From the NCBI GenBank assembly GCA_963786955.1, contig CAWBAT010000005.1, positions 650,860-714,859 of the forward strand: a stretch of 64,000 nucleotides of DNA, given 5' to 3'. A program made the position numbers and the translations under genes. The notes beneath the pieces were generated by a model, which made no database searches, was not told the origin of the DNA, and saw nothing but the letters and a program-made list of their open reading frames with translations. Source of the DNA: an uncultured Acidimicrobiia bacterium. Lineage in GTDB: Bacteria; Acidobacteriota; Terriglobia; Versatilivoradales; Versatilivoraceae. Position 1 is the first letter of the stretch. Each line of letters begins with the position of its first letter. This document shows positions 1 through 64,000 of the stretch, piece by piece.

Positions 1-276
1 CGGGAGCCATAATCCTTCCGCTCACTGTGGGAATCGATTTGGCCATCTGGGCAGCTTTGGGAGTAGCTGCCGGCGGCGGAGGAGGAGGAGGAGGAGGGGG
101 CGGGGGAGCCACAAGATAGGTAACGAACTTTTCCGGATTCAAAGTTTCCGTGAAAAACAGCGGAACTATGATCGCTACGATGAGAACCAAGGAATGGAGA
201 ATGGTCGAAACGATCAATGGAAATATTTTCTTTTGGATTCGAATGTTGGGATTACTCTCAATGAGAAGGTCAAACA
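1..276 (-). CDS. TonB-like energy transducer, N-terminal part (partial; continues past window start)
   Basis: Reverse-strand ATG at 276-274 preceded by AGGAGG. Translation MFDLLIESNPNIRIQKKIFPLIVSTILHSLVLIVAIIVPLFF... gives one TM helix then a Pro10 tract (the GGA/GGC run at 76-108), which is TonB-type architecture. Not in the ORF table because it runs off the edge. Confidence 0.45.
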
Positions 277-375
277 TTTCATCCTCCTTCTAGAAGGAGT
301 TTGTTCGAGGCGGGCGATGCTGAGTCGAAACCGCTTCCTATCCCATTCCTTCCCCCAGCCCACTTGACACAAATT

Positions 376-837
376 TCAGGTCACGAAATCATGTTCTGGA
401 TGTTTCACTGTCAAAACTGGACAGGGCGCCAATCGAACAACTTTTTCGGCGGTCGAGCCAAACACGAGATGGCTGATCCCCTTGTGCCCGTGAGTCGCAA
501 GGGTAATCACATCGATATCCATTTCTTTAGCGCAATTGACAATTTCCAGATACGCCTTCCCGGTCACAAAAAGAGGTTCAGCGTCAATGTTCTTGGCACG
601 TAATTCTTCTGTAATCTGCTCAAGGGTCTTCTTTTCCTGTTCTTGTACCTCAGCACTAAACTCGGGCACCGCGAAATGGTAAGCCTCCATACCCGCCCCA
701 ACAAACGGATGCTCACAGGCATGCATGACATATAATTTCGCCTTGAAGCTTTCCGCAAGGGCGGCGGCATACCGAAGTGCATGTTGCGAGTATTCTGAAA
801 AGTCCGTCGGAAACAAAATCTTTCGGATTTCAATCAT
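376..837 (-). CDS. universal stress protein (UspA family)
   Basis: 153-aa ORF with Usp fold signatures (ILFPTDFSEYS...VMHA...ATHGHKGISHLVFGSTAEKVVRLAPCPVLTV). AGGAGG RBS upstream of the ATG at 837. Confidence 0.85.
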   Translation of the reverse strand: MIEIRKILFPTDFSEYSQHALRYAAALAESFKAKLYVMHACEHPFVGAGMEAYHFAVPEFSAEVQEQEKKTLEQITEELRAKNIDAEPLFVTGKAYLEIVNCAKEMDIDVITLATHGHKGISHLVFGSTAEKVVRLAPCPVLTVKHPEHDFVT

Positions 838-1335
838 AGGAGCCTCCTTGCGGGAGCGAGACTAACCTCATTCAATCGGCTCAGCGGCCTTATCAATAGG
901 TGTGCATGATGGATACCAAAACAAAACATGAAGGGACAGGTTCGAGATCGGAAGACAGATAAAGCTTTGGAGTAGGCAGCAGAAGAGCAGCTCTCTGCGG
1001 TAATTCACCCGCCTTGGGGCAAAAGAGCCGATGGTTTGATAAGCCGAATTGTGCTATGAAGATATGGAGCACGGAAGGAGTTCCCGCAAGAAGGAGGGTT
1101 GTTCACTGATAGCTCCTTGCCGCTTCACCGCCTGCCGGGGAATAGAGCTAAGGACTTTGACACGAGGATTGGCGGATAGACAAGACCATCCCGCCAACTG
1201 GAAGTTTGCATGCCTAACCTGGCGAGTGTGAATCATTGGAGACCCGCTCTTGGTTTGAAATTTAATTTGAGGTTCATCAAATGATATCGCTTTCGAAGCG
1301 CCTGAATAGAGGCCCGTCACCATCTTAATTTACTG

Positions 1336-2799
1336 ATGCGGCTGGCGAAAAATCCCATTTCGCTTCTCGGAATTATCATCACTACGGTCAGCGGCATCCT
1401 GATATTCATCCTGACCATCATGGGGTTTCTCGAGTACCTGGCTAACCCCTACGTCGGGATCATCACCTTCCTCATCCTGCCTGCCTTCTTCATTACAGGT
1501 TTACTTCTCATTCCGATAGGGATCTGGCGGATCAAGCGCCTCCGCCTCCGCCTGCTGGCCGCCGGGAGCACCGTTCCAGAACTTCAGTTTCCGATCTGGA
1601 ATTTCAATGATGCACGGGTTCGAAGGATTGCAACATTTGTCATCATCGCTTCCGTCGTGAATGTGCTCATCCTATCGACGGCTACCTATAAAGGGATTCA
1701 CTACATGGAGGGTGTCGCTTTCTGTGGAACGGTCTGTCATGCCGTGATGAAGCCGGAGCACACAAGCCATGAAAACTCACCGCACTCCCGCGTAACCTGC
1801 GCCAGTTGCCATATCGGACCCGGGGCACCCTGGTTTGTAAAATCAAAGCTTTCCGGAGTTCGTCAGGTTTTCGCGGTCGCACTCCATACCTATAGCACGC
1901 CTATCGAAACACCTGTCCGGAATCTGCGTCCTGCACGGGATACTTGCGAGCAGTGTCATTGGCCTGAAAAATTTCATGACGACCGAGTAAAAGTGATTCA
2001 AAAATATAAGGACGATGAAAAAAATACCCCCATCACAACGGCATTGTTGTTAAAGGTGGGAGGATCCCGGGACAATGCTCGGAAATGGCAGCGGAATTCA
2101 CTGGTGGCATATGGCTCAAGTCAATAAAGTGACCTATATCGCCGACGAGAAGCGGGAAAAGATTTTCTGGGTTGAACACCAGAACATGAAAGGAGAGGAC
2201 ACTGTCTTTGAATTAGAAAACTCCGGCATCTCACCCCAGGAACTCAGCAAATATGAAAAGAGGGTCATGGATTGTGTTGACTGTCATAACCGTCCGACGC
2301 ATATTTACAAACTTCCCGAAGAGGCAGTTGACCAGGCGATCAGTGCTCATCAGATCGACGAAAGCCTCCCTTTTATCAAGAAGGAGGGGGTGGTTTTGCT
2401 CAGAGGCAAACTATCCGAGTGACGTGGAGGCGAAACGCCAAATTGAGTCCGGAATGATGAGTTATTATCAAAAACTATACCCGCAGGTCTATGAGACCCA
2501 GAAAGTCCAAATTCAACAGGCAATCACGGCTTTGCAGAACATATACTCCCGGAATGTGTTCCCTGAAATGAAAGTTGCATGGGGTACCTATCCAAACCAT
2601 CTTGGGTCATGAGAACTTTCCGGGCTGTTTTAGGTGCCATGACGACAGTCATAAGAGTAAGAGTGGCAAAACGATCACGCAAGATTGTAGTGCATGCCAC
2701 GATCTCCTCGCGGTCGAGGAAGAGAAGCCACTCGCTATTTCTGAAATTTTGCAGGGTAAGAATCCCCGCAATAAATTCCTGGATGGCCCACGGACTTAG
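1336..2799 (+). CDS. membrane-anchored multiheme c-type cytochrome, NapC/NirT-related (ImcH/CymA-like quinol dehydrogenase candidate); frame broken about 3 times
   Basis: Two N-terminal TM helices. CxxCH motifs CGTVCH, CASCH, CEQCH, CVDCH, CFRCH and CSACH are spread over ORFs 1336-2127 (f1), 2075-2422 (f2), 2253-2612 (f3) and 2575-2799 (f1). Together these read as one protein of about 488 aa. Confidence 0.65.
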
Positions 2800-2886
2800 T
2801 ACTCCATTTCATAAATACGGTGATGTATCTTAGTACTGCTATTCGTAATTGCGGTGACGTATCTTAAGAATAGGCGCCGCGTGGGG

Positions 2887-2946
2887 TTGAGGCTTTGAGA
2901 AAGCCTCAACGGCCTACAAAGTTGCAGGCCGGGTCACCGACCCGGC
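2887..2946 (+). terminator. two stem-loops downstream of the cytochrome gene (weak terminator candidates)
   Basis: gttgaggctt-tgag-aagcctcaac (10-bp stem, 2887-2910) and gccgggt-caccg-acccggc (2928-2946). No strong U-tract follows either. Confidence 0.3.
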
Positions 2947-3304
2947 GTTAACGTGATCGAATTTCTGAAAGCCAGACCAAAGTACATCCAAAAATTTGCC
3001 AGACGACACTAAAGCCAGAGTTTACAGGTATGAGGGTCAATTTTTGGTGCAAGTCACCGCTGGACAGAGAAGGCTTCTTGCGCTAAATTAATCAACACAA
3101 TCGGATTAATTTGCAGATTTTCTCAACACAATCCGATTCAATCAGTTAATAATTGTTTACTTGCTCTGCATTCGTAACTGTGGGGGAAATAACCGGCTTT
3201 GGATTAAAACTCCCTCTCCAAGTTCTTTCACAGAAAAAATCTAGCAATCATTTAACCTATTCATAAATAACTATTTAATAGAAAATATTTATTTTTTTTA
3301 CCTT

Positions 3305-3320
3305 TGGCAGGAAGCTTGCG
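3305..3320 (+). promoter_or_regulatory. sigma-54 type promoter candidate (-24 GG / -12 GC)
   Basis: TGGCAG-gaagc-TTGCG at 3305-3320, with GG and GC spaced 12 nt apart and about 45 nt upstream of the TTG start at 3365. An AT-rich region and direct repeats (caacacaatcggatt x2 at 3093-3140) lie upstream and could be UAS sites for an enhancer-binding protein. Confidence 0.35.
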
Positions 3321-3364
3321 AAATTATTCACCAGACAAGTAGGGATAGAAGGGAGAAGGTTGAC

Positions 3365-4324
3365 TTGAAAAGGAATCGTGTAATTGTCATTTTTTTATTC
3401 GTTTTTGCGGCAACCTCGGGAACATGGCTGCTGTTTCATCGAGCTCCACGCCCAGGTTCTCTATCGGATGTCAAGAAACGCCCTGAACTCCGTCCGTATT
3501 TTTTGTCGGCCTTGAAACTAGACCAGCCCATAGCTAAGGTTGGGTCAAATGAACTCAAGACTGATGAATTACGCGATTACCTGCTGTTGACATTTCAGGG
3601 CCAGATGACCCAGGTTTCTATCCCCCAGCCCGATCTGGTGGCAAAAATTTCTGGGGCTCTAGACCGGTTGATTGACGAAGAACTGCTGGCGCAAGCCGCG
3701 CAAAAGGAAGGCCTGAAAAGCTCTTTAGAGGGAGTCGAGAGGAAGCAAGACTTGGCGAAGAAGTATCTTGAAAGCCAGCTCGCAAAAGAGCCGCCCGTAA
3801 GCGACGTTCAGATGCGCGACTTTTACAGAAACCATGGTGAGAAGTTTTTGATTCCAGCCGGGGTTCAACTCCGAGAATTTTTCATACCTTTCACAGGGGA
3901 GAAGAGCAAAACGGGTAAAAAAGATTCTGCTTTTGATCTGGCCAAGGATCTAGCCGATCGAGTCACTAAAGGTGATTCAATCGAAGAGCTCAGTAAGAAA
4001 TATGTTTCAGAAGAGTATCGGGAGAGAACCCAAATTCACCTCTACAAAGGCGGCGTGACAGAACCAGTCGATGATCAGAAGGTGCTGGCGCTCCGACCGG
4101 GTCAAAGCGCCGGGCCTTTCCGTACCGAAGGCGGGTATTCCGTTTTTCAAGGGATCTCCCAGGAACGAAGTCGGTTTATTCCGTTTTACGAAGCCAAGGC
4201 TAAGATTCAATTATTTCTGGAAGCACGTCGGGTCGAGAATTTGAGGCAAAAGCTCGTGGATCAACTGAAGCAGCAGATTCCGATCGAGCGATACGAAATT
4301 GATAAACTGATCACAGTCAGTTGA
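3365..4324 (+). CDS. peptidyl-prolyl cis-trans isomerase, parvulin/SurA-like, secreted
   Basis: 319 aa with an N-terminal signal/TM (VIVIFLFVFAATSGTWLL). SurA-N-like helical region followed by a PpiC-type segment (GGVTEPVDDQKVLALRPGQSAGPFRTEGGYSVFQ). TTG start with GGGAGAAGG RBS. Confidence 0.55.
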   Translation: MKRNRVIVIFLFVFAATSGTWLLFHRAPRPGSLSDVKKRPELRPYFLSALKLDQPIAKVGSNELKTDELRDYLLLTFQGQMTQVSIPQPDLVAKISGALDRLIDEELLAQAAQKEGLKSSLEGVERKQDLAKKYLESQLAKEPPVSDVQMRDFYRNHGEKFLIPAGVQLREFFIPFTGEKSKTGKKDSAFDLAKDLADRVTKGDSIEELSKKYVSEEYRERTQIHLYKGGVTEPVDDQKVLALRPGQSAGPFRTEGGYSVFQGISQERSRFIPFYEAKAKIQLFLEARRVENLRQKLVDQLKQQIPIERYEIDKLITVS

Positions 4325-4517
4325 ATTATGCGAAAGAAAGATCTCGATAAAACAGGTTCCAACGTCTGGGAAGGTTTAGAGTTGTCAGAGAGTAAGTGGG
4401 TCAGGGAGTAGGATGTGGAAACATATTGGGAAGTCGCAGAGAAGATTAAGATTCTTGGCCCAGCGAAGGAATGGTTGTACGAATTCTTAACATTTACGCC
4501 CTTTAACGGAGGATGTT

Positions 4518-6576
4518 ATGGTTAGATCCATATCAAGCCGGGTAGTCATCATATGCACGCTCCTCTTCCTGTTCCTAGTCTGGATATCCATCCCAGTCTG
4601 GGGAAGTACGGTAGGGGACACGAAGCAAGGAGTCCAATTTAACAAGCATGAGCTGAGCTATTATCTCGACCAAAGCCAGGTCAATTTTGTCCGCCCTGGA
4701 CTAAAATTCACGATTAAGGCGGTCACGATTAGCGGCGACTAATAGGATTATCGTCACCTTCTTGATTACCGACAACAATGGCTTGCCTCTGGATCGATTA
4801 GGTGTCTCTACACCGGGGGTGGTCAGCACTAGTTTCATAGCCGCATATATTCCCAAGGATCAATCGCAATATACTGCTTACACAACTCGAATACAAACTA
4901 GTCCTATCAACGGAGTAAAGGCTGTGCAAGCCGGTACGGATTCAGGTGGAACTTATGCACAATTGTCTGATGGCCTGTATACATACACTTTCAATACGGT
5001 GCTGCCCTCAAATTTTGATCGAAACATGACTCATACTGTGGCTCTCTATGGTTCACGCAACCTCAGCGAATTCGATCTTGGGATTCAATATGATAACAAA
5101 ACAATTGACTGGGTCCCGAGCGGTGCTCCGGTCACTGTCGTACGCGACGTTGTCGTCACAGCGACCTGTAACCAATGCCACGATCCTTTGGCACTTCATG
5201 GAGGATCACGACGGGAAATCAAGGTCTGCGTGACCTGTCACACCCCTCAAACTACCGATCCGGATACCGGGAACACAGTTGACATGAAGGTCATGGTCCA
5301 CAAGATCCATGCCGGACCCAACTTGCCTAGTGTCAAGGCTGGGAAACCGTATATTATTATTGGCAATAGGCAATCGGTGAATGACTATTCTAATGTAACT
5401 TTTCCCCAAGAGCTCAACCACTGCGAGGGCTGCCATACTGGCAAAGGCACTCAAGTCAACAACTGGCTCTTGAAACCCTCTCGTGCGAGTTGCGGCTCCT
5501 GTCATGACGATGTGAATTTTGCAACAGGTGATAAACATGCCGGCGGCCCGCAGCCGTCGGACAACCTTTGCGCCAATTGTCATGTTCCTGAAGGAGAAGT
5601 GGATTTCGACGCGTCCATTAAAGGCGCTCATGTGATCCCAACATTATCCAAGGATTTGCCTGGGGTCAATTTTGAAATTTTGAACGTCAAAGACACCAAG
5701 CCCGGCAACAAACCGACAGTTACACTGAAGATCACGGATGACGACGGTTTCCCAATCGAAACCTCTCAGATGAACAGTTTAAGCTTAGTATTGGCCGGTC
5801 CGACTACTGACTACGCAGGCTTTGTGTCTGAAAATGCGCTTACAACTAAAAGCCAGGGTGGCATCCTGAACTATACATTCCTGAAGGCTATCCCTGCGGA
5901 CGCCAAAGGTAGCTATGCCATCTCTGTCCAGGGATACAGAAACATAACGCTTCAACCGGGAACCACTAGTGAGGTCAAGGACGTTCGCGATGCAGGATTC
6001 AACCCAGTTGTCTATGTAGCGGTGACGGATAGCAAGCCTGTGCCCCGTCGCCAGGCTGTCTCTCAAGAGAACTGCAACAGTTGCCATGCTCACCTGGCGC
6101 TCCATGGAGGGTCCCGTCAAAATGTTATGTATTGTGTCATGTGCCACAATGCAAATTGGGATGACAAGGCGCGCCGGCCAGCCGACAAACTGCCAGTCGA
6201 ATCCATCCACATGAAAACCATGATCCATAAGATCCACACTGGGGAAGAATTGGAGAATGATTTTACGATCTACGGATTCGGAAATGTTCCGGTCAACTTC
6301 AATGAAGTAACTTTCCCTGGAGATCGTCGCAATTGTGAGAAGTGCCATGTCAATGAATCTCAACAGCTACCGTTAGCGAAGGGAGTATTGCCTTCGGTGG
6401 CGCCGCGAGATTACATCAACCCGATGAAACCGGCGACAGCTGCTTGTCTCACTTGCCATACCTCTCAAGAAGCTGCTTCCCATGCGCTCTTGAATACCTC
6501 CACCCTTGGAGAATCCTGCAGTGTTTGTCACGGAACAACATCCGAATTCTCCGTTGACAAGGTTCACGCGCGGTAA
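4518..6576 (+). CDS. decaheme c-type cytochrome, MtrC/OmcA-like (probable outer-membrane/extracellular); one frame break at about 4742-4762
   Basis: ORF 4762-6576 has 10 CxxCH motifs (CNQCH, CVTCH, CEGCH, CGSCH, CANCH, CNSCH, CVMCH, CEKCH, CLTCH, CSVCH) in 604 aa. ORF 4518-4742 supplies a GGAGGA RBS and signal peptide, and its sequence joins smoothly (…KAVTISGD | ITDNNGLPLD…). Confidence 0.75.
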
Positions 6577-6596
6577 GTCGTTCGCTCGACCCTTAT

Positions 6597-6755
6597 CCAG
6601 CCGCTCTTCGCAGGGCGGCTGGAGTTTCTTGTTGTGTGAATGAAAGGTATCTTCTCACCCCGACCCCTGGAGGTGAGAAGAAATTGTAGCGGCGCTCTAT
6701 GAGCGCCGACCAAGCCGTTGAGATGAAAAGAAGACGGCGGTCACAGACCGCCGCT
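6597..6755 (+). terminator. four consecutive GC-rich stem-loops between the two decaheme genes (terminator/attenuator or REP-like)
   Basis: Hairpins at 6597-6622 (ccagccgc/gcggctgg, followed by a T-rich run), 6651-6680 (cttctcacc/ggtgagaag), 6689-6709 (gcggcgctc/gagcgccga) and 6733-6755 (acggcggtc/gaccgccgt). Confidence 0.45.
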
Positions 6756-6873
6756 ACAACCAATTCTTTCACGCCTTCCCTCTCCACTTGGTGAGGGGAA
6801 CGAATTGAGGATGACCTGAAAGTGTAACTTTACTTCATGCGTTTGTACGAGACACAAGGACGGAAAGAAGAGG

Positions 6874-7878
6874 ATGCAATCGCTTGCCAACCCATTGTCA
6901 TCAACCGGAAAGGGTGTGAATGTTATGCCCGTTCGTCTCTCTAGGAATGCCGCTTTCATCCTGGCGTTCATGTTGACTTTGGTTTTCCCCAGTTTTGCCA
7001 AAACGCCCAAAAGTCAGCAAGCCGCGCAAGAGCCGAGCCCCAAAGCCATCGTGGCTGAGGCAAAGAACGACTATGTCAGCTCAGCTACCTGCTCTTCCTG
7101 TCATGAGGCTCAAACGACGAAATTCGCAACCAACCCCCACCAAATCCTTGATATGAAGGCGGATAAGGGTTGGAAAGATCGTGCCTGTGAAGCCTGCCAC
7201 GGTCCTGGACAAGCCCATGTCGATGCTGGAGATGGAAGTCATGTCGTTCTTCTTAAAAGCAGCTCGACGAACGCCGAAATCAACAAGACCTGTCTCAGTT
7301 GCCACGCGGACAGCAACACGCAGGCAGGGGGGCCCAACAACTTGCATCGAAAGGAAAACCTGGCCTGCACAGAATGCCACTCAATTCACGAACCCAAGCA
7401 GAAGCAGCATTTGCTGACAGCAAGCGTCGATCGAGTTTGCACGGCCTGCCATAAGGATGTTTTAGCAGCGTTCTATATGCCCTTTCATCATCGATTACTC
7501 GAAGGGGCTATTCACTGTGTAGATTGTCACCAGCCGCACAGCGGCCTGATGCCCAAGATGGCCAGACTTTCTTTTGGAAATGAATCGCCCTGCGTCAAAT
7601 GCCATTCCGACAAGCGGGGGCCCTTTGCCTTCGAGCATCCCGTGATGCGCCTCGAAGGATGTATGGCATGCCACGCACCTCATGGTTCCATTAACTCCAA
7701 GATGCTCATTCGGACGCAACTCAGCTTGATGTGTCTGGAATGTCACACTTTTACCCCTGGAGTTTTGGCCAGTCAGCCTCCATCGTTCCATGATTTGCGT
7801 AGTGCCCGGTTTCGGAATTGTACGACTTGTCACGTCAAGATCCATGGTTCCAATGTGGACCGATTCTTAAGGCACTAA
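6874..7878 (+). CDS. periplasmic decaheme c-type cytochrome, MtrA/DmsE/PioA family-like
   Basis: 334 aa with a signal peptide (alternative start at 6925, MPVRLSRNAAFILAFMLTLVFPSFA). It has 10 CxxCH motifs, 9 of them canonical (CSSCH, CEACH, CLSCH, CTECH, CTACH, CVDCH, CVKCH, CMACH, CTTCH) and one CLECHT. Size and heme count match MtrA-type porin-inserted cytochromes. Confidence 0.8.
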   Translation: MQSLANPLSSTGKGVNVMPVRLSRNAAFILAFMLTLVFPSFAKTPKSQQAAQEPSPKAIVAEAKNDYVSSATCSSCHEAQTTKFATNPHQILDMKADKGWKDRACEACHGPGQAHVDAGDGSHVVLLKSSSTNAEINKTCLSCHADSNTQAGGPNNLHRKENLACTECHSIHEPKQKQHLLTASVDRVCTACHKDVLAAFYMPFHHRLLEGAIHCVDCHQPHSGLMPKMARLSFGNESPCVKCHSDKRGPFAFEHPVMRLEGCMACHAPHGSINSKMLIRTQLSLMCLECHTFTPGVLASQPPSFHDLRSARFRNCTTCHVKIHGSNVDRFLRH

Positions 7879-7890
7879 CAGAGCTAATCC

Positions 7891-9983
7891 ATGCGAAACC
7901 TGAGAAAAATGCGCCAGACGGTTCCTCAGTTCTTTACAGGTTGGGTTCCTCTACGTCTCCATACCCAGCGGCGACGGGGCCCAGGAATGTTTTTCTTCTT
8001 GCTCATACTGAGCTTCGGGGGGAGTTTTCTTCACGCGCAAGAGCGACCGTTTGAAAATCCCAAGTCGGCCCCGGACACTGGCAATCCGGTTCTGATTCGT
8101 GGGATGGAGGCTACCGGGGTCGTCGATGTGGGTTATCGCAGTATTGCCGGATTTAACGGGAGTCAAGACTACTATCGGAGTGTTGTCAACCTGGGTAATG
8201 GCCCACGCCTTCTCTTCGCGAATATGGATTTTCAGAGCCCACTGGGGACCAAGAAATATTTCGACAAGCTTCATTTCGATGCGTCGGCTTGGGGTGGTGA
8301 TCCTTACAACACCATTCGCGTCTATGCGCAAAAAGCCGGAGTTTATGAGTTCAATTTCAATTACCGGAACGTGGATTACTATAATTATATCCCCACTTTT
8401 GCCAACCCTCTGCTGCTCGAAGGAGTCCTGGTAGGTCAGCATTCATATGATACGGCGATTCGCACTATGGATTTTGATTTGACCCTTCGTCCGGGAAAGA
8501 AAATCTCTCCATATTTTTGCCTACTCTCGATCTTCTGGTTTTGGCCCGGGAATCACCACATTCACCGGAGCCGGCAACGAATTCCCCGTTAACAACAATG
8601 TGAGCAACAGTAGTAACTATTATCGTGGTGGTGTGACACTGAATCTTCGCAAGACTAATCTGATCTTCGAACAGGGCGTCGTGTCGTTTAAAGACGATCA
8701 AACGGTTTACTGGCAGGGAGGAGTGAATAAGGGAAACCGTAAAACACCCCTGCTTGGTGAAACAACCTATCTGGATCAACTCGACGAGTACTATCATGTA
8801 CGTGGGACAACTCCAGTCAGCCGATTTCAAATCGTATCGACACCATGGGAAAAATTGACTGTCACCGGCCGGTTCGTCTATACCCAGCCGAATTTAGAAT
8901 TTTGATTATAACCAACGCTCTGCCGGGAATTTTGTTTCTTTTGAGGTGGCAAGGATTTTCACCGGCGATGTCTCTAATGCCGTTTCAGACGGAAAGTTGC
9001 CGCACATTCTGGGAAACGTATCCGTTGAATATCGACCTTGGGAAAGGGTTCGGATAATCGACAATCTGATCACGGACCGATTTCATACCGACCCCAGTTC
9101 TACTCTCGGGCGCACCTTGACTGGTACCGATCCTCTGTCTGGCTCTCCGGACCCTGACGGGACGTTTAGCTATACCACGACAGATTCGAATCGTCTGGCT
9201 GTGAATCTGAATCAAAATCAGTTGGAGGGAATCGTCGATCTCACCTCCAAACTCTCAGTACGAGGCGGTTATCGCTACGTGTGGTCTGATACCCAATTAG
9301 TCTCATTCAATCTGGAGGGCGAAAACCAGGCCATTAGCATCAACCGCAATGTGGCGATAGCAGGGTTTAATTACCGGCTGCAACGTAAGGCCAGCCTGGG
9401 GCTGGATTTAGAGATTGGCCAGGGGAACCGAGTCTTTTCTCGAACGGACATTCTCGATTACCAGAAAGTTCGCATCCGTGGGCGTTACAAGATCTGGAAC
9501 CCCCTGGTGATTAGTGGATCCTATTTTCTGCTGAACTACCAAAACGGCCAGCGGGATATCGATTACAATTTCAATAGTTACGGTTACAGCCTTTCCGCCA
9601 TTGTGGCTCCCAAAGGCGGGAAGCGATTCATGGCGACCTTGGACTATTCCAAAGGCGATCTTAATTCGGATATTCTAATCCTGATTCCTCAAACTCTGAC
9701 GAGGAGTCAATCCATTTATATTGAAAACAGTAATTTCGGAAACTTGAACCTTGATTTCGGGATCTACCGGGGTTTTCGATTTAATTTGGGCGGTTCGGTG
9801 ATGACAACCTCCGGGAATCGTCCGCTGAATTATTATCAGCCCCACGCCGGTTTTCTCATTCCCCTGGGTAGCAAGTTGTATTGGACAACCGAATGGCGTT
9901 ATTACGACTTCAATGATAAAGAATTTGCTTTCCAGGATTTTAGAGTTCACCTGATTACCGCCGGAATTCGATTCCGCTATTGA
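7891..9983 (+). CDS. large outer-membrane beta-barrel, MtrB/PioB-like porin candidate; 2 frame breaks
   Basis: ORFs 7891-8592 (f1), 8600-8905 (f2) and 8946-9983 (f3) are contiguous and together give about 697 aa. Signal peptide MFFFLLILSFGGSFLHAQE. Alternating amphipathic Y/F/N/G-rich strands, with a C-terminus …GIRFRY typical of OM barrels. Sits immediately 3' of the MtrA-like gene. Confidence 0.55.
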
Positions 9984-9993
9984 TTTTTCCGAT

Positions 9994-11215
9994 ATGACGC
10001 ATGGTCCATTTGCCTGCATAGAGCGCATCCTGCACTCGAGGAGAGGTGCAAGTATGAGAGTAGCTGCTGCCATACTGATTGGCCTGTTGGGGACGCTTTC
10101 GTCCCTGGGACAAACACCTCAGAAGGTGAAGCTTTCTGATTTCAAGCTCGCTTCGAGTTGCCAGCCCTGCCACGAGGAGATTTATGCTCAGTGGCAAACC
10201 TCGACCCATTCCAAGGCATTTGTCGATCCTTTATACCAAGCAGTTGTCCGTAAAGCCGTCGAGGAAAGCAAAGGGGGCTTAACCCAATTTTGTGTTTCCT
10301 GCCACGCACCCCTGGCGACCGTCACCAGTTCCATTCCACCCGATCTGTTTCAGAAAGAGCAGATAGACCCACGGATTGAGAACGGGGTAACCTGCGAGTT
10401 CTGCCACACGATCTCTGGTAACAGAAGTGAACCTTAACAAACTCAGTCTCGGGGCTTTCCTTTTCCCAAGAGCTATCCAAACGAAAATTCTTTACGGACG
10501 GCATGCGGATGCTACCAACGATGCGCATCCGACCCAACCCTCGCCGTTTCTTGTTGTCCCGGAATTATGCGGGACCTGCCATCGATTTGGACACCCCGTT
10601 TCAGGGATGCCGGTTCAAGACACCTATCAGGAATGGAAGCAAAGTCCCTATGCCGCAAAAGGGACCCGATGTCAGGATTGCCATATGCCCTCGTATCAGG
10701 GGAAAGTGTCTGAGTCAGGCAAAGAACGTTCTGAAATTCATGCCCACATTTTTAGGGGCGGACACACGGAAATGATACGACAGGCGGCCATCGTCAATAT
10801 CACGGCTAATCGAGACTACATCGAACCCCTAGATGCGTCGGTGGTAGTCACTAATGTCGGAGCCGGCCATATGATCCCGACCGGACTCCCTGCTGTCCGT
10901 GAGATGTGGTTAGAGGTTACAGTCCAGAGCCAAGGGAAAATCTTGAGTACTCAAAAGAGGGTTTTCGGCCTGGAAGTTCTCAATGCGGAAGGGAAGCCGG
11001 CTTTGCCGTGGGAAGCCACGAAGCTCGGGAAAGACACCCGGATTGCCCCTAAGAAATCCCGTTTAGAGAAGTTTCGATTCGAGGTTTCCGGTTCGGAAAA
11101 CATTCGCATTGAAGCCAAGCTCCAGGAACAATTATTGTCCGACCAGGCCGCCAAATTTGCTGGCATTCCGCCCACTCCGCCTCAATCGATGGCAGAAACA
11201 TCGATCTCCTGCCTC
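9994..11215 (+). CDS. periplasmic multiheme (>=5 CxxCH) c-type cytochrome; frame break near 10430; 3' end uncertain
   Basis: Signal peptide, then CQPCH, CVSCH, CEFCH, CGTCH and CQDCH across ORFs 9994-10437 and 10427-11356. The table ORF reads through into the start region of the next gene. Confidence 0.6.
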
Positions 11216-11216
11216 A

Positions 11217-12079
11217 ATGAGTTCAGCTCCGGGTACCGAGGAGAATTTCCCTCTCCAACAGTTCGCGATGCGGCTTTCTTTGGCCGTGGGCTTTTTCATG
11301 CTCGTGACCAAAACCTTCGCCTACTGGCTGACTGGGTCGGCCGCAATCCTCTCTGATGCTGCAGAATCCGTCGTCCATGTCGTTGCCGTTTCCTTTGCGG
11401 CTTACAGTCTTGGCTCAGTGTCAAACCGGCGGACCGCAGCCATCTGTACGGACATGATAAGATCAGTTTCTTCTCGGCGGGGTTTGAAGGGGCGATGATC
11501 ATCATCGCCGCTTTCTATATCATCTATGTTTCAATTGAAAAATGGATTTCAGGGCTGAGGCTGGAGCACCTTGGCACGGGAACGGGCCTGACCTTATCTG
11601 GCCTCTGATCAACGGCGGCTTAGGTCTTTATCTGGTCACCATTGGGAAGAAGAAACCACTCTCTAATTCTTGAGGCCAACGGGAAACATGTCCTCACGGA
11701 TTGCTGGACAAGTCTGGGCGTTGTCGTCGGCCTGTTCCTGGCCATGATCACGGGCTGGTTGGTTCTGGATCCGATTATCGCGATCCTGGTAGCTTTAAAT
11801 ATCCTGTGGACCGGCGGTCAATTAATCCGCCGATCCATCGGTGGTTTAATGGATGAGGTGGATCCGGAAACAGAGGCAAGAATCAAGAGCATGCTTGACC
11901 CGATTACCAAACCCAAGGCATCGAATACCATAGTCTGCGACACCGGAACACGGGAAGTACGCTCTGGATCGAACTGCATATGCTTTTCCCCAAAGGGATC
12001 CTGCTGGAAAACGCTCACGCGATCGCCACCCAGATTGAAAACCGTTTAAAGACAACCTTCCCACTAAGACCGAAGTAAC
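11217..12079 (+). CDS. cation diffusion facilitator (CDF) family metal efflux transporter; multiple frame breaks
   Basis: Fragments in three frames carry CDF signatures: LSLAVGFFMLVTKTFAYWLTGSAAILSDAAESVVHVV…, …HLYGHDKISF…, the TM region ILEANGKHVLTDCWTSLGVVVGLFLAMITGWLVLDPIIAILVALNILWTGGQLI, and a C-terminal cytoplasmic domain …KGILLENAHAIATQIENRLKTTFP. Confidence 0.6.
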
Positions 12080-12391
12080 CACCCATTTGGAAACCCTCGA
12101 AGACCATGCGGATATTCATACCGACCGGCACGACCAAGGAACGTGAGCACGAAATCGGAAGGTTAAGATGAGCGGTAAGAGAGTGACCTTTTAAAGTCAC
12201 AGGATCTGCACCTCCATCTCCCCACTCGATACGATGACCCGTAAAAATCGGATGACTCACGAATTGTCCAGCTGGAATTACAGATAAGTCCAATCATGTC
12301 CGAGACCTCCTCCTTGATCTTCAGACCGTCCATTTGTGCATCGACTATCATTTTGTGATCGTTTCATTTTACGAATGGCACTTCGCAGAAC

Positions 12392-12962
12392 ATGTCCTTC
12401 TCGAAAGAGCGCCCACAATCGCTGGGAGAGGAAATCGCAAACAGCATAAGCCACGGAGTTGGCCTGCTGGCAGCAACTCTCGCGATCCCAGTGCTCGTGA
12501 TTGGGGCTATCCGACGAGGAGGCATTGGCACCTTGATCGGCGCGAGTGTCTTCGGGGTCACCATGTTGCTACTGTACTCAGCCTCCACCCTTTACCACGC
12601 GTTGGCCCGTAACCGTGCCAAACGCGTGTTTCAGGTCCTCGACCACAGCGCGATTTACTCTATTAATCGCCGGCACCTACACTCCATTTGCTCTCGGTGT
12701 GCTCCGGGGTGCTTGGGGGTAGACGCTGCTCGTTCTGGTTTGGAGCCTGGCACTTACAGGTGTCATGTTGAAAGCTACGGGTAACATGCGGCATCCGATC
12801 TATTCGACCTCCCTTTACCTGGGATGGGCTGGCTTGTCATTGTCGCGTTCAAGCCCCTCTACATCCATGTGCCAGCATGGGGTCTGTTCTGGCTCTTGGC
12901 AGGTGGCATTGGATACACAGCGGGGATTGGATTTTTCGCGGCCGCGACGGCTTCGCTATAGC
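12392..12962 (+). CDS. hemolysin III / PAQR family membrane protein; frame breaks
   Basis: N-terminus EIANSISHGVGLLAATLAIPVLV…VFGVTMLLLYSASTLYHAL…RVFQVLDHSAIY is typical of the family. The C-terminal TM helices continue in other frames (TYTPFALGVLRGAWG…, …LVWSLALTGVMLKATG…). Confidence 0.6.
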
Positions 12963-13404
12963 CACTTCATTTGGCACCTTTTCGTCATGGCAGGTACAGC
13001 CTGTCATTTCATCGCAGTCTTGCGGTTTGCATTCTGACAGCAGAGAGCATTTGCGGGCTTGGAAAAATCAAATCACTGTACTGAAGTCAGATTTGAAAGA
13101 ACCGACCAACCCCTTTCTAATCCCCTCCAAAGGGCGGAGTGTCGAGAGCTTCTGGCAAAGGATAAATCCGGCCAAGGAGACAATTCCCAGCTTTCACCCC
13201 CTCTCTCATATCGCTTTTGTCTTGAAAAAGACTCCTTCCTTGCGTATTCTTTGGCATGCCAATGGCTTTTGCAGTCTCCGCGCAGGCCACGAGGGACCCC
13301 GAGGGGATGTCCCTTCTTGAAATTGTCACTCCCCGCTCGAAATTTGCTTATCTTCTTGAAGAGTTCAGTCGTTTCGGGAAAATCGGACTCCAGGTGATTC
13401 CATT

Positions 13405-15873
13405 TTGAGTCGTCAAAGTCCACTCTCAAAACCTGACAACATGGATCCTAATCTGGTCTTTGTACGTGTTGAAGGTGATGTTTTGTCTCTGCGCCCATTC
13501 CGCATACTGGCTCACTATGCGCGGAATGCTCAGGCCTTTACAGAGCGGGCCTTCCGACTCCCTGCCGTCGACTCTCATGACTCTCCTGCGGCCGGCCTTA
13601 TCCGTTGAAAATCCTGTTCTGGGGACTCGACTGCTCTATCTGCCACTTCGCGGAATGAGCCGCGACAGACTCGATCTTCTGGGCGAAGAATATTTCAACT
13701 ATGTTTTGTCTTCCCGATTAAGAAAGGAAGGGATTCGCCATATCGAAGAATTGCACGCGATGGGCAAAGAAGATCGTATTCGTGAGCGATCAATTGGATC
13801 ATCTCATCCGACCTCTGGCACTCCACCTTAAAGCCCATTTTCTCGCTACGAATCGCCTCGAATTTCGGGATGATCTGGCAACAGGGAGGCTTCTTGAACC
13901 TGTCATCCCCGCTTTGGGGGTCACCGCCGGTTTAACCTCGACGGAACGGAAAGAGTCCACCGGCTGGAAGGCCTTCGAAAAGGAGGTGGGGCCCCAAGAA
14001 TTCTCGACGGTGAATCCTCTTTCGATTCTCCCCGTGCACCGCCGAATCCGGGCGATCCATCATCCTATGGTCCAGTTCGCAAGACGGGATTCCACACTGA
14101 AGCCGTTGTCGGTCCGTGGAAGTTTATCCGGCAAAAAGATTCTTTTAATCGGCTGCACCGGATTCATCGGGAAGGTATGGCTGACCATGCTGCTGAAGGA
14201 TTTACCCGAAATCGGCCGCGTCTTCTTGCTGATCCGGCGTCATGGAAAACGGTCGGCACTGCAACGATTTGAAAAAATTGTTGCACGAGTCTCCGACCTT
14301 CAAACCCTTTCATGAATCCTATGGCAATCAGCTGGGTGAGTTTCTCGCTGAACGGATTGAGGTTATCGAGGGAGACGTTTCAGAGCCCCACCTAGGCCTT
14401 AACCCACAAACCGCTCGGCGCCTGTATGGCGAGCTCGATCTCATTGTCAATTCAGCAGGTTTGACAGATTTCAATCCGGACCTCCGGCTGGCCCTTTCGA
14501 CCAATGCGGACAGCGTGTTGCACCTGATCGAGTTTCTCAACAATTCGCAGAAGGCAGGGCTAGTCCATATTTCCACGTGTTTTGTTAACGGTCGCACCGA
14601 CGGCCGGGTCCCTGAAGAATTGCGGCGCAATTACACACCGAAAGGCAGAGTTGAATTTGACGCCATCTCAGAATGGAAGTTTCTGCACCAGGAAATCAAA
14701 CGGGTCGAAGAAGAATCTGAAAGCCCTTCACTCAACGAACAATTCCGAACCCAGGTGGTTTCCCGTTGGAAGGATGGGGAAGAAGCAGGTCCCGGACAGA
14801 AAGGTATTCAGAACCGGATCCGCAATTTGCGGACTCGCTGGGTGCGTGATCAGTTGATCGAAATGGGAGTGCAACGAGCTCAATATTGGGGATGGCCTAA
14901 CATCTATACCTTTACCAAGAGCCTTGGAGAATCCCTCCTGGAAAACAAAGGAGCCAGGCTCCCCTTCAGTATCGCACGGCCCTCCATAGTGGAATCCTCG
15001 GTTTTTCAGCCGTTTCGAGGCTGGAATGAGGGAGTGAATACGACAGCCCCGCTTTCCTATCTGCTCGGCACCTATTTTCGTCAGCTTCCGTCCAACAAGC
15101 GAAAGCGGCTCGATGTCATACCGGTCGACTTGGTCTGCAGAGGGATAACCCTGATTGCCGCCGCGCTAGTGCAACGAGGTCATGAAAAAGTTTATCAGCT
15201 TGCAACCTCTGCGACGAACCCGGCGAACATGCGACGGACGATTGAGTTGACCGCGTTAGCCCATCGTAAGCATTATCGTTCTTTGGAGGGGCTAGAACAT
15301 TGGCTTCGGGCCCGGTTCGACGCGATTGCCGTTTCGAAAACCCGCTACAAATACGTGTCCCTGCCAAGATTAAAAGGATTGCTACAAAGCGCTGAGAGCG
15401 TCCTTTCGCTCTTGCCATTCAAAGGGGACACTCTGGTGCGAAAGCAAAGGGCCCTGGACCGAGTGCAAAAAGTCATCGGACTTTACGAGCCTTTCATCTT
15501 GGATAATGACTACTTCTTTGCCGCCGATCATATCAAGGCGCTGGCCGAGTCGCTGCCGGATGAGGAGGCTCAAACGTTTGGTTACGATGTCTCTTCGATC
15601 GATTGGTATGACTACTGGATCGATCTCCATGTCCCGGCCTTGAGACGATGGACTTATCCTTTAATCGAAGGGCGTCGCCCGGAAACAGGCTTGTTACCGC
15701 GAAATTTCAAGCTCCCGGTAAAAGAAGAAGGTCATACTTCCGAGCTTTCGGAATCACTCGACCCAGCCTCAGCTAAGCCAGCAACTTCTTTGCTTCCATC
15801 CGAAAATTTGGGCAATGCTGCCGGGGCACCGGCAGGAGATAATTTTCAGGTGGCTGACCAGGATGGTAATTGA
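13405..15873 (+). CDS. HAD-IB-like hydrolase domain apparently fused in frame to a fatty acyl-CoA/ACP reductase (NAD_binding_4 / male-sterility domain); about 3 frame breaks
   Basis: N-terminal part resembles HAD-IB (…EDRI[V]FVSDQLDHLIRPLALHLKAHFLATNRLEFRDDLATGRLLEPV). In-frame continuation with no stop leads to a Rossmann motif KKILLIGCTGFIGKV. ORF 14242-15873 holds the reductase core (…DLIVNSAGLTDFNPDLRLALSTNADSVLHLIEF…HISTCFVNGR…) and a FAR C-terminal domain. Confidence 0.55.
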
Positions 15874-17019
15874 GCATAACTATGGCTACTTTTGTTACAG
15901 GCTCAACAGGATATCTTGGGGCCCATGTTGCTTCGGAGCTGCTCTCAAAACATAACTCTAAGTTAAGCCTCCTGGTGCGAGCCAAAGATCACCGGGGGGC
16001 TGAGTTGAAACTTTGGAAGGCCATGCAATTACACCTCGGATTTTCCGAGTTTGTCCATTGGCTAGAAACAAACATCGAAATCTTTCTTGGCGACATTACT
16101 CTCCCCCGCTTTCGGGTTAGATGAAGAACAGTACGTCCAGCTGCTCAAGAAGACTGATTCGGTCCTTCATATCGCGGCATCGCTAAATCGTCGCTCCGAG
16201 AAATCCTGCCTGAACGTAAATCTTCGCGGCACGCTGGAAGTGCTTCAGTTCGCCCGGAGAGTTAGTTCCTATCATGGCCTTCGGCGTTTCAGCCACGTGA
16301 GCACAGTCGCCGTCGCGGGAGCACGAAGCAACGAAGTTGTCAAAGAGGACGAATCCATTGATTGGAACCGGTCGGATTTTGACCCGTATGCGAGAACCAA
16401 GAAGTTCAGCGAGCTGATGATTCGGGAATTGCTTCCTGATATCCCCTTGACCATCTTCCGTCCTAGCATTGTTTTGGGGGATAGCCGCTATGGCGCGACA
16501 ACCCAATTCGACATGGTGGAGGCATTCGTCTTCTTAGCGAAATTAGGGTTGCTTCCACTGCGACCTCACGATCGTTTGGACATCGTGAACGTCGATTTTG
16601 TCGCCAATTCCATTGTCTCTCTCCATCAAAAGGAGAAAACCTTATACGATACCTACCATTTATCTTCTGGCGTTCATTCCCCTACCTGCCGGCAGATTAC
16701 TGAGGCGCTCAGCGCCGCTCGACAGAGGAAGGGGCCCTTCTACCTGCCATCTCTCGCAAATCCTTTTAAGGGAATCGTGAACTGGATGGCAAATCGTCGT
16801 GGAACTTCTGTGGGGCACCTGGGATCATTACTCAAGGTTTTCTTACCTTATCTCTTATGGAACACCGTATTCGACAATCAACGAGCGGTTCAAGAAGTCG
16901 GCCAGCATCCTGTACCTTTTCCTGAGTACTGCTACCCTTTGTACAATTTCTCGGTCAAGCACAATTTTGCTTATCCTTACCAGGACTGGCCGGCGCTTGA
17001 AGGGAGTTCCACCGCATGA
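15870..17019 (+). CDS. SDR-family thioester reductase / NAD-dependent epimerase-like (second acyl reductase); one frame break near 16090-16124
   Basis: [11 protein letters not shown] Rossmann motif, then …[28 protein letters not shown]…[10 protein letters not shown]…[12 protein letters not shown] (YxxxK), which is a TE-reductase pattern. ATGA start overlaps the upstream gene. Confidence 0.6.
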
Positions 17020-18425
17020 TGGATCCATTGCTGGAGCTTTGGGTTGCGGGACTGGTAGAGCTGGCAAAGACCCGATGGATCCTGGGCTTCGGTCAGGCTT
17101 GGACCCCAGGCTCTCCTCTCCGACTCCTCTTTGCAGGATACAATGGAAACCGTAACACCGGCGCCGATGTCCGGGTCGAGGAAATGATCCGTCAAATTCG
17201 CCGAGTTCTGGGGGATGAGCATATTGACCTCAGTGTTCTCTCGCATAACCTAGAACTTTCGAAAGGTTATTTCCCCACCGTCCAACAGGTTAAGCTTCCG
17301 GATGTGTTTCCGCCCTTCTTATTTCGAGAAATACCCCGCTATCACGGCGTCATCACCTGTGAGGGATCGATGTTTAAGAGCAAGTTTGCCAATGCCCTAA
17401 CGACGATGATGATCGGGGCCCTGGGCATTGCCACGGCCGAAAATAAAGTCTCGATCGGGTACGGCGCAGAAGCCGGATCGATGGATCGCCTGCTGCAGAG
17501 CATGTGTCGCCGCTATTGCGCCAGTTCGCTGGTTGTGACACGCAACGAAGAGTCTCAAAAAGTGTTGGGAGATTTAGGAATCCAAACGGAATTGGGAACG
17601 GATACGGCGTGGACATTTGAACCGCACGGGTTAGATTATGGGAGAAAAGTTTTACTCGATGCCGGCTGGGACGGTCGTACCCCCATCTTGGGTTTGTGTC
17701 CGATCAATCCTTTCTGGTGGCCGGTAAAACCATCAATTCTGAAACTGCTGATGAATAAGTCGGCAGGCTTTTATCGGGATAGCCATTATCGCTCGATTTA
17801 TTTCCATAACGATGGAAAAGAAGTCAACGCAGCCTTCTTCCGTTATCTTGAAGCATTCGTCGCTGGGATCCAAGAGTTTCGAAAAGAGCACGCCGTCTTC
17901 CCCGTATTGATCGGGATGGAGGCATTAGATCGCCGTGCTTGCGAAATCATGGGACAGAAGCTTGATCGAGTCCCTCTATTCATTTCAGATCAATATGACA
18001 TGTACCAATTGGTCAGTATTCTGCGCAATTGCCACCTTTTGCTCTCTTCCCGTTATCACGGTATCGTGACATGCATGCCCACACTGGTTGCATCAGCCGG
18101 AGTGACCATGGATGAGCGTATTCGCAACCTCATGCGTGAAAGAGGTCACACGGATCTGTTACTGGAGGTAGATGATCCGGACCTTTCATCAAAACTGGTG
18201 ATCGTGTTGCGAAGACTCATCAAGAATTCTGAAGAAATCCGACAGGGGATTGGAAAAACCGTGGTCAGGAATCTGAAGATGATGTCGAGGATGGGTATTT
18301 ATCTTCAGCAAAACGTCCAAGAACGATATCCGGAATTCCCCGTCCGGACAGGACACTATTCCTGGGAAGACTATCTGCCATCCTTGAGCCCAACTCTGCA
18401 GAAACTGATAGAAGAGTTTGAGTAA
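17016..18425 (+). CDS. polysaccharide pyruvyl transferase family-like protein (function uncertain)
   Basis: 469 aa. N-terminal [16 protein letters not shown] and C-terminal …[30 protein letters not shown] resemble PS_pyruv_trans (CsaB-like) motifs. Start overlaps the preceding stop (ATGA). Confidence 0.4.
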
Positions 18426-18790
18426 AGAACTGGCGTGAGCTGTAGCTGCGGTCCTCGAGCATCAGATAACTGACAAAGTCATGGGATCCGGCAGCCATAA
18501 ACTGTCGCCTCCGTCGGTTTATCCCGAATTCCGAAGTTGGGCGAGGGGGATTTCTATCTATTTACTGATTTACATGAGACTTGCAAGACGCTCAGGAAAG
18601 GGAAAATGTATACTGATGGCCTGCGGATTCAGGTGGAACGCGCGCTCCGCCGCGCGTTCATTGAGCGTGCCCGGGGGGACAGCGGTCCCACGCGCACGCT
18701 CCACCTTGCGACGCTCACGCACTTTCGGAATTCGAGTTTATCCGAGCTTGAAAGGAACGATTAAAGATTGCAACAGGCAAAGACGCAGCG

Positions 18791-20494
18791 ATGAATTTCT
18801 TAGAGACTATTTTCGAGAACCTGTCCAGCGCTCCACAGAAGCCAATCTTGCAGGAAATACGCCGAGGCCACCTCGTTTCGTGCACGGGTGAAGAGTTGCT
18901 GGGCTACATTCAGCAGGCTCGCTACGCCTTGAGGGAAGCCGGATTACACGCAGGCGACCGATGTGCATTATTGGCACCCAATAGCATTCAGTGGGTTGCC
19001 GTTGATCTGGCCATCATGGCGGAGGGAGGAATCGTTGTTCCTCTCTATTCGAGGCAGTCCCCTTCCGAACTGGTTCAGATGATGAAAGATTCTTCTCCGC
19101 GTTTCCTTTGTTGCGCGAACGTGGAACTGCGAGACGCCATCTCTGCAGTCTGGGCCGAGGTCCCTGCCACTCTCTTGTTTGAAAAAATTTTCTCAACCGT
19201 TCTTTCCCCCTCCACTCCGGATCTAAAGAAAGACTCAACTGCTGAGACAAAATACCTGGCTGGCTTGACTGATTCGTCATGGGTAACGATCATCTATACT
19301 TCGGGAACTTCGGGAGATTCGAAGGGAGTTGTTCTGACGGCAGGAAACATCACGTTCATGCTGCAGCGCACCACGGGGCGACTTGTTGAACTCATGCAAA
19401 ACGTCAAGAAGAGTAGTGATGACCGGGTCTTTCATTACCTTCCTTTCTGTTTTGCAGGATCCTGGATTCTTTTACTCTCAAACCTCTACCGAAACAACGC
19501 TCTGATCCTTTCCACGGATCTCAACAAGCTGACTGAAGAACTTCAGATCGCCCAACCCCACTATTTTTTAAATGTTCCTGCGCTGTTAGAACGGATACGC
19601 AACGGCATACAAGATCAGCTTCGCAAGAGAGGGAAAGTGGTCCACCGTTTATTTGCGAGAGCACAAAAGGCCTGGCTCGCTCAGAACCACGGCGAGGCTG
19701 GAATCGTAGATTCGCTCGGACTCTCACTCACACGGTTCCTGATTTTTCCCAAAATCAAACAAACGATCAGCCCAAACCTTCGAGCACTAATCTGTGGCTC
19801 TGCTTCCCTCTCTGAAGAGACTCAACTCTTTTTCCAGATGATCGGTATTCCTGTTTTACAGGTTTATGGGCTCACAGAAACCACGGGAATCTGTACGATG
19901 GACGATGTTCATGAAGTCAGCGCAGGGCGAGTCGGCCCCGCCATTCCCGGGATTGAAATGAAGCTGGGCGCAAATGATGAGATTCTCGTACGGGGTCCCA
20001 ACGTGTTTCCCGGCTATTGGAACCGACCTGAAGCAACCGCCGAAGTGATCAAAGATGGATGGTTTCATACAGGGGATCAGGGTGAGGTTGATGGGAACGG
20101 AAATTGGAAGATTGTTGGACGATTGAAAAATTTGATCATTCCGACTTCAGGTCACAATGTCAGCCCGGAACCTCTTGAACAAAAACTGCTCAGCTTCCTC
20201 CCGGAGGCCGAATATGCGATGGTCTGCGGGAACGGCCGGAAGTTTCTTTTGGCCATCATCAGTGGGAATGCAACGAGGGAAAGAGTTGAGGTAGCCCTTC
20301 AAGCCCTCAATCAAGAATTGCCGCATTACAAGCAAGTTCGGAAATTCTACCTGACCCCAGAACCTTTTAGCGCCGAAAACGGACTGTTGACCACGAACCG
20401 AAAGATCAAACGCGCAGCCATCGAATCACTCTACAGGAGCGCCATCGAAGAGCTATACCGGGATCCGGCAACACAGGTTAAGGACCGGCCCTAA
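18791..20494 (+). CDS. long-chain fatty-acid--CoA ligase (AMP-dependent synthetase/ligase)
   Basis: 567 aa with the AMP-binding motif IIYTSGTSGDSKGV, plus …YGLTETTG… and …GWFHTGDQGEVDGNGNWKIVGRLKN…. Confidence 0.85.
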   Translation: MNFLETIFENLSSAPQKPILQEIRRGHLVSCTGEELLGYIQQARYALREAGLHAGDRCALLAPNSIQWVAVDLAIMAEGGIVVPLYSRQSPSELVQMMKDSSPRFLCCANVELRDAISAVWAEVPATLLFEKIFSTVLSPSTPDLKKDSTAETKYLAGLTDSSWVTIIYTSGTSGDSKGVVLTAGNITFMLQRTTGRLVELMQNVKKSSDDRVFHYLPFCFAGSWILLLSNLYRNNALILSTDLNKLTEELQIAQPHYFLNVPALLERIRNGIQDQLRKRGKVVHRLFARAQKAWLAQNHGEAGIVDSLGLSLTRFLIFPKIKQTISPNLRALICGSASLSEETQLFFQMIGIPVLQVYGLTETTGICTMDDVHEVSAGRVGPAIPGIEMKLGANDEILVRGPNVFPGYWNRPEATAEVIKDGWFHTGDQGEVDGNGNWKIVGRLKNLIIPTSGHNVSPEPLEQKLLSFLPEAEYAMVCGNGRKFLLAIISGNATRERVEVALQALNQELPHYKQVRKFYLTPEPFSAENGLLTTNRKIKRAAIESLYRSAIEELYRDPATQVKDRP

Positions 20495-20499
20495 AGCCC

Positions 20500-21180
20500 A
20501 TGATTCCATTGCCCCTAGCCAGAAGACTTGTTCGAGCATTGATGACCTGGGTGGTTTTGATGGCACTGATGCTTTCAGCCTGGGGATGGAATCGGCTCGC
20601 CGGATTCGGGGCGGAATGGCCAAGACTCCTCTTGCCTTTTGTATGGCTCATTTTCTCACTTTACGGAGCGTGGAGGGACACGCAAACCAGCAGTTCGGAG
20701 GGGAAGAATGAGGTGCGCAACCACCGGCGAATGCTCCTGTTTTTTCTACCGGTCTTTGTCTTGTGGTTTTTCTACCTTCCTTATTCGGATCAAAGAGATG
20801 GCCCCGCCTTTTCTTCCACTCCCTTACGCTGGGTTGGGCTGGTTTTTTTTGCAATCGCTCTGTTGCTCCGGATTGAAGCAATCCGAGCGCAAGGCAAGCA
20901 ATTCAGTTATGCTGTGACGATTCAAGACGGCCACCAACTGGCACTTCAAGGCCCGTACCGATGGATCCGTCACCCGGCTTACCTGGGAGTTATCGGGATG
21001 TTTTGCGGACTCTCTTGGGTATTCGCAAGATTTGAGCTGGGGCTCCTGATGGCACTTTTGGTATGGTTGTGGATGGAATCGCGCATCCGGGATGAAGAGA
21101 AATTGTTGCTTGAGGAATTTGGAAGAGATTACGCTCATTATCGCCAGAAAACGGCAAAGCTTGTACCCTTTGTCTACTGA
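20500..21180 (+). CDS. isoprenylcysteine carboxyl methyltransferase / phospholipid methyltransferase family membrane protein
   Basis: 226 aa, multi-TM. C-terminal signature …GPYRWIRHPAYLGVIGMFCGLSWVF…EEKLLLEEFGRDYAHYRQKTAKLVP is the ICMT/PEMT family motif. Starts 6 nt after the ligase stop. Confidence 0.7.
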   Translation: MIPLPLARRLVRALMTWVVLMALMLSAWGWNRLAGFGAEWPRLLLPFVWLIFSLYGAWRDTQTSSSEGKNEVRNHRRMLLFFLPVFVLWFFYLPYSDQRDGPAFSSTPLRWVGLVFFAIALLLRIEAIRAQGKQFSYAVTIQDGHQLALQGPYRWIRHPAYLGVIGMFCGLSWVFARFELGLLMALLVWLWMESRIRDEEKLLLEEFGRDYAHYRQKTAKLVPFVY

Positions 21181-21280
21181 CGGGTAGTAGAATTCCTAGG
21201 ACTAAGCATTTCGAGAAAGTCGGGTCAGGATTTTGCCCCAACAGGCGTCAACAAAAATCTTGGGATAGAAATCACACTCA

Positions 21281-22360
21281 TATGGATTCTTTCAAAGGCA
21301 ATGCAATCTCATGGGGTTTGACAGAAGGCGTCGTGGAACTGGTCCTTCATCGCGAACCTTGTAATGAAATAGGCTCGGTGACACTGGCCGAGTTGGAACG
21401 TTTTGCCGATGCCCTCGAGAATTCTGGTCAGAAGCCCAGGCCCTGATTCTCTATAGCCGACTGGCTTCAGGGTTTTGCGCCGGAGCAGACTTGCGTGAGC
21501 TTTTCCGAGGAATTCAGCCGCTGAAAGCCGAGGATCGTTCAAACCGCGTGCGCGATTTTCTACTGCGGATTCATCGTGTTTTTAATGTGATCGACAGTGC
21601 GCCGATCACGACGATCGCGGCGGTTCACGGAGTGGTTTTTGGAGGCGGATTCGAGCTGGCCTTAACCTGCGATATGATCGTGGCAGACCGGACAGGCCGT
21701 TTTTGCTTCCCGGAGTTGCGATTGGGTCTCGTACCCGGATTTGGGGGGATTCCCCGAATGAAGCGGGATATTGGTAACGGCTTGGTGAGGGATCTTCTGC
21801 TGACGGGCCGGAGCATTAACGCGAATAAGGCATCCGCCGCAGGTTTGGTCAGTCAGGTCGTTGCTCCAGGAGAAGCCTTTCGGGTCGCGCGATCCGTCGC
21901 TTTGCAAGCAACCAAATTCGATCGCCGGGCAGCCCAAGTCGCTAAGGAATTCATCAAGCCGATTCCATACGCAGAGTTGCAGGAAGAAATCCGACTCTTT
22001 TGTGAACTGATGGGTCGGCCGGCCGTCGAAGAGGCATTCGCAAGTTTATTGAAAGCACTGACGCACAACCGTATCTCCCATAAATATCGAAAATATTACA
22101 AGGATCGATTCCCTTTATGCCTCATCTCGAGCAAACCCTTGCATGATTTGTTAAAGTTGGCCTCCGAGCATTTCCAGGTCCCCGTCAGCGAACTCAACCC
22201 CGACGAAGATTTTTTCAAGAAACTCAAGATCAATAGTCTCCAAGCCCTAGACCTATTGACCAAATTAGAACACCACTTTAACGTGGAACTCCCTGACTAT
22301 GAATTGCAGGGCGTAACAGATTTCAGAACCCTGGCGGAAAAAATCCAAGCGCGACTGTGA
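21281..22360 (+). CDS. enoyl-CoA hydratase/isomerase (crotonase) fused to a C-terminal acyl-carrier-protein-like domain; frame break near 21440
   Basis: Crotonase motifs (…AAVHGVVFGGGFELALTCDMIVAD…, LRLGLVPGFGG). The last roughly 80 aa, …DEDFFKKLKINSLQALDLLTKLEHHFNVELP, resemble a phosphopantetheine attachment site (Ser in an NSL context). Confidence 0.6.
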
Positions 22361-24083
22361 AACACACGGCCCCCGATTTATCTCCGTTCGCTTCTCTGGG
22401 CGAGGCCCTGCACATGGCTGCGCAGAAGTGGGACCACCACTTGGCTCTCATTGAAGCCGACCGTGAGCGCGAGAACTGCCGCCTGACCTACTCCCAATTT
22501 GAACAAGCCGCCCTTCCTATTGTTCAGGCCCTTCAAGAAGCCGGATTTGAATCCGAGCATCGAGCAGCGATAATCATGTCCAATCAGTCCAAATGGTTGA
22601 TTGCCGCCTATAGCCTTTTTTATGCTGGGGGCGTGCTGGTCCCCCTGGATTTCAAGTTGACACCTGCGGAACATTTGCAACTTCTGGCCCACGCCTCGGT
22701 AAGGTATTGATCGTGGAATTTCCTTTCTGGCTGGCAATAACTCAGACTCCGGCCTATAAGGAATTCGCCCTGTCCCCTAGTCCTCGTGACCGAGGCCCCC
22801 AAGACTGTGAAATTAGTGGGTGCACAGCGTTGGGAAGAGCGCACTCTTGCCGGAGCAAAGCCCCGCTTCGTACCAAGAACACGGCAAGACCTGGCCGGTA
22901 TCGTCTACTCCTCGGGTACGGGTGGGCAACCCAAAGGATGCATGTTGACTCACGACAATTATTTGGAGCAGTGCCAGTCATTGATGACCTGGTATCCGTT
23001 TTGGCCCGGAGTTCGTTATCTCAGCATCCTTCCAACAAACCATGCCATTGATTTCATGGTCGGATTTCTTGGACCTTTTTTTTGCGGAGCCACGGTTGTT
23101 CATCTCCGAACATTACGTCCCGAGTATCTCAAGGAGGCATTCCCACGCTATCGAATCACTTACGCCAGTGTTGTCCCCATGGTGTTAAAAGCCTTCGAAT
23201 CGGGTTTGAAGAACAAGTTCAAAGAATTCCCACCAAGCCGGCAATGGGTTCTCAGTTGTCTGATGCGCATCAACCGATGGTTAACGCGTAACCGCCCACG
23301 ACCGTGGATCAGCCGGCGGTTACTGCCCAATATTCATCAAGCCTTCGGCGGTGAACTGTTAGCCCTGATTACTGGGGGCGCCTTCGCAGAGCCTTCGACT
23401 TTGCAGTTTTTTTATGATCTCGGCATTCCCGTCGCCAACGGATACGGGTTGACGGAGGCCGGAACTGCTGTCACTGTCAACGATTTGAAACCCTTTCGAG
23501 CGGACACGGTGGGAAAGCCGTTGCCCGGGAGTTGAATTGAAGATTCTCGATGCGGATGCAGATGGGGTCGGACAAGTTGCGGTGCGAAGCAAGACTGTCA
23601 TGAGAGGCTACTTGAATGATCCTGAAATGACTGCTGAAGTGCTTGTCAAGGGGTGGTTGTTGACCGGCGACCTCGGACGAGTGGATGCAACCGGCCATCT
23701 CCTGCTGTTTGGGCGTTTGAAGAATATGATTGTGACCGAAGGGAGGGAAAAACATATACCCCGAGGATATTGAGTCTGCGTTTCAAGGCTTACCCGTTAA
23801 AGAGTTTTGCGTCTTTGCGGTCAATTATGTCTGGAAAAAACAGACCTTGGTCGGAGAACAGCTGATGCTCGTCGTTCAACTGGAACCAGGAGATGAGCTA
23901 ACTCCAGCCTTGATCGAGGAGCTGCAGACTCGCAACCTTCGGCTGGCAGATTTCAAGCGGGTTTCAGGCTATCTTCTTTATGACGAAGATTTCCCGCGTA
24001 CCGCTTCCCTGAAAATTAAGCGCAGGATTCTGGCTGAACGGATAGCCACAAAGCTGAACCGGACTGATGTGAGAACGCTATGA
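22357..24083 (+). CDS. second AMP-dependent acyl-CoA synthetase/ligase; at least 3 frame breaks
   Basis: GTG start overlapping the upstream stop. Motifs [23 protein letters not shown], …[13 protein letters not shown]… and …[25 protein letters not shown]… are spread across ORFs 22357-22710, 22786-23535, 23537-23773 and 23847-24083. Confidence 0.6.
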
Positions 24084-24097
24084 TAATTCGTGCGTTA

Positions 24098-24996
24098 TGA
24101 AACGTTACCTGGCTATCGTGAACCCTGCCGCCGGAGGAGGACGCTGCGGCAAGCTGGCATCCGAGACACTCGGGACAAATACGTGCGGGCGGGGTGGCGG
24201 TTGAAGTAGCTGGGACCCAACGCGCCGGAGATGCGACCGCCTTGGCAAGGGAAGGCTACGAACGGGGCTTCCGTCACTTCCTTGCCGTGGGAGGAGACGG
24301 GACAAGCTTCGAGATCGTGAACGGGTTGTTCCCGCGCGAGAACCAGACGGACAGGGTCGCGTTGGGATTTCTCCCCTTGGGGACCGGAAATTCCTTTCTC
24401 CGCGACTTCGCCGAAGCGGGTTTACCACACGCTATAGAGGCCATAATCAAGCAAAAAATAGACCGTGCGATGTCCTTTGTCTCAAACACGGGGGAGGCCA
24501 ATTGCATTACATCAATCTTGTGAGCTTCGGATTCACGGCTGAGGCAGGCACTTTGACAAACAGCCGGTTCAAGCCGTTGGGGGAGGTTGGCTACTTATTG
24601 GCCACTTTAATCTGCTGGATGAAACTCCATTACCCTACCTTTCCACTGCGCGTGGATGATGCCTCGGAGATTGATCACCGGCCTTGCACCTATTTAACCT
24701 TTTCAAATAGCCGCTATACCGGGGGGAAATTCATGATTGCTCCCTTCGCAAACACGGCAGACGGGTTGATTGAGCTGACACGAGTCGGAACCTTAAAGCG
24801 ATTAGATTTTGCTCGGACTTTTCCCAAAATATTTTCCGGAACTCACATGAGTCATCCGCTGATCTCACATGTGGGCGCCCACCGGGTCGATTTCCAAATT
24901 TCGCAGCCGATCGATGTCATGATTGACGGTGAAGTGGTGGCTTGCTTACCGGAGTCTATTGTCGTCTTGCCGCAAGCTCTCGATGTGATGGTATGA
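24098..24996 (+). CDS. diacylglycerol-kinase catalytic-domain lipid kinase (YegS/DagK-like); frame break near 24180
   Basis: [15 protein letters not shown]… then …[20 protein letters not shown]…[12 protein letters not shown]… (DAGK_cat) and a C-terminal beta-sandwich domain in ORF 24502-24996. Confidence 0.65.
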
Positions 24997-25790
24997 AGCA
25001 ATTTTATCTGATCATCCGCAGTGTTTTTCTCTGGATTCTCAGTGCCATTCATTTTTTTACTGTTTGTACCGGCTTGGTCATTCTGGGTATTTTCTTCGAC
25101 CCTCGCACCAATGATTGGCCTCAACGATGGTTCTTTCGGAATATCCTCCGCGTGGCTGGCGTGGGATTTCAAGTGAAGCGCTCACCCGGTTTCGACCCTC
25201 AACGCACGAGCATTTTTGTTTGCAACCACATTAATATTTTTGACGCATTCGTAATCTATTCGGCGATTCCGCAATTCGTTCGAGGTCTAGAACTGGAGTC
25301 TCACTTCAAGATCCCGGCCTATGGATGGATGATGAAACGATTTGGGAATATACCTGTAACGAAAGCTGGAGGGCCCTCACAATTCAAGAAAACTCTGGAA
25401 CACGTTAGGTCTCATATTGCGAACGGCATCAGCGTCATTATCTTTGCCGAAGGAACAAGAACACGGGATGGACGGGTTGGCCCGTTCCAGAAAGGTGGCT
25501 TTGTTATGGCCCACCACATTGGCGCGCCGATCGTTCCCATGAGCATCTGTGGGTCATTTGAATTCAACCGCAAGGGCAGCTGGATGCTACACCCCTCCAC
25601 AATCAACGTCTATCTGCACGACACGATCGAGACAACAGGGATCAAGAAAGAAGAATTAAACGAATTGGTAAAAGAGGTTCACCGAATTGTCTCTGAACCG
25701 GTCGATGCCTCTTTGAAAGTCCAGTCCGGCGCCCATCGATCAAACAAAGAGAACACGACAGGGGGACACAACTACAACTTAAGCGCTTGA
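24993..25790 (+). CDS. 1-acyl-sn-glycerol-3-phosphate acyltransferase (PlsC/LPLAT family)
   Basis: N-terminal TM, then the HX4D motif (FVCNHINIFD), …FGNIPV… and …VIIFAEGTRTRDGRVGPFQKGGF…, which are LPLAT blocks I-IV. Start taken at MKQFYLII. Confidence 0.8.
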   Translation: MKQFYLIIRSVFLWILSAIHFFTVCTGLVILGIFFDPRTNDWPQRWFFRNILRVAGVGFQVKRSPGFDPQRTSIFVCNHINIFDAFVIYSAIPQFVRGLELESHFKIPAYGWMMKRFGNIPVTKAGGPSQFKKTLEHVRSHIANGISVIIFAEGTRTRDGRVGPFQKGGFVMAHHIGAPIVPMSICGSFEFNRKGSWMLHPSTINVYLHDTIETTGIKKEELNELVKEVHRIVSEPVDASLKVQSGAHRSNKENTTGGHNYNLSA

Positions 25791-26211
25791 GACCGCTCAA
25801 GAGGGTTGGAATCGTTCTTCGAGCGGTAATTCACTGGTCACAGTTCTTCTCTCCTCTAATCCGCATGTAGATTCAATTCACTCCGGCACTATCGTATTAG
25901 TCCCACGCGGCCTCCTTGTGATGCAGGCGTCCCACCTGCAGCTCGCGATTGGACATTTCGGGAGAGGATAGGGCGCGACCGCTGGGGCGGCGCGCCGCGG
26001 ACGGCCTATGAGTTCAGCCCGCGGCCAGGAGGTTCTGTCGGCGCGCGGTCACTGTTGTGCTCCTCAGTTGTGGGTCGCGAATCTATCGGTCTCTTCACTT
26101 CGCCTGCTCAAAGTCTGTCTACTGCATAGTCTCGCCCACAATACGGTCATCCGCGTGAGACAGTCAGGTGCATTGAAAATGCCGTCGTCGATCTTTGGCT
26201 CCACTCACCTG

Positions 26212-27402
26212 TCAGAAAAGAATCTTGATCACCCGCGTGACCAACTCCTCAAGCGAAAAGACCGTCAGAGCCAACGGCAGAAGAGGCGCGGCGGTCACGG
26301 CGGCGAGTCTTGCGATGTCCTTAAGTCCGAAGGGCACGAGGCGCATCTCTTCAACAATCGAATAACTGTTTCCGAGATCGGCCAGCGACTGAATGTCGCC
26401 AGTGCCCAGAAGTTCATCGCCTTGTGCCGCGTTCCCCCGAACCCACTTGTCCTCAAATCCCTGGACGTAGCGGTTAGCGAGCAGTCCGTATGCGTCCAAT
26501 CCCCTCTGTTTCGCCCGCGCGAGCTGCGGCGTAAACATGACGAGTGGGCCGAGAAGGAACAGAACGAAGAAACCCACCAAGCTCACGGCTTCCATCTTGA
26601 AGGACAGCAAGCTCTCACCCTCGTACAGGATCCGACTGGCGATCATACCCGCCAGCAACAGGCCTTGGGCGAAAAGGATCGGTCCGAAGGCGTAGGTGCT
26701 CTTACCCAGGAAGGCTAGTCCGCCGGCTCGGTCCGGGTGGGTGGAGATGAGGCACAAGTTCAGCCTCGAGACCTGCCACAGGAACCGAAACCAGATAAGG
26801 AGCCGCAGATACCAGCGGAGCAAGATGAACTGAAAAATTGGAATACTGACGAAGGCATACCAGTACCCGGCAGGCGTGAGATGCAAATGGGTGCCTTGCG
26901 GCATCGCATACCAGGTTGCTGCACCGATGGCAATCTGGCTCCGCCAGAGCCATTGCCCGACCGTCCAGACTAGAATCACCAGCGCCACTTCCATGGGGGC
27001 CGAGTTGCGCACACGCTCGGCCGAGTGAATGGCGGCGTGGAATTTCGGCAGATCTTCGGAGACGACAATGTCCCGCTCCACGAACCGTGACACCACGGGG
27101 CGGACGCGCAAATGGACGATCAGCTCGGCGGCAATCAGCACCGGTAACGCGACCAGGAATCGAACCTGCACCTCGATGTCGTGTAAAAATGGGACCTTGA
27201 TGGCTCCGCCCAGCGCATGCCCGCCAATCAGCGACAATACCAATAGCGGGAGCCACGCGAAAAGCGAGATAAACAGAATTCGGCGGTGGAGCAACTCCAG
27301 TGCGTCTCCGGACACATGTGTCCGCCGGAACAGTTGATACAGAGGACCGCCCAAGCATAGCGAAAAGTCAGGCGATTCTTGGAGAGGCGTGGTTTTGTTC
27401 AT
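26212..27402 (-). CDS. polytopic membrane protein of unknown function (first gene of the high-GC block)
   Basis: 396 aa with about 8 predicted TM helices and no recognisable catalytic motif. GC is about 62%, against about 50% for flanking DNA. Confidence 0.5.
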   Translation of the reverse strand: MNKTTPLQESPDFSLCLGGPLYQLFRRTHVSGDALELLHRRILFISLFAWLPLLVLSLIGGHALGGAIKVPFLHDIEVQVRFLVALPVLIAAELIVHLRVRPVVSRFVERDIVVSEDLPKFHAAIHSAERVRNSAPMEVALVILVWTVGQWLWRSQIAIGAATWYAMPQGTHLHLTPAGYWYAFVSIPIFQFILLRWYLRLLIWFRFLWQVSRLNLCLISTHPDRAGGLAFLGKSTYAFGPILFAQGLLLAGMIASRILYEGESLLSFKMEAVSLVGFFVLFLLGPLVMFTPQLARAKQRGLDAYGLLANRYVQGFEDKWVRGNAAQGDELLGTGDIQSLADLGNSYSIVEEMRLVPFGLKDIARLAAVTAAPLLPLALTVFSLEELVTRVIKILF

Positions 27403-27474
27403 GGTGCAGGATCCTTAGAACTCAAGCCCCGGCCGCAGCAGGGTGCCTTGCGCGGTGGTCTTCCCAGATAAAAA

Positions 27475-27702
27475 TCATGTCATTCTTTGCTTGCTGAGCG
27501 GTACTGGTGTCCCAACACCCCACTGGCGGGCGGCCAACTTCAGCGCCAGTCCAGAGACCAGCGCGGCGGCGAGGTTGGTTTTCGTTTTCATGGTCGTGTC
27601 CTTTCTTTGTTTATCGGTTGCCGCGCCCGCCGCCTTGCGACGGCGGGCGCAGTTCTTATTACACTTACTGTGCGGCGGCGATGGTGGCTTTGCCTTCTTC
27701 AA
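27475..27702 (-). CDS. signal-peptide-like mini-ORF (MKTKT…) sharing a leader/RBS context with the sulfatase genes
   Basis: 75 aa beginning [21 protein letters not shown]. The upstream context gaaaggacacgaccATGaaaac parallels the sulfatase starts at 30076 and 33654. Could be a remnant N-terminus or a real small secreted peptide. Confidence 0.25.
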
Positions 27703-30076
27703 GTTTCTGCTGGTCCTGCGCCGTCAATGGCACGGGTTTCAAGTAAACCGTCACCTTCTTGAGCTCGCCGGTGAACTTGAACGGGACGTGGTAATCCTCG
27801 GTGACGGGTGTGCCGGTGTCCTCGCCGCAATCGAGCGTCTCGTCGAGCGAGAGGCGGAAGGCCAGTGTACGTTCGATGCGGCCGGTGGCCACGGTCTTGC
27901 CGTCCACCTGGATCGTGCCGACGCCGCCTTTGCCGAGGCCACCGCCATCGTATTTGAAGTCGTAAACGATGGTGTGCGCGCCTGGCGCAAGCTTGTCCTT
28001 ACCGGTGACAAGGTAGTGGGCGACACCGGCGAGGTTGTAGCAGAAGACCGGCTTGCCTTTGAGCAGGTAAAGTCCCCACCCGGAGAAACGTCCACCATGC
28101 GTGAGCAACATGCCTTCCGCGCCGCCCTTGGGGATGTCCACCTCGGCTTTGATCTGCCAGGACTTGTTCTTCGTGTCCGGCGCTGCGCCCTCGGGGATGC
28201 GCACGAGGCCGGGGTAGTAGGTGAACTCGTCCCGCCCGCGCGTCAGGCTGGGCCGGATGTTCACATCGAAGCGGTTAATCCTGCTGTTCTCGATCGGCAG
28301 CACATTGTATTTCTCGGCTTCCTTCCAGAAGAGGTCCTGCAGCTCCTTGAGCTTGGCGGGCTCTTTGGTCGCGAGGTTGTTCGCTTCGGAGAAATCCTCG
28401 CTGACGTTGTAGAGTTCCCACTTGTAGTCAAGGACGGAAGGCAATCGCCCTTCGATCTCGGCCGCCGAGTCCCACGGCGCAACCCCCGGCGTCGTGCAGG
28501 CGACCCAGCCATCGTGATAGATGCCCTGGTTGCCAAACATCTCGAAATACTGCGTCGTGTGTTTCGACGGCGCTTTTGCGTCATCGAACGTATAAACGAG
28601 GCTCGCGCCTTCAATGGGTTTCTGCGCCACACCGTTGATGCTCGTCGGCGCGGGCACACCGGCGGCTTCGAGCAACGTGGGCATGATGTCAATCACCGAG
28701 CAGAACTGCGAACGGATGCCGCCCACGTCCTTGATGCGCGCCGGCCAGGAGATGACCATGCCGTTGCGCGTGCCGCCGAAGTGCGAGGCGATCTGCTTGC
28801 ACCATTGGAACGGCGTGTCCATCGCGTGCGCCCAACCGACCGGGTAGTGGTTGAAGGTGTTCGGCCCGCCGAGTTCGTTCATGCGGCGCAGGACTTCCTT
28901 CATGTCTTCGGGGATGCCGTTGAACACCGTCATCTCGTTGAGCAGGCCTTGCATACCGCCTTCGCCGCTCGCGCCGTTATCGCCCTGGATGTAGATGACG
29001 AGCGTGTTGTCCAGTTCACCCTGCGCTTCGATGGTATCGAGGATGCGGCCCATCTCGGTGTCGGCGTGTGAGAGCGCCGCGGCATAGACTTCCATCATGT
29101 GGGCAAAAACTTTCTTCTGGTCGGCGTTCAAGCTGTCCCACGCAGGAATGCCAGCGGAACGCTCCGTCAACTTCGTATTCGCCGGGATGATGCCCGCCGC
29201 CTTCTGCCGCGCGAAAGTTTCCTCCCGCACCTTGTCCCAGCCTTGATCGAACTTTCCCTTGAACTTCGCGATCCAATCCGGCGGTGCGTGATGCGGCGCA
29301 TGGGCCGTGCCCGTCGCGTAGTAGGCGAGGAAGGGCTTGCCCGGCGCGGTCGCGTGCTGCATCCGAATCCAGTCAATGCAATGGTCGGCCATGTCATTGT
29401 CGAAGAAGTAATTCTTCGCGTCATGCGGCGGCTCGATGGGTTTCGTGCCCTCGAAGAGCGCCGGATTCCACTGACTCGTGTCGCCGCCGATGAAGCCGTA
29501 GAAGTATTCAAACCCCAGCCCGGTGGGCCACAGGTCGAACGGCCCCGCCTGGCTGGTCATCCAGTCGGGGACGTTGTGGTTCTTGCCATACCAGGACGTG
29601 TTGTAGCCGTTCTGCTTCAGAATCTCGGCGAACGTCCCGTCGCTCTTCGACATCAGGGAGTTGTAGCCGGGGAAGCCAGTGGCCAGTTCCATGATGACGC
29701 CGGTGTTGGCGCTGTGATGATTGCGTCCGCTGAGCAGTGCGGCGCGCGTGGGCGAGCAAAGCGCCGTGGTGTGGAATTGATTGTAGCGAAGTCCGTTTTT
29801 GGCCAGGCGATCCATCGTCGGCGTGGGAATCGGCCCGCCAAACGTGGATGACGCCCCGAAGCCCACATCATCGGTGAGGATGACGAGAATGTTCGGCGCG
29901 CCTTTCGGTGCTGCGACACCCTTGGGGAAATCCGGCGTGGACTCCTTGGGCGTGCGGCCAATCTTGCCGCCGAAGGGTTGTTCGGGTCGGGGCAGGACTT
30001 GTTGCGCCCTTGCCGGTAGCGCATAGGCTGTGGCCAGCACAAGGATCAGAACGGCGAGCATGGTTTTGGTTTTCAT
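27665..30076 (-). CDS. arylsulfatase-family sulfatase (Cys-type), secreted
   Basis: 803 aa with signal peptide [24 protein letters not shown]. Sulfatase signature ILTDDVGFG…[15 protein letters not shown] (C-x-P-x-R), followed by a C-terminal beta-sandwich extension. Confidence 0.9.
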
Positions 30077-30248
30077 GGTTGTTTTCCTTTCATTGGTTGC
30101 TTGGTTGACCCGCGGCAGCGTCAGCGAGCACGGCGGCGAGGAATTGGGGAGTTTTCATTTTCATAGTTTTGTTCTTTCTTTGGTTGATTGGTTCGCTGGT
30201 TAACGCGCGAGCCGTCCACTCGGACAGCCCGCGTGTTTCACAATCGAA

Positions 30249-31883
30249 TCATTTCAGTTTCAGTTGCTGGAGCTTCTTCGCCGCCGTACCGAACTGACCA
30301 AGCTGATAGACCGCTGCGCCCGCCGGTGAAAAGGTGAACGCCACAAACGGTTCGGCCAGCATTCCATCCAAGTATTCTTTGCTGGCGACGCCAGTGCTGA
30401 CATGCGGATTGAAATTCTCGCCGGTGCCCTTCGGCACAAACACGGAAACGTATTTGATCAGGAACGGATCAATGACCGGATCTTCGGGCGTAGTGACGAA
30501 CGCGGACGAGTCGCCGGTTTCCACCGTGAACGGAGCAACGGCGGCGATGATGTCCGCCTGGAGTTTAAGTAATTCCGGGGTCGGCTTCGCGCAGATGCCC
30601 GCAAGGCCGATGGGACCGCTTGCGACGTAGTAGTATTTGAAGGCTTCCAGCTTCATCGCGGTCACGTTGGCTTTGGCGATGACTCTTCCAGCAGCGTCAT
30701 AGACCTTGTCGAGGTCGGCGGTGCGGACGTAGCGCTGGATCAGCGTGATGTGCGGACGGTGCGTCGCATCCAGTGAAAAGCCTTTCGGGTAAACCTTCAG
30801 CAGGCGGGCGTTGTTCACTTCGCTTTCCTTGAGCATCGTGGCGTCCGGCTCCAGCAAGATGTCAATGGCCGTGCCAGCGGCTTCCTCGGCAGGGAAGACT
30901 GATTTCCAATCGTTCTTCATATTCACGACCACCCAGCCGTTCGCAGCGGCGGCCTTCAACGAGGCGTTGTCCGGCTCGGCGTAAGCGAACTCGCGCGCGG
31001 CATCGTCATGGTTGACCATCAGTTGGAGCGTCGCGCCGGGGCGGCTCTGACAGTAGCGCAGCATGGCGATGTCGCCGCCGGAGAAGACGTTCCCGGCCGA
31101 CAGTATCGGCTTGCGACCGATGTGCTGATTGATGCCAACGGGCTTGCCCTCTTTGTCATCGATGAAATTCAGCTCCGGCAGACGCAAGAGCACCGGCTGG
31201 CCGTCGCGGATTTCAAACCTCGTTTTGATACTGCTGCCGACGACCTGCTCGGGCGGGATCTCATAGACCTTTTCCGTCCACGGGCGCATGAACTCGATGC
31301 CACCGCCGGAGACGATGTAGTTCTTGAAACCGTTGGCGCGCAGGTAGGCGAGCACTTCGAGCATGGGCTGATAGACCATCTCAGTGTAAGGCCGCCCGGT
31401 CGTCGGATGCTTCGCCGTACCGATCCAATCCTTCACCATCTTCTCAAACTCCACGGTGGTCATGCCTGCATGCGTGGCCATGATGATTTCGAGCAAGGCG
31501 TGTTCTCCGCCCGCCATCGAGCCTTTCACGTCACCCTTGAGCAACGAGGCGAACGGTTCCGTCGTCTTCCATTCCGGGTGCTGCGGCGCGAGCGCCTTCA
31601 CGCCGTCAAGCGCGAAGTATAATTGGACGGGCACCGGCTTCTCACACCAGAGCGTGCCGTCGTTGTCGAACGTGGCGATGCGTTCCGGTACCGGCACGAA
31701 ATCCGGCGAACCGGGTTTGGTGACCTTGGCGACAAATGCGACGATGGATTTCTTGGCCGCGCCGTCGTTCCACGAGGGAAGCGGGTCGCTTTGCGCTCGT
31801 GCTGTACCAACTGCGCCGCCGACAAGTAACGTCGCGAAGGCAACAGCAAGTATGAAGCTGAAGGCAGCTTTGTTCGTTCTCAT
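30249..31883 (-). CDS. secreted HAD-superfamily hydrolase domain protein (phosphatase-like), C-terminal domain unknown
   Basis: 544 aa with signal peptide. HAD motif I FDNDGTLW, …SGGGIEFMRPW… and NVFSGGDI…. The C-terminal roughly 250 aa are unrecognised. Confidence 0.5.
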   Translation of the reverse strand: MRTNKAAFSFILAVAFATLLVGGAVGTARAQSDPLPSWNDGAAKKSIVAFVAKVTKPGSPDFVPVPERIATFDNDGTLWCEKPVPVQLYFALDGVKALAPQHPEWKTTEPFASLLKGDVKGSMAGGEHALLEIIMATHAGMTTVEFEKMVKDWIGTAKHPTTGRPYTEMVYQPMLEVLAYLRANGFKNYIVSGGGIEFMRPWTEKVYEIPPEQVVGSSIKTRFEIRDGQPVLLRLPELNFIDDKEGKPVGINQHIGRKPILSAGNVFSGGDIAMLRYCQSRPGATLQLMVNHDDAAREFAYAEPDNASLKAAAANGWVVVNMKNDWKSVFPAEEAAGTAIDILLEPDATMLKESEVNNARLLKVYPKGFSLDATHRPHITLIQRYVRTADLDKVYDAAGRVIAKANVTAMKLEAFKYYYVASGPIGLAGICAKPTPELLKLQADIIAAVAPFTVETGDSSAFVTTPEDPVIDPFLIKYVSVFVPKGTGENFNPHVSTGVASKEYLDGMLAEPFVAFTFSPAGAAVYQLGQFGTAAKKLQQLKLK

Positions 31884-32019
31884 GTTGCTTCCTCCTGATC
31901 ATATGAACCGCAGGGCATAGTCCTTGCTGCGCCGTATGCCTTACCGTCACCCACTACCATGAGGTGGTTTTTTCGCCGCGGGCAGCCCTTGCGGACCGCC
32001 CGCCATGTATGCGTCCGTG

Positions 32020-33654
32020 CTACTTCGAACCGCCGCCTTCCTTCAGCTGCTGAAATACTTCATCCATGTTGAAGCTGGCCGCCTTCTGCCGCTGCGGGTA
32101 GTCCTTGAATGTCATCAGAAACTGGCCCACATACGCCTGCGCAGGGACCAACAAGAAGGCGTGATCCAGCAGCCAGTCGTAGTAGGTGTTCGACGTGATG
32201 TCCGCCCGTTCATACGGATCCGTCCGGAGATTGAAGATCTTCGGGACCCGCAAGCTGGTGAACGGGTTCGCCCAGATCAACATCGTTCCAGGGGCCCGCT
32301 GCTCCATGAATGCAAGCTTCCAATTGTCGTAGCGCAACCCGGTCAATTGCTGGTCGTCGTTGATGTACAGGAACGATTCCCGCGGGCTCTTCGCGGCTTG
32401 CCCGGTCAGGTAAGGGACGAGGTTGTCGCCGTCAAGGTGAACCTTGTACGTCCTGTCTCCAACCTTGTAGCCCTTGAGCAGCTCGTCCTTAATCTGCGTG
32501 TCGCCGGCCATGGCCACAAAGGTCGGCAGCCAATCGAGGTGGGCGACGATGTCGTTGGACACACTGCCTGGCTTGATCTTGCCCGGCCATCGGACCATGG
32601 CGGGCACCCGGTAGGCCCCTTCCCAGTTCGAGTTCTTCTCGCTGCGAAACGGCGTCATGGCTCCGTCTGGCCAGCTGTTCATGTGCGGACCGTTGTCGGT
32701 TGAGTACATGACGAACGTATTGTCCGCAATGCCCAGGTCATCCAGCACCTTGAGGACCGTGCCGACATTCTTGTCGTGGTCGATCATGGTGTCGTGGTAC
32801 GGGCTCTGCCAGCGCCCCGACTGGCCGATGCTCTCCGGCTTGGTGTGGGTGCGAAAGTGCATGTGGGAGAAGTTCACCCAAACAAAAGCCGGCTTGCCGG
32901 CCTTGTTCTGCCGCTGGATGAAGTCCACGGCCCGGTTGGCAACGTCATCGTCAATCGTTTCCATCCGCTTCTTGGTCAAGGGACCAGTGTCAGTGCACAC
33001 CTGCTTGCCGACCTTGCCGAAGCGCGGGTCGACGGTCGTGTCGTCCTTGTCCGAGGCCTTGCAGTCCAGCACGCCGCGCGGGCCAAACTTGGCATGGAAT
33101 GCCGGGTCTTTCGGATAGTCCGGCAGTTCCGGCTCTTCCTCGGCGTTGAGGTGATACAGGTTGCCGTAGAACTCGTCAAAGCCGTGGACGGTAGGCAGAT
33201 ACTCGTTGCGGTCGCCCAGGTGATTCTTGCCGAACTGGCCAGTGGCATAGCCTTGTGCCTTCAACAGCTCGGCAATCGTCGGGTCTTCCTTTTGCAACCC
33301 TACCGTAGCGCCCGGCAGGCCGACCTTCGTCAGACCAGTGCGCAAGCCGGACTGGCCGGTGATGAACGAAGCGCGACCGGCGGTGCAACTCTGCTCGGCA
33401 TAGTAGTCGGTGAAGATCATGCCTTCTTTCGCAACACGGTCAATGTTAGGTGTGTGAAAGCCCATCAGTCCCATCGAGTAGGCACTGATATCAGATTGGC
33501 CGATGTCATCACCCCAGATGATGAGGATGTTGGGTTTTTTGTCAGCGGCCTGCGCCGAAGCGAGGACGCCCCATGTCAGCCCGAAGGCCAGTAAGAGGTT
33601 CTTGAAGATAGTTTGTTTCATGGATGTTTCCTTTCGTTTTGGATTGGCCTTCAA
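32020..33654 (-). CDS. sulfatase (Cys-type, C-T-A-G-R), secreted
   Basis: 544 aa with signal peptide. ILIIWGDDIGQSDISAY…CTAGRASFITGQ sulfatase signature, plus …GKNHLGD…. Confidence 0.9.
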   Translation of the reverse strand: MKANPKRKETSMKQTIFKNLLLAFGLTWGVLASAQAADKKPNILIIWGDDIGQSDISAYSMGLMGFHTPNIDRVAKEGMIFTDYYAEQSCTAGRASFITGQSGLRTGLTKVGLPGATVGLQKEDPTIAELLKAQGYATGQFGKNHLGDRNEYLPTVHGFDEFYGNLYHLNAEEEPELPDYPKDPAFHAKFGPRGVLDCKASDKDDTTVDPRFGKVGKQVCTDTGPLTKKRMETIDDDVANRAVDFIQRQNKAGKPAFVWVNFSHMHFRTHTKPESIGQSGRWQSPYHDTMIDHDKNVGTVLKVLDDLGIADNTFVMYSTDNGPHMNSWPDGAMTPFRSEKNSNWEGAYRVPAMVRWPGKIKPGSVSNDIVAHLDWLPTFVAMAGDTQIKDELLKGYKVGDRTYKVHLDGDNLVPYLTGQAAKSPRESFLYINDDQQLTGLRYDNWKLAFMEQRAPGTMLIWANPFTSLRVPKIFNLRTDPYERADITSNTYYDWLLDHAFLLVPAQAYVGQFLMTFKDYPQRQKAASFNMDEVFQQLKEGGGSK

Positions 33655-34135
33655 CCGGAATTTCCATTTTGAGTTTTCTGACGGGAACTAGTGGACGATA
33701 TCAGAAGGAATGGAACAACTGTGAGTACACTGAAGCACATACTCAGCGTGGGGAAGACAAATTTAATCATAGCAGATCAACCCTTAGAATCACTTACATC
33801 TATCAATCCACGGTGCGAAGGGCTAGCTGAGGTAGACTTTCGTTTCAGGTCGAAGCCCAAACTTTCGTCCAACTCGCGCACGAGAACCAAGCCACCGTCG
33901 GAGGTGATTTGTGATCCCTGAATACCGATCTTCAGGAAAGCTATTGAAGGAGAGCTGAAAGGGTTGGTTTTGTTTCTCAGCCATTAGTTGTGGGCCTCCA
34001 GAGCGTGTTCTTTGCGTCGCAATCCGCAAAAATTAAAGACGTTCGAAGGCCCCATAAGGTTGTCAATAGCTACTTCACAATGAAAATCTGGGCTTATGCA
34101 TCACCGCTGAGGCAGGCAGTTGCGGGAAAAACGCC

Positions 34136-35872
34136 TCACCCCTGCGTGGTTTTTGGAACACGCTTCCGGTCTCCCATTCTCGACTGAACTTCTCTATGGA
34201 AGAGGGCCCGAAACAAGTCAAATTGAGCTCTGTAGAGCTTCCACTTCTTCCGCTGAAAGAAAGCCAGGCTGGAGCATACCAGCGCCCTGGCTAATCGGAA
34301 TGAGATCTCTCCATTGACATTCAGCAACCAGGGATCCTCCCACTTCAGAGGTCCCACCCCCTTCTTACCCAGAGGGGTGAGTAATACAACCTTCCGGATG
34401 GTCTTTTCCGGAAGAAATCGATAATTGTGGTTCCACCCTTGCCCACTCAGCCCCAAGGGCCCGGCACCCCATGGCAACGACGTTGCGAAGGCAACACCCG
34501 GGTAAATATTGATGCCGACAACTCCATGTCGGAGTTCTGTGGCAAATCGTTTCACTTCCGGATTAGAGGGATCAGAGGTGAAGACGGAGATGCCTAAATC
34601 ACCGGCCAATGCAGAGGAATTGGCAAACTCTAAGGCCTTCTCGAGGAAGGAATCATCAGGCAGAGTCAACAGAGCTGCCACCGGACCGAAGGCCTCTTCG
34701 CGAAGAAAAAGAGCATCCCTGTCAATACCTGCAATCAGTGTCACTGGGAATCCTCTGTCTTTAGCTTTCGGGTGAATTGGGATGACCTCGGCTCCTGCCA
34801 GATGCAGTTCTTCAAGCTTCGCCTGCAGACGATCGGCTGACGGATGATCAATAAGTAAACGGTCTCCGTGATGTTCTCCTTCCCGGCGGGCGGCCAAAGA
34901 AATCTCTTCACAAAGCACTGCCTTAAAAGATTGGCAGTAAGAGTCGGGTATGACGATGAGCTGAAAACTGACACAATGTTGACCGTTGTTTGCCAGCATT
35001 CCATAAGCTGCTTGGCGTGCCACCTGCCGCATTCCCTCCCGCTGCGAAAAGACGTCTGGAAGAACGAGAGCTGCGGTAACGCCTCCCAATTCCGATGTGA
35101 CCCTTTTGGAGCCAGCAGCTCGCGTGATAGCACTTCCAGTCTGAACGCTCCCCGTGACGTGGATATGATCAAACTCAGGCTGTTCCACGAGCCAGGCGCC
35201 CACCTCGGGTCCGCCATATACAAAACTCAAGGCATTCGAGTCAACAAATGGGGCAAAAATTTTCTCCAGGTAAGGCCCACTAAAGCCAACCTTCTCAGAA
35301 ACCTTGGCAATAACTCGAAGTCCCCTATAGCAGAGCAAGTGGACTATATCCAGCGCCCCGATGCTGACCAGATTAAAAGGAAGGAGGCAGAGTGCAATAC
35401 CCTTACTTGGCTTTGCTTCATCTGTCGGAGCCTCTTTAGGCTGCAACGTGAGGTGATCCTCGGGTCGATTAAACACGACATATCCGGTGACACCCGGAAG
35501 CAGCATCTTCTCCAGTCGATTTGCGGGAAGAATGCGAGAAGCAGGAAAGCCGCCAAAGTCGGTCAGCGAGGGAGAGACCGCCTGCTTCAAATATTGTTCC
35601 AAGGTTTGAGCTGGATTGGCACTCTTCAGAGATTCAGAAATGGAGAGAATTCCCCAGACAGACGGAAACACAGTCTCAAAATAGACCTCCGCAGGAGTGA
35701 TCCCCATTCGTTCGGCCGTCTCATATGCTAAAGGGTCACCGTAAAAAAGGAATAGTTCGGCGACTCTCTCAAGCAAAGAGGAAATCTCACCAACGGACTT
35801 GAGACGCCAGGCAGATGAAGCTTCCGCGTCTACTAGAATTTTGAGGGTGTTATTCAGAGAAGAATGGCTCAT
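34136..35872 (-). CDS. aldehyde dehydrogenase superfamily protein (divergent; N-terminal extension)
   Basis: 578 aa with ELGG (SELGGVTAAL) and a catalytic-Cys context NGQHCVSFQ, plus …EEAFGPVAAL…. The annotated start abuts the tRNA 3' end (6 nt), so the true start may be internal. Confidence 0.55.
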   Translation of the reverse strand: MSHSSLNNTLKILVDAEASSAWRLKSVGEISSLLERVAELFLFYGDPLAYETAERMGITPAEVYFETVFPSVWGILSISESLKSANPAQTLEQYLKQAVSPSLTDFGGFPASRILPANRLEKMLLPGVTGYVVFNRPEDHLTLQPKEAPTDEAKPSKGIALCLLPFNLVSIGALDIVHLLCYRGLRVIAKVSEKVGFSGPYLEKIFAPFVDSNALSFVYGGPEVGAWLVEQPEFDHIHVTGSVQTGSAITRAAGSKRVTSELGGVTAALVLPDVFSQREGMRQVARQAAYGMLANNGQHCVSFQLIVIPDSYCQSFKAVLCEEISLAARREGEHHGDRLLIDHPSADRLQAKLEELHLAGAEVIPIHPKAKDRGFPVTLIAGIDRDALFLREEAFGPVAALLTLPDDSFLEKALEFANSSALAGDLGISVFTSDPSNPEVKRFATELRHGVVGINIYPGVAFATSLPWGAGPLGLSGQGWNHNYRFLPEKTIRKVVLLTPLGKKGVGPLKWEDPWLLNVNGEISFRLARALVCSSLAFFQRKKWKLYRAQFDLFRALFHREVQSRMGDRKRVPKTTQG

Positions 35873-35877
35873 TGGGT

Positions 35878-35975
35878 TGGCGGAGGCGAATGGGAATCGA
35901 ACCCACCTATCGCAACAAAGTTACGACACGCTGGTTTTGAAGACCAGGAGAGTCACCAGGCCCTCTGCACCTCCG
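35878..35975 (-). tRNA. selC: tRNA-Sec candidate (anticodon UCA), class II with a long variable arm
   Basis: Reverse-complement reads CGGAGGUG-C-AGAGGGCCUGGUGACUCUC-CUGGU-CUUCAAA-ACCAG-C-GUG-UCGUAAC-UUU-GUUGCGA-UA-GGUGGG-UUCGAUU-CCCAUU-CGCCUCCG-CCA. Anticodon loop CUUCAAA (U33, UCA, A37) is identical to E. coli selC. It has an 8-bp-capable acceptor, 5-bp T-stem and TTCGATT T-loop, 7-bp variable stem, and encoded CCA. About 97 nt. Confidence 0.65.
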
Positions 35976-36068
35976 GGTTGACTATAGCATATCGAAAGGC
36001 AACGCCGGGATCATCTTGTGGTCTTCACTTAGAGGTTGTTTTTGTCCTGAATCCTGCCTACCCTAAGA

Positions 36069-36704
36069 ATGTTTACTCTGGGGAGGAGGATTATGGTAGA
36101 GGAGCTTGTATTAGCGTTCCCGCGTAAAATATTGGATGAGATCGGGGATTTCCAGGGGATTGAATTCAATGTCGCACGCTACATTCCCGCCATCCTTGAC
36201 AAGACTAACTGCCGTTTCCTACCTCGCGCCGCGGCGGAAAGTGACCCGAGCTACAAACAAATTATTTCCTACGTGTTGATTCGAAAGGGAAATGCCTGGT
36301 TGCATTATGTAAGGGGTAAAGCTTCAGGGGAAAAGCGCTTGGTCGCTAAGAGCTCGATCGGGATTGGAGGCCATATCAATCCACATGACCAGAGCCTCTT
36401 TGATAGCGGGTTGGATTTTTATGAAACAGCCGTCCAGCGGGAACTCCGGGAAGAACTGCGAATGGATGGAGTTTTTAAAACCCAGGTCGTTGCCCTGCTC
36501 AATGACGATTCCAGTGCGGTGGGGCAGGTTCATTTGGGGATAGTCCATCTTTGCACATTAACCGATGAAATCGTGTCAAAAGGCGAAGCCAGCCTCACGG
36601 GATTAGCATTTTTGACTCAGGAAGAGTTATTGAAACGTAAGGAACAAATGGAGACGTGGTCTCAGTTTTGCTTGGATCACCTGGAGAAAATTGGGGGAGC
36701 CTGA
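36069..36704 (+). CDS. NUDIX hydrolase
   Basis: Nudix box GGHINPHDQSLFDSGLDFYETAVQRELREELRMDG (Gx5Ex7REUxEExGU). 211 aa; the start may be the internal MVEELV at 36093. Confidence 0.7.
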   Translation: MFTLGRRIMVEELVLAFPRKILDEIGDFQGIEFNVARYIPAILDKTNCRFLPRAAAESDPSYKQIISYVLIRKGNAWLHYVRGKASGEKRLVAKSSIGIGGHINPHDQSLFDSGLDFYETAVQRELREELRMDGVFKTQVVALLNDDSSAVGQVHLGIVHLCTLTDEIVSKGEASLTGLAFLTQEELLKRKEQMETWSQFCLDHLEKIGGA

Positions 36705-36710
36705 GTAAGT

Positions 36711-36736
36711 CGCGCTCGGCGAGCGCGCCCTACCAA
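36711..36736. repeat. 26-nt palindromic direct repeat, copy 1 (cgcgctcggcgagcgcgccctaccaa)
   Basis: Identical to the copy at 36827-36852. Internal near-perfect palindrome cgcgctc-ggc-gagcgcg. Lies 7 nt after the NUDIX stop. Confidence 0.6.
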
Positions 36737-36780
36737 TAGCGTCAACCAATAGCAGTTGAGGCATGGGCACGATCAAGGTA

Positions 36781-36802
36781 GGGCGGTCTCGCTGAGACCG
36801 CC
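36781..36802. repeat. hairpin gggcggtctc-gct-gagaccgcc between the two 26-nt repeats
   Basis: Perfect 9-bp inverted repeat (ggcggtctc / gagaccgcc) around a gct loop. Confidence 0.5.
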
Positions 36803-36826
36803 ATTTCAATTTATAGATTCCTTCGG

Positions 36827-36852
36827 CGCGCTCGGCGAGCGCGCCCTACCAA
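36827..36852. repeat. 26-nt palindromic direct repeat, copy 2
   Basis: Exact second copy. Ends 34 nt before the enoyl-CoA hydratase start codon. Confidence 0.6.
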
Positions 36853-36886
36853 AGGGCCGTCACCTCTTTTCACAAAGGAAAACACC

Positions 36887-37660
36887 ATGCACTTTGAAAA
36901 CATCATCATCCGCCGCGAAAGTGCTGTCGCCATCCTCCAACTGAACCGGCCCAAAGTCCTTAATGCCCTGAATGCCTTGATGATGGCTGAACTGTGCGAA
37001 GCTTTAGAAAGCCTCGACCGGGATGAGACCGTTCGCTGCCTGATTCTCACCGGCGATGAGAAGTCCTTTGCTGCAGGAGCCGATATCCGGGAATTAGTGG
37101 GTGCCGGCTCAATCGAGATCATGCAAAAAAACACGGTCGCCCTATGGACAAGGGTTCAAGCCATTGGCAAACCCCTCATTGCCGCTGTTAGCGGGTATGC
37201 GTTGGGGGGGGGATGCGAATTGGCGCTTGCTTGTGACATGATCGTTGCTTCGGAAGACGCTCGATTTGGGCAGCCGGAAATTAACATCGGGGTTATTCCT
37301 GGGGCAGGCGGAACCCAGAGGTTAGCGAGAATTCTGGGGAAACATAAGGCCATGGAATTGGTCCTGACGGGACGGACCCTCACAGCTCGAGAGGCCCTAC
37401 AAATGGGGTTGGTAAACAGAGTAGTTTCCGATGGATCCTGCCTGGAAGAGGCCAGGAAACTGGCGATCGAGATCAGTGAAAAGTCACCATTAGCCGTCAA
37501 GCTGGCCAAGGAAGCGATTCTCAAAGCTCAAGAATGCAGCTTGAGAGAAGGTATCGAATTTGAACGAAAATGTTTTTTCCTTTTGTTCAGCTCGGAGGAT
37601 CAGAAGGAGGGAATGAATGCTTTTTTGGAAAAAAGAAAGCCAGATTTCAAGGGAAGATGA
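36887..37660 (+). CDS. enoyl-CoA hydratase/isomerase (crotonase)
   Basis: 257 aa with ILQLNRPKVLNALN…LILTGDEKSFAAGADIRE…GGGCELALACDMIVASEDARFGQPEINIGVIPGAGGTQRL, the canonical crotonase fold motifs. Confidence 0.9.
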   Translation: MHFENIIIRRESAVAILQLNRPKVLNALNALMMAELCEALESLDRDETVRCLILTGDEKSFAAGADIRELVGAGSIEIMQKNTVALWTRVQAIGKPLIAAVSGYALGGGCELALACDMIVASEDARFGQPEINIGVIPGAGGTQRLARILGKHKAMELVLTGRTLTAREALQMGLVNRVVSDGSCLEEARKLAIEISEKSPLAVKLAKEAILKAQECSLREGIEFERKCFFLLFSSEDQKEGMNAFLEKRKPDFKGR

Positions 37661-38659
37661 ATGGATTGCCAAATGCCAAATGCCGATTGTCGATTGTCAA
37701 TCACCCATCTGACTGCTTATTCCAAATGCCTCTTGATTGTGATGCTTTGTTCCTTCATTTCCGGGTGTGGTCATCCCGAGAAGCAAGCCCCTGCCGAGAC
37801 AATTGCAAAGATCCGTTTTTCTGCATTTCAAGACGGCGAGATCTGGATTCGCCATTCCGTTATTCAGCTTCGCTTCGATCCAGACATGTATTGCAAAATC
37901 TTCCTGAATGAAAAAGGTGGATTACAATCCTTCGTGGACATTCCCCCCGACAAGGAGAAGGCTAGGCCGGCACAATTCGTCTCGGTCAATGGAAAAGAAT
38001 TAAGAGATTTTCATATTGACTATGCCAATATTGGAGTCTCGGACATTGGAACTCAGTATGGGATTGGGAGGCGTTTGCACTTGACTGGGCTTGCAAGAAC
38101 GACGGACGGGATCATTATCAGAAAGGAGTTGAAGATTGACCTCTACAATGACTTCCCCGAATTGGCTTTCGTATCCTGCCTGTTTCGCAATATCGACAAA
38201 TCAAGGCCTGTTCAGCTCACCACAATTGTTGACAATTTTTTCCGTCTCAACGCAAATCGCGTCAATTCTAGCCTCCGACCTTATGATTTCATTTTTTTTC
38301 ATGGAGGAATGGAAAGGCAAAGCAGCGGCTCAAAACTGATTGAAAATTTTACGCAAACCGTCCTCTATGAATTCAAACGGGAGCCCCATGCAGACTCCTT
38401 CCCGTTTTTCGATTTCTGGAATGAGCAAATGGGGATGGCGGTTGGGTCTCTCACGGCGGAACTGACTGGGGGTGAGCTTCGAGTCATGATCGATTCAGAT
38501 AAACGTGTCGAAGCAGGCGTTTACTACGAAACAGCCCGAACTCTCGGCCCGGAAGAAGGCATTTCGACTCCGAAGTGCATTTGGATGGTTCATCGTGGAG
38601 ACTTCTTATCTCCTTTCAAGAGATACCAAGAACTGGCACTTCGAGCTGAGCGAAAATAA
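37661..38659 (+). CDS. lipoprotein of unknown function
   Basis: 332 aa. Lipobox-like LCSFISGC after a hydrophobic stretch. No other recognised motif. Confidence 0.45.
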   Translation: MDCQMPNADCRLSITHLTAYSKCLLIVMLCSFISGCGHPEKQAPAETIAKIRFSAFQDGEIWIRHSVIQLRFDPDMYCKIFLNEKGGLQSFVDIPPDKEKARPAQFVSVNGKELRDFHIDYANIGVSDIGTQYGIGRRLHLTGLARTTDGIIIRKELKIDLYNDFPELAFVSCLFRNIDKSRPVQLTTIVDNFFRLNANRVNSSLRPYDFIFFHGGMERQSSGSKLIENFTQTVLYEFKREPHADSFPFFDFWNEQMGMAVGSLTAELTGGELRVMIDSDKRVEAGVYYETARTLGPEEGISTPKCIWMVHRGDFLSPFKRYQELALRAERK

Positions 38660-39009
38660 CAATATTTTCTTCCTCAGCCTTTATGGAATGCCATTACTGG
38701 GTTCGTCCTGAAATGGTAAGGGATCCAGCCAGTTCCATCTTAAGCGATCTCGCAACCCCCCCCAGAATCTACAGCTCCCTCAGCAAACAAGATCCTCCTT
38801 ACAAACCTGAAAGGGCTCAGGATGACTGGTTCGAAGGCCCGGTCGTATCTTTTTAACCTTCGATAAAGAAACCGCATAGATTGTGGCTCTCATTCACAGG
38901 GTGTAGAGCCTATTCCATAAGGGTGACCTAGGTTGCCAGGGAAATGGGCCAAGAGTGTCTGCAAGGCGTATTGGGGAATAGAATTGAGGGATATGGCTAT
39001 GCTAATCGT

Positions 39010-39495
39010 CTAGTTTGAGGCGGATTTGCGTTTATATTGACTCTTATTTCCCGGATCGACAGAAGCCTTGGGTCGGTCTTCATGAATATTTGATTCGGTC
39101 TGATTGCCTAGCTTTTCAGTGGCGTTCGGGTCTTGGATTAAATTCAAATCTGCTAAGTCCGCCGATGTCAAATAGGGACTGATAGACAAAGACCCATGCT
39201 TTTCAGGCGATGTCTTCCTTCTTCTTCTTTCCTTAATCAGATTTTTATCAATGAGTGCATCGATCACCTGGTGCTTGCTGGCATCGAGAACAATGCAGAT
39301 ATCTTTGATAGTGAGGTTCTGATTGGCGAAAAGATTACAGATTGTCAACTTGCGCTTGGTGACCGGGTCCATATGCATGAGGTTATCAGGCAAATCAAAC
39401 TTCTCATTGGTTTTCTTAAAACCTTCGATCGTATAATTGTCTAAGAAGGCAATCAGCACATGCATCCAAAGCCTTCTGAACGTCCTTGCGAACAT
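39010..39495 (-). CDS. hypothetical protein in an AT-rich (about 38-40% GC) block
   Basis: 161-aa ORF, the only long ORF in the AT-rich interval 38700-40080. Basic, lysine-rich C-terminus. No recognised domain. Confidence 0.3.
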   Translation of the reverse strand: MFARTFRRLWMHVLIAFLDNYTIEGFKKTNEKFDLPDNLMHMDPVTKRKLTICNLFANQNLTIKDICIVLDASKHQVIDALIDKNLIKERRRRKTSPEKHGSLSISPYLTSADLADLNLIQDPNATEKLGNQTESNIHEDRPKASVDPGNKSQYKRKSASN

Positions 39496-40068
39496 CTTAC
39501 CTCTCCCGTCTTTCTATCTCAATGATTCTCACCCATTCGTATGGAAAATTAATGGCAAGCGGAGCTATGTTATTAACTCAAATGAACGGACAACCTCTAC
39601 GAATTATTCTAGCAACCCAATAACTAAATATTCTACATGGAAAACAATAACCCAGATTGGCATAGTGTAACACACTATGTGCTTCCTGTGAATTTTGAAA
39701 AATTTCGTATATCTAAGATTCTAAATCTATTATCAAATTCCAGCTCATCCGTTTGCCAAAGATTTCACTAAGAATGGAAAAACTTTCCTAGGTTTGACAG
39801 AGGGTAAATACCAACCCAGTAATGACATCAAAATGAAGAACAAGGAAAATCAGAGGGGAGAAACTTCCGTATCGCGGTCTAGACCCAAGAACCACGAGGT
39901 TGAGAGAATATCCTGCAATATCAATCAATCAATGAGATTTTGGGAATCTGTCGACCTAATCGCAGGTTCGCTCCAATATTCTTCCTGGCAATATTCTGAA
40001 ACGCATTATTAAAGCTTTCAAGGAGAAGATCGGTGCATCCTTCTTCGACGCATCAATTTCCTTTTCAA

Positions 40069-40096
40069 TTGCCTCTTTGTTCTCCCTTTGTATAAT
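40069..40096 (+). promoter_or_regulatory. sigma-70 type promoter candidate for gmd
   Basis: TTGCCT (40069-40074), 16 nt, then TATAAT (40091-40096). GGAGAGAAG RBS before the ATG at 40122. Confidence 0.4.
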
Positions 40097-40121
40097 GGCT
40101 CTTGAAACTGGAGAGAAGTCT

Positions 40122-41174
40122 ATGGCAAAGCGCGCTTTGATCACGGGGGTTACGGGCCAAGATGGGTCTTATCTGACAGAATTCCTATTGTCCAAAGGTT
40201 ACGAGGTTCACGGAATAAAGCGCCGCTCGAGCAGTTTCAACACGGAGCGGATTGATCATCTTTATCATGATTGGCACGAAGCCAACATTTGCCTCGTTCT
40301 TCACTATGGAGACTTAACGGATGGCTCTAGTTTGCGATCTGTAATTTCACAGGTTCAACCTGACGAAATTTACAACTTAGGGGCACAATCCCATGTTCGT
40401 ATCAGTTTTGACCAGCCGGTATACACAGTCGAGACCGATGCCTTAGGGACGCTGATATTGCTGGAAGCAATCCGGGATGCCTGCCCGAAAGCACGCTATT
40501 ACCAGGCTGGGAGCAGTGAAATGTTCGGGAACATCCAAGAAATTCCACAAAGAGAAACGACTCCTTTTTATCCGCGAAGTCCCTATGGTTGTGCCAAGGT
40601 CTTCGCCCATTGGCAGACCGTGAATTATCGGGAAGCTTACGGCCTGTTTGCCTGTAACGGAATCTTGTTTAACCACGAATCCCCACGCCGTGGAGAGACG
40701 TTTGTGACCCGTAAAATCACTCGTGCTGCCACCCGAATCAAAGAGGGCTTGCAGGAGACCCTCTATCTGGGAAATCTCGAGGCCAAAAGAGACTGGGGTT
40801 TTGCGGGGGATTACGTCGAAGCCATGTGGCAGATGCTTCAACAGGAGCAACCGGGTGATTTCGTGATTGCCACGGGAGAAACCCATACTGTCCGCGAGTT
40901 CGTCGAAGTTACTTTTTCGCTCCTTAGCTTAGATTGGGAAAATCACGTTCGAATTGATCCTCTGTACTTTAGGCCAACTGAGGTAGACATCTTGCAAGGA
41001 GACAGCCGGAAAGCCCGTGAAAAATTCAACTGGCGCCCTCGGATCAACTTTCGCCAGTTGATAGAAATGATGGTCGAATCCGACTGGAAGCTGGCGAGAA
41101 AAGAAAAACTCATCCGAGAAAACAGGGGGGCCATTTCCGAGGGTACCATTAGCCCAGCAGCTGATTTGCAGTAA
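40122..41174 (+). CDS. gmd: GDP-mannose 4,6-dehydratase
   Basis: [48 protein letters not shown]…, plus …[47 protein letters not shown]…. This is the near-universal GMD sequence. Confidence 0.9.
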
Positions 41175-41429
41175 TTACCGAATCCCTTCCGCACTATGAC
41201 AAACTTCAAGTCGGAATGATTTGTTTAGAGGCAATCTGAAATATTGCCCCATCTTAGTAACCCATCACGTGGGCCGGAGCATTGAGAAACCCCAAACCGA
41301 CAATGAACTCATACCTGTTTGGAACCGGTCGAGTATTTTCACAGGAACGGCCGACGCTTCGCCACCAAACTGCAGAACGCGTGTCTAGCTCAGTTCTATG
41401 GATGTTGGAAGGAGATAGAGGAATAAAGC

Positions 41430-41996
41430 ATGCCATTTAAGATTGAGTCCCGTCACTTGGGCGAGATAGTGGTCATCGTTCCGGATGTATTCGAAGATCA
41501 GCGTGGTTTCTTCATGGAAACGTTTCGTGAGGATCATTTCGCCCAGTCAGGGTTGCCTACCCGTTTCTCCCAGGACAATCATTCACGGTCGACACATGGA
41601 GTCCTGCGCGGACTTCACTTCCAATGGGATCCCCCCATGGGGAAGTTGATGCGGGTTACCTATGGTGAGGCTTATCTGGTTGCAGTCGATATCCGGAAGG
41701 GTTCTCCTTCGCTCGGCCAATGGTTCGGCATTGAGGCCTCTGCTCAGAACCGACGGCAGGTCTGGGCCCCGCCAGGATTTGCGAGAGGTTTTTGCGTACT
41801 CTCTGATTCCGCCGAGATCCAATACAAATGTACTGGAATTTACAACAGCAATGCGGAATCGGGAATTCGTTGGGATGATCCCGCGATTGCAATAAAATGG
41901 CCGGTCAAGGACCCTATCCTGTCAGGAAAAGATGCTGTCGCGAGGACCCTTTCAGAATGGCTGGCTTCAAAGGAATCGGATCATTTCCGCTTCTGA
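41430..41996 (+). CDS. dTDP-4-dehydrorhamnose 3,5-epimerase family cupin (RmlC-like sugar-nucleotide epimerase)
   Basis: 188 aa with …VPDVFEDQRGFFMETF…THGVLRGLHFQ…GKLMRVTYGEAYLVAVDIRKGSPSLGQWFG… (RmlC motifs). Confidence 0.8.
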   Translation: MPFKIESRHLGEIVVIVPDVFEDQRGFFMETFREDHFAQSGLPTRFSQDNHSRSTHGVLRGLHFQWDPPMGKLMRVTYGEAYLVAVDIRKGSPSLGQWFGIEASAQNRRQVWAPPGFARGFCVLSDSAEIQYKCTGIYNSNAESGIRWDDPAIAIKWPVKDPILSGKDAVARTLSEWLASKESDHFRF

Positions 41997-42185
41997 GTTC
42001 CAACCCTAAAATCCCTTGACGCTGGGTCGCGATTGGGATAGCTTTTACAAGGCTTGATTGCCGTAAGTTATTGTTTTTCAAGTCTAGTGAATTTTTGGAC
42101 TAGCAGAAAATGGATTGTAACGTACACAGAATTAAAGGCCTAGCCCCAAGAGAAAATTGCAGGTTGGATTTAGCTTTGGGGAGCT

Positions 42186-42466
42186 TTGAAAACGGAGGAT
42201 GTGTTGATGAAAGACTCCGAATTTGTCAAAGCTCTCAAGGAAATGAAACTTCGGTATCCTGAAGGAGAGATAACGAACTACAACCCGGAAAAGGGTTATG
42301 GGTTCATTACCAGTGAGAAAGGAGAAAAGATATTTTTCTTTCTTCCTGAAGTCGACACGATAGGATGTCGTGCCAGATGATATTCGCAAGGGGGTTCGAG
42401 TCGGATTTGACGTTTCCCTGACGTCCAAAGGCAGAAGAATCTCCAGAATTAAGGTACTTGACTAAC
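42186..42466 (+). CDS. cold-shock domain protein with N-terminal extension; frame break near 42365
   Basis: YNPEKGYGFITSEKGEKIFFFLPEV (RNP1/RNP2-like CSD core). The C-terminal strands continue in another frame (…DDIRKGVRVGFDVSLTSKGRRISRIKVLD*). Confidence 0.5.
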
Positions 42467-42690
42467 AGGAGATTCTCAAGAATCTTATCCTTAAAGAGTA
42501 TTATTGACCTTCAGGTAATTTCCTTGAAGAGTTGAAGTGTATATCTAAAATACAGAAATTGTTTTGGAAACCACCATCTTTTCTCCATCAAGAATACGAT
42601 GGTGGTTTTTTATTCCCAAGTTAAAAAAAGGAGATTGTTTCGCCCCCTTCGATAGAATTCTCTTGGGCCCCCGATGAAACACAAAGATCC

Positions 42691-43044
42691 ATGCAAGATT
42701 ATTTCCCGTTAATTCTGATGTTCGTGGTGACAGGCTTACTCGTTGGAGTCATCCTTTTCTTAGCCAGCCTCCTCGGACCGAAGAAACCGAGCCTGATGAA
42801 GAATTCTCCTTTTGAGTGTGGCTATCAGCCATTTCAGTTGCCCACCGACCGTTTCTTCATTCGCTTCTACCTCATTGCGATGCTTTTCATCTTGTTTGAC
42901 ATTGAAGTGATCTTTCTCTATCCCTGGGCGGTCGTTTTCAAGTCCCTTGGATTGAGAGGCTTTATGGGGATTGTAGTCTTTATTCTGGTTCTCGGGGCTG
43001 GTTACATTTACGCATGGAAGAAGGGTGCGTTCCAATGGGAGTAG
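42691..43044 (+). CDS. nuoA: NADH-quinone oxidoreductase subunit A
   Basis: 117 aa with 3 TM helices and …KNSPFECGYQPF… (NuoA/ND3 signature). Confidence 0.85.
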   Translation: MQDYFPLILMFVVTGLLVGVILFLASLLGPKKPSLMKNSPFECGYQPFQLPTDRFFIRFYLIAMLFILFDIEVIFLYPWAVVFKSLGLRGFMGIVVFILVLGAGYIYAWKKGAFQWE

Positions 43045-43078
43045 CTTCACGTCTGATGGAGGCTGCTTTCACCGTTTT

Positions 43079-44107
43079 ATGTCGATTCAAGAGATAAAAC
43101 GAAGGCTACATTCACTTAGCGGTGTTGTAAAGGATGAGGCTCAGATCCTCATTCTGATGCATGACAACCCAGATCCTGACTCCCTAGCCAGTGCTTTTGG
43201 GCTTCAATATCTACTCAACAGTCTCGCTGGGAAGCCTTCGTTAATTGGTTATTCGGGAATTGTAGGGCGGGCTGAGAATCGGGCAATGATCAAGCATCTG
43301 GACATCAGGCTTTGTCCGTTATCAAGAATTCCCATCAAAGAATATCCCTGTATCGCCATGGTGGACACCCAACCTTCGACTGGAAACAATTCGCTGCCGA
43401 CCAGACTCTTGCCTAAGATTGTCTTCGACCATCATCCGTTCCGGTCGGCCAGCCGGAGAGTCGCCTATCGAGAAATTAAGACGAAGTACAACGTCACTGC
43501 TTCGATCATCACCGAGTATTTGATCGCCTCGAAGCTTGAGTTCGATTTCAAACTCGCAACGGCACTTTTTTATGCCATCAAAAGTGAGACCGAGGGGCTC
43601 TCCAGAGAAGTCGGCAAGATCGAAGCCCGCTTGAGACATTATCTCTATCCCCATGTAGATCAGAAGCTCTTAGCGAACATCGAGAATGCCCGCGTGAGCA
43701 AAGAGTACTTCCAGACGATACACTCCGCACTGGAAAACAGTATGATTTACGGGGACGCCGTAGTCGCTAAGATTGAAAATGTTCAAAATCCGCACATCGT
43801 TGCCGAAGTTGCCGATTTTTTGATGAGGCTAGAAAAAATCAAATGGGGCTTTTGTTTCGGGACCTACAACGGAGATGTTCTGATTTCGGCACGGACTATC
43901 GAGCGCAGTAACGACGCGGGGAGCCTGATGCGAGAAGCCTTTGGGGATTTGGGGGCTGCCGGGGGACATGAAATGATGGCAGGGGCCAAGATTAGCCTCA
44001 AAACTACGTCTCTCCAGGGTAAGAGATCCTTCGTACGTCAATTAATTTTCAAAGCGCTGGAGCTGACGGGAAATGACCCGAAAGATGGGGAAAGGCTGGT
44101 CGAATAA
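43079..44107 (+). CDS. DHH/DHHA1 family phosphoesterase (NrnA-like nanoRNase/pAp phosphatase)
   Basis: Motifs ILMHDNPDPDSLASA (DxD), …VFDHHPF (DHH), and GAAGGHEMMAGAKI (the GGGH of DHHA1). Sits where nuoB/nuoC would be expected. Confidence 0.7.
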   Translation: MSIQEIKRRLHSLSGVVKDEAQILILMHDNPDPDSLASAFGLQYLLNSLAGKPSLIGYSGIVGRAENRAMIKHLDIRLCPLSRIPIKEYPCIAMVDTQPSTGNNSLPTRLLPKIVFDHHPFRSASRRVAYREIKTKYNVTASIITEYLIASKLEFDFKLATALFYAIKSETEGLSREVGKIEARLRHYLYPHVDQKLLANIENARVSKEYFQTIHSALENSMIYGDAVVAKIENVQNPHIVAEVADFLMRLEKIKWGFCFGTYNGDVLISARTIERSNDAGSLMREAFGDLGAAGGHEMMAGAKISLKTTSLQGKRSFVRQLIFKALELTGNDPKDGERLVE

Positions 44108-44116
44108 TATAGCCCT

Positions 44117-45471
44117 ATGACAACTCCATCCGTCGATGTTCAGCAATCGAGCTGACAACCCATAGTACCCTGCTGAATATCGGTCCTTCTCATCCGGCCA
44201 TGCATGGTGTGATTCGAATCATCACCCAGCTGGAAGGTGAGACGATTGTTAAGGCTGATATTGAAATTGGTTATCTACACCGTGGGTTTGAAAAAAGTTG
44301 TGAACAGGGAGGTTACAACCACCCTATCCCTTATACCGACCGGCTGAACTATGTTTCCCCGCTCATCAACAATTTTGGCTACTGCATGGCGGTGGAAAAG
44401 CTCATGGGAATCCAGGTCACGGAAAGATGCCAGTATATTCGGGTACTCATGAGCGAGATTTCTAGGGTTTGTGACCACCTCACTTGTATCGGGGCCTCGG
44501 CCATGGAACTCGGGGCCATGACTGTTTTCTTGTATATGATCAAGGCGCGTGAATTTCTGTGGGAGCTAGTAGAGTCTGTGACTGGTGCGCGCTTGACGAT
44601 ATCTTATGGGCGAGTCGGAGGCGTGAGCGGGGATCTCCCAGCGGACTTCGGCGCAAACGCCGCTGGCACGTTCAAGAAAGTGCGCGAAGTGCTTATCGAA
44701 GTGGACCGTTTACTCTCGCGCAACCGAATTTTCGTCGACCGCATGCAAGGCACCGGTTTAATCAAGCGGGAAGATGCCATCGCTTACAGTTTCACCGGAC
44801 CGGTAGCACGGTCTGTCGGGATTGACTATGACGTTCGACGGGATCAGCCCTACATGGTCTATGATCAACTGCAGTTTGATGTCCCCCTCGGGTCCATGGG
44901 TGACAATCTGGACCGTTACCATGTACGGATGGAGGAGATGCAACAGAGTCTACGCATCGCAGAACAAGCATTGAATAAAATGCCCAAAGGACCTGTTCAG
45001 GTGGATTCCGAAGGGAAAGTCGTTGAAGCGCATGAAATGGTGGATCGCGCAAAAATGGGCCGAACCCGAGGGATCCGAGATACTTTGGTCCAGCTATCTC
45101 CGAATCTGGAAGGGTTGGAAGGCCCCGCGTATGACGAGGTCACTGCCAAGGAAAAACGGGCCGTACTTCCTGCCAAGAGCGACACATACGGAAACATTGA
45201 AGGGCTCATGAACCATTTCATGCTGATCATGCACGGTCATGGAATCCATCCGCCAAAAGGTGAAGCTTATGCTGCGGTTGAAGCCGCCAACGGTGAGCTG
45301 GGCTTTTATGTTGTCAGTGATGGCTCCGATCGACCGTATCGGGTTCGAGTACGTCCCCCCTGCTTCACTCTGATGGCAGGCCTTCACAAAATGATTGAAG
45401 GGTCTATGATGGCGGACCTCATTCCTACTTTCGGCTCGATCAATATGATTGCCGGAGAACTGGACCGATGA
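44117..45471 (+). CDS. nuoD: NADH-quinone oxidoreductase subunit D (49-kDa subunit); frame break near the N-terminus
   Basis: …LLNIGPSHPAMHGVIRIITQLEGETIVKADIEIGYLHRGFEK…. ATG at 44117 (MTTPSVDVQQSS) is in frame 2 and the body is in frame 1 from about 44150. The table ORF is 44200-45471. Confidence 0.85.
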
Positions 45472-45643
45472 ATCTCGAAGCACATCGTTCTCGATTAGGG
45501 AATTCTTAGGCTTATTTCAGCAGGGGGAAGTTGACACAGGGTCTCCCGTTTGTCAGCCGAAGCTTGGCCGCCCTTAAGGCTTATGGTTTGATTTTAGAAG
45601 TTGAAGGCTGCGCTTAATCTTCAATTCAGAGAATCTCGGAAAC

Positions 45644-46921
45644 ATGGCAGAACTCGCACTTTTAAGAGACGTGCAGGAAAGAAATCTGATGACGGTCGAA
45701 GACTACCGTCAGGTGAATGGTTTCGAGACGCTTCGCAAATCTCTTTTTGAGATGAAACCCGAACAGGTCACCGAGGAAGTCAAGAAGTCGGGATTGAGAG
45801 GCCGCGGAGGTGCAGGTTTTCCAACTGGAATGAAATGGAGCTTTATTCCGAAAAACTTGGATAAGCCTCACTATCTGGTGATTAATGCCGACGAAAGCGA
45901 GCCTGGAACCTGCAAGGACCGCGTGATTATTGAAAAAAACCCTTTCCTGCTGATGGAAGGGATCGCTATCGCGAGCTACGCAATCGGGGCGCACACCTGT
46001 TATCTCTACATCCGGGGAGAATATTACGAACAGGCCATGATCCTCAAAAAGGCCATCGAGGATGCTTATCACTACGGTTACTTCGGAAAGAATATCATGG
46101 GTTCCGGCTTCGATCTGGATGTTTATCTCCATCGCGGTGCGGGGGCCTATATCTGTGGTGAAGAAACCGGCTTGCTGCAATCACTGGAGGGTAAGAAAGG
46201 TTGGCCCCGTTTAAAACCTCCCTTCCCTGCTACCTATGGTCTTTATGGCTGCCCTACAGTCATTAACAATGTAGAAACCATTTCCGCAGTCGTCCCCATT
46301 TTACAACGAGGAGGAGACTGGTACGCCAGCCTTGGTACTCCCAAGAATGGGGGAACGCGACTCTTTTCGGTAAGCGGTCATGTCAAGAAGCCAGGAAATT
46401 ACGAACTGCCCATGGGGACTTCGCTGCGAACCATCATTTACGATATTGCGGGGGGCATTAAAGGCGACAAGAAGTTAAAAGCGGTCATTCCTGGGGGCAG
46501 TTCAGTGCCGGTGCTGACAGCCGAAGAAATTGACGTTAAGATGGATTTCGATTCCGTGGCGGCGATTGGTTCCCTGTTGGGTTCCGGGGGAGTAATCGTC
46601 ATGGACGAAAGCACGTGTATGGTGAAAGCGCTATTGCGGATTTCGAAGTTTTATGACCATGAGTCCTGCGGACAGTGCACACCTTGCCGGGAAGGGACCG
46701 CCTGGTTGAGAAAAACCCTCCAGCGCGTCTTTGACGGGCAGGCTCAGCCTAGGGATCTGGATCAATTGATGGATGTTGCTTTTAATATGATGGGGACAAC
46801 GATCTGCGCGCTTTCAGATGCAGCCGCGATGCCGGTGCGCAGTTTTCTTCAAAAATTTCGCCAAGAATTCGAATATCACGTCCACGAAAAGCATTGTGAT
46901 GTCGCGCGGCGCAAGAGTTAA
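45644..46921 (+). CDS. nuoF: NADH-quinone oxidoreductase subunit F (51-kDa, FMN/NADH binding)
   Basis: …GLRGRGGAGFPTGMKWSF… and …ESCGQCTPCREGTAW… (4Fe-4S N3). 425 aa. Confidence 0.9.
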   Translation: MAELALLRDVQERNLMTVEDYRQVNGFETLRKSLFEMKPEQVTEEVKKSGLRGRGGAGFPTGMKWSFIPKNLDKPHYLVINADESEPGTCKDRVIIEKNPFLLMEGIAIASYAIGAHTCYLYIRGEYYEQAMILKKAIEDAYHYGYFGKNIMGSGFDLDVYLHRGAGAYICGEETGLLQSLEGKKGWPRLKPPFPATYGLYGCPTVINNVETISAVVPILQRGGDWYASLGTPKNGGTRLFSVSGHVKKPGNYELPMGTSLRTIIYDIAGGIKGDKKLKAVIPGGSSVPVLTAEEIDVKMDFDSVAAIGSLLGSGGVIVMDESTCMVKALLRISKFYDHESCGQCTPCREGTAWLRKTLQRVFDGQAQPRDLDQLMDVAFNMMGTTICALSDAAAMPVRSFLQKFRQEFEYHVHEKHCDVARRKS

Positions 46922-46961
46922 CAGCGGTCCACGGATCGCGGCAGAGTAATATCGAGTTCCT

Positions 46962-48587
46962 ATGCCAACGGTTACAATAAATCAACAGTCCATCGTTATT
47001 CCCGAAGGGACCACGATTATTCAAGCAGCCCAACAGTTGGGGATCGAGATCCCTCATTACTGTTATCACCCCGGGCTCAGCACCGCCGGTTCCTGCCGCA
47101 TGTGTCTGGTGGAAATAGAGAAAAATCCCAAGTTACAACCTGCTTGCTATACCCGAATATCGGATGGGATGGTGATTTACACCAATACCGAGAAAGTGAA
47201 GCAGATGGTGAGCGGCGTTCTGGAATTCCTGCTCATTAACCATCCGCTGGACTGTCCTGTGTGCGACCAGGCCGGTGAGTGCTTTTTGCAGGAATATTAT
47301 ATGAAGTTCGGGCTTTACGACAGCCGGATGAACGAAGACAAGATCAAACGGCATAAGGCCCAGGCGATTGGCCCGCATGTCATGCTGGACACCGAGCGGT
47401 GCATTCTATGTTCACGTTGCGTCCGCTTCGTCGAAGAGGTCTCGGATAGCCATGAGATTGGCATATTGAACCGCGGAGGTCGATCAGAAATTCGATTGCT
47501 TCCTGACAAGGCCCTGGACAATAACTATTCCGGAAATGTAGTCGATATTTGCCCGGTAGGGGCGTTGACGGATCGCAATTTCCGCTTCCAATGCAGGGTG
47601 TGGTATCTGGACAAGACCAATTCTGTCTGCAACGGTTGTAGCCGCGGCTGCAATATAACCGTGGAAGCCAATACCGAGCGGCCTCATCATGCTGAGGGCC
47701 GGCGCATTATGCGCTTAAAACCCCGCTACAACCCAGAAGTCAACCAGTGGTGGATCTGCGATATCGGTCGCTATGGTTTCGAATTCATCGACGACCCTTC
47801 ACGCCTGGCAAGTTGTTTGGAGAGGCGAGAGGGTCAGCAAGAATCGATTGAATGGCATGAAGCACTCGGGAAAGCTTCTCAGCGGTTGTCTGATGCATTG
47901 CATCATCAGGGCGACGAATCGGCGGTCGTGATTGCCTCTCCACAATTGACCAATGAAGATTTGTTCCTCATTCGAAGGTTCTTCGGGGAAGACCTGGGAC
48001 TATCGAAGATTGATTATCGCGTACCAGAGCGAAGCTTGTCGGCAGGAGATAACGTTCTCCTTCTCGCGGATCGAAACCCGAATACGCGGGGAGCAGATGC
48101 CATCTTAAAGAGCGGTGGCGGGTTTAGTTTGCACCAGTTGCTACAATCCCCAACGACCCAAAGCTTCAAACTGCTCTATCTCTTCGAACAGGATCTTGTA
48201 AAGAAGCTTGGCGAAGAAGACGCAAAGTCCTTTCTTTCTAGCTTTGAATATGTGATCTATCAGGGGACCAACGAGAATGAGACCTCTCGCCTGGCCGATT
48301 TAGTTTTACCGAGCGCTACGTATGCTGAAGTTGAGGGAACCTTTACCAATTTTGAAGGAAGAGTCCAGAAAATTAACCGAGCCGTGGCACCATGGGGAGA
48401 TTCCCTCCCCACTTGGCAGATAATGGCCAAGCTGGCAGAAACGCATGGAAAAACATACCCTTATGATTGTTCTGAAGACGTATTTGCGGAACTAGCTGAC
48501 CGAGTGCCCGAATTTGAAAATTTGAGCTATTCCAAGATGGGTGATCGAGGGACAAAAACGATCACAACCGGCCAGATGAAAGCGTAG
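46962..48587 (+). CDS. nuoG: NADH-quinone oxidoreductase subunit G, short form (541 aa)
   Basis: 2Fe-2S region CYHPGLSTAGSCRMCLVEI, HPLDCPVCDQAGEC, CILCSRCVRF and CPVGAL. Lacks the long molybdopterin-like C-terminal extension. Confidence 0.85.
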   Translation: MPTVTINQQSIVIPEGTTIIQAAQQLGIEIPHYCYHPGLSTAGSCRMCLVEIEKNPKLQPACYTRISDGMVIYTNTEKVKQMVSGVLEFLLINHPLDCPVCDQAGECFLQEYYMKFGLYDSRMNEDKIKRHKAQAIGPHVMLDTERCILCSRCVRFVEEVSDSHEIGILNRGGRSEIRLLPDKALDNNYSGNVVDICPVGALTDRNFRFQCRVWYLDKTNSVCNGCSRGCNITVEANTERPHHAEGRRIMRLKPRYNPEVNQWWICDIGRYGFEFIDDPSRLASCLERREGQQESIEWHEALGKASQRLSDALHHQGDESAVVIASPQLTNEDLFLIRRFFGEDLGLSKIDYRVPERSLSAGDNVLLLADRNPNTRGADAILKSGGGFSLHQLLQSPTTQSFKLLYLFEQDLVKKLGEEDAKSFLSSFEYVIYQGTNENETSRLADLVLPSATYAEVEGTFTNFEGRVQKINRAVAPWGDSLPTWQIMAKLAETHGKTYPYDCSEDVFAELADRVPEFENLSYSKMGDRGTKTITTGQMKA

Positions 48588-48700
48588 AGATGACTACGAG
48601 GAACCTCTTCTTTTCTGACTTTTCGTTGACAGATTTTGCTCCGAACCTTTTTCCCCACCCGAGATAGACGGCCTTTTTTGACGGAGACTGCTAAATAATT

Positions 48701-49783
48701 ATGCTGGCAACTCTTGGAATCGAACTCGCAAAGGTTTTGGTCGTATTAATTGGCGTCCTAAATCTGGCGGCTATTTTGACCTGGATGGAGCGAAAGCAAA
48801 GTGCCGTCATGCAAGACCGCATTGGGGCAAACCGGGCCTCGATTTTTGGCTTTCGCTTGTTTGGACTTTTTCAAGTTCTCGCAGACGGATTAAAGATGTT
48901 TACCAAAGAAGAATTTGTTCCCGAAAAAGCCCATCGTTTCATTCACACCCTGGCACCCTTTCTGGCTGCCTTCTTTGCGCTGATAGGCTTTGCCGTCATC
49001 CCGTTCGGAAATGTGGTCACGTTGTTTGGCCGCGAGATCAATCTTCAGATCATTGATTTGAATGTAGGCGTTTTATTTATCTTTGCTGCCATGTCTCTCG
49101 GGATTTATGGGGTTGTGTTGGCTGGATGGTCCTCCAACAATAATTATGCGTTTCTTGGCGGAATGCGCGGTAGTTCCCAAATGTTTTCTTACGAGATAAC
49201 CATTGGGGCAACGATTCTGGGAGTACTCATGATCTTCGAGTCCATGAGCTTGCAAGATATTGTGAGAGGCCAGGGGCAGTTGCTCTGGGGATTTCTCCCT
49301 AAGTGGGGATTTGTTGTTCAGCCCATTGGATGCATTTTGTTTCTAGTTGCCGGAATAGCCGAAACCAAGCGTGTCCCTTTTGATCTGCCCGAAGGTGAAT
49401 CTGAAATTATCGGTTATTTCGTCGAATACAGTAGCATGAAGTTTGGTCTGTTCATGCTTACTGACTTCGTTGAAACGGTTCTTATTGCTGCCTTGGTCAC
49501 CACCCTATTCTTTGGTGGCTGGCAAGTGCCGTATTTGTACCAGAACGGCTTTTCTTTCCCCGGCGGGATGACGGTTGAAATTTCGCAAATCTGGGTCGCT
49601 CTCTTCCAGGTTCTGTCTTACGGAATTAAGGTCTTTTTCTTTTGTTGGCTTCTCTTATTAATCCGGTGGACCTTGCCGCGCTTTCGTTATGACCAGCTCA
49701 TGCGGCTTGGCTGGCAGATGATTTTTCCGCTCTCGATTCTGAACCTGCTGGTCACGGGCGCGGTAATCCTCCTCCTTCAATAA
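48701..49783 (+). CDS. nuoH: NADH-quinone oxidoreductase subunit H (ND1)
   Basis: 360 aa, multi-TM, with …AAILTWMERKQSAVMQDRIGANRA…, …IPFDLPEGESEIIGYFVEYSSMKFGLFML… and …RWTLPRFRYDQLM… (NuoH hallmarks). Confidence 0.9.
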   Translation: MLATLGIELAKVLVVLIGVLNLAAILTWMERKQSAVMQDRIGANRASIFGFRLFGLFQVLADGLKMFTKEEFVPEKAHRFIHTLAPFLAAFFALIGFAVIPFGNVVTLFGREINLQIIDLNVGVLFIFAAMSLGIYGVVLAGWSSNNNYAFLGGMRGSSQMFSYEITIGATILGVLMIFESMSLQDIVRGQGQLLWGFLPKWGFVVQPIGCILFLVAGIAETKRVPFDLPEGESEIIGYFVEYSSMKFGLFMLTDFVETVLIAALVTTLFFGGWQVPYLYQNGFSFPGGMTVEISQIWVALFQVLSYGIKVFFFCWLLLLIRWTLPRFRYDQLMRLGWQMIFPLSILNLLVTGAVILLLQ

Positions 49784-49800
49784 TTTCAAAGAATGGACTT

Positions 49801-50292
49801 ATGGAACGACGCGAATTGACTTTTGTCGAACGATTCTACCTGGTAGAAGTTTTCAAGGGGCTTTGGCTCACCGGACGGCACTTCTTCTTGAATTTGAGCA
49901 AACATATCAAGACACAACTCGGGCTCAATACTCTGGAAAAAGGCGCGGTGACTTTTCAGTACCCTGAAGAGCGGCGCCCCTTTTCCCCGCGCTATCGGAG
50001 CCGTCATCGGTTAACCCAGCGTGAAAACGGGAGTCCCCGTTGTGTTGCCTGCATGATGTGTGAAACAGCATGCCCAGCCCGTTGTATCTACATCGTGGCC
50101 GGCGAGCATCCAGATCCCAACGTCGAGAAATATCCCATCCGTTTTGATATCGACCTTGGCGTCTGCATTTTTTGCGGTTTTTGCGTAGAGGCTTGCCCGG
50201 AGGACGCGATTCGTATGGATACTGGAATCGTCGAGATTGCCGCCTACAGCCGAAAAGAAATGATTTATCATATTGAAGACCTACTGCAGTAG
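49801..50292 (+). CDS. nuoI: NADH-quinone oxidoreductase subunit I (2x[4Fe-4S] ferredoxin, TYKY)
   Basis: CVACMMCETACP and CIFCGFCVEACP motifs. 163 aa. Confidence 0.9.
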   Translation: MERRELTFVERFYLVEVFKGLWLTGRHFFLNLSKHIKTQLGLNTLEKGAVTFQYPEERRPFSPRYRSRHRLTQRENGSPRCVACMMCETACPARCIYIVAGEHPDPNVEKYPIRFDIDLGVCIFCGFCVEACPEDAIRMDTGIVEIAAYSRKEMIYHIEDLLQ

Positions 50293-50434
50293 ATCATCCG
50301 ATCGTCCTTTCCATTTTCCAGGCGTATCCGCCTCTAGCCTTCGCGGGTGGCGAAGACATGGGGCTTCAGTGGCAACGTGGCACATTCATAATTCCGATTG
50401 GAAATATTCATCAGACGTACAACATCTTCGTTCC

Positions 50435-50815
50435 ATGCAAAACACCATGAGACTCCAGTTCGGATTAGCAATGCTGGCTTGTTGTGTTCTAGACGGGTGT
50501 CATACAACCCAGCCACCGGTCACGAGAGAAGCCCTTGTAGGAAGCTATGTCTACAAATCTGAAGACCCTGAAGGCAAGGCGACAGATCACGAGTGGGACC
50601 GTCTGACTTTACAAGCAGATGGGAAGTATGACCTCGTGGAAGAAGGACCAACTAAGCCCAGATCTGAAACTATAGGAAGGTGGACAAGTTGGGCCGGAGT
50701 CAAAGGCACAGAAGTCGTACTGGATAATGCGGGCTATCCGATTCAGATAAAGGGAAATGAAATTAGGCTCTTGATCGATAACGATGTTGGGATATGGTAC
50801 GCGAAATCAAAATGA
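50435..50815 (+). CDS. small lipoprotein of unknown function
   Basis: MRLQFGLAMLACCVLDGC lipobox. The table ORF 50273-50815 has a non-native upstream extension. Confidence 0.4.
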   Translation: MQNTMRLQFGLAMLACCVLDGCHTTQPPVTREALVGSYVYKSEDPEGKATDHEWDRLTLQADGKYDLVEEGPTKPRSETIGRWTSWAGVKGTEVVLDNAGYPIQIKGNEIRLLIDNDVGIWYAKSK

Positions 50816-50883
50816 AGCCCGCCGCTGTCAACGCTCATTTAGAATTGACCCCTTTTTAATCATCAGAATTGACCACCCTGGCT

Positions 50884-51000
50884 GGTGGCGAAGACATGCG
50901 CCCTTTGCATGTCTTCGAAGAAGCTGACTCATTAAAGAGAAATGAGAAAAACAAAACAGTGCCGCACTCAAGAGATTGAATTCTCGCCTTTCCTTAAAGC
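50884..51000 (+). repeat. hairpin-repeat family, copy a (GGTGGCGAAGACATGCGCCCTTTGCATGTCTTC + AT-rich tail), directly 5' of RHS cassette A
   Basis: 10-bp perfect inverted repeat GAAGACATGC/GCATGTCTTC at 50890-50916, then …aaagagaaatgaga…gattgaattctcgcc…cttggcatctatcc. Related copies are in the next features. Confidence 0.7.
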
Positions 51001-52548
51001 TTGGCATCTATCCTACTAAATAGAATAGTCTGTCATTCATTCCAATTCGCTCTTCCTTTTTCTTGTCGCAGAGAAAGGCGTAACCGGGCATCAGTCGCTG
51101 CCACTCGGAACAATGGGCAGATTACCGAATTTATCGATTCGGTTGCCGGGCAGACAGTCGATTACACCTACGACAGTTTGAATCGTTTGATAGCAGCCAG
51201 CACGACCGGGTCCCAGTGGGGTTTGAGCTTCAGCTATGATGGTTTTGGAAACCGTTTGAGCCAAACGGTAACGAAGGGATCTGCTCCGGCTAGCTCGCTC
51301 GCGATTAATCCAGCCACCAACCGGATCAGCTCGACCGGCTACGTTTACGATGCGAATGGCAACTTGACGACCATGCCGAGTGGCACTTCAAGTCTCACGC
51401 TCAGTTATGATGTGGAGAATCGGCTGGCACAAGCCAGTACCACATCAATGACCAATCGTTTCGGATATGATCTGGACAATCGTCAGGTCTATACAAACAC
51501 ACTTGGTTCGACAGTTGAATCCATTATCTTTTACGGAGCCTTTGGGGAACGATTGAAGGAGTACACTTTGCAATGGGGCAACTATCAAGCGATCCATTGG
51601 AATTTATACTTTGATGGGAAGCTGATTTGGCAGGATTACAAAATCACACCCCCTGCGAACGGCGGCATCCCAGGTTTTCAGGACCGACTGGGCTCGCGAA
51701 TGGCTTATTTTCTGGCGTATTATCCCTTCGGCGAGGGGCAGGTCCCAGGCCGGGATTTTGCCACTTATTTGAGCACACCCTTTGGTATCGATTATGCGCA
51801 CAACCGCTACTATGCTAGCAACTTGGGACGGTTCACCACGCCCGATCCGTATGGAGGAAGCGCCAATCTAGGAGATTCACAAAGCTGGAACCGGTATGCG
51901 TATGTAAACAACGATCCTGTGAACAGGAATGATCCATCGGGGCTCGATTATTATTACTATGGTCCCAGAGCAGGAAATGATTTCTTTGACTGGGAGTGGC
52001 TCTGCAGGTTCTTTGGCAACTGTTCGGGTGGGAATCCAGGTGGCCGAGGCGAAGGTCCGACTGTTGGTCCAGGAGGCCCTCGAGGTGTAGATCCTTACAC
52101 AGAACCGTCACAGACAGTACCCGCAAACAACACGGTCTCGTCATCCCCTTGTAACTCGGCTGGAAACGCGCTAAGTCCACAGCAATATCAGGCGGTGGGA
52201 TACGCTGCGCGAGCCTCGTGGCTGTACGGTCCGGAAGTCGGAGTTTGGTCGAATGCGGGTGCGTTGGCGATGTTCAAGCGTGGGCTGCCGCTAGATGCGC
52301 AGGTACTCTATGGCGGGTCACCAGCTTACGCGAATTACGCGTACGGGGTTTACGCGGCTGCAGCAGGGTTACCATTGAGCGTTGCATTTGCGGGTGCAAA
52401 TGCTTATGCAAGTGTTTTTAGCTCTTACGAAAGAAAACCTCCGTATGACGAGAATTATAAATCGACGCCTGCCGAGAATATCCAAAATATTACCAAAGGG
52501 TACAACGACCAGAAAAACGGAACTCTATGCTCAATACCAAATCAATGA
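51001..52548 (+). CDS. RHS/YD-repeat C-terminal cassette A: YD repeats, RHS repeat-associated core and a C-terminal polymorphic-toxin domain of unknown type (orphan-like; no N-terminal domain)
   Basis: YD motifs (YTYDSLNRL, FSYDGFGNRL, YVYDANGNL, LSYDVENRL, FGYDLDNRQ). RHS core …NRYYASNLGRFTTPDPYGG…YAYVNNDPVNRNDPSGL, followed by a G/P-rich linker and a 200-aa unique C-terminal domain. Begins at a TTG inside the repeat element, with no RBS. Confidence 0.75.
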   Translation: MASILLNRIVCHSFQFALPFSCRRERRNRASVAATRNNGQITEFIDSVAGQTVDYTYDSLNRLIAASTTGSQWGLSFSYDGFGNRLSQTVTKGSAPASSLAINPATNRISSTGYVYDANGNLTTMPSGTSSLTLSYDVENRLAQASTTSMTNRFGYDLDNRQVYTNTLGSTVESIIFYGAFGERLKEYTLQWGNYQAIHWNLYFDGKLIWQDYKITPPANGGIPGFQDRLGSRMAYFLAYYPFGEGQVPGRDFATYLSTPFGIDYAHNRYYASNLGRFTTPDPYGGSANLGDSQSWNRYAYVNNDPVNRNDPSGLDYYYYGPRAGNDFFDWEWLCRFFGNCSGGNPGGRGEGPTVGPGGPRGVDPYTEPSQTVPANNTVSSSPCNSAGNALSPQQYQAVGYAARASWLYGPEVGVWSNAGALAMFKRGLPLDAQVLYGGSPAYANYAYGVYAAAAGLPLSVAFAGANAYASVFSSYERKPPYDENYKSTPAENIQNITKGYNDQKNGTLCSIPNQ

Positions 52549-53027
52549 TCGAGATTGCTTCAGAAGATGCAATTGTAAACATTTCAAGGCAGGGTCGCCT
52601 TGTTCAAGTTATGGTGAATCTGATTGTTATCGTGGGGCTGTGTATTTTTGGACTAGGCTGTAATGAGGGCAGTATAACTTGGTCGACTGAAGCATATTCT
52701 CCTGATGGGGTCTGGCATGCGACTGCCCATACTCGCCAATGGGGAGGCCCCGGGACAGCTTTTGTAGAGACGACCGTGTACCTTGATCAAAGCAGGGTGA
52801 AAGGGCCTCCGACCCTTATACTAGCCTTTACTCATCAGTATTCTAGTAGAATGTATCTGAAATTGGAATGGATCACAGCAAAGCACTTGGACGTCACTTA
52901 TGGTTATGGTGAGAGCGGAAGACCTGGCGATCATGTTGATCTAATCTTCCAAGCAGTCAAGAACAATGGTGTTGAAATTACGGCGAGAGAGATTCCGAGT
53001 GGAACAAAAAAGGCCACAACTCAATAA
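52527..53027 (+). CDS. putative cognate immunity protein for cassette A (membrane-anchored, unknown fold)
   Basis: 166 aa overlapping the toxin stop. One TM helix (LVQVMVNLIVIVGLCIFGLGC). Its position immediately 3' of an RHS-CT is the only evidence for function. Confidence 0.4.
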   Translation: MLNTKSMIEIASEDAIVNISRQGRLVQVMVNLIVIVGLCIFGLGCNEGSITWSTEAYSPDGVWHATAHTRQWGGPGTAFVETTVYLDQSRVKGPPTLILAFTHQYSSRMYLKLEWITAKHLDVTYGYGESGRPGDHVDLIFQAVKNNGVEITAREIPSGTKKATTQ

Positions 53028-53344
53028 CGCCATTGCCAAAAACTCTAGTCACACCCAACGACAAGGCCGTGGGGGTGTTGGGGCCAGCCCTCAAAAATCA
53101 AATTAGTTCAGTACACCCGGAAAAAGATCGGTGACCAGACCAAAGCCCTGTACGAATCCTTGTGTGAGACAGTACATCTTAGCTTGGGGCCACGAAACTG
53201 TCCCTGCAGCAAAATACAGGATGACACTCTCTTACCTCTTCACGGACCAACACACTAGATTTGGATGTTTAGCTCGCGCCCGAGCACAAAAATTCACTAG
53301 CCACAAGGCTTCCTCGGGATCATTTCTGCTTGCATAAATCCCTT

Positions 53345-53440
53345 TCTAGATCAGGTCTTCGCGGCATTTGGCTCATGAAAGAGAAATGAGATAAAGGTGA
53401 ACGGTGCCACACTCAAATAGGTTGAATCTTTACTGTAGGT
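53345..53440 (+). repeat. hairpin-repeat family, degenerate partial copy (tail half only)
   Basis: gtcttcgcggcatttggctcatgaaagagaaatgagataaaggtgaacggtgccacactcaaataggttgaatc aligns with the tail of copies a and b. Confidence 0.5.
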
Positions 53441-53631
53441 CCTTTGATCAACATTTAGGGGACATCTGTCTCCCGTTAATTTCTCCTAGTTATTACTCAA
53501 GCTATTGTAAGTTGCAATCCCCTGCTGCCCAGACAGGGCGTTATAGTCTCTAATCATGGCTTGGTCAACTTGTCCATGCTGGTTCACTTGCTGTTGCTCG
53601 ATTCCAAGTTGTCGGCGCCGTTGGAGCGCGC

Positions 53632-53754
53632 GTGGCGAAGACATGCGCTCTTTGCATGTCTTCGAATCAGTTGACTCATGAAAGAGAAATGTGGGAAAAG
53701 AAGAATCGGGCATTGCCGCTCTTAAAAGTTTGAATTCTCGCCTTTCCTTAAAGC
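53632..53754 (+). repeat. hairpin-repeat family, copy b
   Basis: gtggcgaagacatgcgctctttgcatgtcttcgaatcagttgactcatgaaagagaaatg…ttgaattctcgcctttccttaaagcttggcatctatcc. The tail is near-identical to copy a. Confidence 0.7.
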
Positions 53755-54300
53755 TTGGCATCTATCCTACTAAATAGAATAGTCTGTCATTCATTCCAAT
53801 TCGCTCTTCCTTTTTCTTGTCGCAGAGAAAGGCGTAACCGGCAATCAGCCGCTGCCACTCAAGACAATGGGCAGATTACCGAATTTATCGATTCGGTTGC
53901 CGGGCAGACAGTCGATTACACCTACGACAGTTTGAATCGTTTGATAGCGGCCAGCACGACCGGGTCCCAGTGGGGTTTGAGCTTCAGCTATGACGGATTT
54001 GGAAACCGTTTGAGCCAAACGGTAACGAAGGGATCTGCTCCGGCTAGCTCGCTCGCGATTAATCCAGCTACCAACCGGATCAGCTCGACCGGCTACGGGT
54101 ACGATGCGAATGGCAACTTGACGACCATGCCGAGTGGCACTTCAAGCCTCACGCTCAGTTATGATGTGGAGAATCGGCTGGCACAGGCCAGTACCACATC
54201 AATGACCAATCGTTTCGGATATGATCTGGACAATCGTCAGGTCTATACCAACACAACTGGTTCGACAGTTGAATCCATTATCTTTTACGGAGCCTTTGGG
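53755..54300 (+). pseudogene. RHS/YD-repeat cassette B, truncated after the YD region (…FYGAFGER) by a hairpin-repeat copy
   Basis: About 95% identical to cassette A over 170 codons, then runs into repeat copy c (…GRGWRRHAPFAFLRRS is the translated repeat). No RHS core and no CT. Confidence 0.6.
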
Positions 54301-54360
54301 GAACGGGACTGGGGTCACATCTTTCCTTTTTCCAAAAACGAGCGTGGAAGGGGCCGCGGG

Positions 54361-54480
54361 TGGCGAAGACATGCGCCCTTTGCATTTCTTCGAAGAAGCT
54401 GCATCATAAAAGAGGAATGAGAGAACAGAAAAAGCTGCCCCACTAAAGAGATTGAAATCTCGCCTTAAAGCATGGCATCT
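54361..54480 (+). repeat. hairpin-repeat family, copy c (second stem half diverged: gcatttcttc)
   Basis: ggtggcgaagacatgcgccctttgcatttcttcgaagaagctgcatcataaaagaggaatgagagaacagaaaaagctgcc…. Duplicated exactly at 58088. Confidence 0.7.
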
Positions 54481-54489
54481 ATCCTAATT

Positions 54490-55995
54490 AATTGAATACT
54501 CTGTCATTCATTCCATTTCGCTTTTTCTTATGCTTGTCTCTGAGAATGGCATAACCGGCCATCATCTGTTGCCACTCAAAACAACGGGCAGATCAGCCTG
54601 ACGATTGACTCGGTATCAGGAGAGACTATTGATTACACCTACGACAGCCTGAACCGGCTGATCACGAGCGCTACCCAGGGACCGCAGTGGGGCCTATCAT
54701 TCAGCTATGATGGATTCGGGAACCGCTTGAGTCAGACGGTGACGAAGGGATCCGGGCCGAGTAATAGTTTGATCGTCAACGCGGCCACGAATCGAATCGC
54801 TTCGTCCTATTATAGCTACGATTCCAATGGGAATCTTGTCACCATGCCTTACGGGACCGGCTATACAACGCTGAGCTACGACATCGAGAATCGGCTGATC
54901 CAGGCCACAAATACAAACGGGACAGAAACATATGCTTACGGGCCGGATAACCGGAGGGTGTATCAGAAGATGGCCAGTGGGACGGAATTGGTGTTCTTTT
55001 ACGGGGTCAATGGGGATCGATTGAGGACGTATCAGCTTCAGTGGATGAACGGCTTTTCTGTGACGAACACGAACATCTATTTTGCCGGAAGATTGATCTC
55101 TGCGAACAACGGACCCATCCGCCTTGACCGATTAGGCTCAGTTCGAAACTGGTCGCGCTACTACCCGTTTGGAGAAGAGCAAGGGTCTGGGTATATTCCA
55201 GAAAAGTTCGCCACCTACTACCGCGACACCTCGACCAGTCTCGACTACGCCATGAACCGGTACTACGGAAGCACCATGGGACGGTTCACGACGCCCGATC
55301 CGTATGGCGGAAGTGCTAATCTAGAGAATCCTCAGAGTTGGAATCGGTATGCGTATGTCAACAATGATCCAGTCAATAACAACGACCCTACAGGGCTCTT
55401 TCTCCCTGGAACCCCTTTTGATGATTCATTGAGTTATTTCGAGTTGTGGTGGGTATATAACAACCCTATGAGTCGCCAATTTGCATTTCCCGGAGGCGGA
55501 TCTCAGCCACCTCCACGTCTTTTCAAAGATCTTCTTGTATATGGTGCTGCCAACTTAATTTACAAGAAAAAATGTGGAGACTTCTTGGTGAGCGTAGGGC
55601 AGAAGGCCTTTTTGGATGTAGTCGGCAAGTCGAGTGTTAATGAATTAAATTCTGCCGAGCGAACATACTATGATGCCATCACTACGACCAACCTCAAGGG
55701 ACGGCTTCAGGGTGCGTCATTCTATGATAAGCATCGCCCAGAAGAGGATCAGTATAAGAACATCGTTCGTGCTCGCTCTGACTACGGTATCGATGGAACC
55801 GGTCAGTCTATATCTTTCTTCGACGCGTTCATTGGACAAAGTACCACAGAACAGTCCCAAATAGTAGTACATGAGAGTATGCATTTGATCAACGCCGTAA
55901 GCGACTCCAATCTAGCAAGGGGCGCCGGCGTCTATAAGGGGGATAAAAGTGCATCGGAAGATTTTCAAACAGAACTTAAAAAGCATTGCAAATAA
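54490..55995 (+). CDS. RHS/YD-repeat C-terminal cassette C (diverged core, about 70% identical to A) carrying an HExxH zinc-metallopeptidase-like toxin domain
   Basis: YD repeats and RHS core (…NRYYGSTMGRFTTPDPYGG…YAYVNNDPVNNNDPTGL), then a unique CT containing VVHESMHLIN (HExxH). The table ORF is 54727-55995; homology to A and B extends upstream to about 54560. Confidence 0.7.
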
Positions 55996-56413
55996 ACTTT
56001 TCTTATTTTCCAGCTTCGTCATATTGGCATTCGCAGTATCCGTACAAGGTCAGGTTGAAGAACCTTTGAGGGTTTCTTACTTCATTTCACCTGAATATCC
56101 GCGTCTAGCGAGACAGGCCATGATGTCAGGCGACGTCGTGCTGACAGTGACAGTTGATGCCACAGGCACACCTAAAGATATCGTTTTCAAGGCTCCGTAC
56201 CCATTGCTGGGCGAATATGCCAAGGAAGCTGTTTCCAAATGGCGATTTAATCCTGTTTCTCCTCCTTCTACACGTAAGGGATTCGTTTTCATCCACTACA
56301 GTTTTTCCGGCACGACTCGTGACTGTGACCCCAGCACAGTAGTGGCTGCCGACTTAGAAAATCTGCGGGTAATTGTAACTGTCGATCCGCGCCGTCCTTC
56401 TGACTCGGAATGA
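55949..56413 (+). CDS. TonB C-terminal-domain-like secreted protein; possible immunity protein for cassette C
   Basis: Signal peptide, then PEYPRLARQAMMSGDVVLTVTVDATGTPKDIVFKAPYPLLGEYAKEAVSKWRFNPV (TonB_C-type fold signature). Overlaps the toxin gene end by 47 nt. Confidence 0.5.
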   Translation: MHRKIFKQNLKSIANKLFLFSSFVILAFAVSVQGQVEEPLRVSYFISPEYPRLARQAMMSGDVVLTVTVDATGTPKDIVFKAPYPLLGEYAKEAVSKWRFNPVSPPSTRKGFVFIHYSFSGTTRDCDPSTVVAADLENLRVIVTVDPRRPSDSE

Positions 56414-56606
56414 CCGAGAGGCGTTTCCAGCATCAAGGAGATTTCACAAGAGTCAAAAGAGATTTGAAGTCAATTTCGGGGTTAATTATTCAGCATCTTA
56501 TATAGTAAAGCTCAGTGCAATCGAGCCATTTTGGAGAATTAAGGATGACAACTACTTTTATCTTATTTTTTCTGCGATTACTACTCCTTGGCGGTACCAA
56601 AGCGAG

Positions 56607-56760
56607 GTCGGACCAAGCAAGATCCTTGTTGGATGCGGAACGGGTGTGATTTTAGAGGTATTTTTCGGCCTTAGAAATTCTTTTTTGGGTGCAAAAACGG
56701 GCTTTTAACAAAATGTCTCTGCGCGGAGCAGCATAAGCTTAAGAGAGGCTCACACGGCGG
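56607..56760 (+). repeat. second repeat family R2, copy 1 (ggtcggaccaagcaagatccttg…ggccttagaa…gggcttttaacaaaatgtctctgcgcggagcagcataagc)
   Basis: About 150-bp segment, about 90% identical to 57030-57165. Each copy is followed immediately by a hairpin-repeat copy. Confidence 0.65.
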
Positions 56761-56765
56761 GTAGC

Positions 56766-56880
56766 GAAGATATGCGTCGTTTGCATGTCTTTGAAGAAGC
56801 TGACTCATGACAGAAAAATGAGAGAACAGAAAAGGCTGCCACACTCAAGAGATTGAATTTCCGCCGTAAAGCTTGCCATC
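56766..56880 (+). repeat. hairpin-repeat family, copy d (degenerate stem gaagatatgcg…gcatgtctttg)
   Basis: gtagcgaagatatgcgtcgtttgcatgtctttgaagaagctgactcatgacagaaaaatgagagaacagaaaaggctgccacactcaagagattgaatttccgcc…. Followed by a cassette C-type 5' fragment that R2 interrupts at about 57020. Confidence 0.6.
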
Positions 56881-57029
56881 TTCCCTAATTGATTGAATAC
56901 ACTGTCATTCATACCAGTTCTCTTCTCCTTATTCTTGGCTCTGAGAAAGTTAAAACGAGCAATCAGCCGCTGCCACTCAAAACAACGGGCAGATCAGCCA
57001 ATCGATTGACTCGGTGCACAAGCGGGGTC

Positions 57030-57165
57030 GGACCAAGCAAGATCCTTGCTGGATGCGGAAGAGGTGTACTTTTAGAGGTATTTTTCGGCCTTAGAAGTCC
57101 TTTTTGGGCCGCTAAAACGGGCTTTTAACAAAATGTCTCTGCGCGGAGCAGCATAAGCCGGGTGG
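57030..57165 (+). repeat. repeat family R2, copy 2
   Basis: See 56607-56760. Confidence 0.65.
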
Positions 57166-57240
57166 CGAAGACATGCGTCCTTTGCATGTCTTCGAGGCAG
57201 TTGGTTCATGAAAGAGAAATGAGAGGATAGAGAATAGCAC
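57165..57240 (+). repeat. hairpin-repeat family, copy e
   Basis: gggtggcgaagacatgcgtcctttgcatgtcttcgaggcagttggttcatgaaagagaaatgagagg… with a perfect 10-bp stem. Confidence 0.65.
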
Positions 57241-57337
57241 GGCACATGAAAGATATAATCTTTGCAAAAAGTTTCATGATCAATGTTCAGCGGTAGAATG
57301 TTCACCCGTTACTATTGTTTTGCTTTACCAATTGAAT

Positions 57338-57371
57338 CGAAGACATCGCAAAACGATGTCTTCGCCACCCA
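57338..57371 (-). repeat. hairpin-repeat family, solo inverted copy (cgaagacatcg-caaaa-cgatgtcttcg-ccaccc)
   Basis: Reverse-complement reads gggtggcgaagacatcg-tttt-gcgatgtcttcg, i.e. the 5' hairpin module alone in the opposite orientation. Confidence 0.55.
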
Positions 57372-57661
57372 CGAAAAGTGGGGTCGGGACGAACAGGTCG
57401 TTCCTGACGGAGCTAAGAAATCTTCAACGACACTCCGTTCTATAAACAGGTCGCCGCGCTGCGGCTTCGCCTAGAATGACAACAGCCGCGGACCCACATA
57501 TCGGGTCCGCGCTACGCTAGGGAAAAGCCACAGAGTCAAAATCAGCTCTGCGATTCCCACTACGTGCTGGCTCCGTAGGAGCCTCCGGTCTATAGTAACC
57601 AGGAGCCACTGGTCTTGAAAGCTCCAGAGGAGCGGCCTGTAGGCTCAGATCCAACTTCTCA

Positions 57662-58150
57662 ATGCATTTCCCTAAAAGCAAGAGCACGACCGGGTCCCAG
57701 TGGGGTTTGAGCTTCAGCTATGATGGTTTTGGAAACCGTTTGAGCCAAACGGTAACGAAGGGATCTGCTCCGGCTAGCTCGCTCGCGATTAATCCAGCTA
57801 CCAACCGGATCAGCTCGACCGGCTACGGGTACGATGCGAATGGCAACTTGACGACCATGCCGAGTGGCACTTCAAGCCTCACGCTCAGTTATGATGTGGA
57901 GAATCGGCTGGCACAGGCCAGTACCACATCAATGACCAATCGTTTCGGATATGATCTGGACAATCGTCAGGTCTATACCAACACAACTGGTTCGACAGTT
58001 GAATCCATTATCTTTTACGGAGCCTTTGGGGAACGGGACTGGGGTCACATCTTTCCTTTTTCCAAAAACGAGCGTGGAAGGGGCCGCGGGTGGCGAAGAC
58101 ATGCGCCCTTTGCATTTCTTCGAAGAAGCTGCATCATAAAAGAGGAATGA
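57662..58150 (+). pseudogene. duplicate of truncated cassette B (near-identical to 53880-54420), 5'-truncated
   Basis: ORF 57662-58150 is residue-for-residue identical to the tail of ORF 53755-54420, including the run into repeat copy g at 58088. Confidence 0.6.
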
Positions 58151-58219
58151 GAGAACAGAAAAAGCTGCCCCACTAAAGAGATTGAAATCTCGCCTTAAAG
58201 CATGGCATCTATCCTAATT

Positions 58220-58663
58220 AATTGAATACTCTGTCATTCATTCCATTTCGCTTTTTCTTATGCTTGTCTCTGAGAATGGCATAACCGGCCATCATCTGTT
58301 GCCACTCAAAACAACGGGCAGATCAGCCTGACGATTGACTCGGTATCAGGAGAGACTATTGATTACACCTACGACAGCCTGAACCGGCTGATCACGAGCG
58401 CTACCCAGGGACCGCAGTGGGGCCTATCATTCAGCTATGATGGATTCGGGAACCGCTTGAGTCAGACGGTGACGAAGGGATCCGGGCCGAGCAACAGTTT
58501 GAGCGTCAACACTGCCACGAATCGAATCAAAATGAGCGGGTATTCCTACTTTCCCAATGGAAATCTAGTTCCGCCAATCCCCTTCGCCAGTACTGACGAT
58601 CAAGTTACCAACTTCGCCCACGCAAGACTAGAAGGTCACCTGCACAAAGCGGAACAAACCTAA
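58220..58663 (+). pseudogene. duplicate 5' fragment of cassette C (matches 54490-54780), diverging and terminating after about 60 codons
   Basis: 58200-58510 is about identical to 54470-54780. After …TKGSGPSNSL the sequence diverges and hits a stop at 58663. Confidence 0.5.
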
Positions 58664-59329
58664 TCCAATGAGTCCGACCGAGAGTAGACGGAAAAGCTGT
58701 TGGGAATTAGGATGCGCGCTGAGCCGCCTCAAAATGGCGAATGTCAGAAAGCTCACTAAAGCCATCACAATCGCCAAACCCAATTGAAAAGACAGTAATG
58801 AAAGAATCATCCCTTTTCTGGGATAGCCAATGCTCCGAGCCAGATCTGAATAGCTCAGTCCATAGATAATGCCCAGAAAACCCGCAATAGCCCCTCGATA
58901 TCGGATCTTCTTGATGAGCACATTTTCAGCTGCAACATAGGCGACGCTCAATGGAATTGCTGAATGGACAAATCGAACCGACAAGATTGGCCCGTGCCAG
59001 GTGTCGTAGGAGAATGCGGCCGCTTGACCCAAAAAGGACATCGCCACGACGATCCCTAGGCCTCCCCAAGTGGGTTCTATCAAGATCAATCCCAGGAGGA
59101 AGGCCGCAGATTCGGGAGTCGAAAAGTACTCTTTGATTGAATAAGTGCATGATCGCCATGCCAGCTTGAAGTAGCTTCTCGTTTCCCGTCGCAGTTCGAC
59201 TCGGCCCTCCGGCGTCTCCAAGTTGAAATAGCGTTGCTCCTCAACACCATCGTAATGAATGCGGGCAAGGTCCCAATGCCCTGAATCAGTGAGCGAATGC
59301 AGTGTTACCCGAAAAACAACATCCTCCAA
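58628..59329 (-). CDS. polytopic membrane protein of unknown function
   Basis: 233 aa with about 5 TM helices in the C-terminal two-thirds. No motif recognised. Confidence 0.4.
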   Translation of the reverse strand: MEDVVFRVTLHSLTDSGHWDLARIHYDGVEEQRYFNLETPEGRVELRRETRSYFKLAWRSCTYSIKEYFSTPESAAFLLGLILIEPTWGGLGIVVAMSFLGQAAAFSYDTWHGPILSVRFVHSAIPLSVAYVAAENVLIKKIRYRGAIAGFLGIIYGLSYSDLARSIGYPRKGMILSLLSFQLGLAIVMALVSFLTFAILRRLSAHPNSQQLFRLLSVGLIGLGLFRFVQVTF

Positions 59330-59335
59330 AGGTCT

Positions 59336-59743
59336 TTAAATGCATAAATCAGGTGGCAACGGAGCTCCCCTTTCTGGGGGTTGAAATTCACTTCTGCCAA
59401 TCCTTCCCTGTCCTCCCTCTCCACTTCCAAAGATCCGAAACTGTTCCAATAGCTGTGGTGCAATTAACCGAATCTCGGCTAGAACTTCCTCCTCCGTGAT
59501 GAGCAAGTCGTTATTGCGATCGAACTGCCGCGCAAACTTTAGTTCGCGCAAATTGAATTGAAGCCAGACTGCAATTTCCTGCTTTCCAATTTCGATCTCT
59601 GCATAACTGACACCCGTCATATGCGCAGCGGACGACAGCGTAAAGAGAGGAATCAGGAGGCAAATCCAGACGAGGAAGGCGGCCCTTCGACCCTTCAGGC
59701 TCTTGAGGAAAGCGGAGGGATGAAGATCAATCCATATCATCAC
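59336..59743 (-). CDS. hypothetical protein (signal/TM N-terminus); may be the N-terminal part of the 58628-59329 gene if a frame break is present
   Basis: 135 aa. Ends 7 nt before the next minus-strand ORF start. Confidence 0.3.
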   Translation of the reverse strand: MMIWIDLHPSAFLKSLKGRRAAFLVWICLLIPLFTLSSAAHMTGVSYAEIEIGKQEIAVWLQFNLRELKFARQFDRNNDLLITEEEVLAEIRLIAPQLLEQFRIFGSGEGGQGRIGRSEFQPPERGAPLPPDLCI

Positions 59744-59945
59744 TGGGAATGATAAGAACGCTTTGGATGTGGTGAAAAAACGATTTCGATTCGAGTTAAA
59801 GGGGCCGCTGTGGTCTTTCCCGATGAAGGCCGAATTGGTGAACCCATCAGTCCAGCAGATTGGTGCCCACCAGATTCACGGTTGGCTCCGATCTCGAATA
59901 GCAGCCATCATCGAGTCGTGAATCAATCCGTTACTGGCGAGAAGT

Positions 59946-60660
59946 TCATCTCCATAGATCGAATAGTCCCTTCCCATGGAAATCCGTAACGGTCCCGCCT
60001 GCTTCGAGCACGATCAGGAACCCAGCTGCAGAATCCCAAGGCTTCAGTTTCCGTTCCCAAAATCCATCGGTACGGCCCATCGCCAAGTAGCACAGGTCCA
60101 GCGCCGCAGATCCATCACGCCGGACTCCTTGGGCTGTTTTCATGAAACTCGTGAAATAGCTCATGGCATCTTCGAGATTTTTGAAAAGCTCATAGGGGAA
60201 ACCCGTGGAAATTAATGCCTGCCGAAGTTTGTCCACTTGAGAAACTTGAATTTTTCTGCCATTTAGATAGGCTCCATTCCCCTTTTCCGCGACAAATAGT
60301 TCTTCGCTCACAGGATTGTAGATGACCCCCACGATGAGCTGCCCGTTCTGCTCCAAAGCCACCGAAACACCAAAAAGAGGATAATCATGCGCATAGTTGG
60401 TCGTCCCATCCAGGGGATCGATAACCCATCTGAAACTCCTCGGATCGCTGTATTTCCGTGCCCTCTTCAGCAAGGATAGAATGATGCGGAAATCGCGAAT
60501 TAAGCCATTCCACAATTAACTTTTCCGAGCGTTTATCGACTTGAGTCACAAGATCAATCTCAGCTTTGTACTCGATTTCTTTGGCTTTTCCGTAATATTG
60601 CCTGAGAACATCTCCTCCTATTTTGGCGGCTTCAACAGCGACTTCAAGGTAGTCTCGCAT
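59946..60660 (-). CDS. inositol monophosphatase family protein (SuhB/CysQ-like); one frame break near 60400-60500
   Basis: …ILAEEGTE… (N-terminal ORF 60385-60660) and WVIDPLDGTTNYAHDYPLFGVSVAL…WDSAAGFLIVLEAGGTVTD (IMPase motifs) in ORF 59946-60515. Confidence 0.7.
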
Positions 60661-60934
60661 TCACTTTCCCCATCTCTTTGGACTCAATACTGAAGAGCGA
60701 AACATTACCACAATCCAAAAGCTTTTTGATGTATAATATGGTGGAGCTTGTAATAGAGGAAAAGTGGCGGAATTTTCGAGCATTCCGGATACGGGCTGTA
60801 CCGTTTCTTGAATCCTTCAGGGCAGTCAATTCATCATCATTTCCTGATCCCGTACCGTCTTCAAGTTTCTCCTGGTCGAAATTGACCGTAACATTTTGAT
60901 TCATTAGCAGTGTCTTCTCTTTGGAGAGACCGTA

Positions 60935-61339
60935 ATGCAACGATTCTTCCTGAGCGTGGTGGTTTTTCTTGGGTCATGCTTGATTTTAGTCTCGTCTCCG
61001 CTCTTCATCAAGTCTGCGCCCCAGGATCAGCCATTTTCTGCAATAAGAGATCAGGCAAAAAGTCCATTCCAGAAAAAGCTCCACCAATCGGAGTCCGGTC
61101 GCCCGCAATCAGCTGTTGCCCAAGGGGGGCAAGTTGGAAAAGCCGTCCTCATCCTGGAGACGCGAGACAACCGAATCACGGTTTACTGCGGCGAGAATTC
61201 CCTGCTTTACACGGTGAGCACTGGAGGGGGTGCCATTTTGGCTGAAAGGCTCAAAGGATCGGACTTAAAAGACCGCTTCCCTGAACTCTACGACATTGTC
61301 ACGGGAACGGCCTGGGCTGGTGAAATACACACGCCTTAA
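60935..61339 (+). CDS. secreted hypothetical protein
   Basis: 134 aa with signal peptide MQRFFLSVVVFLGSCLILVSSPLFIKSAPQ. No domain recognised. Confidence 0.35.
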   Translation: MQRFFLSVVVFLGSCLILVSSPLFIKSAPQDQPFSAIRDQAKSPFQKKLHQSESGRPQSAVAQGGQVGKAVLILETRDNRITVYCGENSLLYTVSTGGGAILAERLKGSDLKDRFPELYDIVTGTAWAGEIHTP

Positions 61340-62083
61340 TGTCGCTCAATGACGGTGGCGGAATTCTGTAAGGTTCAATCGTTTCTCTGGATTTTCAGAT
61401 ACCCATTCCCCGCCCTTTCATTGAAAACCATCTTAGGACCTAGTGGAGAAATTTTATGGCTAGAGGTTGGGAGAGCAAATCTGTTGAAAATCAAATTGAC
61501 GATTCCCATTCTGAGAAAACAGATCAAGTTGCCGTTGTGAGCAAAGGCCGCCATATCAATAGGCCTTTACGCCCTTCGCGCGAGAAGGAGGCATTGCTTC
61601 TGGCTCGGACACGGCTCTTGAGCGATATCCAGTCCACAGAAAACCCGCGTTACAAATCGTTTCTGGAGACTTCGCTGGCTGCAGTCGACAAGCAGATTTC
61701 CGAAATTCAATGAACGCAAATGCAGGGGCCCGATTGGTCGGAACGTGCTGATAGTTCTCCCCAAAAATGGCATTTCTTGGACTCGTAAAACAAGCAAATG
61801 AGTCCCGATTCCTCACATTTTCGGAGAGGGTTTGTCTTCATTTGCCTTTCACAGTGAGGCAGTGAAACTCGCGCATACTCATATTGAGAACTGAGACGTG
61901 AATAGGTCTCTCCAGGAATCGTTCCAGAAATTCGCATATGGAGTTATTTTTGGTTTAAATAGTAGAATCTTGCGATTATCATGAATCGTTGAGCAGGGTG
62001 CCCATCGATGTCGGTAGGAACAATCAGTTGGTTGGTTGCTCAGAAACCCGCAAATAGTGGGCGAAGTAAGAAAGAGGGGCAGG

Positions 62084-63026
62084 ATGTCTCAAGATCTTTC
62101 CGGCCTAATCCACCATCTGATCGATCGTCGCCAAGCTCTCCGCACCTTGATCGCCGGCGGTGTTGGCTGGACAATGCGATCCTTCATTGGAGCTTTTTGC
62201 GAAGAATCCACCCCGTAAGATTCTATTTTTCTCCAAATCGTCAGGCTACGAACATAGTGCTATCCGGCGCAACAGCAATGGACTCAGTCCTGCTGAAATA
62301 GTGCTCATCGAGTTAGGCAAAACTCATGGATTTGATGTCGTTGCCACCAAGGATGGATCCATTTTCACTCGTCAAAATCTTAAAGGATTCGATGCGATCT
62401 TCTTTTATACAACCGGAGATTTGACCCAGTCGATGGGAGATAAGAACCCGCCGATGACAATTGAGGGTAAAGTAGCTCTCCTCGAGGCGATTCGATCCGG
62501 GAAAGGGTTTCTTGGGACCCATTCAGCCACAGACACTTTCCACTCTCCTGGCCTTGAATTTGAAACTCAACCCATTGAGAGAAGGGATCCTTATATTCAG
62601 ATGATCGGAGGAGAATTCATCCGCCACGGCCCCCAGCAGGAGGCCACCCTGCGCGTGACTTCACCCCGCTTTCCCGGAGTCGAAAAACTAGGAACGGAAT
62701 TTCAGATCAAAGACGAATGGTATTCATTGAAGAACTTTGCTCCGGATCTTCATGTCATCCTGGTACAGGTGACGCAGGGGATGGAAGGAACCGATTACCA
62801 GCGCCCAGATTATCCGGCAACATGGGCTCGCAAAGATGGCAAAGGACGAGTATTCTATACTTCAATGGGCCACCGGGAAGACGTCTGGACCAACCCGATT
62901 TTTCAGAGCGTGTTGCTCGGCGGGATTGCCTGGGCAGTGGGCAATGTCAAGGCCGCGGTCCCACCCAATATTTCGGAGGCCACTCCGAAGGCAGGGACGA
63001 TCCCTCCAAAGCCCCCAAAATCCTGA
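62084..63026 (+). CDS. ThuA-like (trehalose-utilisation / class-I glutamine-amidotransferase-like) protein with Tat signal; frame break near 62180
   Basis: Twin-arginine leader MSQDLSGLIHHLIDRRQALRTLIAGGVG (ORF 62036-62218). Body KILFFSKSSGYEHS…FDAIFFYTTGDL…GKGFLGTHSATDTF…YQRPDYPATWARKDGKGRVFYTSMGH is typical of the ThuA family. Confidence 0.65.
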
Positions 63027-63086
63027 ACGTAATGTTCATCAGTTTCTCAATTAACTGTGAAGTCGGTTCCTGGTGACAGCTTTTCC

Positions 63087-63968
63087 TTAGACTTCGGCTT
63101 TCACAATCGGAAATGCATCGAAGCATACCAGTGCACCCCCAACAAAAATCAGAAATCTCTTAAACTGGCTCCAGGCCGGGACGCCTGGCGCCGCAAATCT
63201 ACTTAGGCTCTGGACAGAATTGTTGATTTTTGAACCCATGAGCCTGTTCTCTTCGATAAAAGGATCTTGAGATACTAGTGCCGGTAAGATTCCCATCTTG
63301 ACCAGCACCGGCCTGAATTCATATCTCAAGCTGATGGTGGAAGCTGGCGCCGGTTCCAGTTCCATGGAAACCCACTGGATCGGGTGGTCACTTCTTTGCC
63401 CCATCCCTGTTGCTGCGTATTCATCCTTTTTAGGGGCTGCGGCCGCGGCTTCATTTGAAGCCATCGAAGAACGGTCCGCCTCTTCATTGGACTTCATTGG
63501 AGCCGGGCCGGCCCCATTGAGGTTGCCTGCAGACCGGGATTTATGCATGTCCTGAGACAAGGCCGGATGAGGCTCAACACAAATCTTCTCTTTATAAAAT
63601 ACAGCTGAGATGACCCCTAAATTCTGATCATGCCCAAGCCATTTTCCATAGGAATTCTCTTCCGAGGTGAAAAAGAATCTCTTCGCTTCTTTTTGATTCA
63701 CTTGCCACCCTTCAATGGTGATGGTTTCGTAGGGACCCAGGACCCATTTTTTCGCATTCATTGCCGTGGTGTGCCGGGCATCAATAGTATTAAGACCGTC
63801 CACGGCCAAGGCTACCGCAACTCGTCGATTAAAAGGGTTTCTCAACCGAACCGAATACTCCCTGTCCTTTATTGCTTCTATGTAGTTTTTTCCATTATGG
63901 AAATATTCTGGAGCAGGGTTACCATTAACCAGAATCTCCAGGTCGAAGCCATCTTGCCCGGCAGCCAT
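63087..63968 (-). CDS. hypothetical protein (Ala/Pro-rich central linker)
   Basis: 293 aa with no recognised motif. Low-complexity SNEAAAAAPKKDEYAATG region in the middle. Confidence 0.35.
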   Translation of the reverse strand: MAAGQDGFDLEILVNGNPAPEYFHNGKNYIEAIKDREYSVRLRNPFNRRVAVALAVDGLNTIDARHTTAMNAKKWVLGPYETITIEGWQVNQKEAKRFFFTSEENSYGKWLGHDQNLGVISAVFYKEKICVEPHPALSQDMHKSRSAGNLNGAGPAPMKSNEEADRSSMASNEAAAAAPKKDEYAATGMGQRSDHPIQWVSMELEPAPASTISLRYEFRPVLVKMGILPALVSQDPFIEENRLMGSKINNSVQSLSRFAAPGVPAWSQFKRFLIFVGGALVCFDAFPIVKAEV

Positions 63969-64000
63969 AAGCGGCGTGCATGAGAGCCAAGGCGATAAGT

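Follow-up and report, generated by a model that had tools for sequence, protein, structure and literature searches.

A frame-shifted imcH-like gene beside an mtrCAB-type cluster in a Terriglobia metagenome contig, very probably intact and broken by consensus errors

Within the window (the whole 64,000-nucleotide stretch of DNA analysed here), the region 1281-2774 very probably encodes a six-haem menaquinol oxidase of the ImcH family that is intact in the organism, the indels in the deposited sequence being consensus errors of long-read assembly. The gene itself is a routine member of its family, and its apparent decay is an artefact of assembly: the frameshifts are almost certainly errors rather than the marks of a decaying gene. 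What is modestly new is only the recurrent linkage of imcH to mtrAB-type genes, which, if functional, offers a candidate inner-membrane entry for Mtr-type metal respiration in acidobacteria that two published surveys did not find.

The corrected gene and its product

A preliminary description of this DNA had proposed that four overlapping open reading frames, at 1336-2127 (frame 1), 2075-2422 (frame 2), 2253-2612 (frame 3) and 2575-2799 (frame 1), encode a single protein. This is borne out by the ORF list and by tblastn, in which intact orthologues traverse the four ORFs in that same order; the fragments are also exactly on record from a 1,759,374-bp NCBI/ENA contig. Comparison with homologues, the check suggested at the time, allowed us to place the indels exactly as four insertions and one deletion (Table 1). 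The corrected CDS of 1491 nt is collinear with those of the relatives L003, L002 and L001, and its product has 496 residues in place of the roughly 488 first estimated. Translation does not start at 1336 as had been supposed but at the ATG at 1281, in frame 3, where the equivalent Met is the start in orthologues and which follows the Shine-Dalgarno-like GAGG at 1269-1272 by 8 nt. Besides the three frame changes originally recognised, a fourth +1 change at about 1304 had been overlooked, together with the single-base deletion after 2766, which hides the true stop (taa, 2772-2774) so that the deposited frame runs on for 8 extra codons to 2799, the position formerly taken as the end of the gene. 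A scan for promoters and terminators near the gene found no more of them than in shuffled sequence.

Intact orthologues of 496/497 aa are numerous, collinear with the corrected protein and up to 97% identical to it, the latter value being that of the protein P0001. The stitched protein matched more than 8000 homologues, with lengths of 450-500 aa and a top match at 95% identity (E=0), well past anything that chance would give, and the nearest named relative is from a Terriglobia MAG (87% identity). Predicted peptides that span the corrected junctions include VGGSRDNAGNGSGIHWWH, EGVVLLKANYPSDVEAK and GTYPNHLGHENFPGCFR.

Three transmembrane helices are predicted, rather than the two counted before, both by hydropathy (segments at about residues 24-50, 56-84 and 112-137 of the corrected protein) and by an AF2 model with helices at 25-49, 56-93 and 111-142, the modelled protein being P0001 as a 97% identical stand-in. 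What had been counted as at least six CxxCH motifs resolves into one CX3CH (1723-1740) and five CXXCH at residues 173, 222, 331, 448 and 468, giving a motif spacing of 25/49/109/117/20. A beta-rich insertion of about 100 aa and a helical domain lie between haems 3 and 5.

Table 1. Features of the imcH-like gene and its downstream neighbours (positions are those of the window).
Feature	Position	Strand	Remarks
Shine-Dalgarno-like GAGG	1269-1272	+	Read from sequence
Extra A, 5' untranslated region	1279	+	Relative to L003
imcH-like gene as inferred	1281-2774	+	496-aa product after four bases are taken out and one put back
Inserted base 1	1304	+	Frame 3 to 1; ct[G][A] = CTG (L001) and CTA (L003) in tandem
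Transmembrane helix 1	1354-1428	+	About aa 25-49; hydropathy, AF2 model of P0001
Transmembrane helix 2	1447-1533	+	About aa 56-84; hydropathy, AF2 model of P0001
Transmembrane helix 3	1615-1692	+	About aa 112-137; homologue of the single NrfH/NapC anchor
Haem motif 1, atypical CX3CH (CGTVCH)	1723-1740	+	C148-H153; directly after helix 3
Haem motif 2, CASCH	1798-1812	+	Sequence
Haem motif 3, CEQCH	1945-1959	+	Sequence
Inserted base 2	2080	+	Frame 1 to 2; gCTC = merged GCT (Ala, L003) and GTC (Val, L002)
Haem motif 4, CVDCH	2273-2287	+	Sequence
Inserted base 3	2403	+	Frame 2 to 3; Lys/Arg-variable codon 374
Inserted base 4	2602	+	Frame 3 to 1; [C][T]tg = CTG (L003/L002) and TTG (L001) in tandem
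Haem motif 5, CFRCH	2626-2640	+	Sequence
Haem motif 6, CSACH	2686-2700	+	Sequence
Single-base deletion	2766-2767	+	Codon 495, first base, T/G-variable
PpiC/SurA-type rotamase-like gene	3365-4324	+	Between imcH and mtrC; intact
OmcA/MtrC-family decahaem gene	4518-6576	+	1-nt insertion at 4739
MtrA/DmsE-family decahaem gene	6874-7878	+	Intact
MtrB-like putative outer-membrane barrel gene	7891-9983	+	1-nt insertions at 8513 and 8896

Origin of the frame changes

All of the indels in imcH are single bases, and each falls on a codon at which relatives differ. Both alleles stand in tandem at the three clearest insertions (1304, 2080 and 2602). The inserted base is an alternative allele at an adjacent column in 4/4 events in the window and in 3/5 in L088, a second long-contig relative, against a null rate of 0.18 for an insertion placed at random (binomial P=1.7e-4). 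Homopolymer error is rejected as the source since most of the insertions lie outside homopolymers. The corrected CDS is under purifying selection, with a dN/dS of 0.046, zero in-frame stops, and 42 synonymous vs. 7 non-synonymous changes on the window branch. These observations match a consensus artefact at strain-variable positions, for which one expects polymorphic sites, the presence of both alleles or of neither, and events specific to one assembly, and do not match a pseudogene, for which one expects a dN/dS near 1, nonsense codons and deletion-biased indels.

The comparison of assemblies points the same way. In L088, imcH is broken by five insertions at positions mostly differing from those in the window, although one insertion site (CDS ~1121-1123) coincides between the two assemblies, with an L088 insertion found 1-2 nt from the window's 2403 at the codon 375 boundary. 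Other genes that are disrupted in the window are whole in L088. The short-read contigs L003, L090 and L091 (their short-read status taken from JGI records or from a 'k141' contig name) carry imcH intact at 496/497 aa, as does the MAG locus L001. The preliminary description had favoured assembly indels over decay on the strength of a window-wide pattern of frame changes; that preference is strongly upheld by the low dN/dS, the lack of in-frame stops, the polymorphic sites, the tandem alleles, the intact short-read relatives and the 1.76-Mb length of the source contig, but the pattern itself turned out to be regional. In 1-25 kb there are about 0.9 frame switches per kb, and they are present again in 51-61 kb, with none in the ~24 kb scanned from 26 to 50 kb, so the error process was not uniform and a uniform error rate across the window is rejected. 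We infer both the cause of this unevenness and the exact origin of the consensus errors: the indels would have arisen where co-assembled strains differ, with the consensus retaining both alleles (+1) or neither (-1).

Were the frameshifts real, imcH and much of 1-25 kb including mtrC and mtrB would have become pseudogenes recently, in a lineage on its way to giving up extracellular electron transfer. The regional clustering of the frameshifts, which spares 26-50 kb with its complex I genes, could then reflect selection against damage in essential genes, and imcH does carry more indels than its neighbours (~3-4 vs. ~0.5-1 per kb; Poisson P roughly 0.005, calculated from the indel counts) and is broken in L088 too. 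However, five neutral indels would be expected to come with dozens of unconstrained substitutions, which is at odds with the strong constraint described above and with the absence of any nonsense codon, and 26-40 kb also contains intact genes that are not essential (two sulfatases, a HAD and an aldehyde dehydrogenase). Bacterial mutation favours deletions, whereas the imcH indels are mainly insertions (four, against one deletion) at non-repeat sites, and at several of these the inserted bases repeat, in tandem, what relatives have as alleles. Which genes are broken also differs among related long-contig assemblies, and the short-read relatives are all intact. Real pseudogenes are thus an unlikely explanation. 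A programmed change of frame, by +1 ribosomal frameshifting or other recoding that yields one protein from the deposited sequence, fits the fact that all four frame changes run in the +1 direction, and yet it is effectively refuted by orthologues of 86-97% identity that read through these sites in a single frame, by the lack of a motif common to the sites and by like shifts strewn over unrelated neighbouring genes.

With consensus error as the preferred reading, the signature to look for in long-read metagenomes consists of single-base insertions at strain-variable sites with both alleles in tandem. Such errors break genes patchwise and could pass for the pseudogenisation of a whole electron-transfer module.

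We also observe that imcH is the most damaged gene in L088. The excess damage in both assemblies could hint at something specific to this gene, and high strain diversity within imcH accounts for it equally well.

Relation to ImcH and to the tetrahaem quinol dehydrogenases

Judged from its sequence, the window protein belongs to the known ImcH family as an unremarkable member of its six-haem subtype, and the assignment to an ImcH-like class of inner-membrane quinol dehydrogenases made at the outset is sustained by motifs, residues and full-length similarity alike. As in Geobacter ImcH, three N-terminal transmembrane helices are followed directly by a CX3CH motif, a family feature in the sense of PMC4251993 and PMC6295460, and then by further CXXCH motifs with family-typical spacing, of which there are five in the window protein and five to nine in the family. 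The pocket residues E127/H137/K173/Q179/Y188 of GSU3259 correspond to E143/H153/K189/Q195/Y204, with E, K, Q and Y at the same distances of -10, +36, +42 and +51 relative to the His of haem 1, in agreement with Pimenta et al.; these four residues around haem motif 1 are assigned to the quinol/haem-1 pocket in Geobacter ImcH. None of the three alignments shows any variation at H153, K189 or Q195, and E143 and Y204 are invariant only among close relatives, since E143 is replaced by Asp in L004 and L042 and Y204 by Trp in L078. Similarity extends over the full length (48% identity and E=5e-160 for L004; 44% and E~1e-139 for L072 and L078). In the scan of genome contigs the relatives, among the matches listed, stand at ≤51% identity.

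The Geobacter proteins used for comparison come from Geobacter sp. MAGs, not from G. sulfurreducens itself, but the H137, E127, K173, Q179 and Y188 of one of them (L072, 504 aa, seven-haem) have the exact numbering given for GSU3259. This protein is 44% identical to the window protein over aa 24-480, and the two differ at both ends: the window protein has a 19-aa N-terminal extension, and it has six haem motifs where Geobacter ImcH has seven because the C-terminal haem-7 extension of about 38 residues is absent. The alignment stops before the Geobacter CSDCH/CSECH extension, and the protein accordingly falls within the six-haem subtype that the family survey accepts. The homologue from Zixibacteria RBG-1 (L004, EQB63199.1) has an identical motif spacing, and that from Acidobacteria RIFCSPLOWO2_12_FULL_66_21 (L042, OFW24447.1) differs in one interval (115 vs. 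117); both are in Table S3 of PMC6295460. The six-haem catalogue of Zhong and Shi (2018) also includes Geothrix fermentans and Candidatus Solibacter usitatus Acid_0432, and the Geothrix motif positions in Table S3 agree with those of the window protein when the table's 1-residue indexing offset is allowed for. The window protein is from a lineage distinct from these catalogued homologues, with an architecture like theirs.

The label "NapC/NirT-like" given in the preliminary description holds for a core and fails for the whole. PF03264 (Cytochrom_NNT) matches at 35.3 bits (cut-off 24.1) over just positions 7-102 of the 174 in the profile, and the NrfH structure 2j7a_C matches at E=8e-4 over profile positions 125-239; the resemblance is limited to transmembrane helix 3 and haems 1-3, and the NapC/NirT-like core of Geobacter ImcH is likewise confined to helix 3 and the first haems. 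The PF03264 match is best taken as common ancestry of this core and not as full family membership. Proteins of the NrfH/NapC/NirT/CymA type have one N-terminal helix and four CXXCH in ~160-200 aa, with haem 1 as CXXCHxM, and the label is too broad because helix number, haem number and length (three, six and 496 aa here) all disagree with the tetrahaem family. Both kinds of protein presumably do the same job of passing quinol electrons to periplasmic partners, and one could suppose that the window protein is a classical tetrahaem quinol dehydrogenase that works for a reductase in the periplasm (of nitrite, nitrate, TMAO or DMSO) rather than for extracellular electron transfer. The public annotation of its homologues ("NapC/NirT family cytochrome c" or "nitrate/TMAO reductase-like tetraheme cytochrome c subunit"), the above-threshold PF03264 score and the weak NrfH and TorC matches would suit this assignment. 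It is nevertheless highly improbable given the differences in architecture, the NCBIfam equivalog scores far under their cut-offs (NrfH, 43.3 vs. 134.2; TorC, 18.4 vs. 478.2, and 17.8 vs. 455 for a second model; no match to the napC_nirT model) and a neighbourhood of mtrCAB-type genes with no reductase gene nearby.

The mtrCAB-type neighbourhood and a proposed electron route

An mtrC-mtrA-mtrB-type cluster lies ~1.7 kb downstream of imcH, a difference from G. sulfurreducens, in which imcH is monocistronic. The first two members are well above their model cut-offs (TIGR03507 OmcA/MtrC, 531.6 bits vs. 209.3; TIGR03508 DmsE/MtrA, 245.4 vs. 192.2), and the MtrB_PioB match (PF11854) is weak at 19.1 bits, under the cut-off of 23. 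The imcH-mtr synteny is also seen in L001, L002 and L088.

In G. sulfurreducens, ImcH (GSU3259) oxidises menaquinol and is needed for high-potential extracellular acceptors (PMC4251993; bioRxiv 10.1101/2023.05.03.539133), and within the family these properties are known only for that organism. By homology to Geobacter ImcH, the three N-terminal helices would anchor the window protein in the cytoplasmic membrane, and menaquinol would be oxidised in a pocket beside haem 1 on the periplasmic side (CX3CH; E143, K189, Q195 and Y204), with protons going to the periplasm and electrons passing along the six c-haems to periplasmic acceptors. Homology and gene neighbourhood together suggest MtrA of the adjacent conduit as the likeliest acceptor, reached directly or via a soluble cytochrome, from which electrons would move on to extracellular acceptors of the Fe(III)/Mn(IV) type.

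The same parts might also be run in reverse, with Fe(II) or another extracellular donor supplying electrons via MtrCAB for the reduction of quinone. Sequence leaves the direction unfixed, and both directions are known for Mtr/Mto-type conduits and CymA/MtoC-type partners (PMC6295460). We regard this as improbable all the same: quinol oxidation is the only role in which ImcH homologues have been implicated to date, the haems of Geobacter ImcH (-350 to -150 mV) span potentials that overlap with those of PpcA, its partner in the periplasm, and high-potential acceptors are believed to drive the transfer outward. An extracellular decahaem of the MtrC/OmcA type, as encoded here, is moreover typical of reducers.

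With quinol oxidation as the favoured direction, it seems an even chance that an ImcH-type quinol oxidase serves as the dedicated inner-membrane partner of an MtrCAB-type conduit, a hybrid of a "Geobacter" inner and a "Shewanella" outer module. Such a hybrid would occur in this Terriglobia lineage, in a considerable share of the other Acidobacteriota and in some MAGs of Hydrogenedentota, Nitrospiraceae and Gammaproteobacteria. Near Group 5 acidobacterial mtrCAB, Baker et al. (2022) reported the inner-membrane quinone oxidoreductase to be missing, a gap that the hybrid, if true, would fill. It would also contradict the 2018 survey by Zhong and Shi, which found no mtrAB beside imcH, whereas MtrA-like and MtrB-like genes lie within 10 kb of imcH here and in 18/80 distant imcH loci (among the matches listed). 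The rotamase-like gene that separates imcH from mtrC keeps its position in L001, L002, L090 and L091.

Extent of the imcH-like gene

The four plus-strand ORFs 1336–2127, 2075–2422, 2253–2612 and 2575–2799 (frames 1, 2, 3 and 1), which the preliminary description had read as one protein, are present in the window, and intact orthologous proteins align over them in 1, 2, 3, 1 order, which bears out that reading. A protein database search with the four-piece stitched protein gave more than 8000 homologues of approximately 450–500 aa, the best being 496/497-aa proteins with 86–95% identity, one of them named "NapC/NirT family cytochrome c [Terriglobia bacterium]". The comparison with the closest homologues that had been proposed was run at the protein level, and the indels were located by alignment to orthologous proteins and, for nucleotides, to the JGI contig L003 (93.5% identical). 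In these alignments the extent first given (1336–2799, approximately 488 aa) is too short at the 5' end and overlong at the 3' end. Once bases 1304, 2080, 2403 and 2602 are dropped and a single base is put back, the coding sequence is 1491 nt long; its translation, 496 aa without an internal stop, lines up collinearly with every orthologue.

Promoter and terminator scans around the gene gave chance-level results only. Downstream, the sequence ggtga[t/c]gtatctta occurs as a short direct repeat (~2819 and ~2852), followed by two GC-rich hairpins without a T tract (2885–2911 and 2928–2947; fold z-score −3.3).

Source of the frame changes

Same-strand frame switches were mapped from Pfam matches and from a Viterbi path on codon usage: approximately 20 or more lie in 1–25 kb, several in 51–61 kb, and none in the approximately 24 kb from 26 to 50 kb. 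In this last stretch, domain matches are essentially full-length for two sulfatases, an aldehyde dehydrogenase, an enoyl-CoA hydratase, a GDP-mannose dehydratase, RmlC and NuoA/D/F/G/H/I. The pattern, taken at first to be window-wide, is regional instead, and this patchiness rules out a uniform error rate across the window; we suspect that local strain diversity or coverage lies behind it.

Judged from the sequences compared here, the apparent decay of imcH is almost certainly an assembly artefact; the option preferred in the preliminary description, an intact gene with assembly indels, is favored by selection, indel type, relatives and allele content alike. Biological decay is disfavored because purifying selection on the corrected gene is strong, with a dN/dS of 0.046 against L003 and, on the window branch, 42 synonymous and 7 non-synonymous changes and no nonsense codons. 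The frame-changing events are all single-base, and most insertions lie outside homopolymers; insertions are the type of event seen near imcH (see table). An exact look-up traced the ORF fragments of the window to an NCBI/ENA contig 1,759,374 bp long, a length that points to a long-read metagenome assembly as the source. The gene is intact in the short-read contigs L003, L090 (a "k141" contig) and L091 and in the MAG locus L001, and in L088, a long-contig relative (434,678 bp, approximately 88–90% identical), it is broken by five single-base insertions, mostly at other positions than in the window. L088 carries intact versions of genes broken in the window, its rotamase gene is broken and that of the window intact, and in L002, which belongs to the same ENA series, imcH is intact and other genes are broken.

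Every indel in the window's imcH falls at a codon where relatives differ; three of these sites (1304, 2080 and 2602) show both alleles side by side in the window. When insertions were scored by whether the inserted base is the alternative allele at a neighboring column, against 18% for random insertions, 4/4 window events and three of the five L088 events were positive (binomial P of 1.7 × 10−4). The simplest mechanism would be a consensus step that merges reads of co-occurring strains, such that variable sites keep both alleles or neither. Errors would then arise only where strains differ, which may explain the patchy frameshifts and, provisionally, the clean 26–50 kb stretch as one with little or no strain difference; the insertion at the Lys/Arg codon common to two assemblies may likewise be due to a strain-variable site. 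The indel density of imcH is above that of its neighbors (Poisson P of roughly 0.005, from indel counts), and no gene in L088 is hit harder than imcH; a sufficient, if unproven, explanation for this excess is that the gene is highly diverse between strains. Inside the clean stretch lies a GC-rich island on the minus strand (26–34 kb; 57–61% GC vs. approximately 50% elsewhere), which could be a horizontal acquisition or an assembly chimera.

Frame changes and related features in the window and in the loci of relatives (L001, L002, L088)
Feature	Position	Strand	Remarks
Extra A in leader	1279	+	L003 nucleotide alignment
imcH start codon, ATG	1281	+	GAGG 8 nt upstream; protein and L003 alignments
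Fourth +1 frame change, absent from preliminary description	~1304	+	Alignments; ct[G][A] = CTG (L001) + CTA (L003)
imcH insertion	2080	+	gCTC = GCT (Ala) + GTC (Val)
imcH insertion	2403	+	Codon variable Lys/Arg
imcH insertion	2602	+	[C][T]tg = CTG + TTG
Single-base loss	after 2766	+	Masks true stop 2772–2774, gives eight spurious codons; base variable T/G
mtrC insertion, 1 nt	4739	+	
mtrB insertions, 1 nt	8513, 8896	+	
Cytochrome gene 3' of mtrB	~10420; near 11209		Insertion; deletion
Compensated +1/−1 pairs	5442/5449, 10546/10560		In 4518–11220 cluster
Cation_efflux	within 1–25 kb		Split across ORFs; Pfam survey/Viterbi
NAD_binding_4	~14235, ~16119		Splits; Pfam survey/Viterbi
Enoyl-CoA hydratase (ECH) gene	~21419		Switch; Pfam survey/Viterbi
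AMP-binding gene	22357–24071		Four switches; Pfam survey/Viterbi
YegS	~24418		Switch; Pfam survey/Viterbi
Sulfatase genes	27665–30076, 32020–33654	−	Intact; in GC-rich island, with HAD-like gene
L088 imcH	4692–6187		Five insertions; rotamase gene split
L002 260-aa gene and cytochrome b gene	8208–8993 and 1252–2920		Split
L001 (NCBI MAG) mtrC	13040–15092		Split, 190 + 448 aa

Assignment to the ImcH family

The class proposed initially, NapC/NirT-like and CymA/ImcH-like, narrows to the ImcH family, with NapC/NirT/NrfH likeness confined to the residues around hydrophobic helix 3 and heme sites 1–3 (PF03264, 35.3 bits vs. a gathering score of 24.1, profile positions 7–102; NrfH structure 2j7a_C, E = 8e-4); every score against the NCBIfam equivalogs for NrfH and TorC is far under cut-off. 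Hydropathy of the corrected protein gives three segments (~24–50, 56–84 and 112–137), and the AF2 model of P0001, an orthologous protein 97% identical to it, has helices at 25–49, 56–93 and 111–142, where two TM helices had been described; of the at least six CxxCH motifs then counted, five are CXXCH and the first heme motif is a CX3CH (C148GTVCH153). The family is defined by three helices, a CX3CH beside the third and five to nine CXXCH after it (PMC4251993; PMC6295460). Since helix count, CX3CH position and CXXCH number fit this definition, the window gene adds, on sequence grounds, one more member to a known family; its close homologues are already public under the generic "NapC/NirT" name.

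Heme motif positions for 71 ImcH homologues are given in Table S3 of PMC6295460, and two of these proteins are among the matches listed in a scan of species-representative genomes. That of Zixibacteria RBG-1 (L004, 478 aa; 48% identical, E = 5e-160) has motif spacing identical to that of the window protein (25/49/109/117/20), while that of Acidobacteria RIFCSPLOWO2_12_FULL_66_21 (L042, 455 aa) departs from it in a single interval (115 vs. 117). The matches listed also include two seven-motif proteins from Geobacter sp. (L072, 504 aa; L078, 520 aa). L072 reproduces exactly the residue numbers published for G. sulfurreducens ImcH by Pimenta et al.: H137 (heme 1), E127, K173, Q179 and Y188. The same pocket offsets recur in the window protein as E143, H153, K189, Q195 and Y204, with H153, K189 and Q195 invariant across alignments and E143 and Y204 invariant among close relatives only. 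The Geobacter subtype has a C-terminal extension with a seventh heme, which the window protein lacks; it is therefore of the six-heme subtype already on record for Geothrix, Anaeromyxobacter, Solibacter and others (PMC6295460 Table S3).

Genomic neighborhood and predicted electron path

L001, L002, L088, L090 and L091 all have the gene order Usp–imcH–PpiC/SurA-like rotamase, and the longer of these contigs run on into multiheme cytochrome genes. In the window, imcH lies approximately 1.7 kb upstream of mtrC in a gene order mtrC-mtrA-mtrB, followed by a further multiheme cytochrome gene (cluster 4518–11220). The L002 orthologue of 4518–6576 matches TIGR03507 (OmcA/MtrC decaheme) at 531.6 bits (cut-off 209.3), an orthologue of 6874–7878 matches TIGR03508 (DmsE/MtrA decaheme) at 245.4 bits (cut-off 192.2), and for the 694-aa product of 7891–9983 the MtrB_PioB match, at 19.1 bits, is only sub-threshold.

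Baker et al. (2022) reported mtrCAB in five Acidobacteriia (Group 5) without an inner-membrane quinone oxidoreductase nearby, and according to Zhong and Shi (2018; PMC6295460) mtrAB is not adjacent to imcH. Among 80 distant imcH loci (L004–L083, from the matches listed in species-representative genomes, with 10-kb flanks), 18 have MtrA-like and MtrB-like genes within 10 kb, and six (L007, L028, L035, L045, L049 and L056) have MtrC, MtrA and MtrB together. That imcH is repeatedly linked to mtrAB/mtrCAB on the chromosome, a linkage reported absent in the two surveys, is modestly new. The proximity to mtrC and the 18 linked loci support, short of proof, a role of the ImcH-like protein in feeding the outer-membrane conduit; the quinol dehydrogenase suggested earlier has an adjoining mtrC-mtrA-mtrB-type cluster, and its function is predicted by homology and neighborhood.

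Alongside the observed family features, conservation and neighborhood, we infer the chemistry, direction of electron flow and partner of the protein by homology with Geobacter ImcH. Three helices would anchor it in the membrane, and menaquinol would be oxidized at a site near heme 1 on the periplasmic face, in a pocket lined by E143, K189, Q195 and Y204. Protons would be released to the periplasm, which would make the reaction electroneutral, and electrons would pass through the six hemes to periplasmic acceptors, likely the adjacent MtrA and then MtrC.

At positions 1–9000 of L001 and L002, 5' of the window-equivalent start, a Rieske/cytochrome b/multiheme module precedes the imcH-mtr region, together with pyruvate:ferredoxin oxidoreductase genes and an acetyl-CoA hydrolase/transferase gene, which suggests a larger respiratory neighborhood. 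In the window, the complex I set at 42691–50292 is unusual, comprising nuoA, a 360-aa ORF that matches DHH/DHHA1 weakly, nuoD, nuoF, nuoG, nuoH and nuoI, with no nuoB, nuoC or nuoE ORFs evident between them. A lipid-type cluster at 13400–25800 holds two fatty-acyl-reductase-like genes (NAD_binding_4 + Sterile), two AMP-binding enzymes, an ECH fused to a PP-binding carrier domain, an ICMT/PEMT methyltransferase, a YegS-like lipid kinase, an acyltransferase and a polysaccharide pyruvyl transferase; it has many frameshifts in the window and is intact in L088, whose gene calls end at the pyruvyl-transferase gene. RHS-repeat ORFs (51001–52548, 53755–54420, 54727–55995 and 57662–58150) appear to be pieces of one or several large RHS/YD proteins, and a TonB_C ORF lies at 55949–56413.

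Follow-up and report, generated by a model that had tools for sequence, protein, structure and literature searches.

We describe here a locus of an uncultured, Terriglobia-related soil bacterium of the Acidobacteriota that probably forms the core of a seven-gene cluster for extracellular electron transfer, in which an MtrCAB conduit encoded by functional genes carries electrons outward. The window (the whole stretch of DNA analysed, 64,000 nucleotides) encodes on its forward strand, in this order, an ImcH-like inner-membrane multihaem quinol:cytochrome c oxidoreductase, a peptidyl-prolyl isomerase (PPIase), MtrC, MtrA, an MtrB-like barrel, a pentahaem cytochrome and a cation-diffusion-facilitator (CDF) metal exporter. 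A previous sequence-only reading had recognised consecutive genes of the mtrC-mtrA-mtrB type on one strand, together with flanking cytochromes; all of these are present at the coordinates it reported, with their order kept in intact relatives, and the cluster is wider than had been proposed, as it also includes the PPIase and the exporter. Gene families, gene order and the two tests directed at the conduit interpretation, one on the size of the barrel and the other on the kinship of the smaller decahaem, support it, and the HMM E-values of the cytochromes of the module (6e-158 and 5e-71) exclude chance.

The first core gene (4518..6576) encodes an extracellular decahaem cytochrome of the MtrC/OmcA family (TIGR03507, PF22113). 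Exactly ten CxxCH motifs had been counted in its product, and we find them all in 4762-6576, while the true N-terminus is provided by a 74-aa open reading frame at 4518-4742; the corrected product of 685 aa has the length of the intact homologue in the related locus L002. It scores 527.3 bits against TIGR03507 (cut-off 209.3), covering profile positions 14-672 of 672, and the L002 orthologue scores 520 bits. Residues 136-270 of the 604-aa piece hold the first five motifs and residues 438-586 the other five, in two pentahaem domains; PF22113 (domain II/IV) has two matching stretches in the protein, and the alignment with MtrF (3PMQ; E 4.7e-28) superimposes ten of ten haem motifs. The signal is of the signal-peptidase-I type and the sole non-haem cysteine sits in the signal peptide. 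A lipobox cysteine, the lipoprotein signal, is a feature of Shewanella MtrC and OmcA, and a cysteine pair in domain III is a feature of Shewanella MtrC. A lipobox, which is not part of the TIGR03507 HMM definition, was absent by a crude regular expression from the window MtrC and from all 62 acidobacterial MtrC homologues. At 6596..6623, 20 nt past the mtrC stop codon and on the same strand, a terminator-like GC-rich hairpin is followed by a T-rich tail, and it is conserved in the related loci L007 and L001. The extra ~100 nt in the spacer between mtrC and mtrA were considered as a repeat element and rejected, being single-copy within the window.

The second core gene (6874..7878) is intact and encodes a 334-aa cytochrome, periplasmic and spanning the outer membrane, which by sequence is a member of the DmsE/MtrA family (TIGR03508, 239.2 bits, cut-off 192.2). 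The count of ten CxxCH motifs in the sequence-only reading was right, but its division into nine canonical motifs plus a CLECHT was not, as all ten are canonical. Residues 62-327 align with MtrA (6R2Q chain A; E 9.6e-32), and every one of the ten motifs is in register. Grouping with non-MtrA decahaems, for example NrfB-like ones, had been named as the outcome that would tell against this assignment; the protein is closer to MtrA by both HMM and sequence scores, with E 2.9e-5 against NrfB (2OZY), 21-41 bits against the NrfB models (cut-offs 167-184) and 192 bits against the GSU2203 decahaem family (cut-off 325).

The third core gene (7891..9983) starts 13 nt past the mtrA-type gene, and the adjacency of MtrA and porin is found in all 80 related loci. 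A product of about 697 aa with a C-terminal RFRY had been expected, and the corrected protein has 696 aa, ends in GIRFRY and is 91% identical to an intact homologue of the same length (P0001). Membership of the MtrB/PioB family, when checked by HMM, is only marginal: PF11854 gives 19.8 bits over 109 residues, below its cut-off of 23, and none of the NCBIfam models (TIGR03509 included) matches the porin. Within the porin family, 25 of 69 members match PF11854 at E<0.01 (best 5.8e-9), and none of ten more distant members tested does so. A family profile of 79 sequences found no MtrB among the PDB sequences, with only a chance match to OmpH1; searched against the full library, the porin profile retrieved 1941 cluster representatives, 555 of them at E<=1e-30. 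The link to MtrB came from fold comparison only, at 12% identity to the Shewanella porin in the structural alignment. By this comparison the protein is a large barrel like the MtrB of 6R2Q, which has 26 strands and is wide enough for MtrA, and its identification as an MtrB-like barrel, of a size that fits a sheath around MtrA, is supported. The porin has no cysteine at all and hence no CXXC motif. The MtrB of metal-reducing Gammaproteobacteria typically carries an N-terminal CXXC, which PioB and MtoB lack.

That the porin reading frame is split in three had already been noticed, and this stands, although not as a peculiarity of the porin, since indels are widespread in the assembly. About 11 single-base indels affect five of the seven genes: one insertion near 4739 in mtrC, which joins the 74-aa frame to 4762-6576, insertions near 8514 and 8896 in the porin gene, and eight more breaks in the flanking genes, namely three in the ImcH-like gene (in four frame pieces), two in the pentahaem gene and three in the exporter gene. 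Taken as real inactivating mutations, these three core and eight flanking breaks would make the locus the decaying relic of a conduit, and two of the insertions do lie outside homopolymer runs. We regard this as highly improbable. Unrelated neighbours also carry about one indel per kb, among them the exporter gene, the acyl-CoA reductase-like frames and the hemolysin-III gene; mtrA is unbroken; once corrected, the frames are free of nonsense codons, and their aligned pieces are 82-94% identical to the intact proteins of L001; and L007, a long-read MAG locus whose 88-90% DNA identity to the window marks it as a relative and not as its source, has frame breaks of its own. Given that the indels spread over five neighbouring genes and that close relatives are intact, the breaks are, judging from the sequences, almost certainly assembly or sequencing errors rather than gene decay, and for this reason we take the genes as functional.

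Upstream of the core, a membrane cytochrome of NapC/NirT type had been assigned to 1336-2799. The gene is real and ImcH-like is the more precise label. Its product shows hydrophobic segments at 10-28, 41-59 and 98-116, a CGTVCH (CX3CH) at 130 and then five CxxCH motifs; it scores 35 bits against the NapC/NirT N-terminal domain PF03264 (cut-off 24.1), its tblastn pieces span residues 15-495 of an intact 495-aa homologue (P0121), and its sole match among PDB sequences is the quinol dehydrogenase NrfH (2J7A). ImcH proteins have been characterised by homology to NapC/NirT, three N-terminal transmembrane helices with a CX3CH beside them and another 5-9 motifs of the CX2CH form (Levar et al. 2014, PMC4251993; Zhong & Shi 2018, PMC6295460). 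Motifs and transmembrane spacing agree with those of the ImcH homologues from Geothrix and Solibacter (Table S3 of PMC6295460), and the haem-motif spacing of 24/49/109/117/20 is that of the Geothrix fermentans homologue. No curated ImcH HMM was matched in NCBIfam or Pfam, and the product appears to be ImcH-like on the strength of its architecture rather than of an alignment with GSU3259; it has six motifs, compared with seven in ImcH of Geobacter sulfurreducens. ImcH homologues have been reported from Fe(III) reducers only, and in the 2018 survey no mtrAB adjoined any imcH (PMC6295460), whereas the window gene is linked to mtrCAB, and 16 of the 44 well-flanked loci have an ImcH-like gene close to mtrCAB. 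Between this gene and mtrC lies the gene of a membrane-anchored PPIase of the parvulin/SurA type (3365..4324), with one N-terminal hydrophobic segment and weak Pfam matches to Rotamase, Rotamase_2 and SurA_N_3. L002 and L007 have it in the same place, and in L003 a match is found upstream of mtrC. By its position alone, the PPIase is a candidate for a factor that helps the conduit to fold in the periplasm.

Downstream of the core, the periplasmic pentahaem cytochrome that had been reported at 9994-11215 is also real, with five CxxCH motifs, two indels and an approximate end at 11217 (9994..11217). It is of the c552/ExtK type: it matches c552 of Thermochromatium tepidum (5ZE8) at E 1e-19 and, like that protein and Geobacter ExtK/ExtKL, has five CxxCH motifs and a conserved GHxxPTG, and it is similar to them in length. 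It differs from them in its low identity, in ExtKL scores below the cut-off and in having neither Sec nor Cys at the MccSep active-site position, and the function of 5ZE8 itself is uncertain. The pentahaem gene and the CDF gene (11214..12137) overlap by an ATGA, stop codon with start codon. In the window the latter is covered by tblastn pieces; its L002 orthologue scores 204 bits against the CDF model TIGR01297 (cut-off 82), and the best specific models are MntE (243 bits) and FieF (136 bits), both scores being below cut-off. The exporter is predicted to be of the Mn/Fe type and translationally coupled to the pentahaem gene.

A porin-cytochrome complex of this kind might serve another process, either as the conduit of a DmsEF-type extracellular reductase or in selenite or tellurite reduction of the ExtHIJKL type. 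The MtrA-like protein falls in the broader DmsE family, the pentahaem is distantly related to Geobacter ExtKL and to the selenoprotein MccSep, and a tRNA-Sec gene is present in the window. We consider such a role very unlikely, as genes for a terminal reductase, dmsAB-like or other, are absent from the cluster, a surface decahaem of the MtrC family is present, the MccSep Sec position is Leu, and the pentahaem scores only 62-80 bits against the NCBIfam ExtKL model, far under its cut-off of 250. The pentahaem as a selenoprotein was likewise rejected: a frameshift accounts for the apparent stop at 10437.

The genomes of 80 Acidobacteriota species have the order mtrC-mtrA-mtrB. Within this set, the window and the loci L001, L002, L003 and L007 form a subclade with accessory genes of its own. 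The seven-gene order is intact in L002 and is present in L007 with a few frame breaks; the L001 contig begins inside mtrC, and the part from mtrC to the CDF gene is intact there. A c552/ExtK-like pentahaem lies downstream of mtrCAB throughout the subclade, directly followed by the CDF exporter in the window, L001, L002 and L007. The PPIase gene lies upstream wherever upstream sequence exists, and it is preceded on the same strand by the ImcH-like gene in the window, L002 and L007.

These arrangements suggest a pathway in which the ImcH-like protein would oxidise menaquinol at the inner membrane and the periplasmic pentahaem would carry the electrons to MtrA; MtrA, inside the MtrB-like barrel, would hand them to MtrC at the surface for the reduction of Fe(III) or Mn(IV) oxides, humics or acceptors of a similar kind. 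Fe(II) or Mn(II) that has leaked in may be expelled by the CDF pump, and the PPIase may aid the folding of the conduit. For the pentahaem, the PPIase and the exporter, we infer these roles from gene position alone. Outward flow, that is, metal reduction, is favoured by the ImcH signature, the surface MtrC and the overlap of the exporter gene with that of the pentahaem, and it is a candidate direction, Mtr conduits being reversible. The same conduit could run inward, with Fe(II), minerals or partner cells as donors of electrons to the quinone pool, as has been proposed for MtoAB and PioAB of iron oxidisers. In this respect the porin, without CXXC, resembles PioB and MtoB, an exporter would also serve a cell in habitats rich in Fe(II), and a passage of PMC6295460 cites Mtr conduits as bidirectional in Shewanella. 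Inward flow is nevertheless unlikely: classical iron-oxidiser modules lack a surface MtrC such as the one present here, the linked inner-membrane partner has the architecture of ImcH with its record among Fe(III) reducers, and no cbb3, Cyc2, carbon-fixation or other lithotrophy genes lie next to the cluster. A literature search for experimental work on acidobacterial Mtr or on a linkage between ImcH and Mtr found nothing relevant.

We give an even chance to the idea that the Acidobacteriota have a mosaic but self-contained pathway, in which a Shewanella-type MtrCAB with a non-lipoprotein MtrC is wired to Geobacter-type upstream parts, namely ImcH and, in this subclade, the ExtK/c552 pentahaem, along with a dedicated PPIase and the Mn/Fe exporter. 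ImcH serves high-potential acceptors in Geobacter, and the mosaic pathway would therefore be predicted to serve such acceptors. A quinol-to-surface pathway of this composition would have gone unrecognised because two surveys reported no linkage between imcH and mtrAB.

Acidobacteriota are among the most abundant bacteria of soil and peat, and their contribution to the cycling of iron and manganese is ill defined. [quoted passage not shown] The recurring ImcH-like linkage supplies the inner-membrane partner that was missing from the 2022 survey of acidobacterial mtrCAB, and hints at outward flow and high-potential acceptors.

In its core, the locus is an ordinary, complete MtrCAB conduit. With that of Shewanella (6R2Q; MtrF, 3PMQ) it shares two decahaems in which all motifs can be aligned, a barrel of the size and fold of MtrB and the C-A-B order. 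It differs in the porin, only 12% identical structurally and without CXXC, in an MtrC that has neither the lipobox nor the extra cysteine pair, in an ImcH-like inner-membrane partner where Shewanella uses CymA, and in the terminator-like hairpin that parts mtrC from mtrAB. Acidobacterial MtrCAB has been known since 2022, when Baker et al. (mBio) described it as Group 5, with a tetrahaem directly downstream and no inner-membrane quinone oxidoreductase nearby (PMC8805035), and what we add is incremental. Phylum and gene order are common to both, and mtrC is present once, unduplicated, in each. The Bryobacterales also share the porin family, at 35-41% identity, and the window porin is 49-60% identical to homologues apparently outside the Bryobacterales group. 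Identity of our pentahaem with the Group 5 tetrahaem was rejected, as the Bryobacterales protein is built of four class-I cytochrome c repeats and shows no detectable similarity to it. The newer points are modest: the ImcH linkage, the lack of a lipobox, the cysteine-free porin, and the accessory genes by which the window subclade differs from Group 5, namely the c552/ExtK-like pentahaem, the CDF exporter and the PPIase, alongside the ImcH-like gene.

In the window, the MtrCAB conduit itself is well supported. The first gene (4518-6576, + strand) includes a 604-aa ORF (4762-6576) in which counting confirmed the exactly ten CxxCH motifs of the sequence-only reading. Its product matches NCBIfam TIGR03507 (OmcA/MtrC family) over the whole model at 527 bits (cut-off 209), contains two PF22113 (MtrC/MtrF domain II/IV) matches and, among solved structures, matches MtrF, OmcA, MtrC and UndA, with ten of ten haem motifs aligning with MtrF. 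The second gene (6874-7878, +) encodes a 334-aa cytochrome with ten CxxCH; all ten are canonical, including the one that had been read as CLECHT. It scores 239 bits with TIGR03508 (DmsE/MtrA family; cut-off 192) and aligns over residues 62-327 with chain A of the Shewanella Mtr complex (6R2Q, E 9.6e-32), the ten motifs being in register. The MtrA-type identity has thus survived the NrfB-like alternative, for which the match is far weaker (E 2.9e-5) and under the NrfB model cut-offs. As to the region between the two genes, mtrC is followed at 6596-6623 by a terminator-like, GC-rich hairpin of 12 bp that ends in a T-rich tail; it is also conserved in two related loci on other contigs, L001 and L007. 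The mtrC-mtrA spacer (6577-6873) also holds about 100 extra nt with two GC-rich hairpins (6688-6709 and 6733-6754), single-copy in the window and absent from both loci.

The third gene (7891-9983, +) is split into three ORFs, each in a different frame, as had been read, and the corrected 696-aa product ends in GIRFRY, in keeping with the RFRY terminus of the sequence-only reading. An intact 696-aa protein from a public metagenome (P0001) is 91% identical to it. By sequence the porin is only marginal: the Pfam MtrB_PioB search gave a match, but at 19.8 bits, below the cut-off of 23; an NCBIfam search with the porin returned no match, and a family profile, run against PDB sequences, did not match MtrB. 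PF11854 is matched by 25 of 69 family members (best 5.8e-9) and is not matched by ten more distant ones. A check of the corrected product for a barrel of at least 20 strands left the porin call standing.

Translating the region in three frames and aligning its DNA with two relatives located single-base insertions at three core sites, near 4739, 8514 and 8896. The first separates a 74-aa N-terminal ORF (4518-4742) from the 604-aa cytochrome, and splicing of the frames gives the 696-aa barrel protein and a 685-aa cytochrome, equal in length to its orthologue in L002, an intact related locus. When intact orthologues were searched against the window (tblastn), the upstream membrane cytochrome proved to be broken at three points, mtrC at one, the porin at two, the CDF transporter at three and hemolysin-III at one; the pentahaem gene has one break by tblastn and a second found by checking its end. 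We conclude that these are almost certainly assembly indels: unrelated genes are hit as well, at a density of about one per kb; no stop codon interrupts the corrected frames, which are 82-94% identical to L001 proteins (aligned pieces only); and L007, the nearest long contig, from a long-read MAG, has frame breaks of its own. Real pseudogenisation is very improbable; the L001 genes 3' of its cut mtrC are intact. Throughout window 1-16000, about one single-base indel per kb splits many genes, including the CDF transporter (11214-12137), hemolysin-III (12392-13037) and acyl-CoA reductase-like ORFs (13782-15873), and ORF-based annotation of the window will under-call genes unless frame-corrected.

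Upstream, the flanking membrane cytochrome (1336-2799, +), previously described as NapC/NirT-like, is indeed present. It shows three hydrophobic helices, then CGTVCH (CX3CH) and five CxxCH, exactly the traits that define ImcH and its homologues (Levar et al. 2014, PMC4251993; Zhong & Shi 2018, PMC6295460). In P0121, its intact homologue, the haem motifs lie at 149, 174, 223, 332, 449 and 469, a spacing that matches that of the Geothrix fermentans ImcH homologue (134, 158, 207, 316, 433 and 453) and nearly that of Solibacter usitatus (Table S3, PMC6295460). On these defining features and this spacing, we call it a putative ImcH-like protein; its L002 counterpart is of NapC/NirT type. Downstream, the pentahaem (9994-11217, +) matches T. 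tepidum pentahaem c552 (5ZE8) at E 1e-19 and is more distantly similar to ExtKL and MccSep, with Leu at the MccSep selenocysteine position. Its stop codon overlaps the start codon of the CDF gene (ATGA), as in L001, and the nearest models of the CDF transporter are MntE and FieF.

The window matches related loci gene for gene. L002, on a 287-kb contig of an Acidobacteriota MAG, carries Usp on the opposite strand and then, on one strand, a 495-aa NapC/NirT-type cytochrome, a 314-aa PPIase, 685-aa MtrC, 307-aa MtrA, the 696-aa porin, a 73-aa monohaem protein, a 384-aa pentahaem and a 312-aa CDF transporter. L007 has this order minus the 73-aa gene, and L001, which starts within mtrC, follows it from there onward. 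The 73-aa protein, secreted and with one CxxCH, is encoded between porin and pentahaem in L002 (12124-12345) and L003 (11245-11457); the window, L001 and L007 lack it. Only this small subclade (window, L001, L002, L003 and L007) has the c552-like pentahaem, with the CDF gene directly 3' of it in all loci except L003, and the PPIase is found in those subclade loci that extend upstream (3365-4324 in the window).

When one genome of each GTDB species was scanned, 557 stretches encoding porin relatives were found. The best 80 are almost all from Bryobacterales, Bryobacteraceae, Solibacteraceae, Terriglobia or unclassified Acidobacteriota MAGs, and every sufficiently long locus among them has the order mtrC-mtrA-mtrB. 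Of 81 loci, 23 have an ImcH-like gene (recognised by FCGxxCH and five CxxCH) in their available flanks; among the 44 whose flanks reach 4 kb or more on each side, the number is 16. Such a gene often immediately follows that of the porin or tetrahaem, on the same strand. One Solibacteraceae MAG (L044) has a second, divergent mtrB-like (24% identity) and mtrA-like (38%) pair at 2688-5504, just upstream of its main mtrCAB. Window NuoD shares 98% identity with a protein encoded on the L007 contig; next, among its named relatives, come Terriglobia and Acidobacteriota proteins. The records of L007 (CAWEPG010000006.1) and L003 (CAVVYL010000014.1) bear the title 'uncultured Acidimicrobiia bacterium'. 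Both nevertheless contain genes for outer-membrane barrels, and the nearest named relatives of the L007 NuoD are from Terriglobia/Acidobacteriota; these titles look like taxonomic mislabels.

Elsewhere in the window, a tRNA-Sec gene (35878-35974, -; anticodon TCA, Rfam 68.7 bits) adjoins an aldehyde-dehydrogenase-family ORF (34136-35872, -), and the organism therefore probably makes selenoproteins. G+C rises to 0.57-0.62 over 26000-34000, from about 0.50 elsewhere, in a block that contains two sulfatase-family ORFs (27665-30076, - and 32020-33654, -) and may be an acquired island. A nuo operon segment (NADH dehydrogenase; NuoD, NuoF, NuoG) and an RHS-repeat ORF (43000-50300 and 51001-52548) appear to be ordinary genes of housekeeping and toxin type.

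Homology and gene position suggest a route in which electrons would pass from the ImcH-like protein to the pentahaem, then to MtrA inside the barrel and finally to surface MtrC. Within the conduit reading, outward flow (metal or humic reduction) is reasonably favoured, because surface MtrC is present, a Mn/Fe-type exporter is co-transcribed and ImcH homologues had been reported only from Fe(III) reducers (PMC6295460), although Mtr systems are reversible, Shewanella bidirectionality being cited in the same study, which counts against fixing the direction. Whether the pathway is a mosaic, with Geobacter-type entry parts joined to a Shewanella-type exit, is an evenly balanced proposition.

The cluster is a further member of an already published acidobacterial kind. 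In their survey of MtrCAB, Baker et al. 2022 (PMC8805035) described a Group 5 from Acidobacteriia only (Bryobacterales and unclassified), in which a tetrahaem gene lies 3' of mtrB, mtrC is not duplicated and the vicinity lacks an inner-membrane quinone oxidoreductase. Zhong & Shi 2018 (PMC6295460) found no imcH with mtrAB next to it. Many Bryobacterales loci encode a tetrahaem of four class-I cytochrome c repeats, unrelated to the c552-like pentahaem that the window subclade has instead. In Shewanella, MtrC and OmcA are lipoproteins whose domain III contains a CX8C pair, and MtrB carries a CXXC motif near its N terminus; in contrast, a lipobox is absent, by a simple regular-expression test, from all 62 acidobacterial MtrC homologues, mature window MtrC has cysteines only in its haem motifs and the window porin has none at all. 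The MtrCAB finding is correct, cleanly documented and unsurprising to a specialist, and to the published picture it makes modest additions: these cysteine and lipobox features, a subclade with different accessory genes, and a recurrent ImcH-mtrCAB linkage in Acidobacteriota.

Follow-up and report, generated by a model that had tools for sequence, protein, structure and literature searches.

Gene Content and Organization of the Lipid Operon

The window (the whole 64-kb stretch of DNA that was analysed) carries a ten-gene lipid operon on the plus strand at positions 13441-25790. The original prediction had counted eleven genes here, but the domain content and gene order that it listed were recovered in Pfam and NCBIfam searches. 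The tight spacing that it described was borne out by 4-bp overlaps at RED2/PYR, ACP/ACL2 and kinase/PlsC and by intergenic gaps of 5-101 bp elsewhere, the exception being 365 bp between PYR and ACL1. As also claimed, no fab or pls genes are interleaved within the window's cluster. The ten genes and a separate aldehyde dehydrogenase gene are as follows.

13441..15873, plus strand: HAD-like domain fused to a fatty acyl reductase (FAR); Pfam HAD, NAD_binding_4 and Sterile; limits from orthology
15882..17019, plus strand: RED2, stand-alone thioester reductase; NAD_binding_4, TIGR01746
17016..18425, plus strand: PYR, GT-B-fold protein of the polysaccharide pyruvyl transferase family; 469 aa, intact
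18791..20494, plus strand: ACL1, acyl-CoA ligase (FadD11-like); AMP-binding; 567 aa, intact
20500..21180, plus strand: ICMT/PEMT-family membrane methyltransferase; 226 aa, intact
21282..22083, plus strand: crotonase-family enoyl-thioester hydratase; ECH_1; 267 aa in relatives
22117..22360, plus strand: ACP, dedicated acyl carrier protein; PP-binding; 80 aa in relatives
22357..24083, plus strand: ACL2, second adenylating ligase; AMP-binding; 574 aa in relatives
24097..24996, plus strand: lipid kinase of the YegS/DgkB/AGK family; DAGK_cat, YegS_C; 299 aa in relatives
24993..25790, plus strand: PlsC/AGPAT-family lysophosphatidate-type acyltransferase; PF01553; 265 aa, intact
34136..35872, minus strand: aldehyde dehydrogenase (ALDH); 578 aa; PF00171, E 3.5e-38

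The HAD-FAR gene encodes 811 aa in intact relatives, and in loci L001-L004 it is a single gene of 778-811 aa with HAD, NAD_binding_4 and Sterile domains. Of 69 orthologues, 68 retain the FAR motifs GxTGFxG and YxxTK. Motif I of the HAD-like domain reads WRVEGSL, FVRVEGN or FVSADGG against the expected DxDGT. The nucleophile Asp is missing in every lineage, and the domain is catalytically degenerate. Thus the fusion of a HAD-IB-like hydrolase to a FAR stood as a fusion, but its hydrolase part did not, the catalytic Asp being absent.

RED2 (378 aa in relatives) matched NAD_binding_4 (E 3.8e-31) and the thioester-reductase domain TIGR01746 (146 bits), and 74-75 of 75 orthologues retain the NAD-binding and YxxxK motifs. 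Its nearest solved structures are the R domains of MxaA (3e-27), a PKS, CAR and AusA, with no sugar epimerase among the solved-structure matches at E<1e-5. A grouping with epimerases had been named beforehand as evidence against the lipid reading; RED2 instead joins the carrier-protein-dependent thioester reductases. The nearest 150 RED2 representatives are stand-alone proteins of ∼380 aa, none of them ElbD-sized, and more distant homologues occur in unrelated gene contexts.

No other gene of the cluster is as conserved as PYR, whose proteins share 60-89% identity in the top 84 loci, which span two classes. It scores above the Pfam threshold for PS_pyruv_trans and is translationally coupled to RED2 through the 4-bp overlap. 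ACL1 matched AMP-binding (E 4e-55) and AMP-binding_C_3, and no NCBIfam match to it reached its cut-off; among solved structures, fatty-acyl, feruloyl and malonyl-CoA synthetases come closest to it. In ACL2, AMP-binding was detected on two fragments and tblastn coverage was spread over three frames. Its best solved match is the adenylation domain of the NRPS LgrA, its start overlaps the ACP stop, and it probably loads the ACP. The ACP itself (PP-binding, E 3e-10) keeps the attachment motif [DN]S[LIVM] in 61 of 62 orthologues. The crotonase (ECH_1, E 2.8e-32) is nearest to short-chain hydratases of solved structure (e.g., AUH, EchA8 and crotonase), and its catalytic Glu motifs GGGxEL and PExxLG are kept in 67/67 orthologues.

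A crotonase with a C-terminal ACP-like domain had been described in this region. This apparent fusion was rejected as an artefact of a deletion at 22039 and an insertion at 22142. The orthologous crotonase TAA stop is still present at 22081-22083. All loci that have called genes (L001, L002, L090-L092) encode a 267-aa crotonase and an 80-aa ACP as separate proteins, and the tblastn matches in all the other loci also keep the two apart.

At the end of the operon, the kinase matched DAGK_cat (E 1e-18), YegS_C (E 5e-27) and TIGR00147 (119.1 bits vs. a cut-off of 118.65), and its GGDGT motif is kept in 52/52 orthologues. Human AGK, of the same kinase family, phosphorylates monoradylglycerols. PlsC (PF01553, E 2.5e-20; AGP_acyltrn domain, 72.7 bits) keeps HX4D in 44/44 orthologues. 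Sulfatase and sugar-nucleotide genes lie near the cluster in the window.

Conservation, Accessory Genes and Distribution

The nine genes other than the ICMT gene form a core. Of the 84 loci compared, essentially all that are long enough have these genes in the same order and on the same strand. Core proteins are 47-82% identical in unrelated lineages and up to 93% in close relatives. We concluded that the cluster is real and that the shared nine-gene arrangement is far beyond chance. No conserved flanking gene was found around the cluster in these 84 loci, and the unit is therefore these nine genes. A marker scan of species-representative genomes gave at least 594 matching stretches; the named matches are Acidobacteriota MAGs except for four bins labelled otherwise. 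The order is kept in hundreds of uncultured Acidobacteria, and no isolate-named source is present among the best 360 PYR homologues. In Blastocatellia loci, a FabH-type KAS III gene is inserted between the crotonase and ACP genes. No published description of this cluster was found in the literature.

The ICMT-like methyltransferase (ICMT, E 8e-16; PEMT, E 1e-12) is present in the window as predicted, but it is not a shared member of the cluster: only two of the 84 loci, the window and L005, carry the gene. In the close relative L002 a remnant keeps the start and stop and has lost ∼410 bp internally. The gene is a lineage-specific accessory outside the core. A lineage-specific partnership with the cluster is possible, though uncertain, for the ALDH. 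Genes 49-51% identical to it lie in convergent orientation directly after PlsC in Versatilivorator-clade loci (L001, L007-L009, L011), and a 546-aa Aldedh gene occupies the same position in L090-L092. In the window, a high-GC block at 26-34 kb parts ALDH from PlsC.

Frameshifts in the Window Copy

Compared with intact relatives, the coding sequence of the cluster contains 13 frame-breaking single-base indels, and six of the ten genes lack an intact ORF. The HAD-FAR gene has 1-bp insertions at 13570, 13769 and 14286, RED2 one at 16112 and the ACP gene one at 22142. In the crotonase gene, single bases are missing at 21432 and 22039. ACL2 carries indels at 22701, 22772, 23524 and 23739, and the kinase gene carries indels at 24175 and 24454.

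The indels are most likely assembly (sequencing) errors, because no nonsense substitution accompanies them in ∼3350 cluster codons and the unrelated upstream genes have an even higher indel load. The dN/dS relative to L002 is 0.07-0.13 in every gene, broken and intact alike, and the cluster genes are under purifying selection. Alternatively, the cluster could be a decaying pseudogene array in this genome, with real indels and no product made. Besides the broken frames in six genes, one true nonsense change directly upstream (HlyIII at 12720) favours decay, as does the concentration of indels at 9-26 kb next to long intact ORFs in the sulfatase (27-34 kb) and nuo (44-50 kb) genes. This uneven density, with nuo intact, leaves some room for real local decay of this copy, to which we give little credence. 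Apart from the missing nonsense changes, the equal dN/dS and the heavier load of the neighbours, three pairs of indels compensate each other (22039/22142, 22701/22772 and 24175/24454), and the 1.76 Mb source contig is typical of long-read metagenome assembly. With the frameshifts most likely due to assembly, the source organism probably has a working copy of the cluster.

Proposed Pathway and Alternative Products

We tentatively read the cluster, at a little under an even chance, as an acidobacterial counterpart of the elb ether-lipid system, i.e., a putative reductive pathway to alkyl (ether) glycerolipid precursors. Compared by domain type, the four activities of ElbD are separate proteins here and an ElbB-like HAD module is joined to the reductase. 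The gene set, catalytic motifs, collinearity and family assignments are as observed above, and from here we infer substrates, step order and ether chemistry. ACL1 would make acyl-CoA, which the FAR domain would reduce to a fatty alcohol. In a second arm, the dedicated ACP would receive an acyl group from ACL2, the crotonase would work on the ACP-tethered enoyl or hydroxyacyl thioester, and the thioester reductase RED2 would release an aldehyde or alcohol. Both arms would be joined to a C3 backbone via an alkyl (ether) linkage, and PYR, strictly conserved and translationally coupled to the reductase, would be the best candidate for this step. The radyl-glycerol would then be phosphorylated by the YegS/AGK-type kinase and acylated by PlsC, the product of the overlapping gene, to an alkyl-acyl phosphatidic-acid analogue entering phospholipid synthesis.

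Several findings count against this reading. Known ether-lipid routes have no place for the crotonase, the second ligase or the GT-B protein, the HAD-like domain lacks its nucleophile, and the cluster contains no known ether-forming enzyme. The nearest relatives of RED2 stand alone and are not of the ElbD type, and its more distant homologues lie in unrelated gene contexts.

A reductive lipid pathway could also lead to glycerol-free or diol-type lipids, or to fatty alcohols or wax-type lipids, which we consider unlikely. For example, the crotonase would give a 3-hydroxyacyl-ACP and the reductase a long-chain 1,3-diol, to be phosphorylated by the kinase and acylated by PlsC. The crotonase, with both catalytic Glu, would then have a natural role, the order of reductase, kinase and acyltransferase suits any lipid with two hydroxyl groups, and the lack of a known ether-forming enzyme would be expected. 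The KAS III insertion in Blastocatellia loci points the same way by indicating acyl-chain chemistry on the ACP. However, the strictly conserved PYR, the second ligase and the FAR would be left without a role, and chance would have to explain why the full set of elb domain types, down to the HAD-like and extra SDR proteins, recurs here. To our knowledge, products of these kinds have not been reported from Acidobacteria. A further reading, which seems quite unlikely, makes the product a small lipid natural product or the lipid part (anchor or tail) of an envelope molecule that is pyruvylated or glycosylated, with PYR acting on a head group and ligase, ACP and reductase forming an NRPS-independent reductive-release module. 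The Pfam score of PYR, the frequent occurrence of reductase, ligase and ACP sets in biosynthetic clusters, and the nearby sulfatase and sugar-nucleotide genes agree with this. Yet the 84 loci share no further glycosyltransferase, flippase, polymerase or sugar-nucleotide gene next to the cluster, the kinase/PlsC pair indicates phospholipid assembly, and the identity of PYR across two classes suits core membrane biology over a variable surface structure or secondary metabolite.

Comparison With Known Systems

Several known systems share parts of the cluster. ACL2, ACP and RED2 (closest solved relative, MxaA) correspond to an A-T-R module as in CAR and the terminal R domains of NRPS/PKS, but as separate proteins outside any megasynthase, encoded in one lipid operon together with a kinase and PlsC. 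The plasmalogen synthase PlsA/PlsR and the glycerol ester reductase Ger of anaerobes address the same question of bacterial ether-lipid formation with an unrelated enzyme family. Pfam searches detected no PlsA/Ger-like or other known ether-forming enzyme in the cluster. Ger is missing from most acidobacterial producers of ether lipids, whose pathway has been called unresolved (PMC13159169; PMC11868695). In the peroxisomal-type route of eukaryotes and myxobacteria (FAR1, GNPAT, AGPS and acyl/alkyl-DHAP reductase; MXAN_1674-1676), a FAR supplies the fatty alcohol, as proposed here, and both systems also encode an acyltransferase and an extended-SDR reductase next to the FAR. The FAD-linked oxidase AGPS is absent from the cluster and from the rest of the 64-kb window; the cluster has the ACP, crotonase, kinase and GT-B protein in its place.

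By domain content, the cluster matches the elb operon of Myxococcus, in which ElbD combines FAR1-like, ACS, ACP and AGPAT-like domains, ElbB is HAD-like, and ElbE and ElbA belong to the NAD-epimerase family (SDR) (PMC9131029). As far as M. xanthus elbA-E is described there (Lorenzen et al., 2014, in PMC9131029), the enzyme types common to both are a FAR1-like reductase, an ACP, an AMP-binding enzyme that activates acyl groups and an AGPAT-like acyltransferase, together with the HAD-like type of ElbB and a further extended-SDR protein (ElbE/ElbA). Both lack AGPS, and the ether-forming step has no assigned enzyme in either. The differences are that the ElbD domains, one protein in Myxococcus, are each a separate gene in the cluster, that the FAR and the HAD-like module form one protein, the latter lacking the nucleophile, and that there are two ligases. 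In these sources, where the function of ElbC is unassigned, no elb counterpart is described for four conserved genes, namely those of PYR, the crotonase, the second ligase and the YegS-type kinase. The original prediction, partly confirmed as an observation and partly supported in its interpretation, had placed the four ElbD activities in separate genes beside a lipid kinase. FAR, ligase, ACP, acyltransferase and kinase were all found, and the resemblance is stronger than claimed, extending to the ElbB and ElbE/ElbA types.

Elb-like clusters of Acidobacteriota and Poribacteria often adjoin DAG kinases and acyltransferases (10.64898/2026.06.23.733905). As summarized in that source, those of Acidobacteriota SD4/SD6 and Poribacteria, "split elbD" variants among them (Sinninghe Damste, 2018), come in part from the same phylum and have partly split ElbD functions, with DAG kinases, acyltransferases and some KAS III adjoining, comparable to the FabH insertion in Blastocatellia loci. 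ElbD is recognisable in these variants, whole or split in two between the reductase and adenylation domains, whereas the present cluster has no multidomain ElbD; PYR and crotonase genes are not mentioned in the descriptions drawn on here. With the same enzyme types as the elb genes encoded as separate proteins, the cluster is therefore a testable candidate for an acidobacterial ether-lipid pathway.

Gene content of the lipid cluster

Between 13.3 and 26 kb, the stop-free segments of the window's + strand shift frame again and again. The same region consists of ten or nine clean genes in four relatives (L002, a contig with 83% DNA identity to the window; L003; L004; and L001, a 5.77-Mb genome), and the gene boundaries in the window were transferred from L002. 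Pfam matches across the window bear out the activities, and their order, listed in the original prediction of an ether-lipid module.

Genes of the lipid cluster in order, with Pfam matches in the window and protein sizes in the intact relatives L001-L004
+ strand, first gene: fatty acyl reductase (FAR), NAD_binding_4 (E 7e-38) and Sterile (E 4.6e-9); same architecture in the intact relatives (HAD + NAD_binding_4 + Sterile, 811 or 778 aa)
+ strand: second, stand-alone reductase (RED2), NAD_binding_4; 378-386 aa
+ strand: pyruvyl-transferase-like protein (PYR), PS_pyruv_trans; 469-499 aa
+ strand: ligase 1 (ACL1), AMP-binding; 566-567 aa
+ strand: methyltransferase, ICMT/PEMT
+ strand: crotonase, ECH; 267 aa
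+ strand: acyl carrier protein (ACP), PP-binding, following the crotonase; separate, 80 aa
+ strand: ligase 2 (ACL2), AMP-binding, in several pieces; 573-574 aa
+ strand: kinase, DAGK_cat + YegS_C, spread over two frames; 299 aa
+ strand: PlsC-type acyltransferase, PF01553 (E 2.5e-20); 256 aa

The cluster has no specific name in the NCBIfam library. No cluster protein gave an equivalog-level match, and the kinase alone reached a subfamily cut-off, barely (TIGR00147, 119.1 bits vs. 118.65). Rfam detected only a tRNA-Sec in the window, and the promoter and terminator scan gave no signal above shuffle expectation. For the 365-bp spacer between PYR and ACL1, neither a repeat within the window nor a match in the relatives was found.

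Origin of the frameshifts

Alignment to L002 revealed 13 single-base insertions or deletions within the cluster coding sequence, three compensating pairs among them. In one pair, a deletion at 22039 and an insertion at 22142 lead the frame through the orthologous crotonase stop, which is still present at 22081-22083, and create an apparent crotonase-ACP fusion. The crotonase with a C-terminal ACP-like domain proposed originally is thus an indel artefact; the fusion was rejected, and the relatives encode the ACP as a separate 80-aa protein.

The indels in the window are most likely assembly errors and not gene decay. The unrelated genes upstream (multihaem cytochrome, cation efflux, and HlyIII; 9.2-13.3 kb) carry ~20 further indels relative to L003 and L004. 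Once the frames were corrected, all cluster genes had a dN/dS against L002 of 0.07-0.13, with no difference between broken and intact ones, and the ~3350 aligned cluster codons contained no nonsense substitution vs. 13 frame-breaking indels. Taken together with the length of the source contig (1.76 Mb), these results point to errors in the consensus of a metagenome assembled from long reads. Indel density was uneven (~20 in 4 kb at 9.2-13.3 kb, ~1 per kb in the lipid cluster), and long intact ORFs were found for sulfatases (27600-33700) and nuoD/F/G/H (44200-49800), so the rate of error or decay differs strongly along the contig. This unevenness, which leaves nuo (44-50 kb) and the sulfatase genes (27-34 kb) intact, would fit real local decay, in which the cluster copy of this genome is dead. 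Such decay is nevertheless improbable in view of the heavier indel load of the unrelated upstream genes, the low dN/dS of broken and intact genes and the lack of nonsense substitutions in the cluster codons; pseudogenization specific to the cluster was rejected because the neighbouring genes are more heavily affected. With its corrupted reading frames, the window copy is unfit for use as a template.

A single true nonsense substitution was seen, a change of TGG to TAG at position 12720 in the HlyIII-family gene that precedes the cluster. RHS-repeat ORFs at 51001-56413 (+) overlap in different frames (51001-52548/52527-53027; 54727-55995/55949-56413) and probably represent a single large RHS/toxin gene that additional indels have broken up.

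Conservation and carriers of the cluster

Species-representative genomes (GTDB, one genome per species) were scanned with the most conserved PYR peptides. At least 594 matching stretches were confirmed, nearly all of them in uncultured Acidobacteriota of soil, peat, and groundwater origin. The best 80 of these are all Acidobacteriota MAGs, of Terriglobia (Terriglobales, Acidiferrales, Versatilivoradales) and Blastocatellia, with four bins labelled otherwise: L005 (Acidimicrobiia), L012 (Clostridia), L047 (Heliomicrobium), and L083 (Xenobia). The proteins of these four fall within the acidobacterial identity range, so that mis-binning or mislabelling is a likelier source of the odd labels than inter-phylum transfer. 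L005 is the locus of the GTDB scan nearest to the window (PYR identity 75%).

Using tblastn with ten proteins, we found one gene order on one strand: HAD/FAR, reductase, PYR, ligase 1, crotonase, ACP, ligase 2, kinase, and PlsC. This nine-gene order is kept, at 47-82% identity, in essentially every locus long enough among the 84 compared, and FAR, ligase, ACP, and acyltransferase are separate genes in all 84. Clustering of all flanking ORFs of the loci gave no further conserved neighbour, so that the nine genes make up the functional unit. All 360 PYR homologues listed in searches with the window, Terriglobales, and Blastocatellia PYR proteins come from MAGs or metagenomes and none from an isolate. 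The absence of a named isolate among these closest homologues would explain how the cluster escaped lipid-genome correlation studies.

Variable and neighbouring genes

The ICMT gene was found in 2 of 84 loci, the window and L005, and was rejected as a core component on that count. L002 retains at 7272-7532 a remnant corresponding to window positions 20500-21180, with start and stop kept, ~410 bp lost internally, and an 86-aa ORF left; it appears to be an accessory gene in the process of loss. In the Versatilivorator clade the slot holds an unrelated ORF of 174-180 aa with no Pfam match. The slots between ligase 1 and crotonase and between crotonase and ACP take up unrelated insertions (peptidase S9, PIN, TMEM175-like, AAA). 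A 333-aa FabH-type KAS III gene lies between crotonase and ACP in about ten loci, all of them Blastocatellia versions of the cluster.

FabH-type KAS III genes (Blastocatellia)
L016, 14791-15795
L023, 16703-17704
L043, 15269-16270
L032, 8936-9937
about six more loci

An aldehyde dehydrogenase gene directly follows PlsC in the Versatilivorator clade. In the window, a block at 26000-34000 with a GC content of 58-61% (vs. ~50% elsewhere) sits between PlsC and the aldehyde dehydrogenase and looks like an insertion or island. The tRNA-Sec (35878-35974, -; ARAGORN; Rfam 68.7 bits) is directly beside the 578-aa aldehyde dehydrogenase (34136-35872). Upstream of the cluster, a run of multihaem c-type cytochromes at 1336-7878 and 10427-11356 (+) suggests that this acidobacterium transfers electrons extracellularly or anaerobically. 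A myo-inositol-1-phosphate synthase gene is located ~3-5 kb upstream of the cluster in the Versatilivorator clade (L001 420-1736; L090-L092 2325-3641), a neighbourhood that is not conserved in other lineages.

Neighbouring features in the window
1336-2127, +, NapC/NirT-like protein
4762-6576, +, MtrC/MtrF-like outer-membrane cytochrome
6874-7878, +, decahaem-type protein
27665-30076, -, sulfatase in the high-GC block
30249-31883, -, HAD-like protein (544 aa) in the high-GC block
32020-33654, -, sulfatase in the high-GC block

Predicted functions of individual proteins

The nearest solved relatives of RED2 are MxaA (3e-27), a PKS R domain, a Mycobacterium NRP R domain, carboxylic acid reductase, and AusA. 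It had been considered that the reductases might group with sugar-nucleotide epimerases; for RED2 no such epimerase was found among the solved relatives at E<1e-5, and R domains match instead. RED2 also matches Epimerase (PF01370, E 8.5e-9), less well than it matches thioester reductases. The TGxxGxxG and YxxxK motifs are kept in 74-75 of 75 orthologues. With 146 bits against TIGR01746, where NCBIfam sets its cut-off at 213, RED2 is a divergent carrier-protein-dependent thioester reductase. In a library of 1.8 billion proteins, the 150 best RED2 representatives are stand-alone proteins of ~380 aa with no ElbD-sized protein among them. The distant homologues P0138, P0150, P0134, and P0144 lie in unrelated contexts lacking the cluster. 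One hit in the search for ElbD-type relatives, P0262, is a 796-aa thioester-reductase/AMP-binding fusion directly downstream of a radical SAM gene (L087 6891-10391, L088 6275-9775), on metagenome contigs unrelated to the cluster.

All 67 crotonase orthologues retain both catalytic Glu residues (motifs GGGxEL and PExxLG), in agreement with the alignment to EchA8 and AUH, and the best alignment is to short-chain hydratases; by these features the protein is a true hydratase/dehydratase. ACL2, whose start codon overlaps the stop of the ACP gene, has an NRPS adenylation domain as its best solved match and would fit the role of loader of the ACP. The attachment-site Ser motif of the ACP is kept in 61 of 62 sequences, GGDGT of the kinase in 52 of 52, and HX4D of PlsC in 44 of 44, the kinase and PlsC genes overlapping by 4 bp.

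The HAD-like domain of the first protein matches PF12710 and TIGR01490 weakly and mid-profile only (positions 64-148 of 202 in NCBIfam). At the position of motif I (DxDx[TV]), most lineages have WRVEGSL, the window clade has FVRVEGN, and the Versatilivorator clade has FVSADGG; Arg or Ser replaces the nucleophile Asp in all of them. The domain is unlikely to be a phosphatase, and a catalytic HAD-IB phosphatase was rejected for want of the nucleophile. PYR scored 35.2 bits against PF04230 (Pfam cut-off 25.3) and 50.9 bits against the CsaB equivalog (NCBIfam cut-off 213), and its profile had no sequence match in the PDB at E<=1. No database record turned up for the PYR gene of the window itself.

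Proposed pathway

The synthesis of ether-bound lipids in Acidobacteria, including iso-diabolic-acid monoethers and the brGDGTs that serve as palaeoclimate proxies, is described as an unsolved problem; Ger is missing from most acidobacterial producers and Mss from all of them, and reports of elb are confined to some SD4 genomes (PMC13159169; PMC11868695). The parallel with the elb operon, the presence of FAR, and the phylum's need for a pathway of this kind favour an ether (alkyl) glycerolipid as the product, and we put this forward tentatively as a reading that may be right. The layout of the operon points to two arms, each of activation and reduction, that lead into an entry module. In one arm, ligase 1 would supply FAR for the formation of a fatty alcohol; in the other, ligase 2 would load the ACP, with crotonase and then thioester reductase acting on the bound chain. 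The kinase followed by PlsC would convert a radyl-glycerol to an analogue of phosphatidic acid, a pairing of kinase and acyltransferase for which AGK and then AGPAT provide a precedent. For the ether-forming step the leading candidate is PYR, a putative GT-B-fold protein whose gene is translationally coupled to that of the reductase.

The same enzymes might instead make a non-ether diol or alcohol lipid, which we consider unlikely, or a lipid tail for an envelope or secondary product, which is rather unlikely. A further construction from the enzyme families, in which the C3 backbone of the ether is made de novo from phosphoenolpyruvate (PEP) and not from DHAP or glycerol-3-phosphate, is very improbable. 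FAR would provide the fatty alcohol, onto which PYR would move the enolpyruvyl group of PEP to give a 2-alkoxyacrylate; ACL2 would load this on the ACP, crotonase would hydrate the 2-alkoxyacryloyl thioester to 2-O-alkylglyceroyl-ACP, and the thioester reductase would free 2-O-alkylglycerol for phosphorylation by the kinase and acylation by PlsC. This scheme offers a chemically sensible role for every strictly conserved gene and, if true, would be an ether-lipid route without AGPS or a PlsA/Ger-type enzyme. It predicts sn-2-type alkyl ethers, whereas the acidobacterial monoethers described in the literature are 1-O-alkyl.

No paper describing this gene combination was found in a literature search. 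With the whole elb-type inventory and four more conserved enzymes, the ether glycerolipid reading turns the cluster into a concrete, clonable candidate for an ether-lipid pathway. Since intact orthologous clusters exist, for example at ~4.912-4.924 Mb of OX638355.1 and in the L001 and L090 genomes, the ether chemistry of acidobacterial lipids and brGDGTs becomes directly testable, the link to ether lipids being one that we infer. Should the product not be an ether lipid, the cluster would still be a conserved, uncharacterized membrane-lipid operon worth solving in a very abundant soil phylum.

Comparison with the elb operon

In Myxococcus xanthus, ElbD (ABF88003.1/Q1DC43) combines FAR1-like, acyl-CoA-synthetase, ACP, and AGPAT-like acyltransferase domains; ElbB is HAD-like, ElbE and ElbA belong to the NAD-dependent epimerase/dehydratase family, and the function of ElbC is unknown. 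Alkyl ether lipids need ElbD and probably ElbE (PMC9131029). Compared by way of these published domain descriptions, the two systems have in common a FAR1-like reductase, AMP-binding ligase with ACP (two AMP-binding genes and one PP-binding gene in the cluster), and an AGPAT-like acyltransferase; the HAD-like module and the extra extended-SDR protein of the cluster may be counterparts of ElbB and ElbE. The likeness to a disassembled ElbD module put forward in the original prediction therefore holds for the inventory and goes further than was noted, the HAD-like module and the extra extended-SDR protein being matched by type as well. A 2026 preprint on sponge symbionts reports elb-like clusters in Acidobacteriota and Poribacteria, including variants with elbD split in two, next to DAG kinase, acyltransferase, and KAS III genes (10.64898/2026.06.23.733905). 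The shared inventory and these neighbours indicate that the resemblance is real.

In contrast to elb, the acidobacterial HAD-like module is fused to FAR and lacks the nucleophile Asp, and the conserved PYR, crotonase, ligase 2, and kinase have no described elb counterpart. The fusion of four activities that defines elb, in one polypeptide or two halves, is absent from all 84 loci. Given the missing fusion and the four extra genes, and with the elb proteins compared by description, the cluster does not count as a member of elb in the strict sense; it is best regarded as an elb-like system that is extended and fully disassembled.

Follow-up and report, generated by a model that had tools for sequence, protein, structure and literature searches.

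Probable recent horizontal acquisition of a small ester-hydrolase islet by an uncultured acidobacterium

Between a plsC-like acyltransferase gene and an aldehyde dehydrogenase gene, the 64-kb stretch of contig analysed here (the window) changes abruptly in base composition, which raises the question of whether the genes found there are native to the host and, if not, how they arrived and what they encode. Judged by its NuoD, which matches that of a Terriglobia MAG at 88%, those of Acidobacteriota MAGs at 80% and the few named matches from other phyla at no more than ~70%, the host is acidobacterial and Terriglobia-like, with ~50% GC. A first-pass annotation had described a block of about 62% GC at 25850–33700 and called it likely horizontally acquired. 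The GC step is real, at 0.593 for this interval versus 0.497 for the remainder of the window, although the figure of ~62% is slightly high and is attained only locally. Other 7.85-kb stretches of the window reach at most 0.519 (mean 0.498, sd 0.014), and a cumulative plot places the change points at ~25901 and ~33399. GC3 is 0.72–0.81 in the four island genes (mean 0.77) and 0.50–0.56 in 18 host genes from the window (mean 0.54, sd 0.019). Tetranucleotide distance from the host profile is 30–38 within the block versus 11–14 outside it, a roughly threefold difference. The block therefore stands out in GC, GC3 and tetranucleotides alike, with all contrasts computed against the 64-kb window alone.

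Two relatives show what this site looks like when it is empty. In L001 (flanks ~90% identical to the window at the nucleotide level, range 88–92%) and L012 (77–81%), plsC and the aldehyde dehydrogenase gene are 300–335 bp apart; homology to L001 stops at ~25806 and restarts at 34163, and the pattern for L012 is alike. Because the spacers of L001, L012 and the window are mutually unalignable and have nothing in common, the ends of the inserted segment are given only as a maximal extent (Table 1). The borders in the first-pass annotation mark the compositional break, but the inserted DNA reaches ~34162, its last part being low in GC. The flanking genes are conserved: plsC is syntenic and ~91% identical at the nucleotide level in L001 and 97% in L016, and the aldehyde dehydrogenase is 86%, 99% and 73% identical at the amino acid level in L001, L011 and L012, respectively. 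The island is occupied only in the near-identical strains L011 and L016 (flanks 97–98% identical), with L011 spanning the right junction at 98% nucleotide identity and L016 spanning the left (plsC 97%, island 93%). L016 is otherwise collinear but lacks the GC-rich stretch at the left edge, and its blastn blocks abut where those 195 bp are missing. Part of this stretch (25911–26006) resembles L015 9562–9649 at 79%; it has no RNA family match and no folding-energy excess. Homologues at the syntenic site in close relatives, which would have counted against transfer, are absent from L001 and L012. Together, the compositional break and the empty syntenic sites argue for recent horizontal acquisition of window 25807–34162 as the best reading, and we consider it very probable.

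Table 1. Features of the islet and its flanks (window coordinates)
Feature	Position	Strand	Remarks
Inserted segment, maximal extent	25807..34162		~8.36 kb; 300-335 bp spacer instead in relatives
plsC-like acyltransferase, host flank	24942..25790	+	PF01553 2.4e-20
GC-rich non-coding stretch, left edge	25852..26046		195 bp; absent from L016
memb396, multi-helix membrane protein	26212..27402	-	396 aa; no family; recurs in cluster family
Relic ORF, 38 codons	27475..27591	-	Leader and signal-peptide stub; repeat family D1
Intercistronic hairpin, GC-rich	27623..27650		After sulf803 stop; 10-bp all-GC stem
sulf803, secreted Cys-type arylsulfatase	27665..30076	-	803 aa; C-S-P-T-R; PF00884 1.3e-59
Relic ORF, 24 codons	30090..30164	-	Signal-peptide stub
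Intergenic element	30184..30249		After HAD-2H stop; hairpin 30207-30233 and A/C-rich leader
HAD-2H, secreted two-domain esterase (probable)	30249..31883	-	544 aa; N-terminal HAD, C-terminal 2H-phosphoesterase-like domain
GC-rich hairpin	31977..32003		After sulf544 stop; inverted repeat I1
sulf544, secreted Cys-type sulfatase	32020..33621	-	533 aa; C-T-A-G-R; PF00884 1.5e-51
IS1380-family transposase 5' remnant	33780..33984	-	~68 codons, frameshifted; PF13701 and NF033539
Aldehyde dehydrogenase, host flank	34136..35872	-	PF00171 3.5e-38
tRNA-Sec	35878..35974	-	ARAGORN; Rfam RF01852 68.7 bits

The same comparisons bear on three other explanations. If the block were instead ancestral, with separate losses in the relatives, selection or biased gene conversion would have to account for its high GC. 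The fast-changing spacer, with no sequence shared among the three loci, and the internal deletions of the island fit such a history, but it needs two independent clean losses, at ~10% and ~22% divergence, and the GC3 of the block differs from that of host genes by over 10 host standard deviations but equals that of orthologues on contigs of 58–61% GC. Moreover, homologues of sulf803 that are 80–93% identical occur in MAGs labelled as other phyla (labels that may be unreliable), whereas host NuoD is only ~70% identical outside Acidobacteriota, and we regard an ancestral block as very improbable. The abrupt GC steps are also typical of an assembly or binning chimera, in which a foreign contig has been joined into the genome; the source is uncultured, and several host genes look frameshifted. 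However, the joins are present in three independent assemblies: L011 (JGI) covers the aldehyde dehydrogenase gene, the IS remnant described below and the start of sulf544, L016 (ENA) covers plsC, memb396 and sulf803, and a 1.76-Mb contig is on record as encoding the identical memb396 protein. Because independent metagenome contigs cross both junctions, the chance that the block is a chimera is negligible. A tRNA-Sec gene, its 3' end facing the block, is found 1.7 kb beyond the right boundary, as might be expected of an integrative island targeted to selC of the kind known from E. coli pathogenicity islands. Yet the intervening aldehyde dehydrogenase gene is syntenic beside the same tRNA in island-free relatives (the tRNA-Sec position is unchanged in L001), there is no integrase, and the only repeat resembling the tRNA, 18 nt within memb396 at 83% identity, does not exceed what chance would give. 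The empty-site comparison effectively refutes this explanation, to which we assign hardly any probability; tRNA-Sec neighbours the island without being where it attached.

The four minus-strand genes of the block are present as first annotated. Two encode Cys-type sulfatases in which both expected active-site motifs were found, along with strong PF00884 matches (202.5 and 176 bits; cut-off 25). Residues 60–585 of sulf803 align to the Pseudomonas aeruginosa arylsulfatase PAS (PDB 1HDH/4CXK, ~1e-61) with the DD, CSPTR, GKxH and DNG motifs in register, and the C-terminal 221 residues have no Pfam match; relatives annotated as arylsulfatase or atsD are found on Nostoc, Rhizobium, Sphingobium and Mycobacterium replicons. 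The second sulfatase, sulf544, begins at an ATG at 33621 or, alternatively, at a TTG at 33654 that would yield 544 residues. It matches PDB 7AJ0 (4.5e-52) and human ARSA (1.5e-44), and it is 88% identical to its L003 homologue at the amino acid level. No FGE or anSME maturase is encoded among window ORFs of at least 150 aa, in agreement with the first-pass annotation, or in the donor-type loci examined. The plus-strand ORFs of the block, initially dismissed as antisense artefacts, indeed have no Pfam match and lie opposite genes with near-identical homologues.

The protein annotated as a secreted HAD hydrolase does contain a HAD domain, but a probable second domain had been overlooked. Residues 33–333 match the full chain of PDB 4OVY (1.4e-115), the protein carries a DxDxT-type motif (FDNDGT), and its HAD Pfam score of 26.1 falls just below the cut-off of 27. 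Residues 331–544 share 72% identity with a 242-aa protein that stands alone in L005 and weakly matches PF13563 (2_5_RNA_ligase2), and the match of the window protein itself to this family (20.7 bits, E 4.5e-4) is below the cut-off of 27. Two H-x-T/S motifs, H378-I-T-L and H494-V-S/T (H494-V-S-T in the window), are invariant in four sequences. For the 2H fold, a single-sequence AF2 model reached a pLDDT of only 34, too low for use, and a PDB profile search returned spurious matches. The sub-threshold Pfam match and the motifs indicate that the protein is probably a fusion of HAD and 2H-phosphoesterase domains. From these domain assignments we lean towards a function in which inorganic sulfate, and probably phosphate, would be released from organic esters in the periplasm.

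Gene content and order identify the cargo as a cut-down copy of a larger, widely distributed secreted ester-hydrolase cluster. Donor-type loci (L003, L004 and L005–L010) are uniformly of 0.58–0.62 GC and hold larger clusters in which the common genes keep the same order. The GC3 of sulf803 orthologues at these loci is 0.80–0.82, compared with 0.81 in the window, and changes on the window branch show no excess in either direction (nine GC-to-AT and nine AT-to-GC). We infer a donor of ~58–61% GC; at only 93–94% identity, even the closest cargo homologues do not mark an actual donor. An origin in Planctomycetota or Verrucomicrobiota, raised as a question in the first-pass annotation, does not follow from the matches: named relatives include Planctomycetota at 80–82%, but also 'Deltaproteobacteria' in the cluster of P0006, which is 90% identical to the window.

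Two relic ORFs lie among the cargo genes. The 38-codon relic resembles the N-terminus of L005 sulf471, and its L014 copy has an in-frame stop (MKITRR-stop). The 24-codon relic has an L014 counterpart that reads as 25 residues, and in L003 its place is taken by a DUF1254/1214 gene whose signal peptide is similar. By these resemblances, both relics are signal-peptide stubs of deleted genes, which for the 38-codon relic was a downstream gene. The conserved leader reported for both sulfatases is real and confined to the block, where the MKTKT-type start ATGAAAA[CT]NAA[AG] occurs at all three of its positions in 64 kb, but these are at sulf803 and at the relics starting at 27591 and 30164. The second sulfatase begins with MKQT, and the common part of its leader is only gaaaggaaaca.cc ATG AAA. 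Sequence comparison shows that this leader recurs throughout the cluster family. The hairpin behind sulf803 is kept in L014, and the intergenic element behind HAD-2H is 85–88% identical to two L005 intergenic sites and is paired by inverted repeat I1 with the hairpin behind sulf544. An integron cassette array was rejected: there is no integrase, the hairpins are GC stems of 26–28 nt without core sites, and the nearby GTTAACC does not match the attC core GTTRRRY.

How the islet entered is less clear than that it did. The first-pass annotation recognised neither an integrase nor repeats at the borders; the former holds, but an IS1380-family transposase remnant lies near the right end. It matches positions 2–40 of 435 in PF13701 (E 6.7e-6) and 2–45 of 419 in NF033539 (E 6.4e-5), and with only ~45 residues left it does not reach the curated cut-offs for whole proteins. 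GC around the remnant is low (0.47), and L011 has a more diverged copy. The IS1380 family (ISEcp1/ISEc9) is known for one-ended transposition with weak alternative right ends and duplications of 4–5 bp (PMC12116815). The remnant lies upstream of the cargo genes, is oriented alike and reads towards them, which singles out ISEcp1-like one-ended transposition as the most likely route; we propose this route, with subsequent decay of the transposase, only tentatively. At the block ends we found no terminal inverted repeat pair, no target-site duplication and no flanking direct repeats, the last of which the first-pass annotation had proposed to look for; the best matches between 33985–34165 and the reverse complement of 25790–26215 are 8-mers. 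Alternative right inverted repeats (IRRs) in this family may share as few as 3–12 bases (PMC12116815), so the missing repeat is not decisive, and the duplication test is limited in that the spacer is too variable for the element ends and ancestral target to be reconstructed.

The islet could instead have arrived without the IS, for instance through transformation or conjugation and then illegitimate or flank-guided recombination; the stub would be an unrelated resident or later element truncated by the event. The host-like GC of the stub (0.47, versus 0.59 for the cargo) and the missing inverted repeat and duplication fit this reading, as do related modules without any IS in L014, L015, L017 and L018. 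The L014 module is fused to another upstream gene with its breakpoint inside a leader stub, which indicates recombination at the repeated leaders. Conversely, where the stub lies and which way it reads agree with one-ended IS1380 transposition, and to have it next to the cargo by chance, within a 300-bp spacer, is a possible though less economical assumption. We give arrival without the IS not far short of an even chance.

In the account that combines recent acquisition, ester hydrolysis and the IS route, and that we consider likely as a whole, a small island would have entered the plsC/aldehyde dehydrogenase spacer of an uncultured acidobacterium, bringing a 533-aa sulfatase, a HAD + 2H fusion, an 803-aa PAS-like arylsulfatase and a membrane protein of no family. 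The donor cluster would have been trimmed by deletion of two genes, each leaving its ribosome-binding leader and signal-peptide stub, and an IS1380-family element may have moved the adjacent DNA one-endedly before its transposase decayed. For sulfatase activity, another part of the genome would have to encode a formylglycine-generating maturase. The islet is ordinary though well supported; its transfer is unusually well documented.

Like classical tRNA-associated islands, this locus breaks with its surroundings in composition, is missing from relatives, carries accessory metabolic genes and has a tRNA close by, but here the tRNA is off the junction and there is neither an integrase nor a tRNA-derived direct repeat. 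Among the cargo proteins, HAD-2H has the full chain and the DxDGT motif in common with 4OVY, a structural-genomics HAD hydrolase, and adds the C-terminal 2H-like domain that is a separate 242-aa protein in other clusters. The match of sulf803 60–585 to PAS/AtsA (1HDH) runs end to end and brings the active-site Cys motif and the motifs for metal and sulfate ligands into register. PAS is cytoplasmic, whereas sulf803 carries a Sec signal peptide along with a C-terminal domain of ~220 aa without a family; its full-length relatives include the ~780-aa 'AtsD'-type arylsulfatases (52–59% identity). The closest parallel for the proposed route is with ISEcp1/ISEc9 units that mobilise blaCTX-M and other genes. 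The window differs in holding only ~68 frameshifted codons with no left inverted repeat (IRL), alternative IRR or 4–5 bp duplication, in the unlike GC of IS stub and cargo, and in carrying hydrolase genes in an environmental acidobacterium rather than a resistance gene on an enterobacterial plasmid. In both cases, however, an IS1380 transposase lies directly upstream and reads into the cargo, and several kb of unrelated genes are, in the window putatively, mobilised with a far end that bears no recognisable IS.

The block between plsC and the aldehyde dehydrogenase gene of this acidobacterium is well supported as a small genomic island of recent origin. It carries a pared-down version of a sulfatase/phosphoesterase cluster that is widely exchanged, and a decayed IS1380 transposase lies at its border. 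Relatives were sought by querying species-representative genomes with the aldehyde dehydrogenase of the flank, and two further contigs, L011 and L012, came from a metagenome scan. The species-representative scan found one close relative, L001 (CAWEPG010000006.1), whose flanks are 88–92% identical at the nucleotide level over 30 kb. Window positions 21262–25772 and 34163–36682 map to adjacent L001 segments with only ∼370 bp between them; homology ends ∼16 nt past the plsC stop codon (∼25806) and starts again at 34163, ∼27 nt within the 3′ end of the aldehyde dehydrogenase gene (stop codon 34136–34138). The same site is empty in L012, a more distant relative (77–81% nucleotide identity). The parsimonious interpretation is that the block was gained after the split from the L001 lineage, with two successively deeper relatives lacking it. 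The first-pass annotation had proposed horizontal acquisition, a claim that holds up when syntenic homologues are looked for in close relatives: they are absent from L001 and L012. The occupied site is found in L011, a 98%-identical strain whose contig runs from the aldehyde dehydrogenase gene across the non-coding stretch into the beginning of the second sulfatase gene, and in the short contig L016, which extends from plsC (97%) through the membrane-protein gene to the 3′ end of the large sulfatase gene (93%). Because both junctions are present in independent assemblies, the block is not a chimera.

The base composition of the block sets it apart from the host. In 1-kb steps, GC rises from ∼0.50 to 0.57–0.62 between ∼25.85 and 33.4 kb and then drops back. 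The step described earlier is therefore real, but the figure of 62% attached to it was a little high, because positions 25850–33700 have a GC content of 0.593, compared with 0.497 in the remainder of the window; no 7.85-kb stretch elsewhere in the window exceeds 0.519. The difference lies mainly at third codon positions, where GC3 is 0.72–0.81 for the four block genes and 0.50–0.56 for 18 host genes (sd 0.019), and the tetranucleotide distance from the host profile is three times higher within the block.

The NuoD protein of the window is 98% identical to a protein on a 601-kb contig of L001, 88% identical to that of a Terriglobia MAG and ∼80% identical to those of Acidobacteriota MAGs, with the few named matches from other phyla reaching ∼70% at most. 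The host is therefore acidobacterial. Given that its NuoD groups with Terriglobia/Acidobacteriota MAGs, the label 'uncultured Acidimicrobiia bacterium' on L001 is probably wrong; the GC content of this relative is ∼49%. Homologues of the large sulfatase at 80–93% identity occur on very many metagenome contigs; among the few with a name, the labels are Planctomycetota, Phycisphaerales and Deltaproteobacteria. The sulfatase is thus far more conserved across labelled phyla than NuoD, which argues for repeated transfer, subject to possible errors in the MAG labels. The contigs with the closest copies (L003, L004 and L005–L010) have a uniform GC of 0.58–0.62 over ∼20 kb, so the cluster genes are compositionally at home there; GC3 of the orthologues on these donor-type contigs is 0.80–0.82, versus 0.81 in the window. 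Polarised substitutions on the window branch, 9 GC-to-AT versus 9 AT-to-GC, cover few sites and show no trend towards amelioration. The best homologues of the cargo are 93–94% identical and none is higher, so the actual donor is not among the sequences sampled. Plasmid-borne family members, searched by tblastn, are at most 59% identical.

Features of the island, its borders and their surroundings (window positions unless a contig is named)
Feature	Position	Strand	Description	Match or motif
plsC	24942..25790	+		
Left-edge stretch	25852–26046		195 bp, GC-rich, non-coding	25911–26006 resembles L015 sequence
memb396	26212..27402	-	396-aa membrane protein	no family
Small ORF	27475–27591		38 codons	
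sulf803	27665..30076	-	803-aa sulfatase	PF00884, 1e-59; C-S-P-T-R
sulf803 C-terminal extension	27665–28330		∼residues 585–803	
Small ORF	30090–30164		24 codons	
HAD-2H	30249..31883	-	544-aa protein	weak HAD match
sulf544	32020..33621/33654	-	533/544-aa sulfatase	PF00884, 1.5e-51; C-T-A-G-R
IS1380 remnant	33780..33984	-	transposase remnant	
Aldehyde dehydrogenase	34136..35872	-		
tRNA-Sec	35878..35974	-		
Lone memb396 homologue	L015 10001–11191			
∼100-nt repeat	2829–2932; L012 2780–2877; L014 7222–7322		partial tandem copy 2795–2832	
26-nt direct repeat	36711–36736; 36827–36852		perfect	
65-nt element	57393–57457; L012 4885–4948			
Cytochromes	1336–2127; 4762–6576; 6874–7878		NapC/NirT-type; two multihaem	MtrC/MtrF-like domains
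Apparently split or truncated host genes	13782–15873; 21491–23535; 51001–58150			

The four minus-strand genes described in the first-pass annotation are present and fill the block, and the active-site motifs reported for the two sulfatases were both found. The plus-strand ORFs, which it had set aside as artefacts, have no Pfam match and are artefacts because they lie antisense to genes with hundreds of near-identical homologues. Residues 60–585 of the large sulfatase align with the Pseudomonas aeruginosa arylsulfatase (PAS), with the active-site cysteine motif and the ligand motifs in register, and no Pfam family was found for the last ∼220 residues. This extension lies outside the coverage of the solved PAS structure and is conserved at 80–93% among homologues. 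The nearest matches of the second sulfatase are PDB 7AJ0 and human arylsulfatase A. The 544-aa protein had been called a HAD hydrolase, which describes residues 33–333 (PDB 4OVY, 1e-115) but leaves out a 2H-like second part. Residues 331–544 are 72% identical to a stand-alone 242-aa protein of L005 that weakly matches 2_5_RNA_ligase2, and they contain two invariant H-x-T/S motifs and a sub-threshold match to PF13563. Together, these features point to a probable HAD-2H phosphoesterase fusion; a single-sequence AF2 model gave no confirmation of the 2H fold, and the matches from a PDB profile search were spurious. Sec-type signal peptides can be read directly from the sequences of both sulfatases and the 544-aa protein, and the cargo likely releases sulfate and phosphate from organic esters in the periplasm, to judge from family membership only. 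As claimed, no maturase is encoded: FGE and anSME are absent from the island and from all window ORFs of at least 150 aa, and none was found in the donor-type loci examined either. A promoter scan gave no signal above shuffled controls. The membrane-protein gene also occurs alone, without sulfatases, in L015, with a locally high GC3 (0.74) within a contig of lower GC3 (0.58–0.61), and across L015, L017 and L018 its neighbours also include DUF2252 and a 473-aa sulfatase. The gene seems to move in the company of sulfatases as well as on its own.

The donor-type contigs carry larger clusters. That of L003 comprises sulf538, HAD-2H, DUF1254/1214 and sulf807, with PPK2, DUF2252, a membrane protein and bestrophin further along, and that of L004 has several sulfatases, Ysc84 and two membrane-protein paralogues. 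In L005–L010, a two-component system, sulf542, an NPP phosphodiesterase and the 242-aa 2H-like protein are joined by a 275-aa protein, sulf803, sulf471, an outer-membrane channel and a 388-aa protein. The window cluster has an L003-like gene order with genes missing, and two small ORFs stand in the missing places. Both have the leader of sulf803 and an MK(T/M)KT start followed by a signal-peptide-like continuation, and both resemble the N-termini of cluster genes elsewhere; they are relics of deleted genes. The contig L014 has the stub–sulf803–stub–membrane-protein module in common with the window (93.9% nucleotide identity), and its copy carries an in-frame stop in one stub.

Several smaller elements were observed in the window and its relatives. 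The dispersed ∼100-nt repeat has two hairpins, GTTGAGGCTTTGAGAAAGCCTCAAC and GGCCTACAAAGTTGCAGGCC, and its copies are 79–86% identical; the L012 copy lies beside the tRNA-Sec region, and the L014 copy 60 nt downstream of the membrane-protein gene. The repeat may represent a MITE or REP-like element specific to this lineage, and its occurrence in L014 suggests that this contig derives from a related host in which the module has other surroundings. The copies of the 26-nt direct repeat are 116 nt apart, each with the palindrome CGCGCTCGGCGAGCGCG, and overlapping BLAST blocks suggest that its copy number differs between L011 and the window. A 35-nt piece of the L012 spacer is related to window 36775–36808. 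The 65-nt element of the L012 plsC/aldehyde dehydrogenase spacer, another small dispersed repeat, recurs in the window at 85% identity, far from the island and among RHS-repeat fragments. The window cytochromes may form an extracellular electron-transfer module. The apparently split or truncated host genes (NAD_binding_4 across two overlapping ORFs, a partial AMP-binding ORF and three separate RHS-repeat fragments) are either pseudogenes or assembly frameshift errors.

The conserved leader noted earlier is genuine: all three occurrences of ATGAAAA[CT]NAA[AG] in the 64 kb fall within the block. In four contigs, homologous and non-homologous genes alike are preceded by the same ∼40-nt A/C-rich leader and an MKTK start, a family-wide feature of the cluster. 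After each stop codon comes a GC-rich hairpin; an integron-like attC reading of these hairpins was rejected, since both core sites and intI are absent. A bolder model, which we consider improbable, would make the island one member of a modular family of promiscuously swapped secreted ester-hydrolase clusters in which hairpin-leader-signal-peptide units act as recombination joints and IS1380 carries sub-clusters between phyla. Non-homologous genes (sulfatases, NPP, Ysc84-like) would be joined by a conserved GC hairpin, A/C-rich leader and MKTK-type start; the repeated units would allow gene exchange, deletion or fusion that needs no integron integrase, and one-ended transposition by IS1380 would then move sub-clusters from phylum to phylum. 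Consistent with this model, the same leader stands before unrelated genes in the four contigs, the L014 and window modules break exactly within a leader stub, and the HAD and 2H domains form one protein in some clusters and two in others. The repeated unit could also reflect simple convergent selection acting on sequences for translation initiation and signal peptides, together with ordinary deletions. This unit is the only feature of the island that might repay more work.

The island reveals no new mechanism. It provides a clean, datable case of accessory sulfur- and phosphorus-scavenging genes entering an uncultured acidobacterial lineage, with empty and occupied sites in environmental populations, and is useful for understanding how soil and sediment bacteria gain organosulfate-hydrolysing capacity. 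The highly conserved, apparently cross-phylum sulfatase cluster and the 396-aa membrane protein, with its thousands of homologues, are candidates for functional work.

How the island arrived can be addressed at its borders. The tRNA-Sec gene, 1.7 kb from the island, is found at the same position, adjacent to the same aldehyde dehydrogenase gene, in L001, which lacks the island; this rules it out as the attachment site. A selC-targeted island was rejected on the synteny of these two genes in island-free relatives and the lack of a tRNA-derived repeat. The left-edge stretch is missing from L016, and its part resembling L015 matches sequence upstream of the lone membrane-protein homologue; it gave no RNA family (Rfam, permissive threshold) and no folding signal. 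Neither integrase nor repeats had been recognised at the borders in the first reading of the sequence, and indeed no terminal inverted or direct repeats above chance were found there, but a transposase remnant is present. The 480-bp gap between the second sulfatase and aldehyde dehydrogenase genes (GC 0.47) contains the first ∼68 codons of an IS1380-family transposase with one frameshift, matching PF13701 positions 2–40 (E 6.7e-6) and NF033539 positions 2–45 (E 6.4e-5). The remnant also occurs in L011, where it is more diverged than its surroundings, as expected of a pseudogene. We looked for an IRL/IRR pair and a target duplication at the island ends and found neither, and the target site could not be reconstructed, because the relatives' spacers have diverged too far to be aligned. 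IS-mediated insertion is the leading hypothesis and goes no further than that, given the missing IRL/IRR pair and duplication and the low GC of the stub, which leaves room for the possibility that the stub belongs to an unrelated IS. For IS-mediated insertion, the comparison is with ISEcp1/ISEc9 of the IS1380 family, in which a single copy mobilises downstream DNA via weakly related alternative right ends and makes 4–5 bp duplications (PMC12116815): the remnant is located upstream of the cargo genes and oriented towards them, which is the ISEcp1/ISEc9 geometry.
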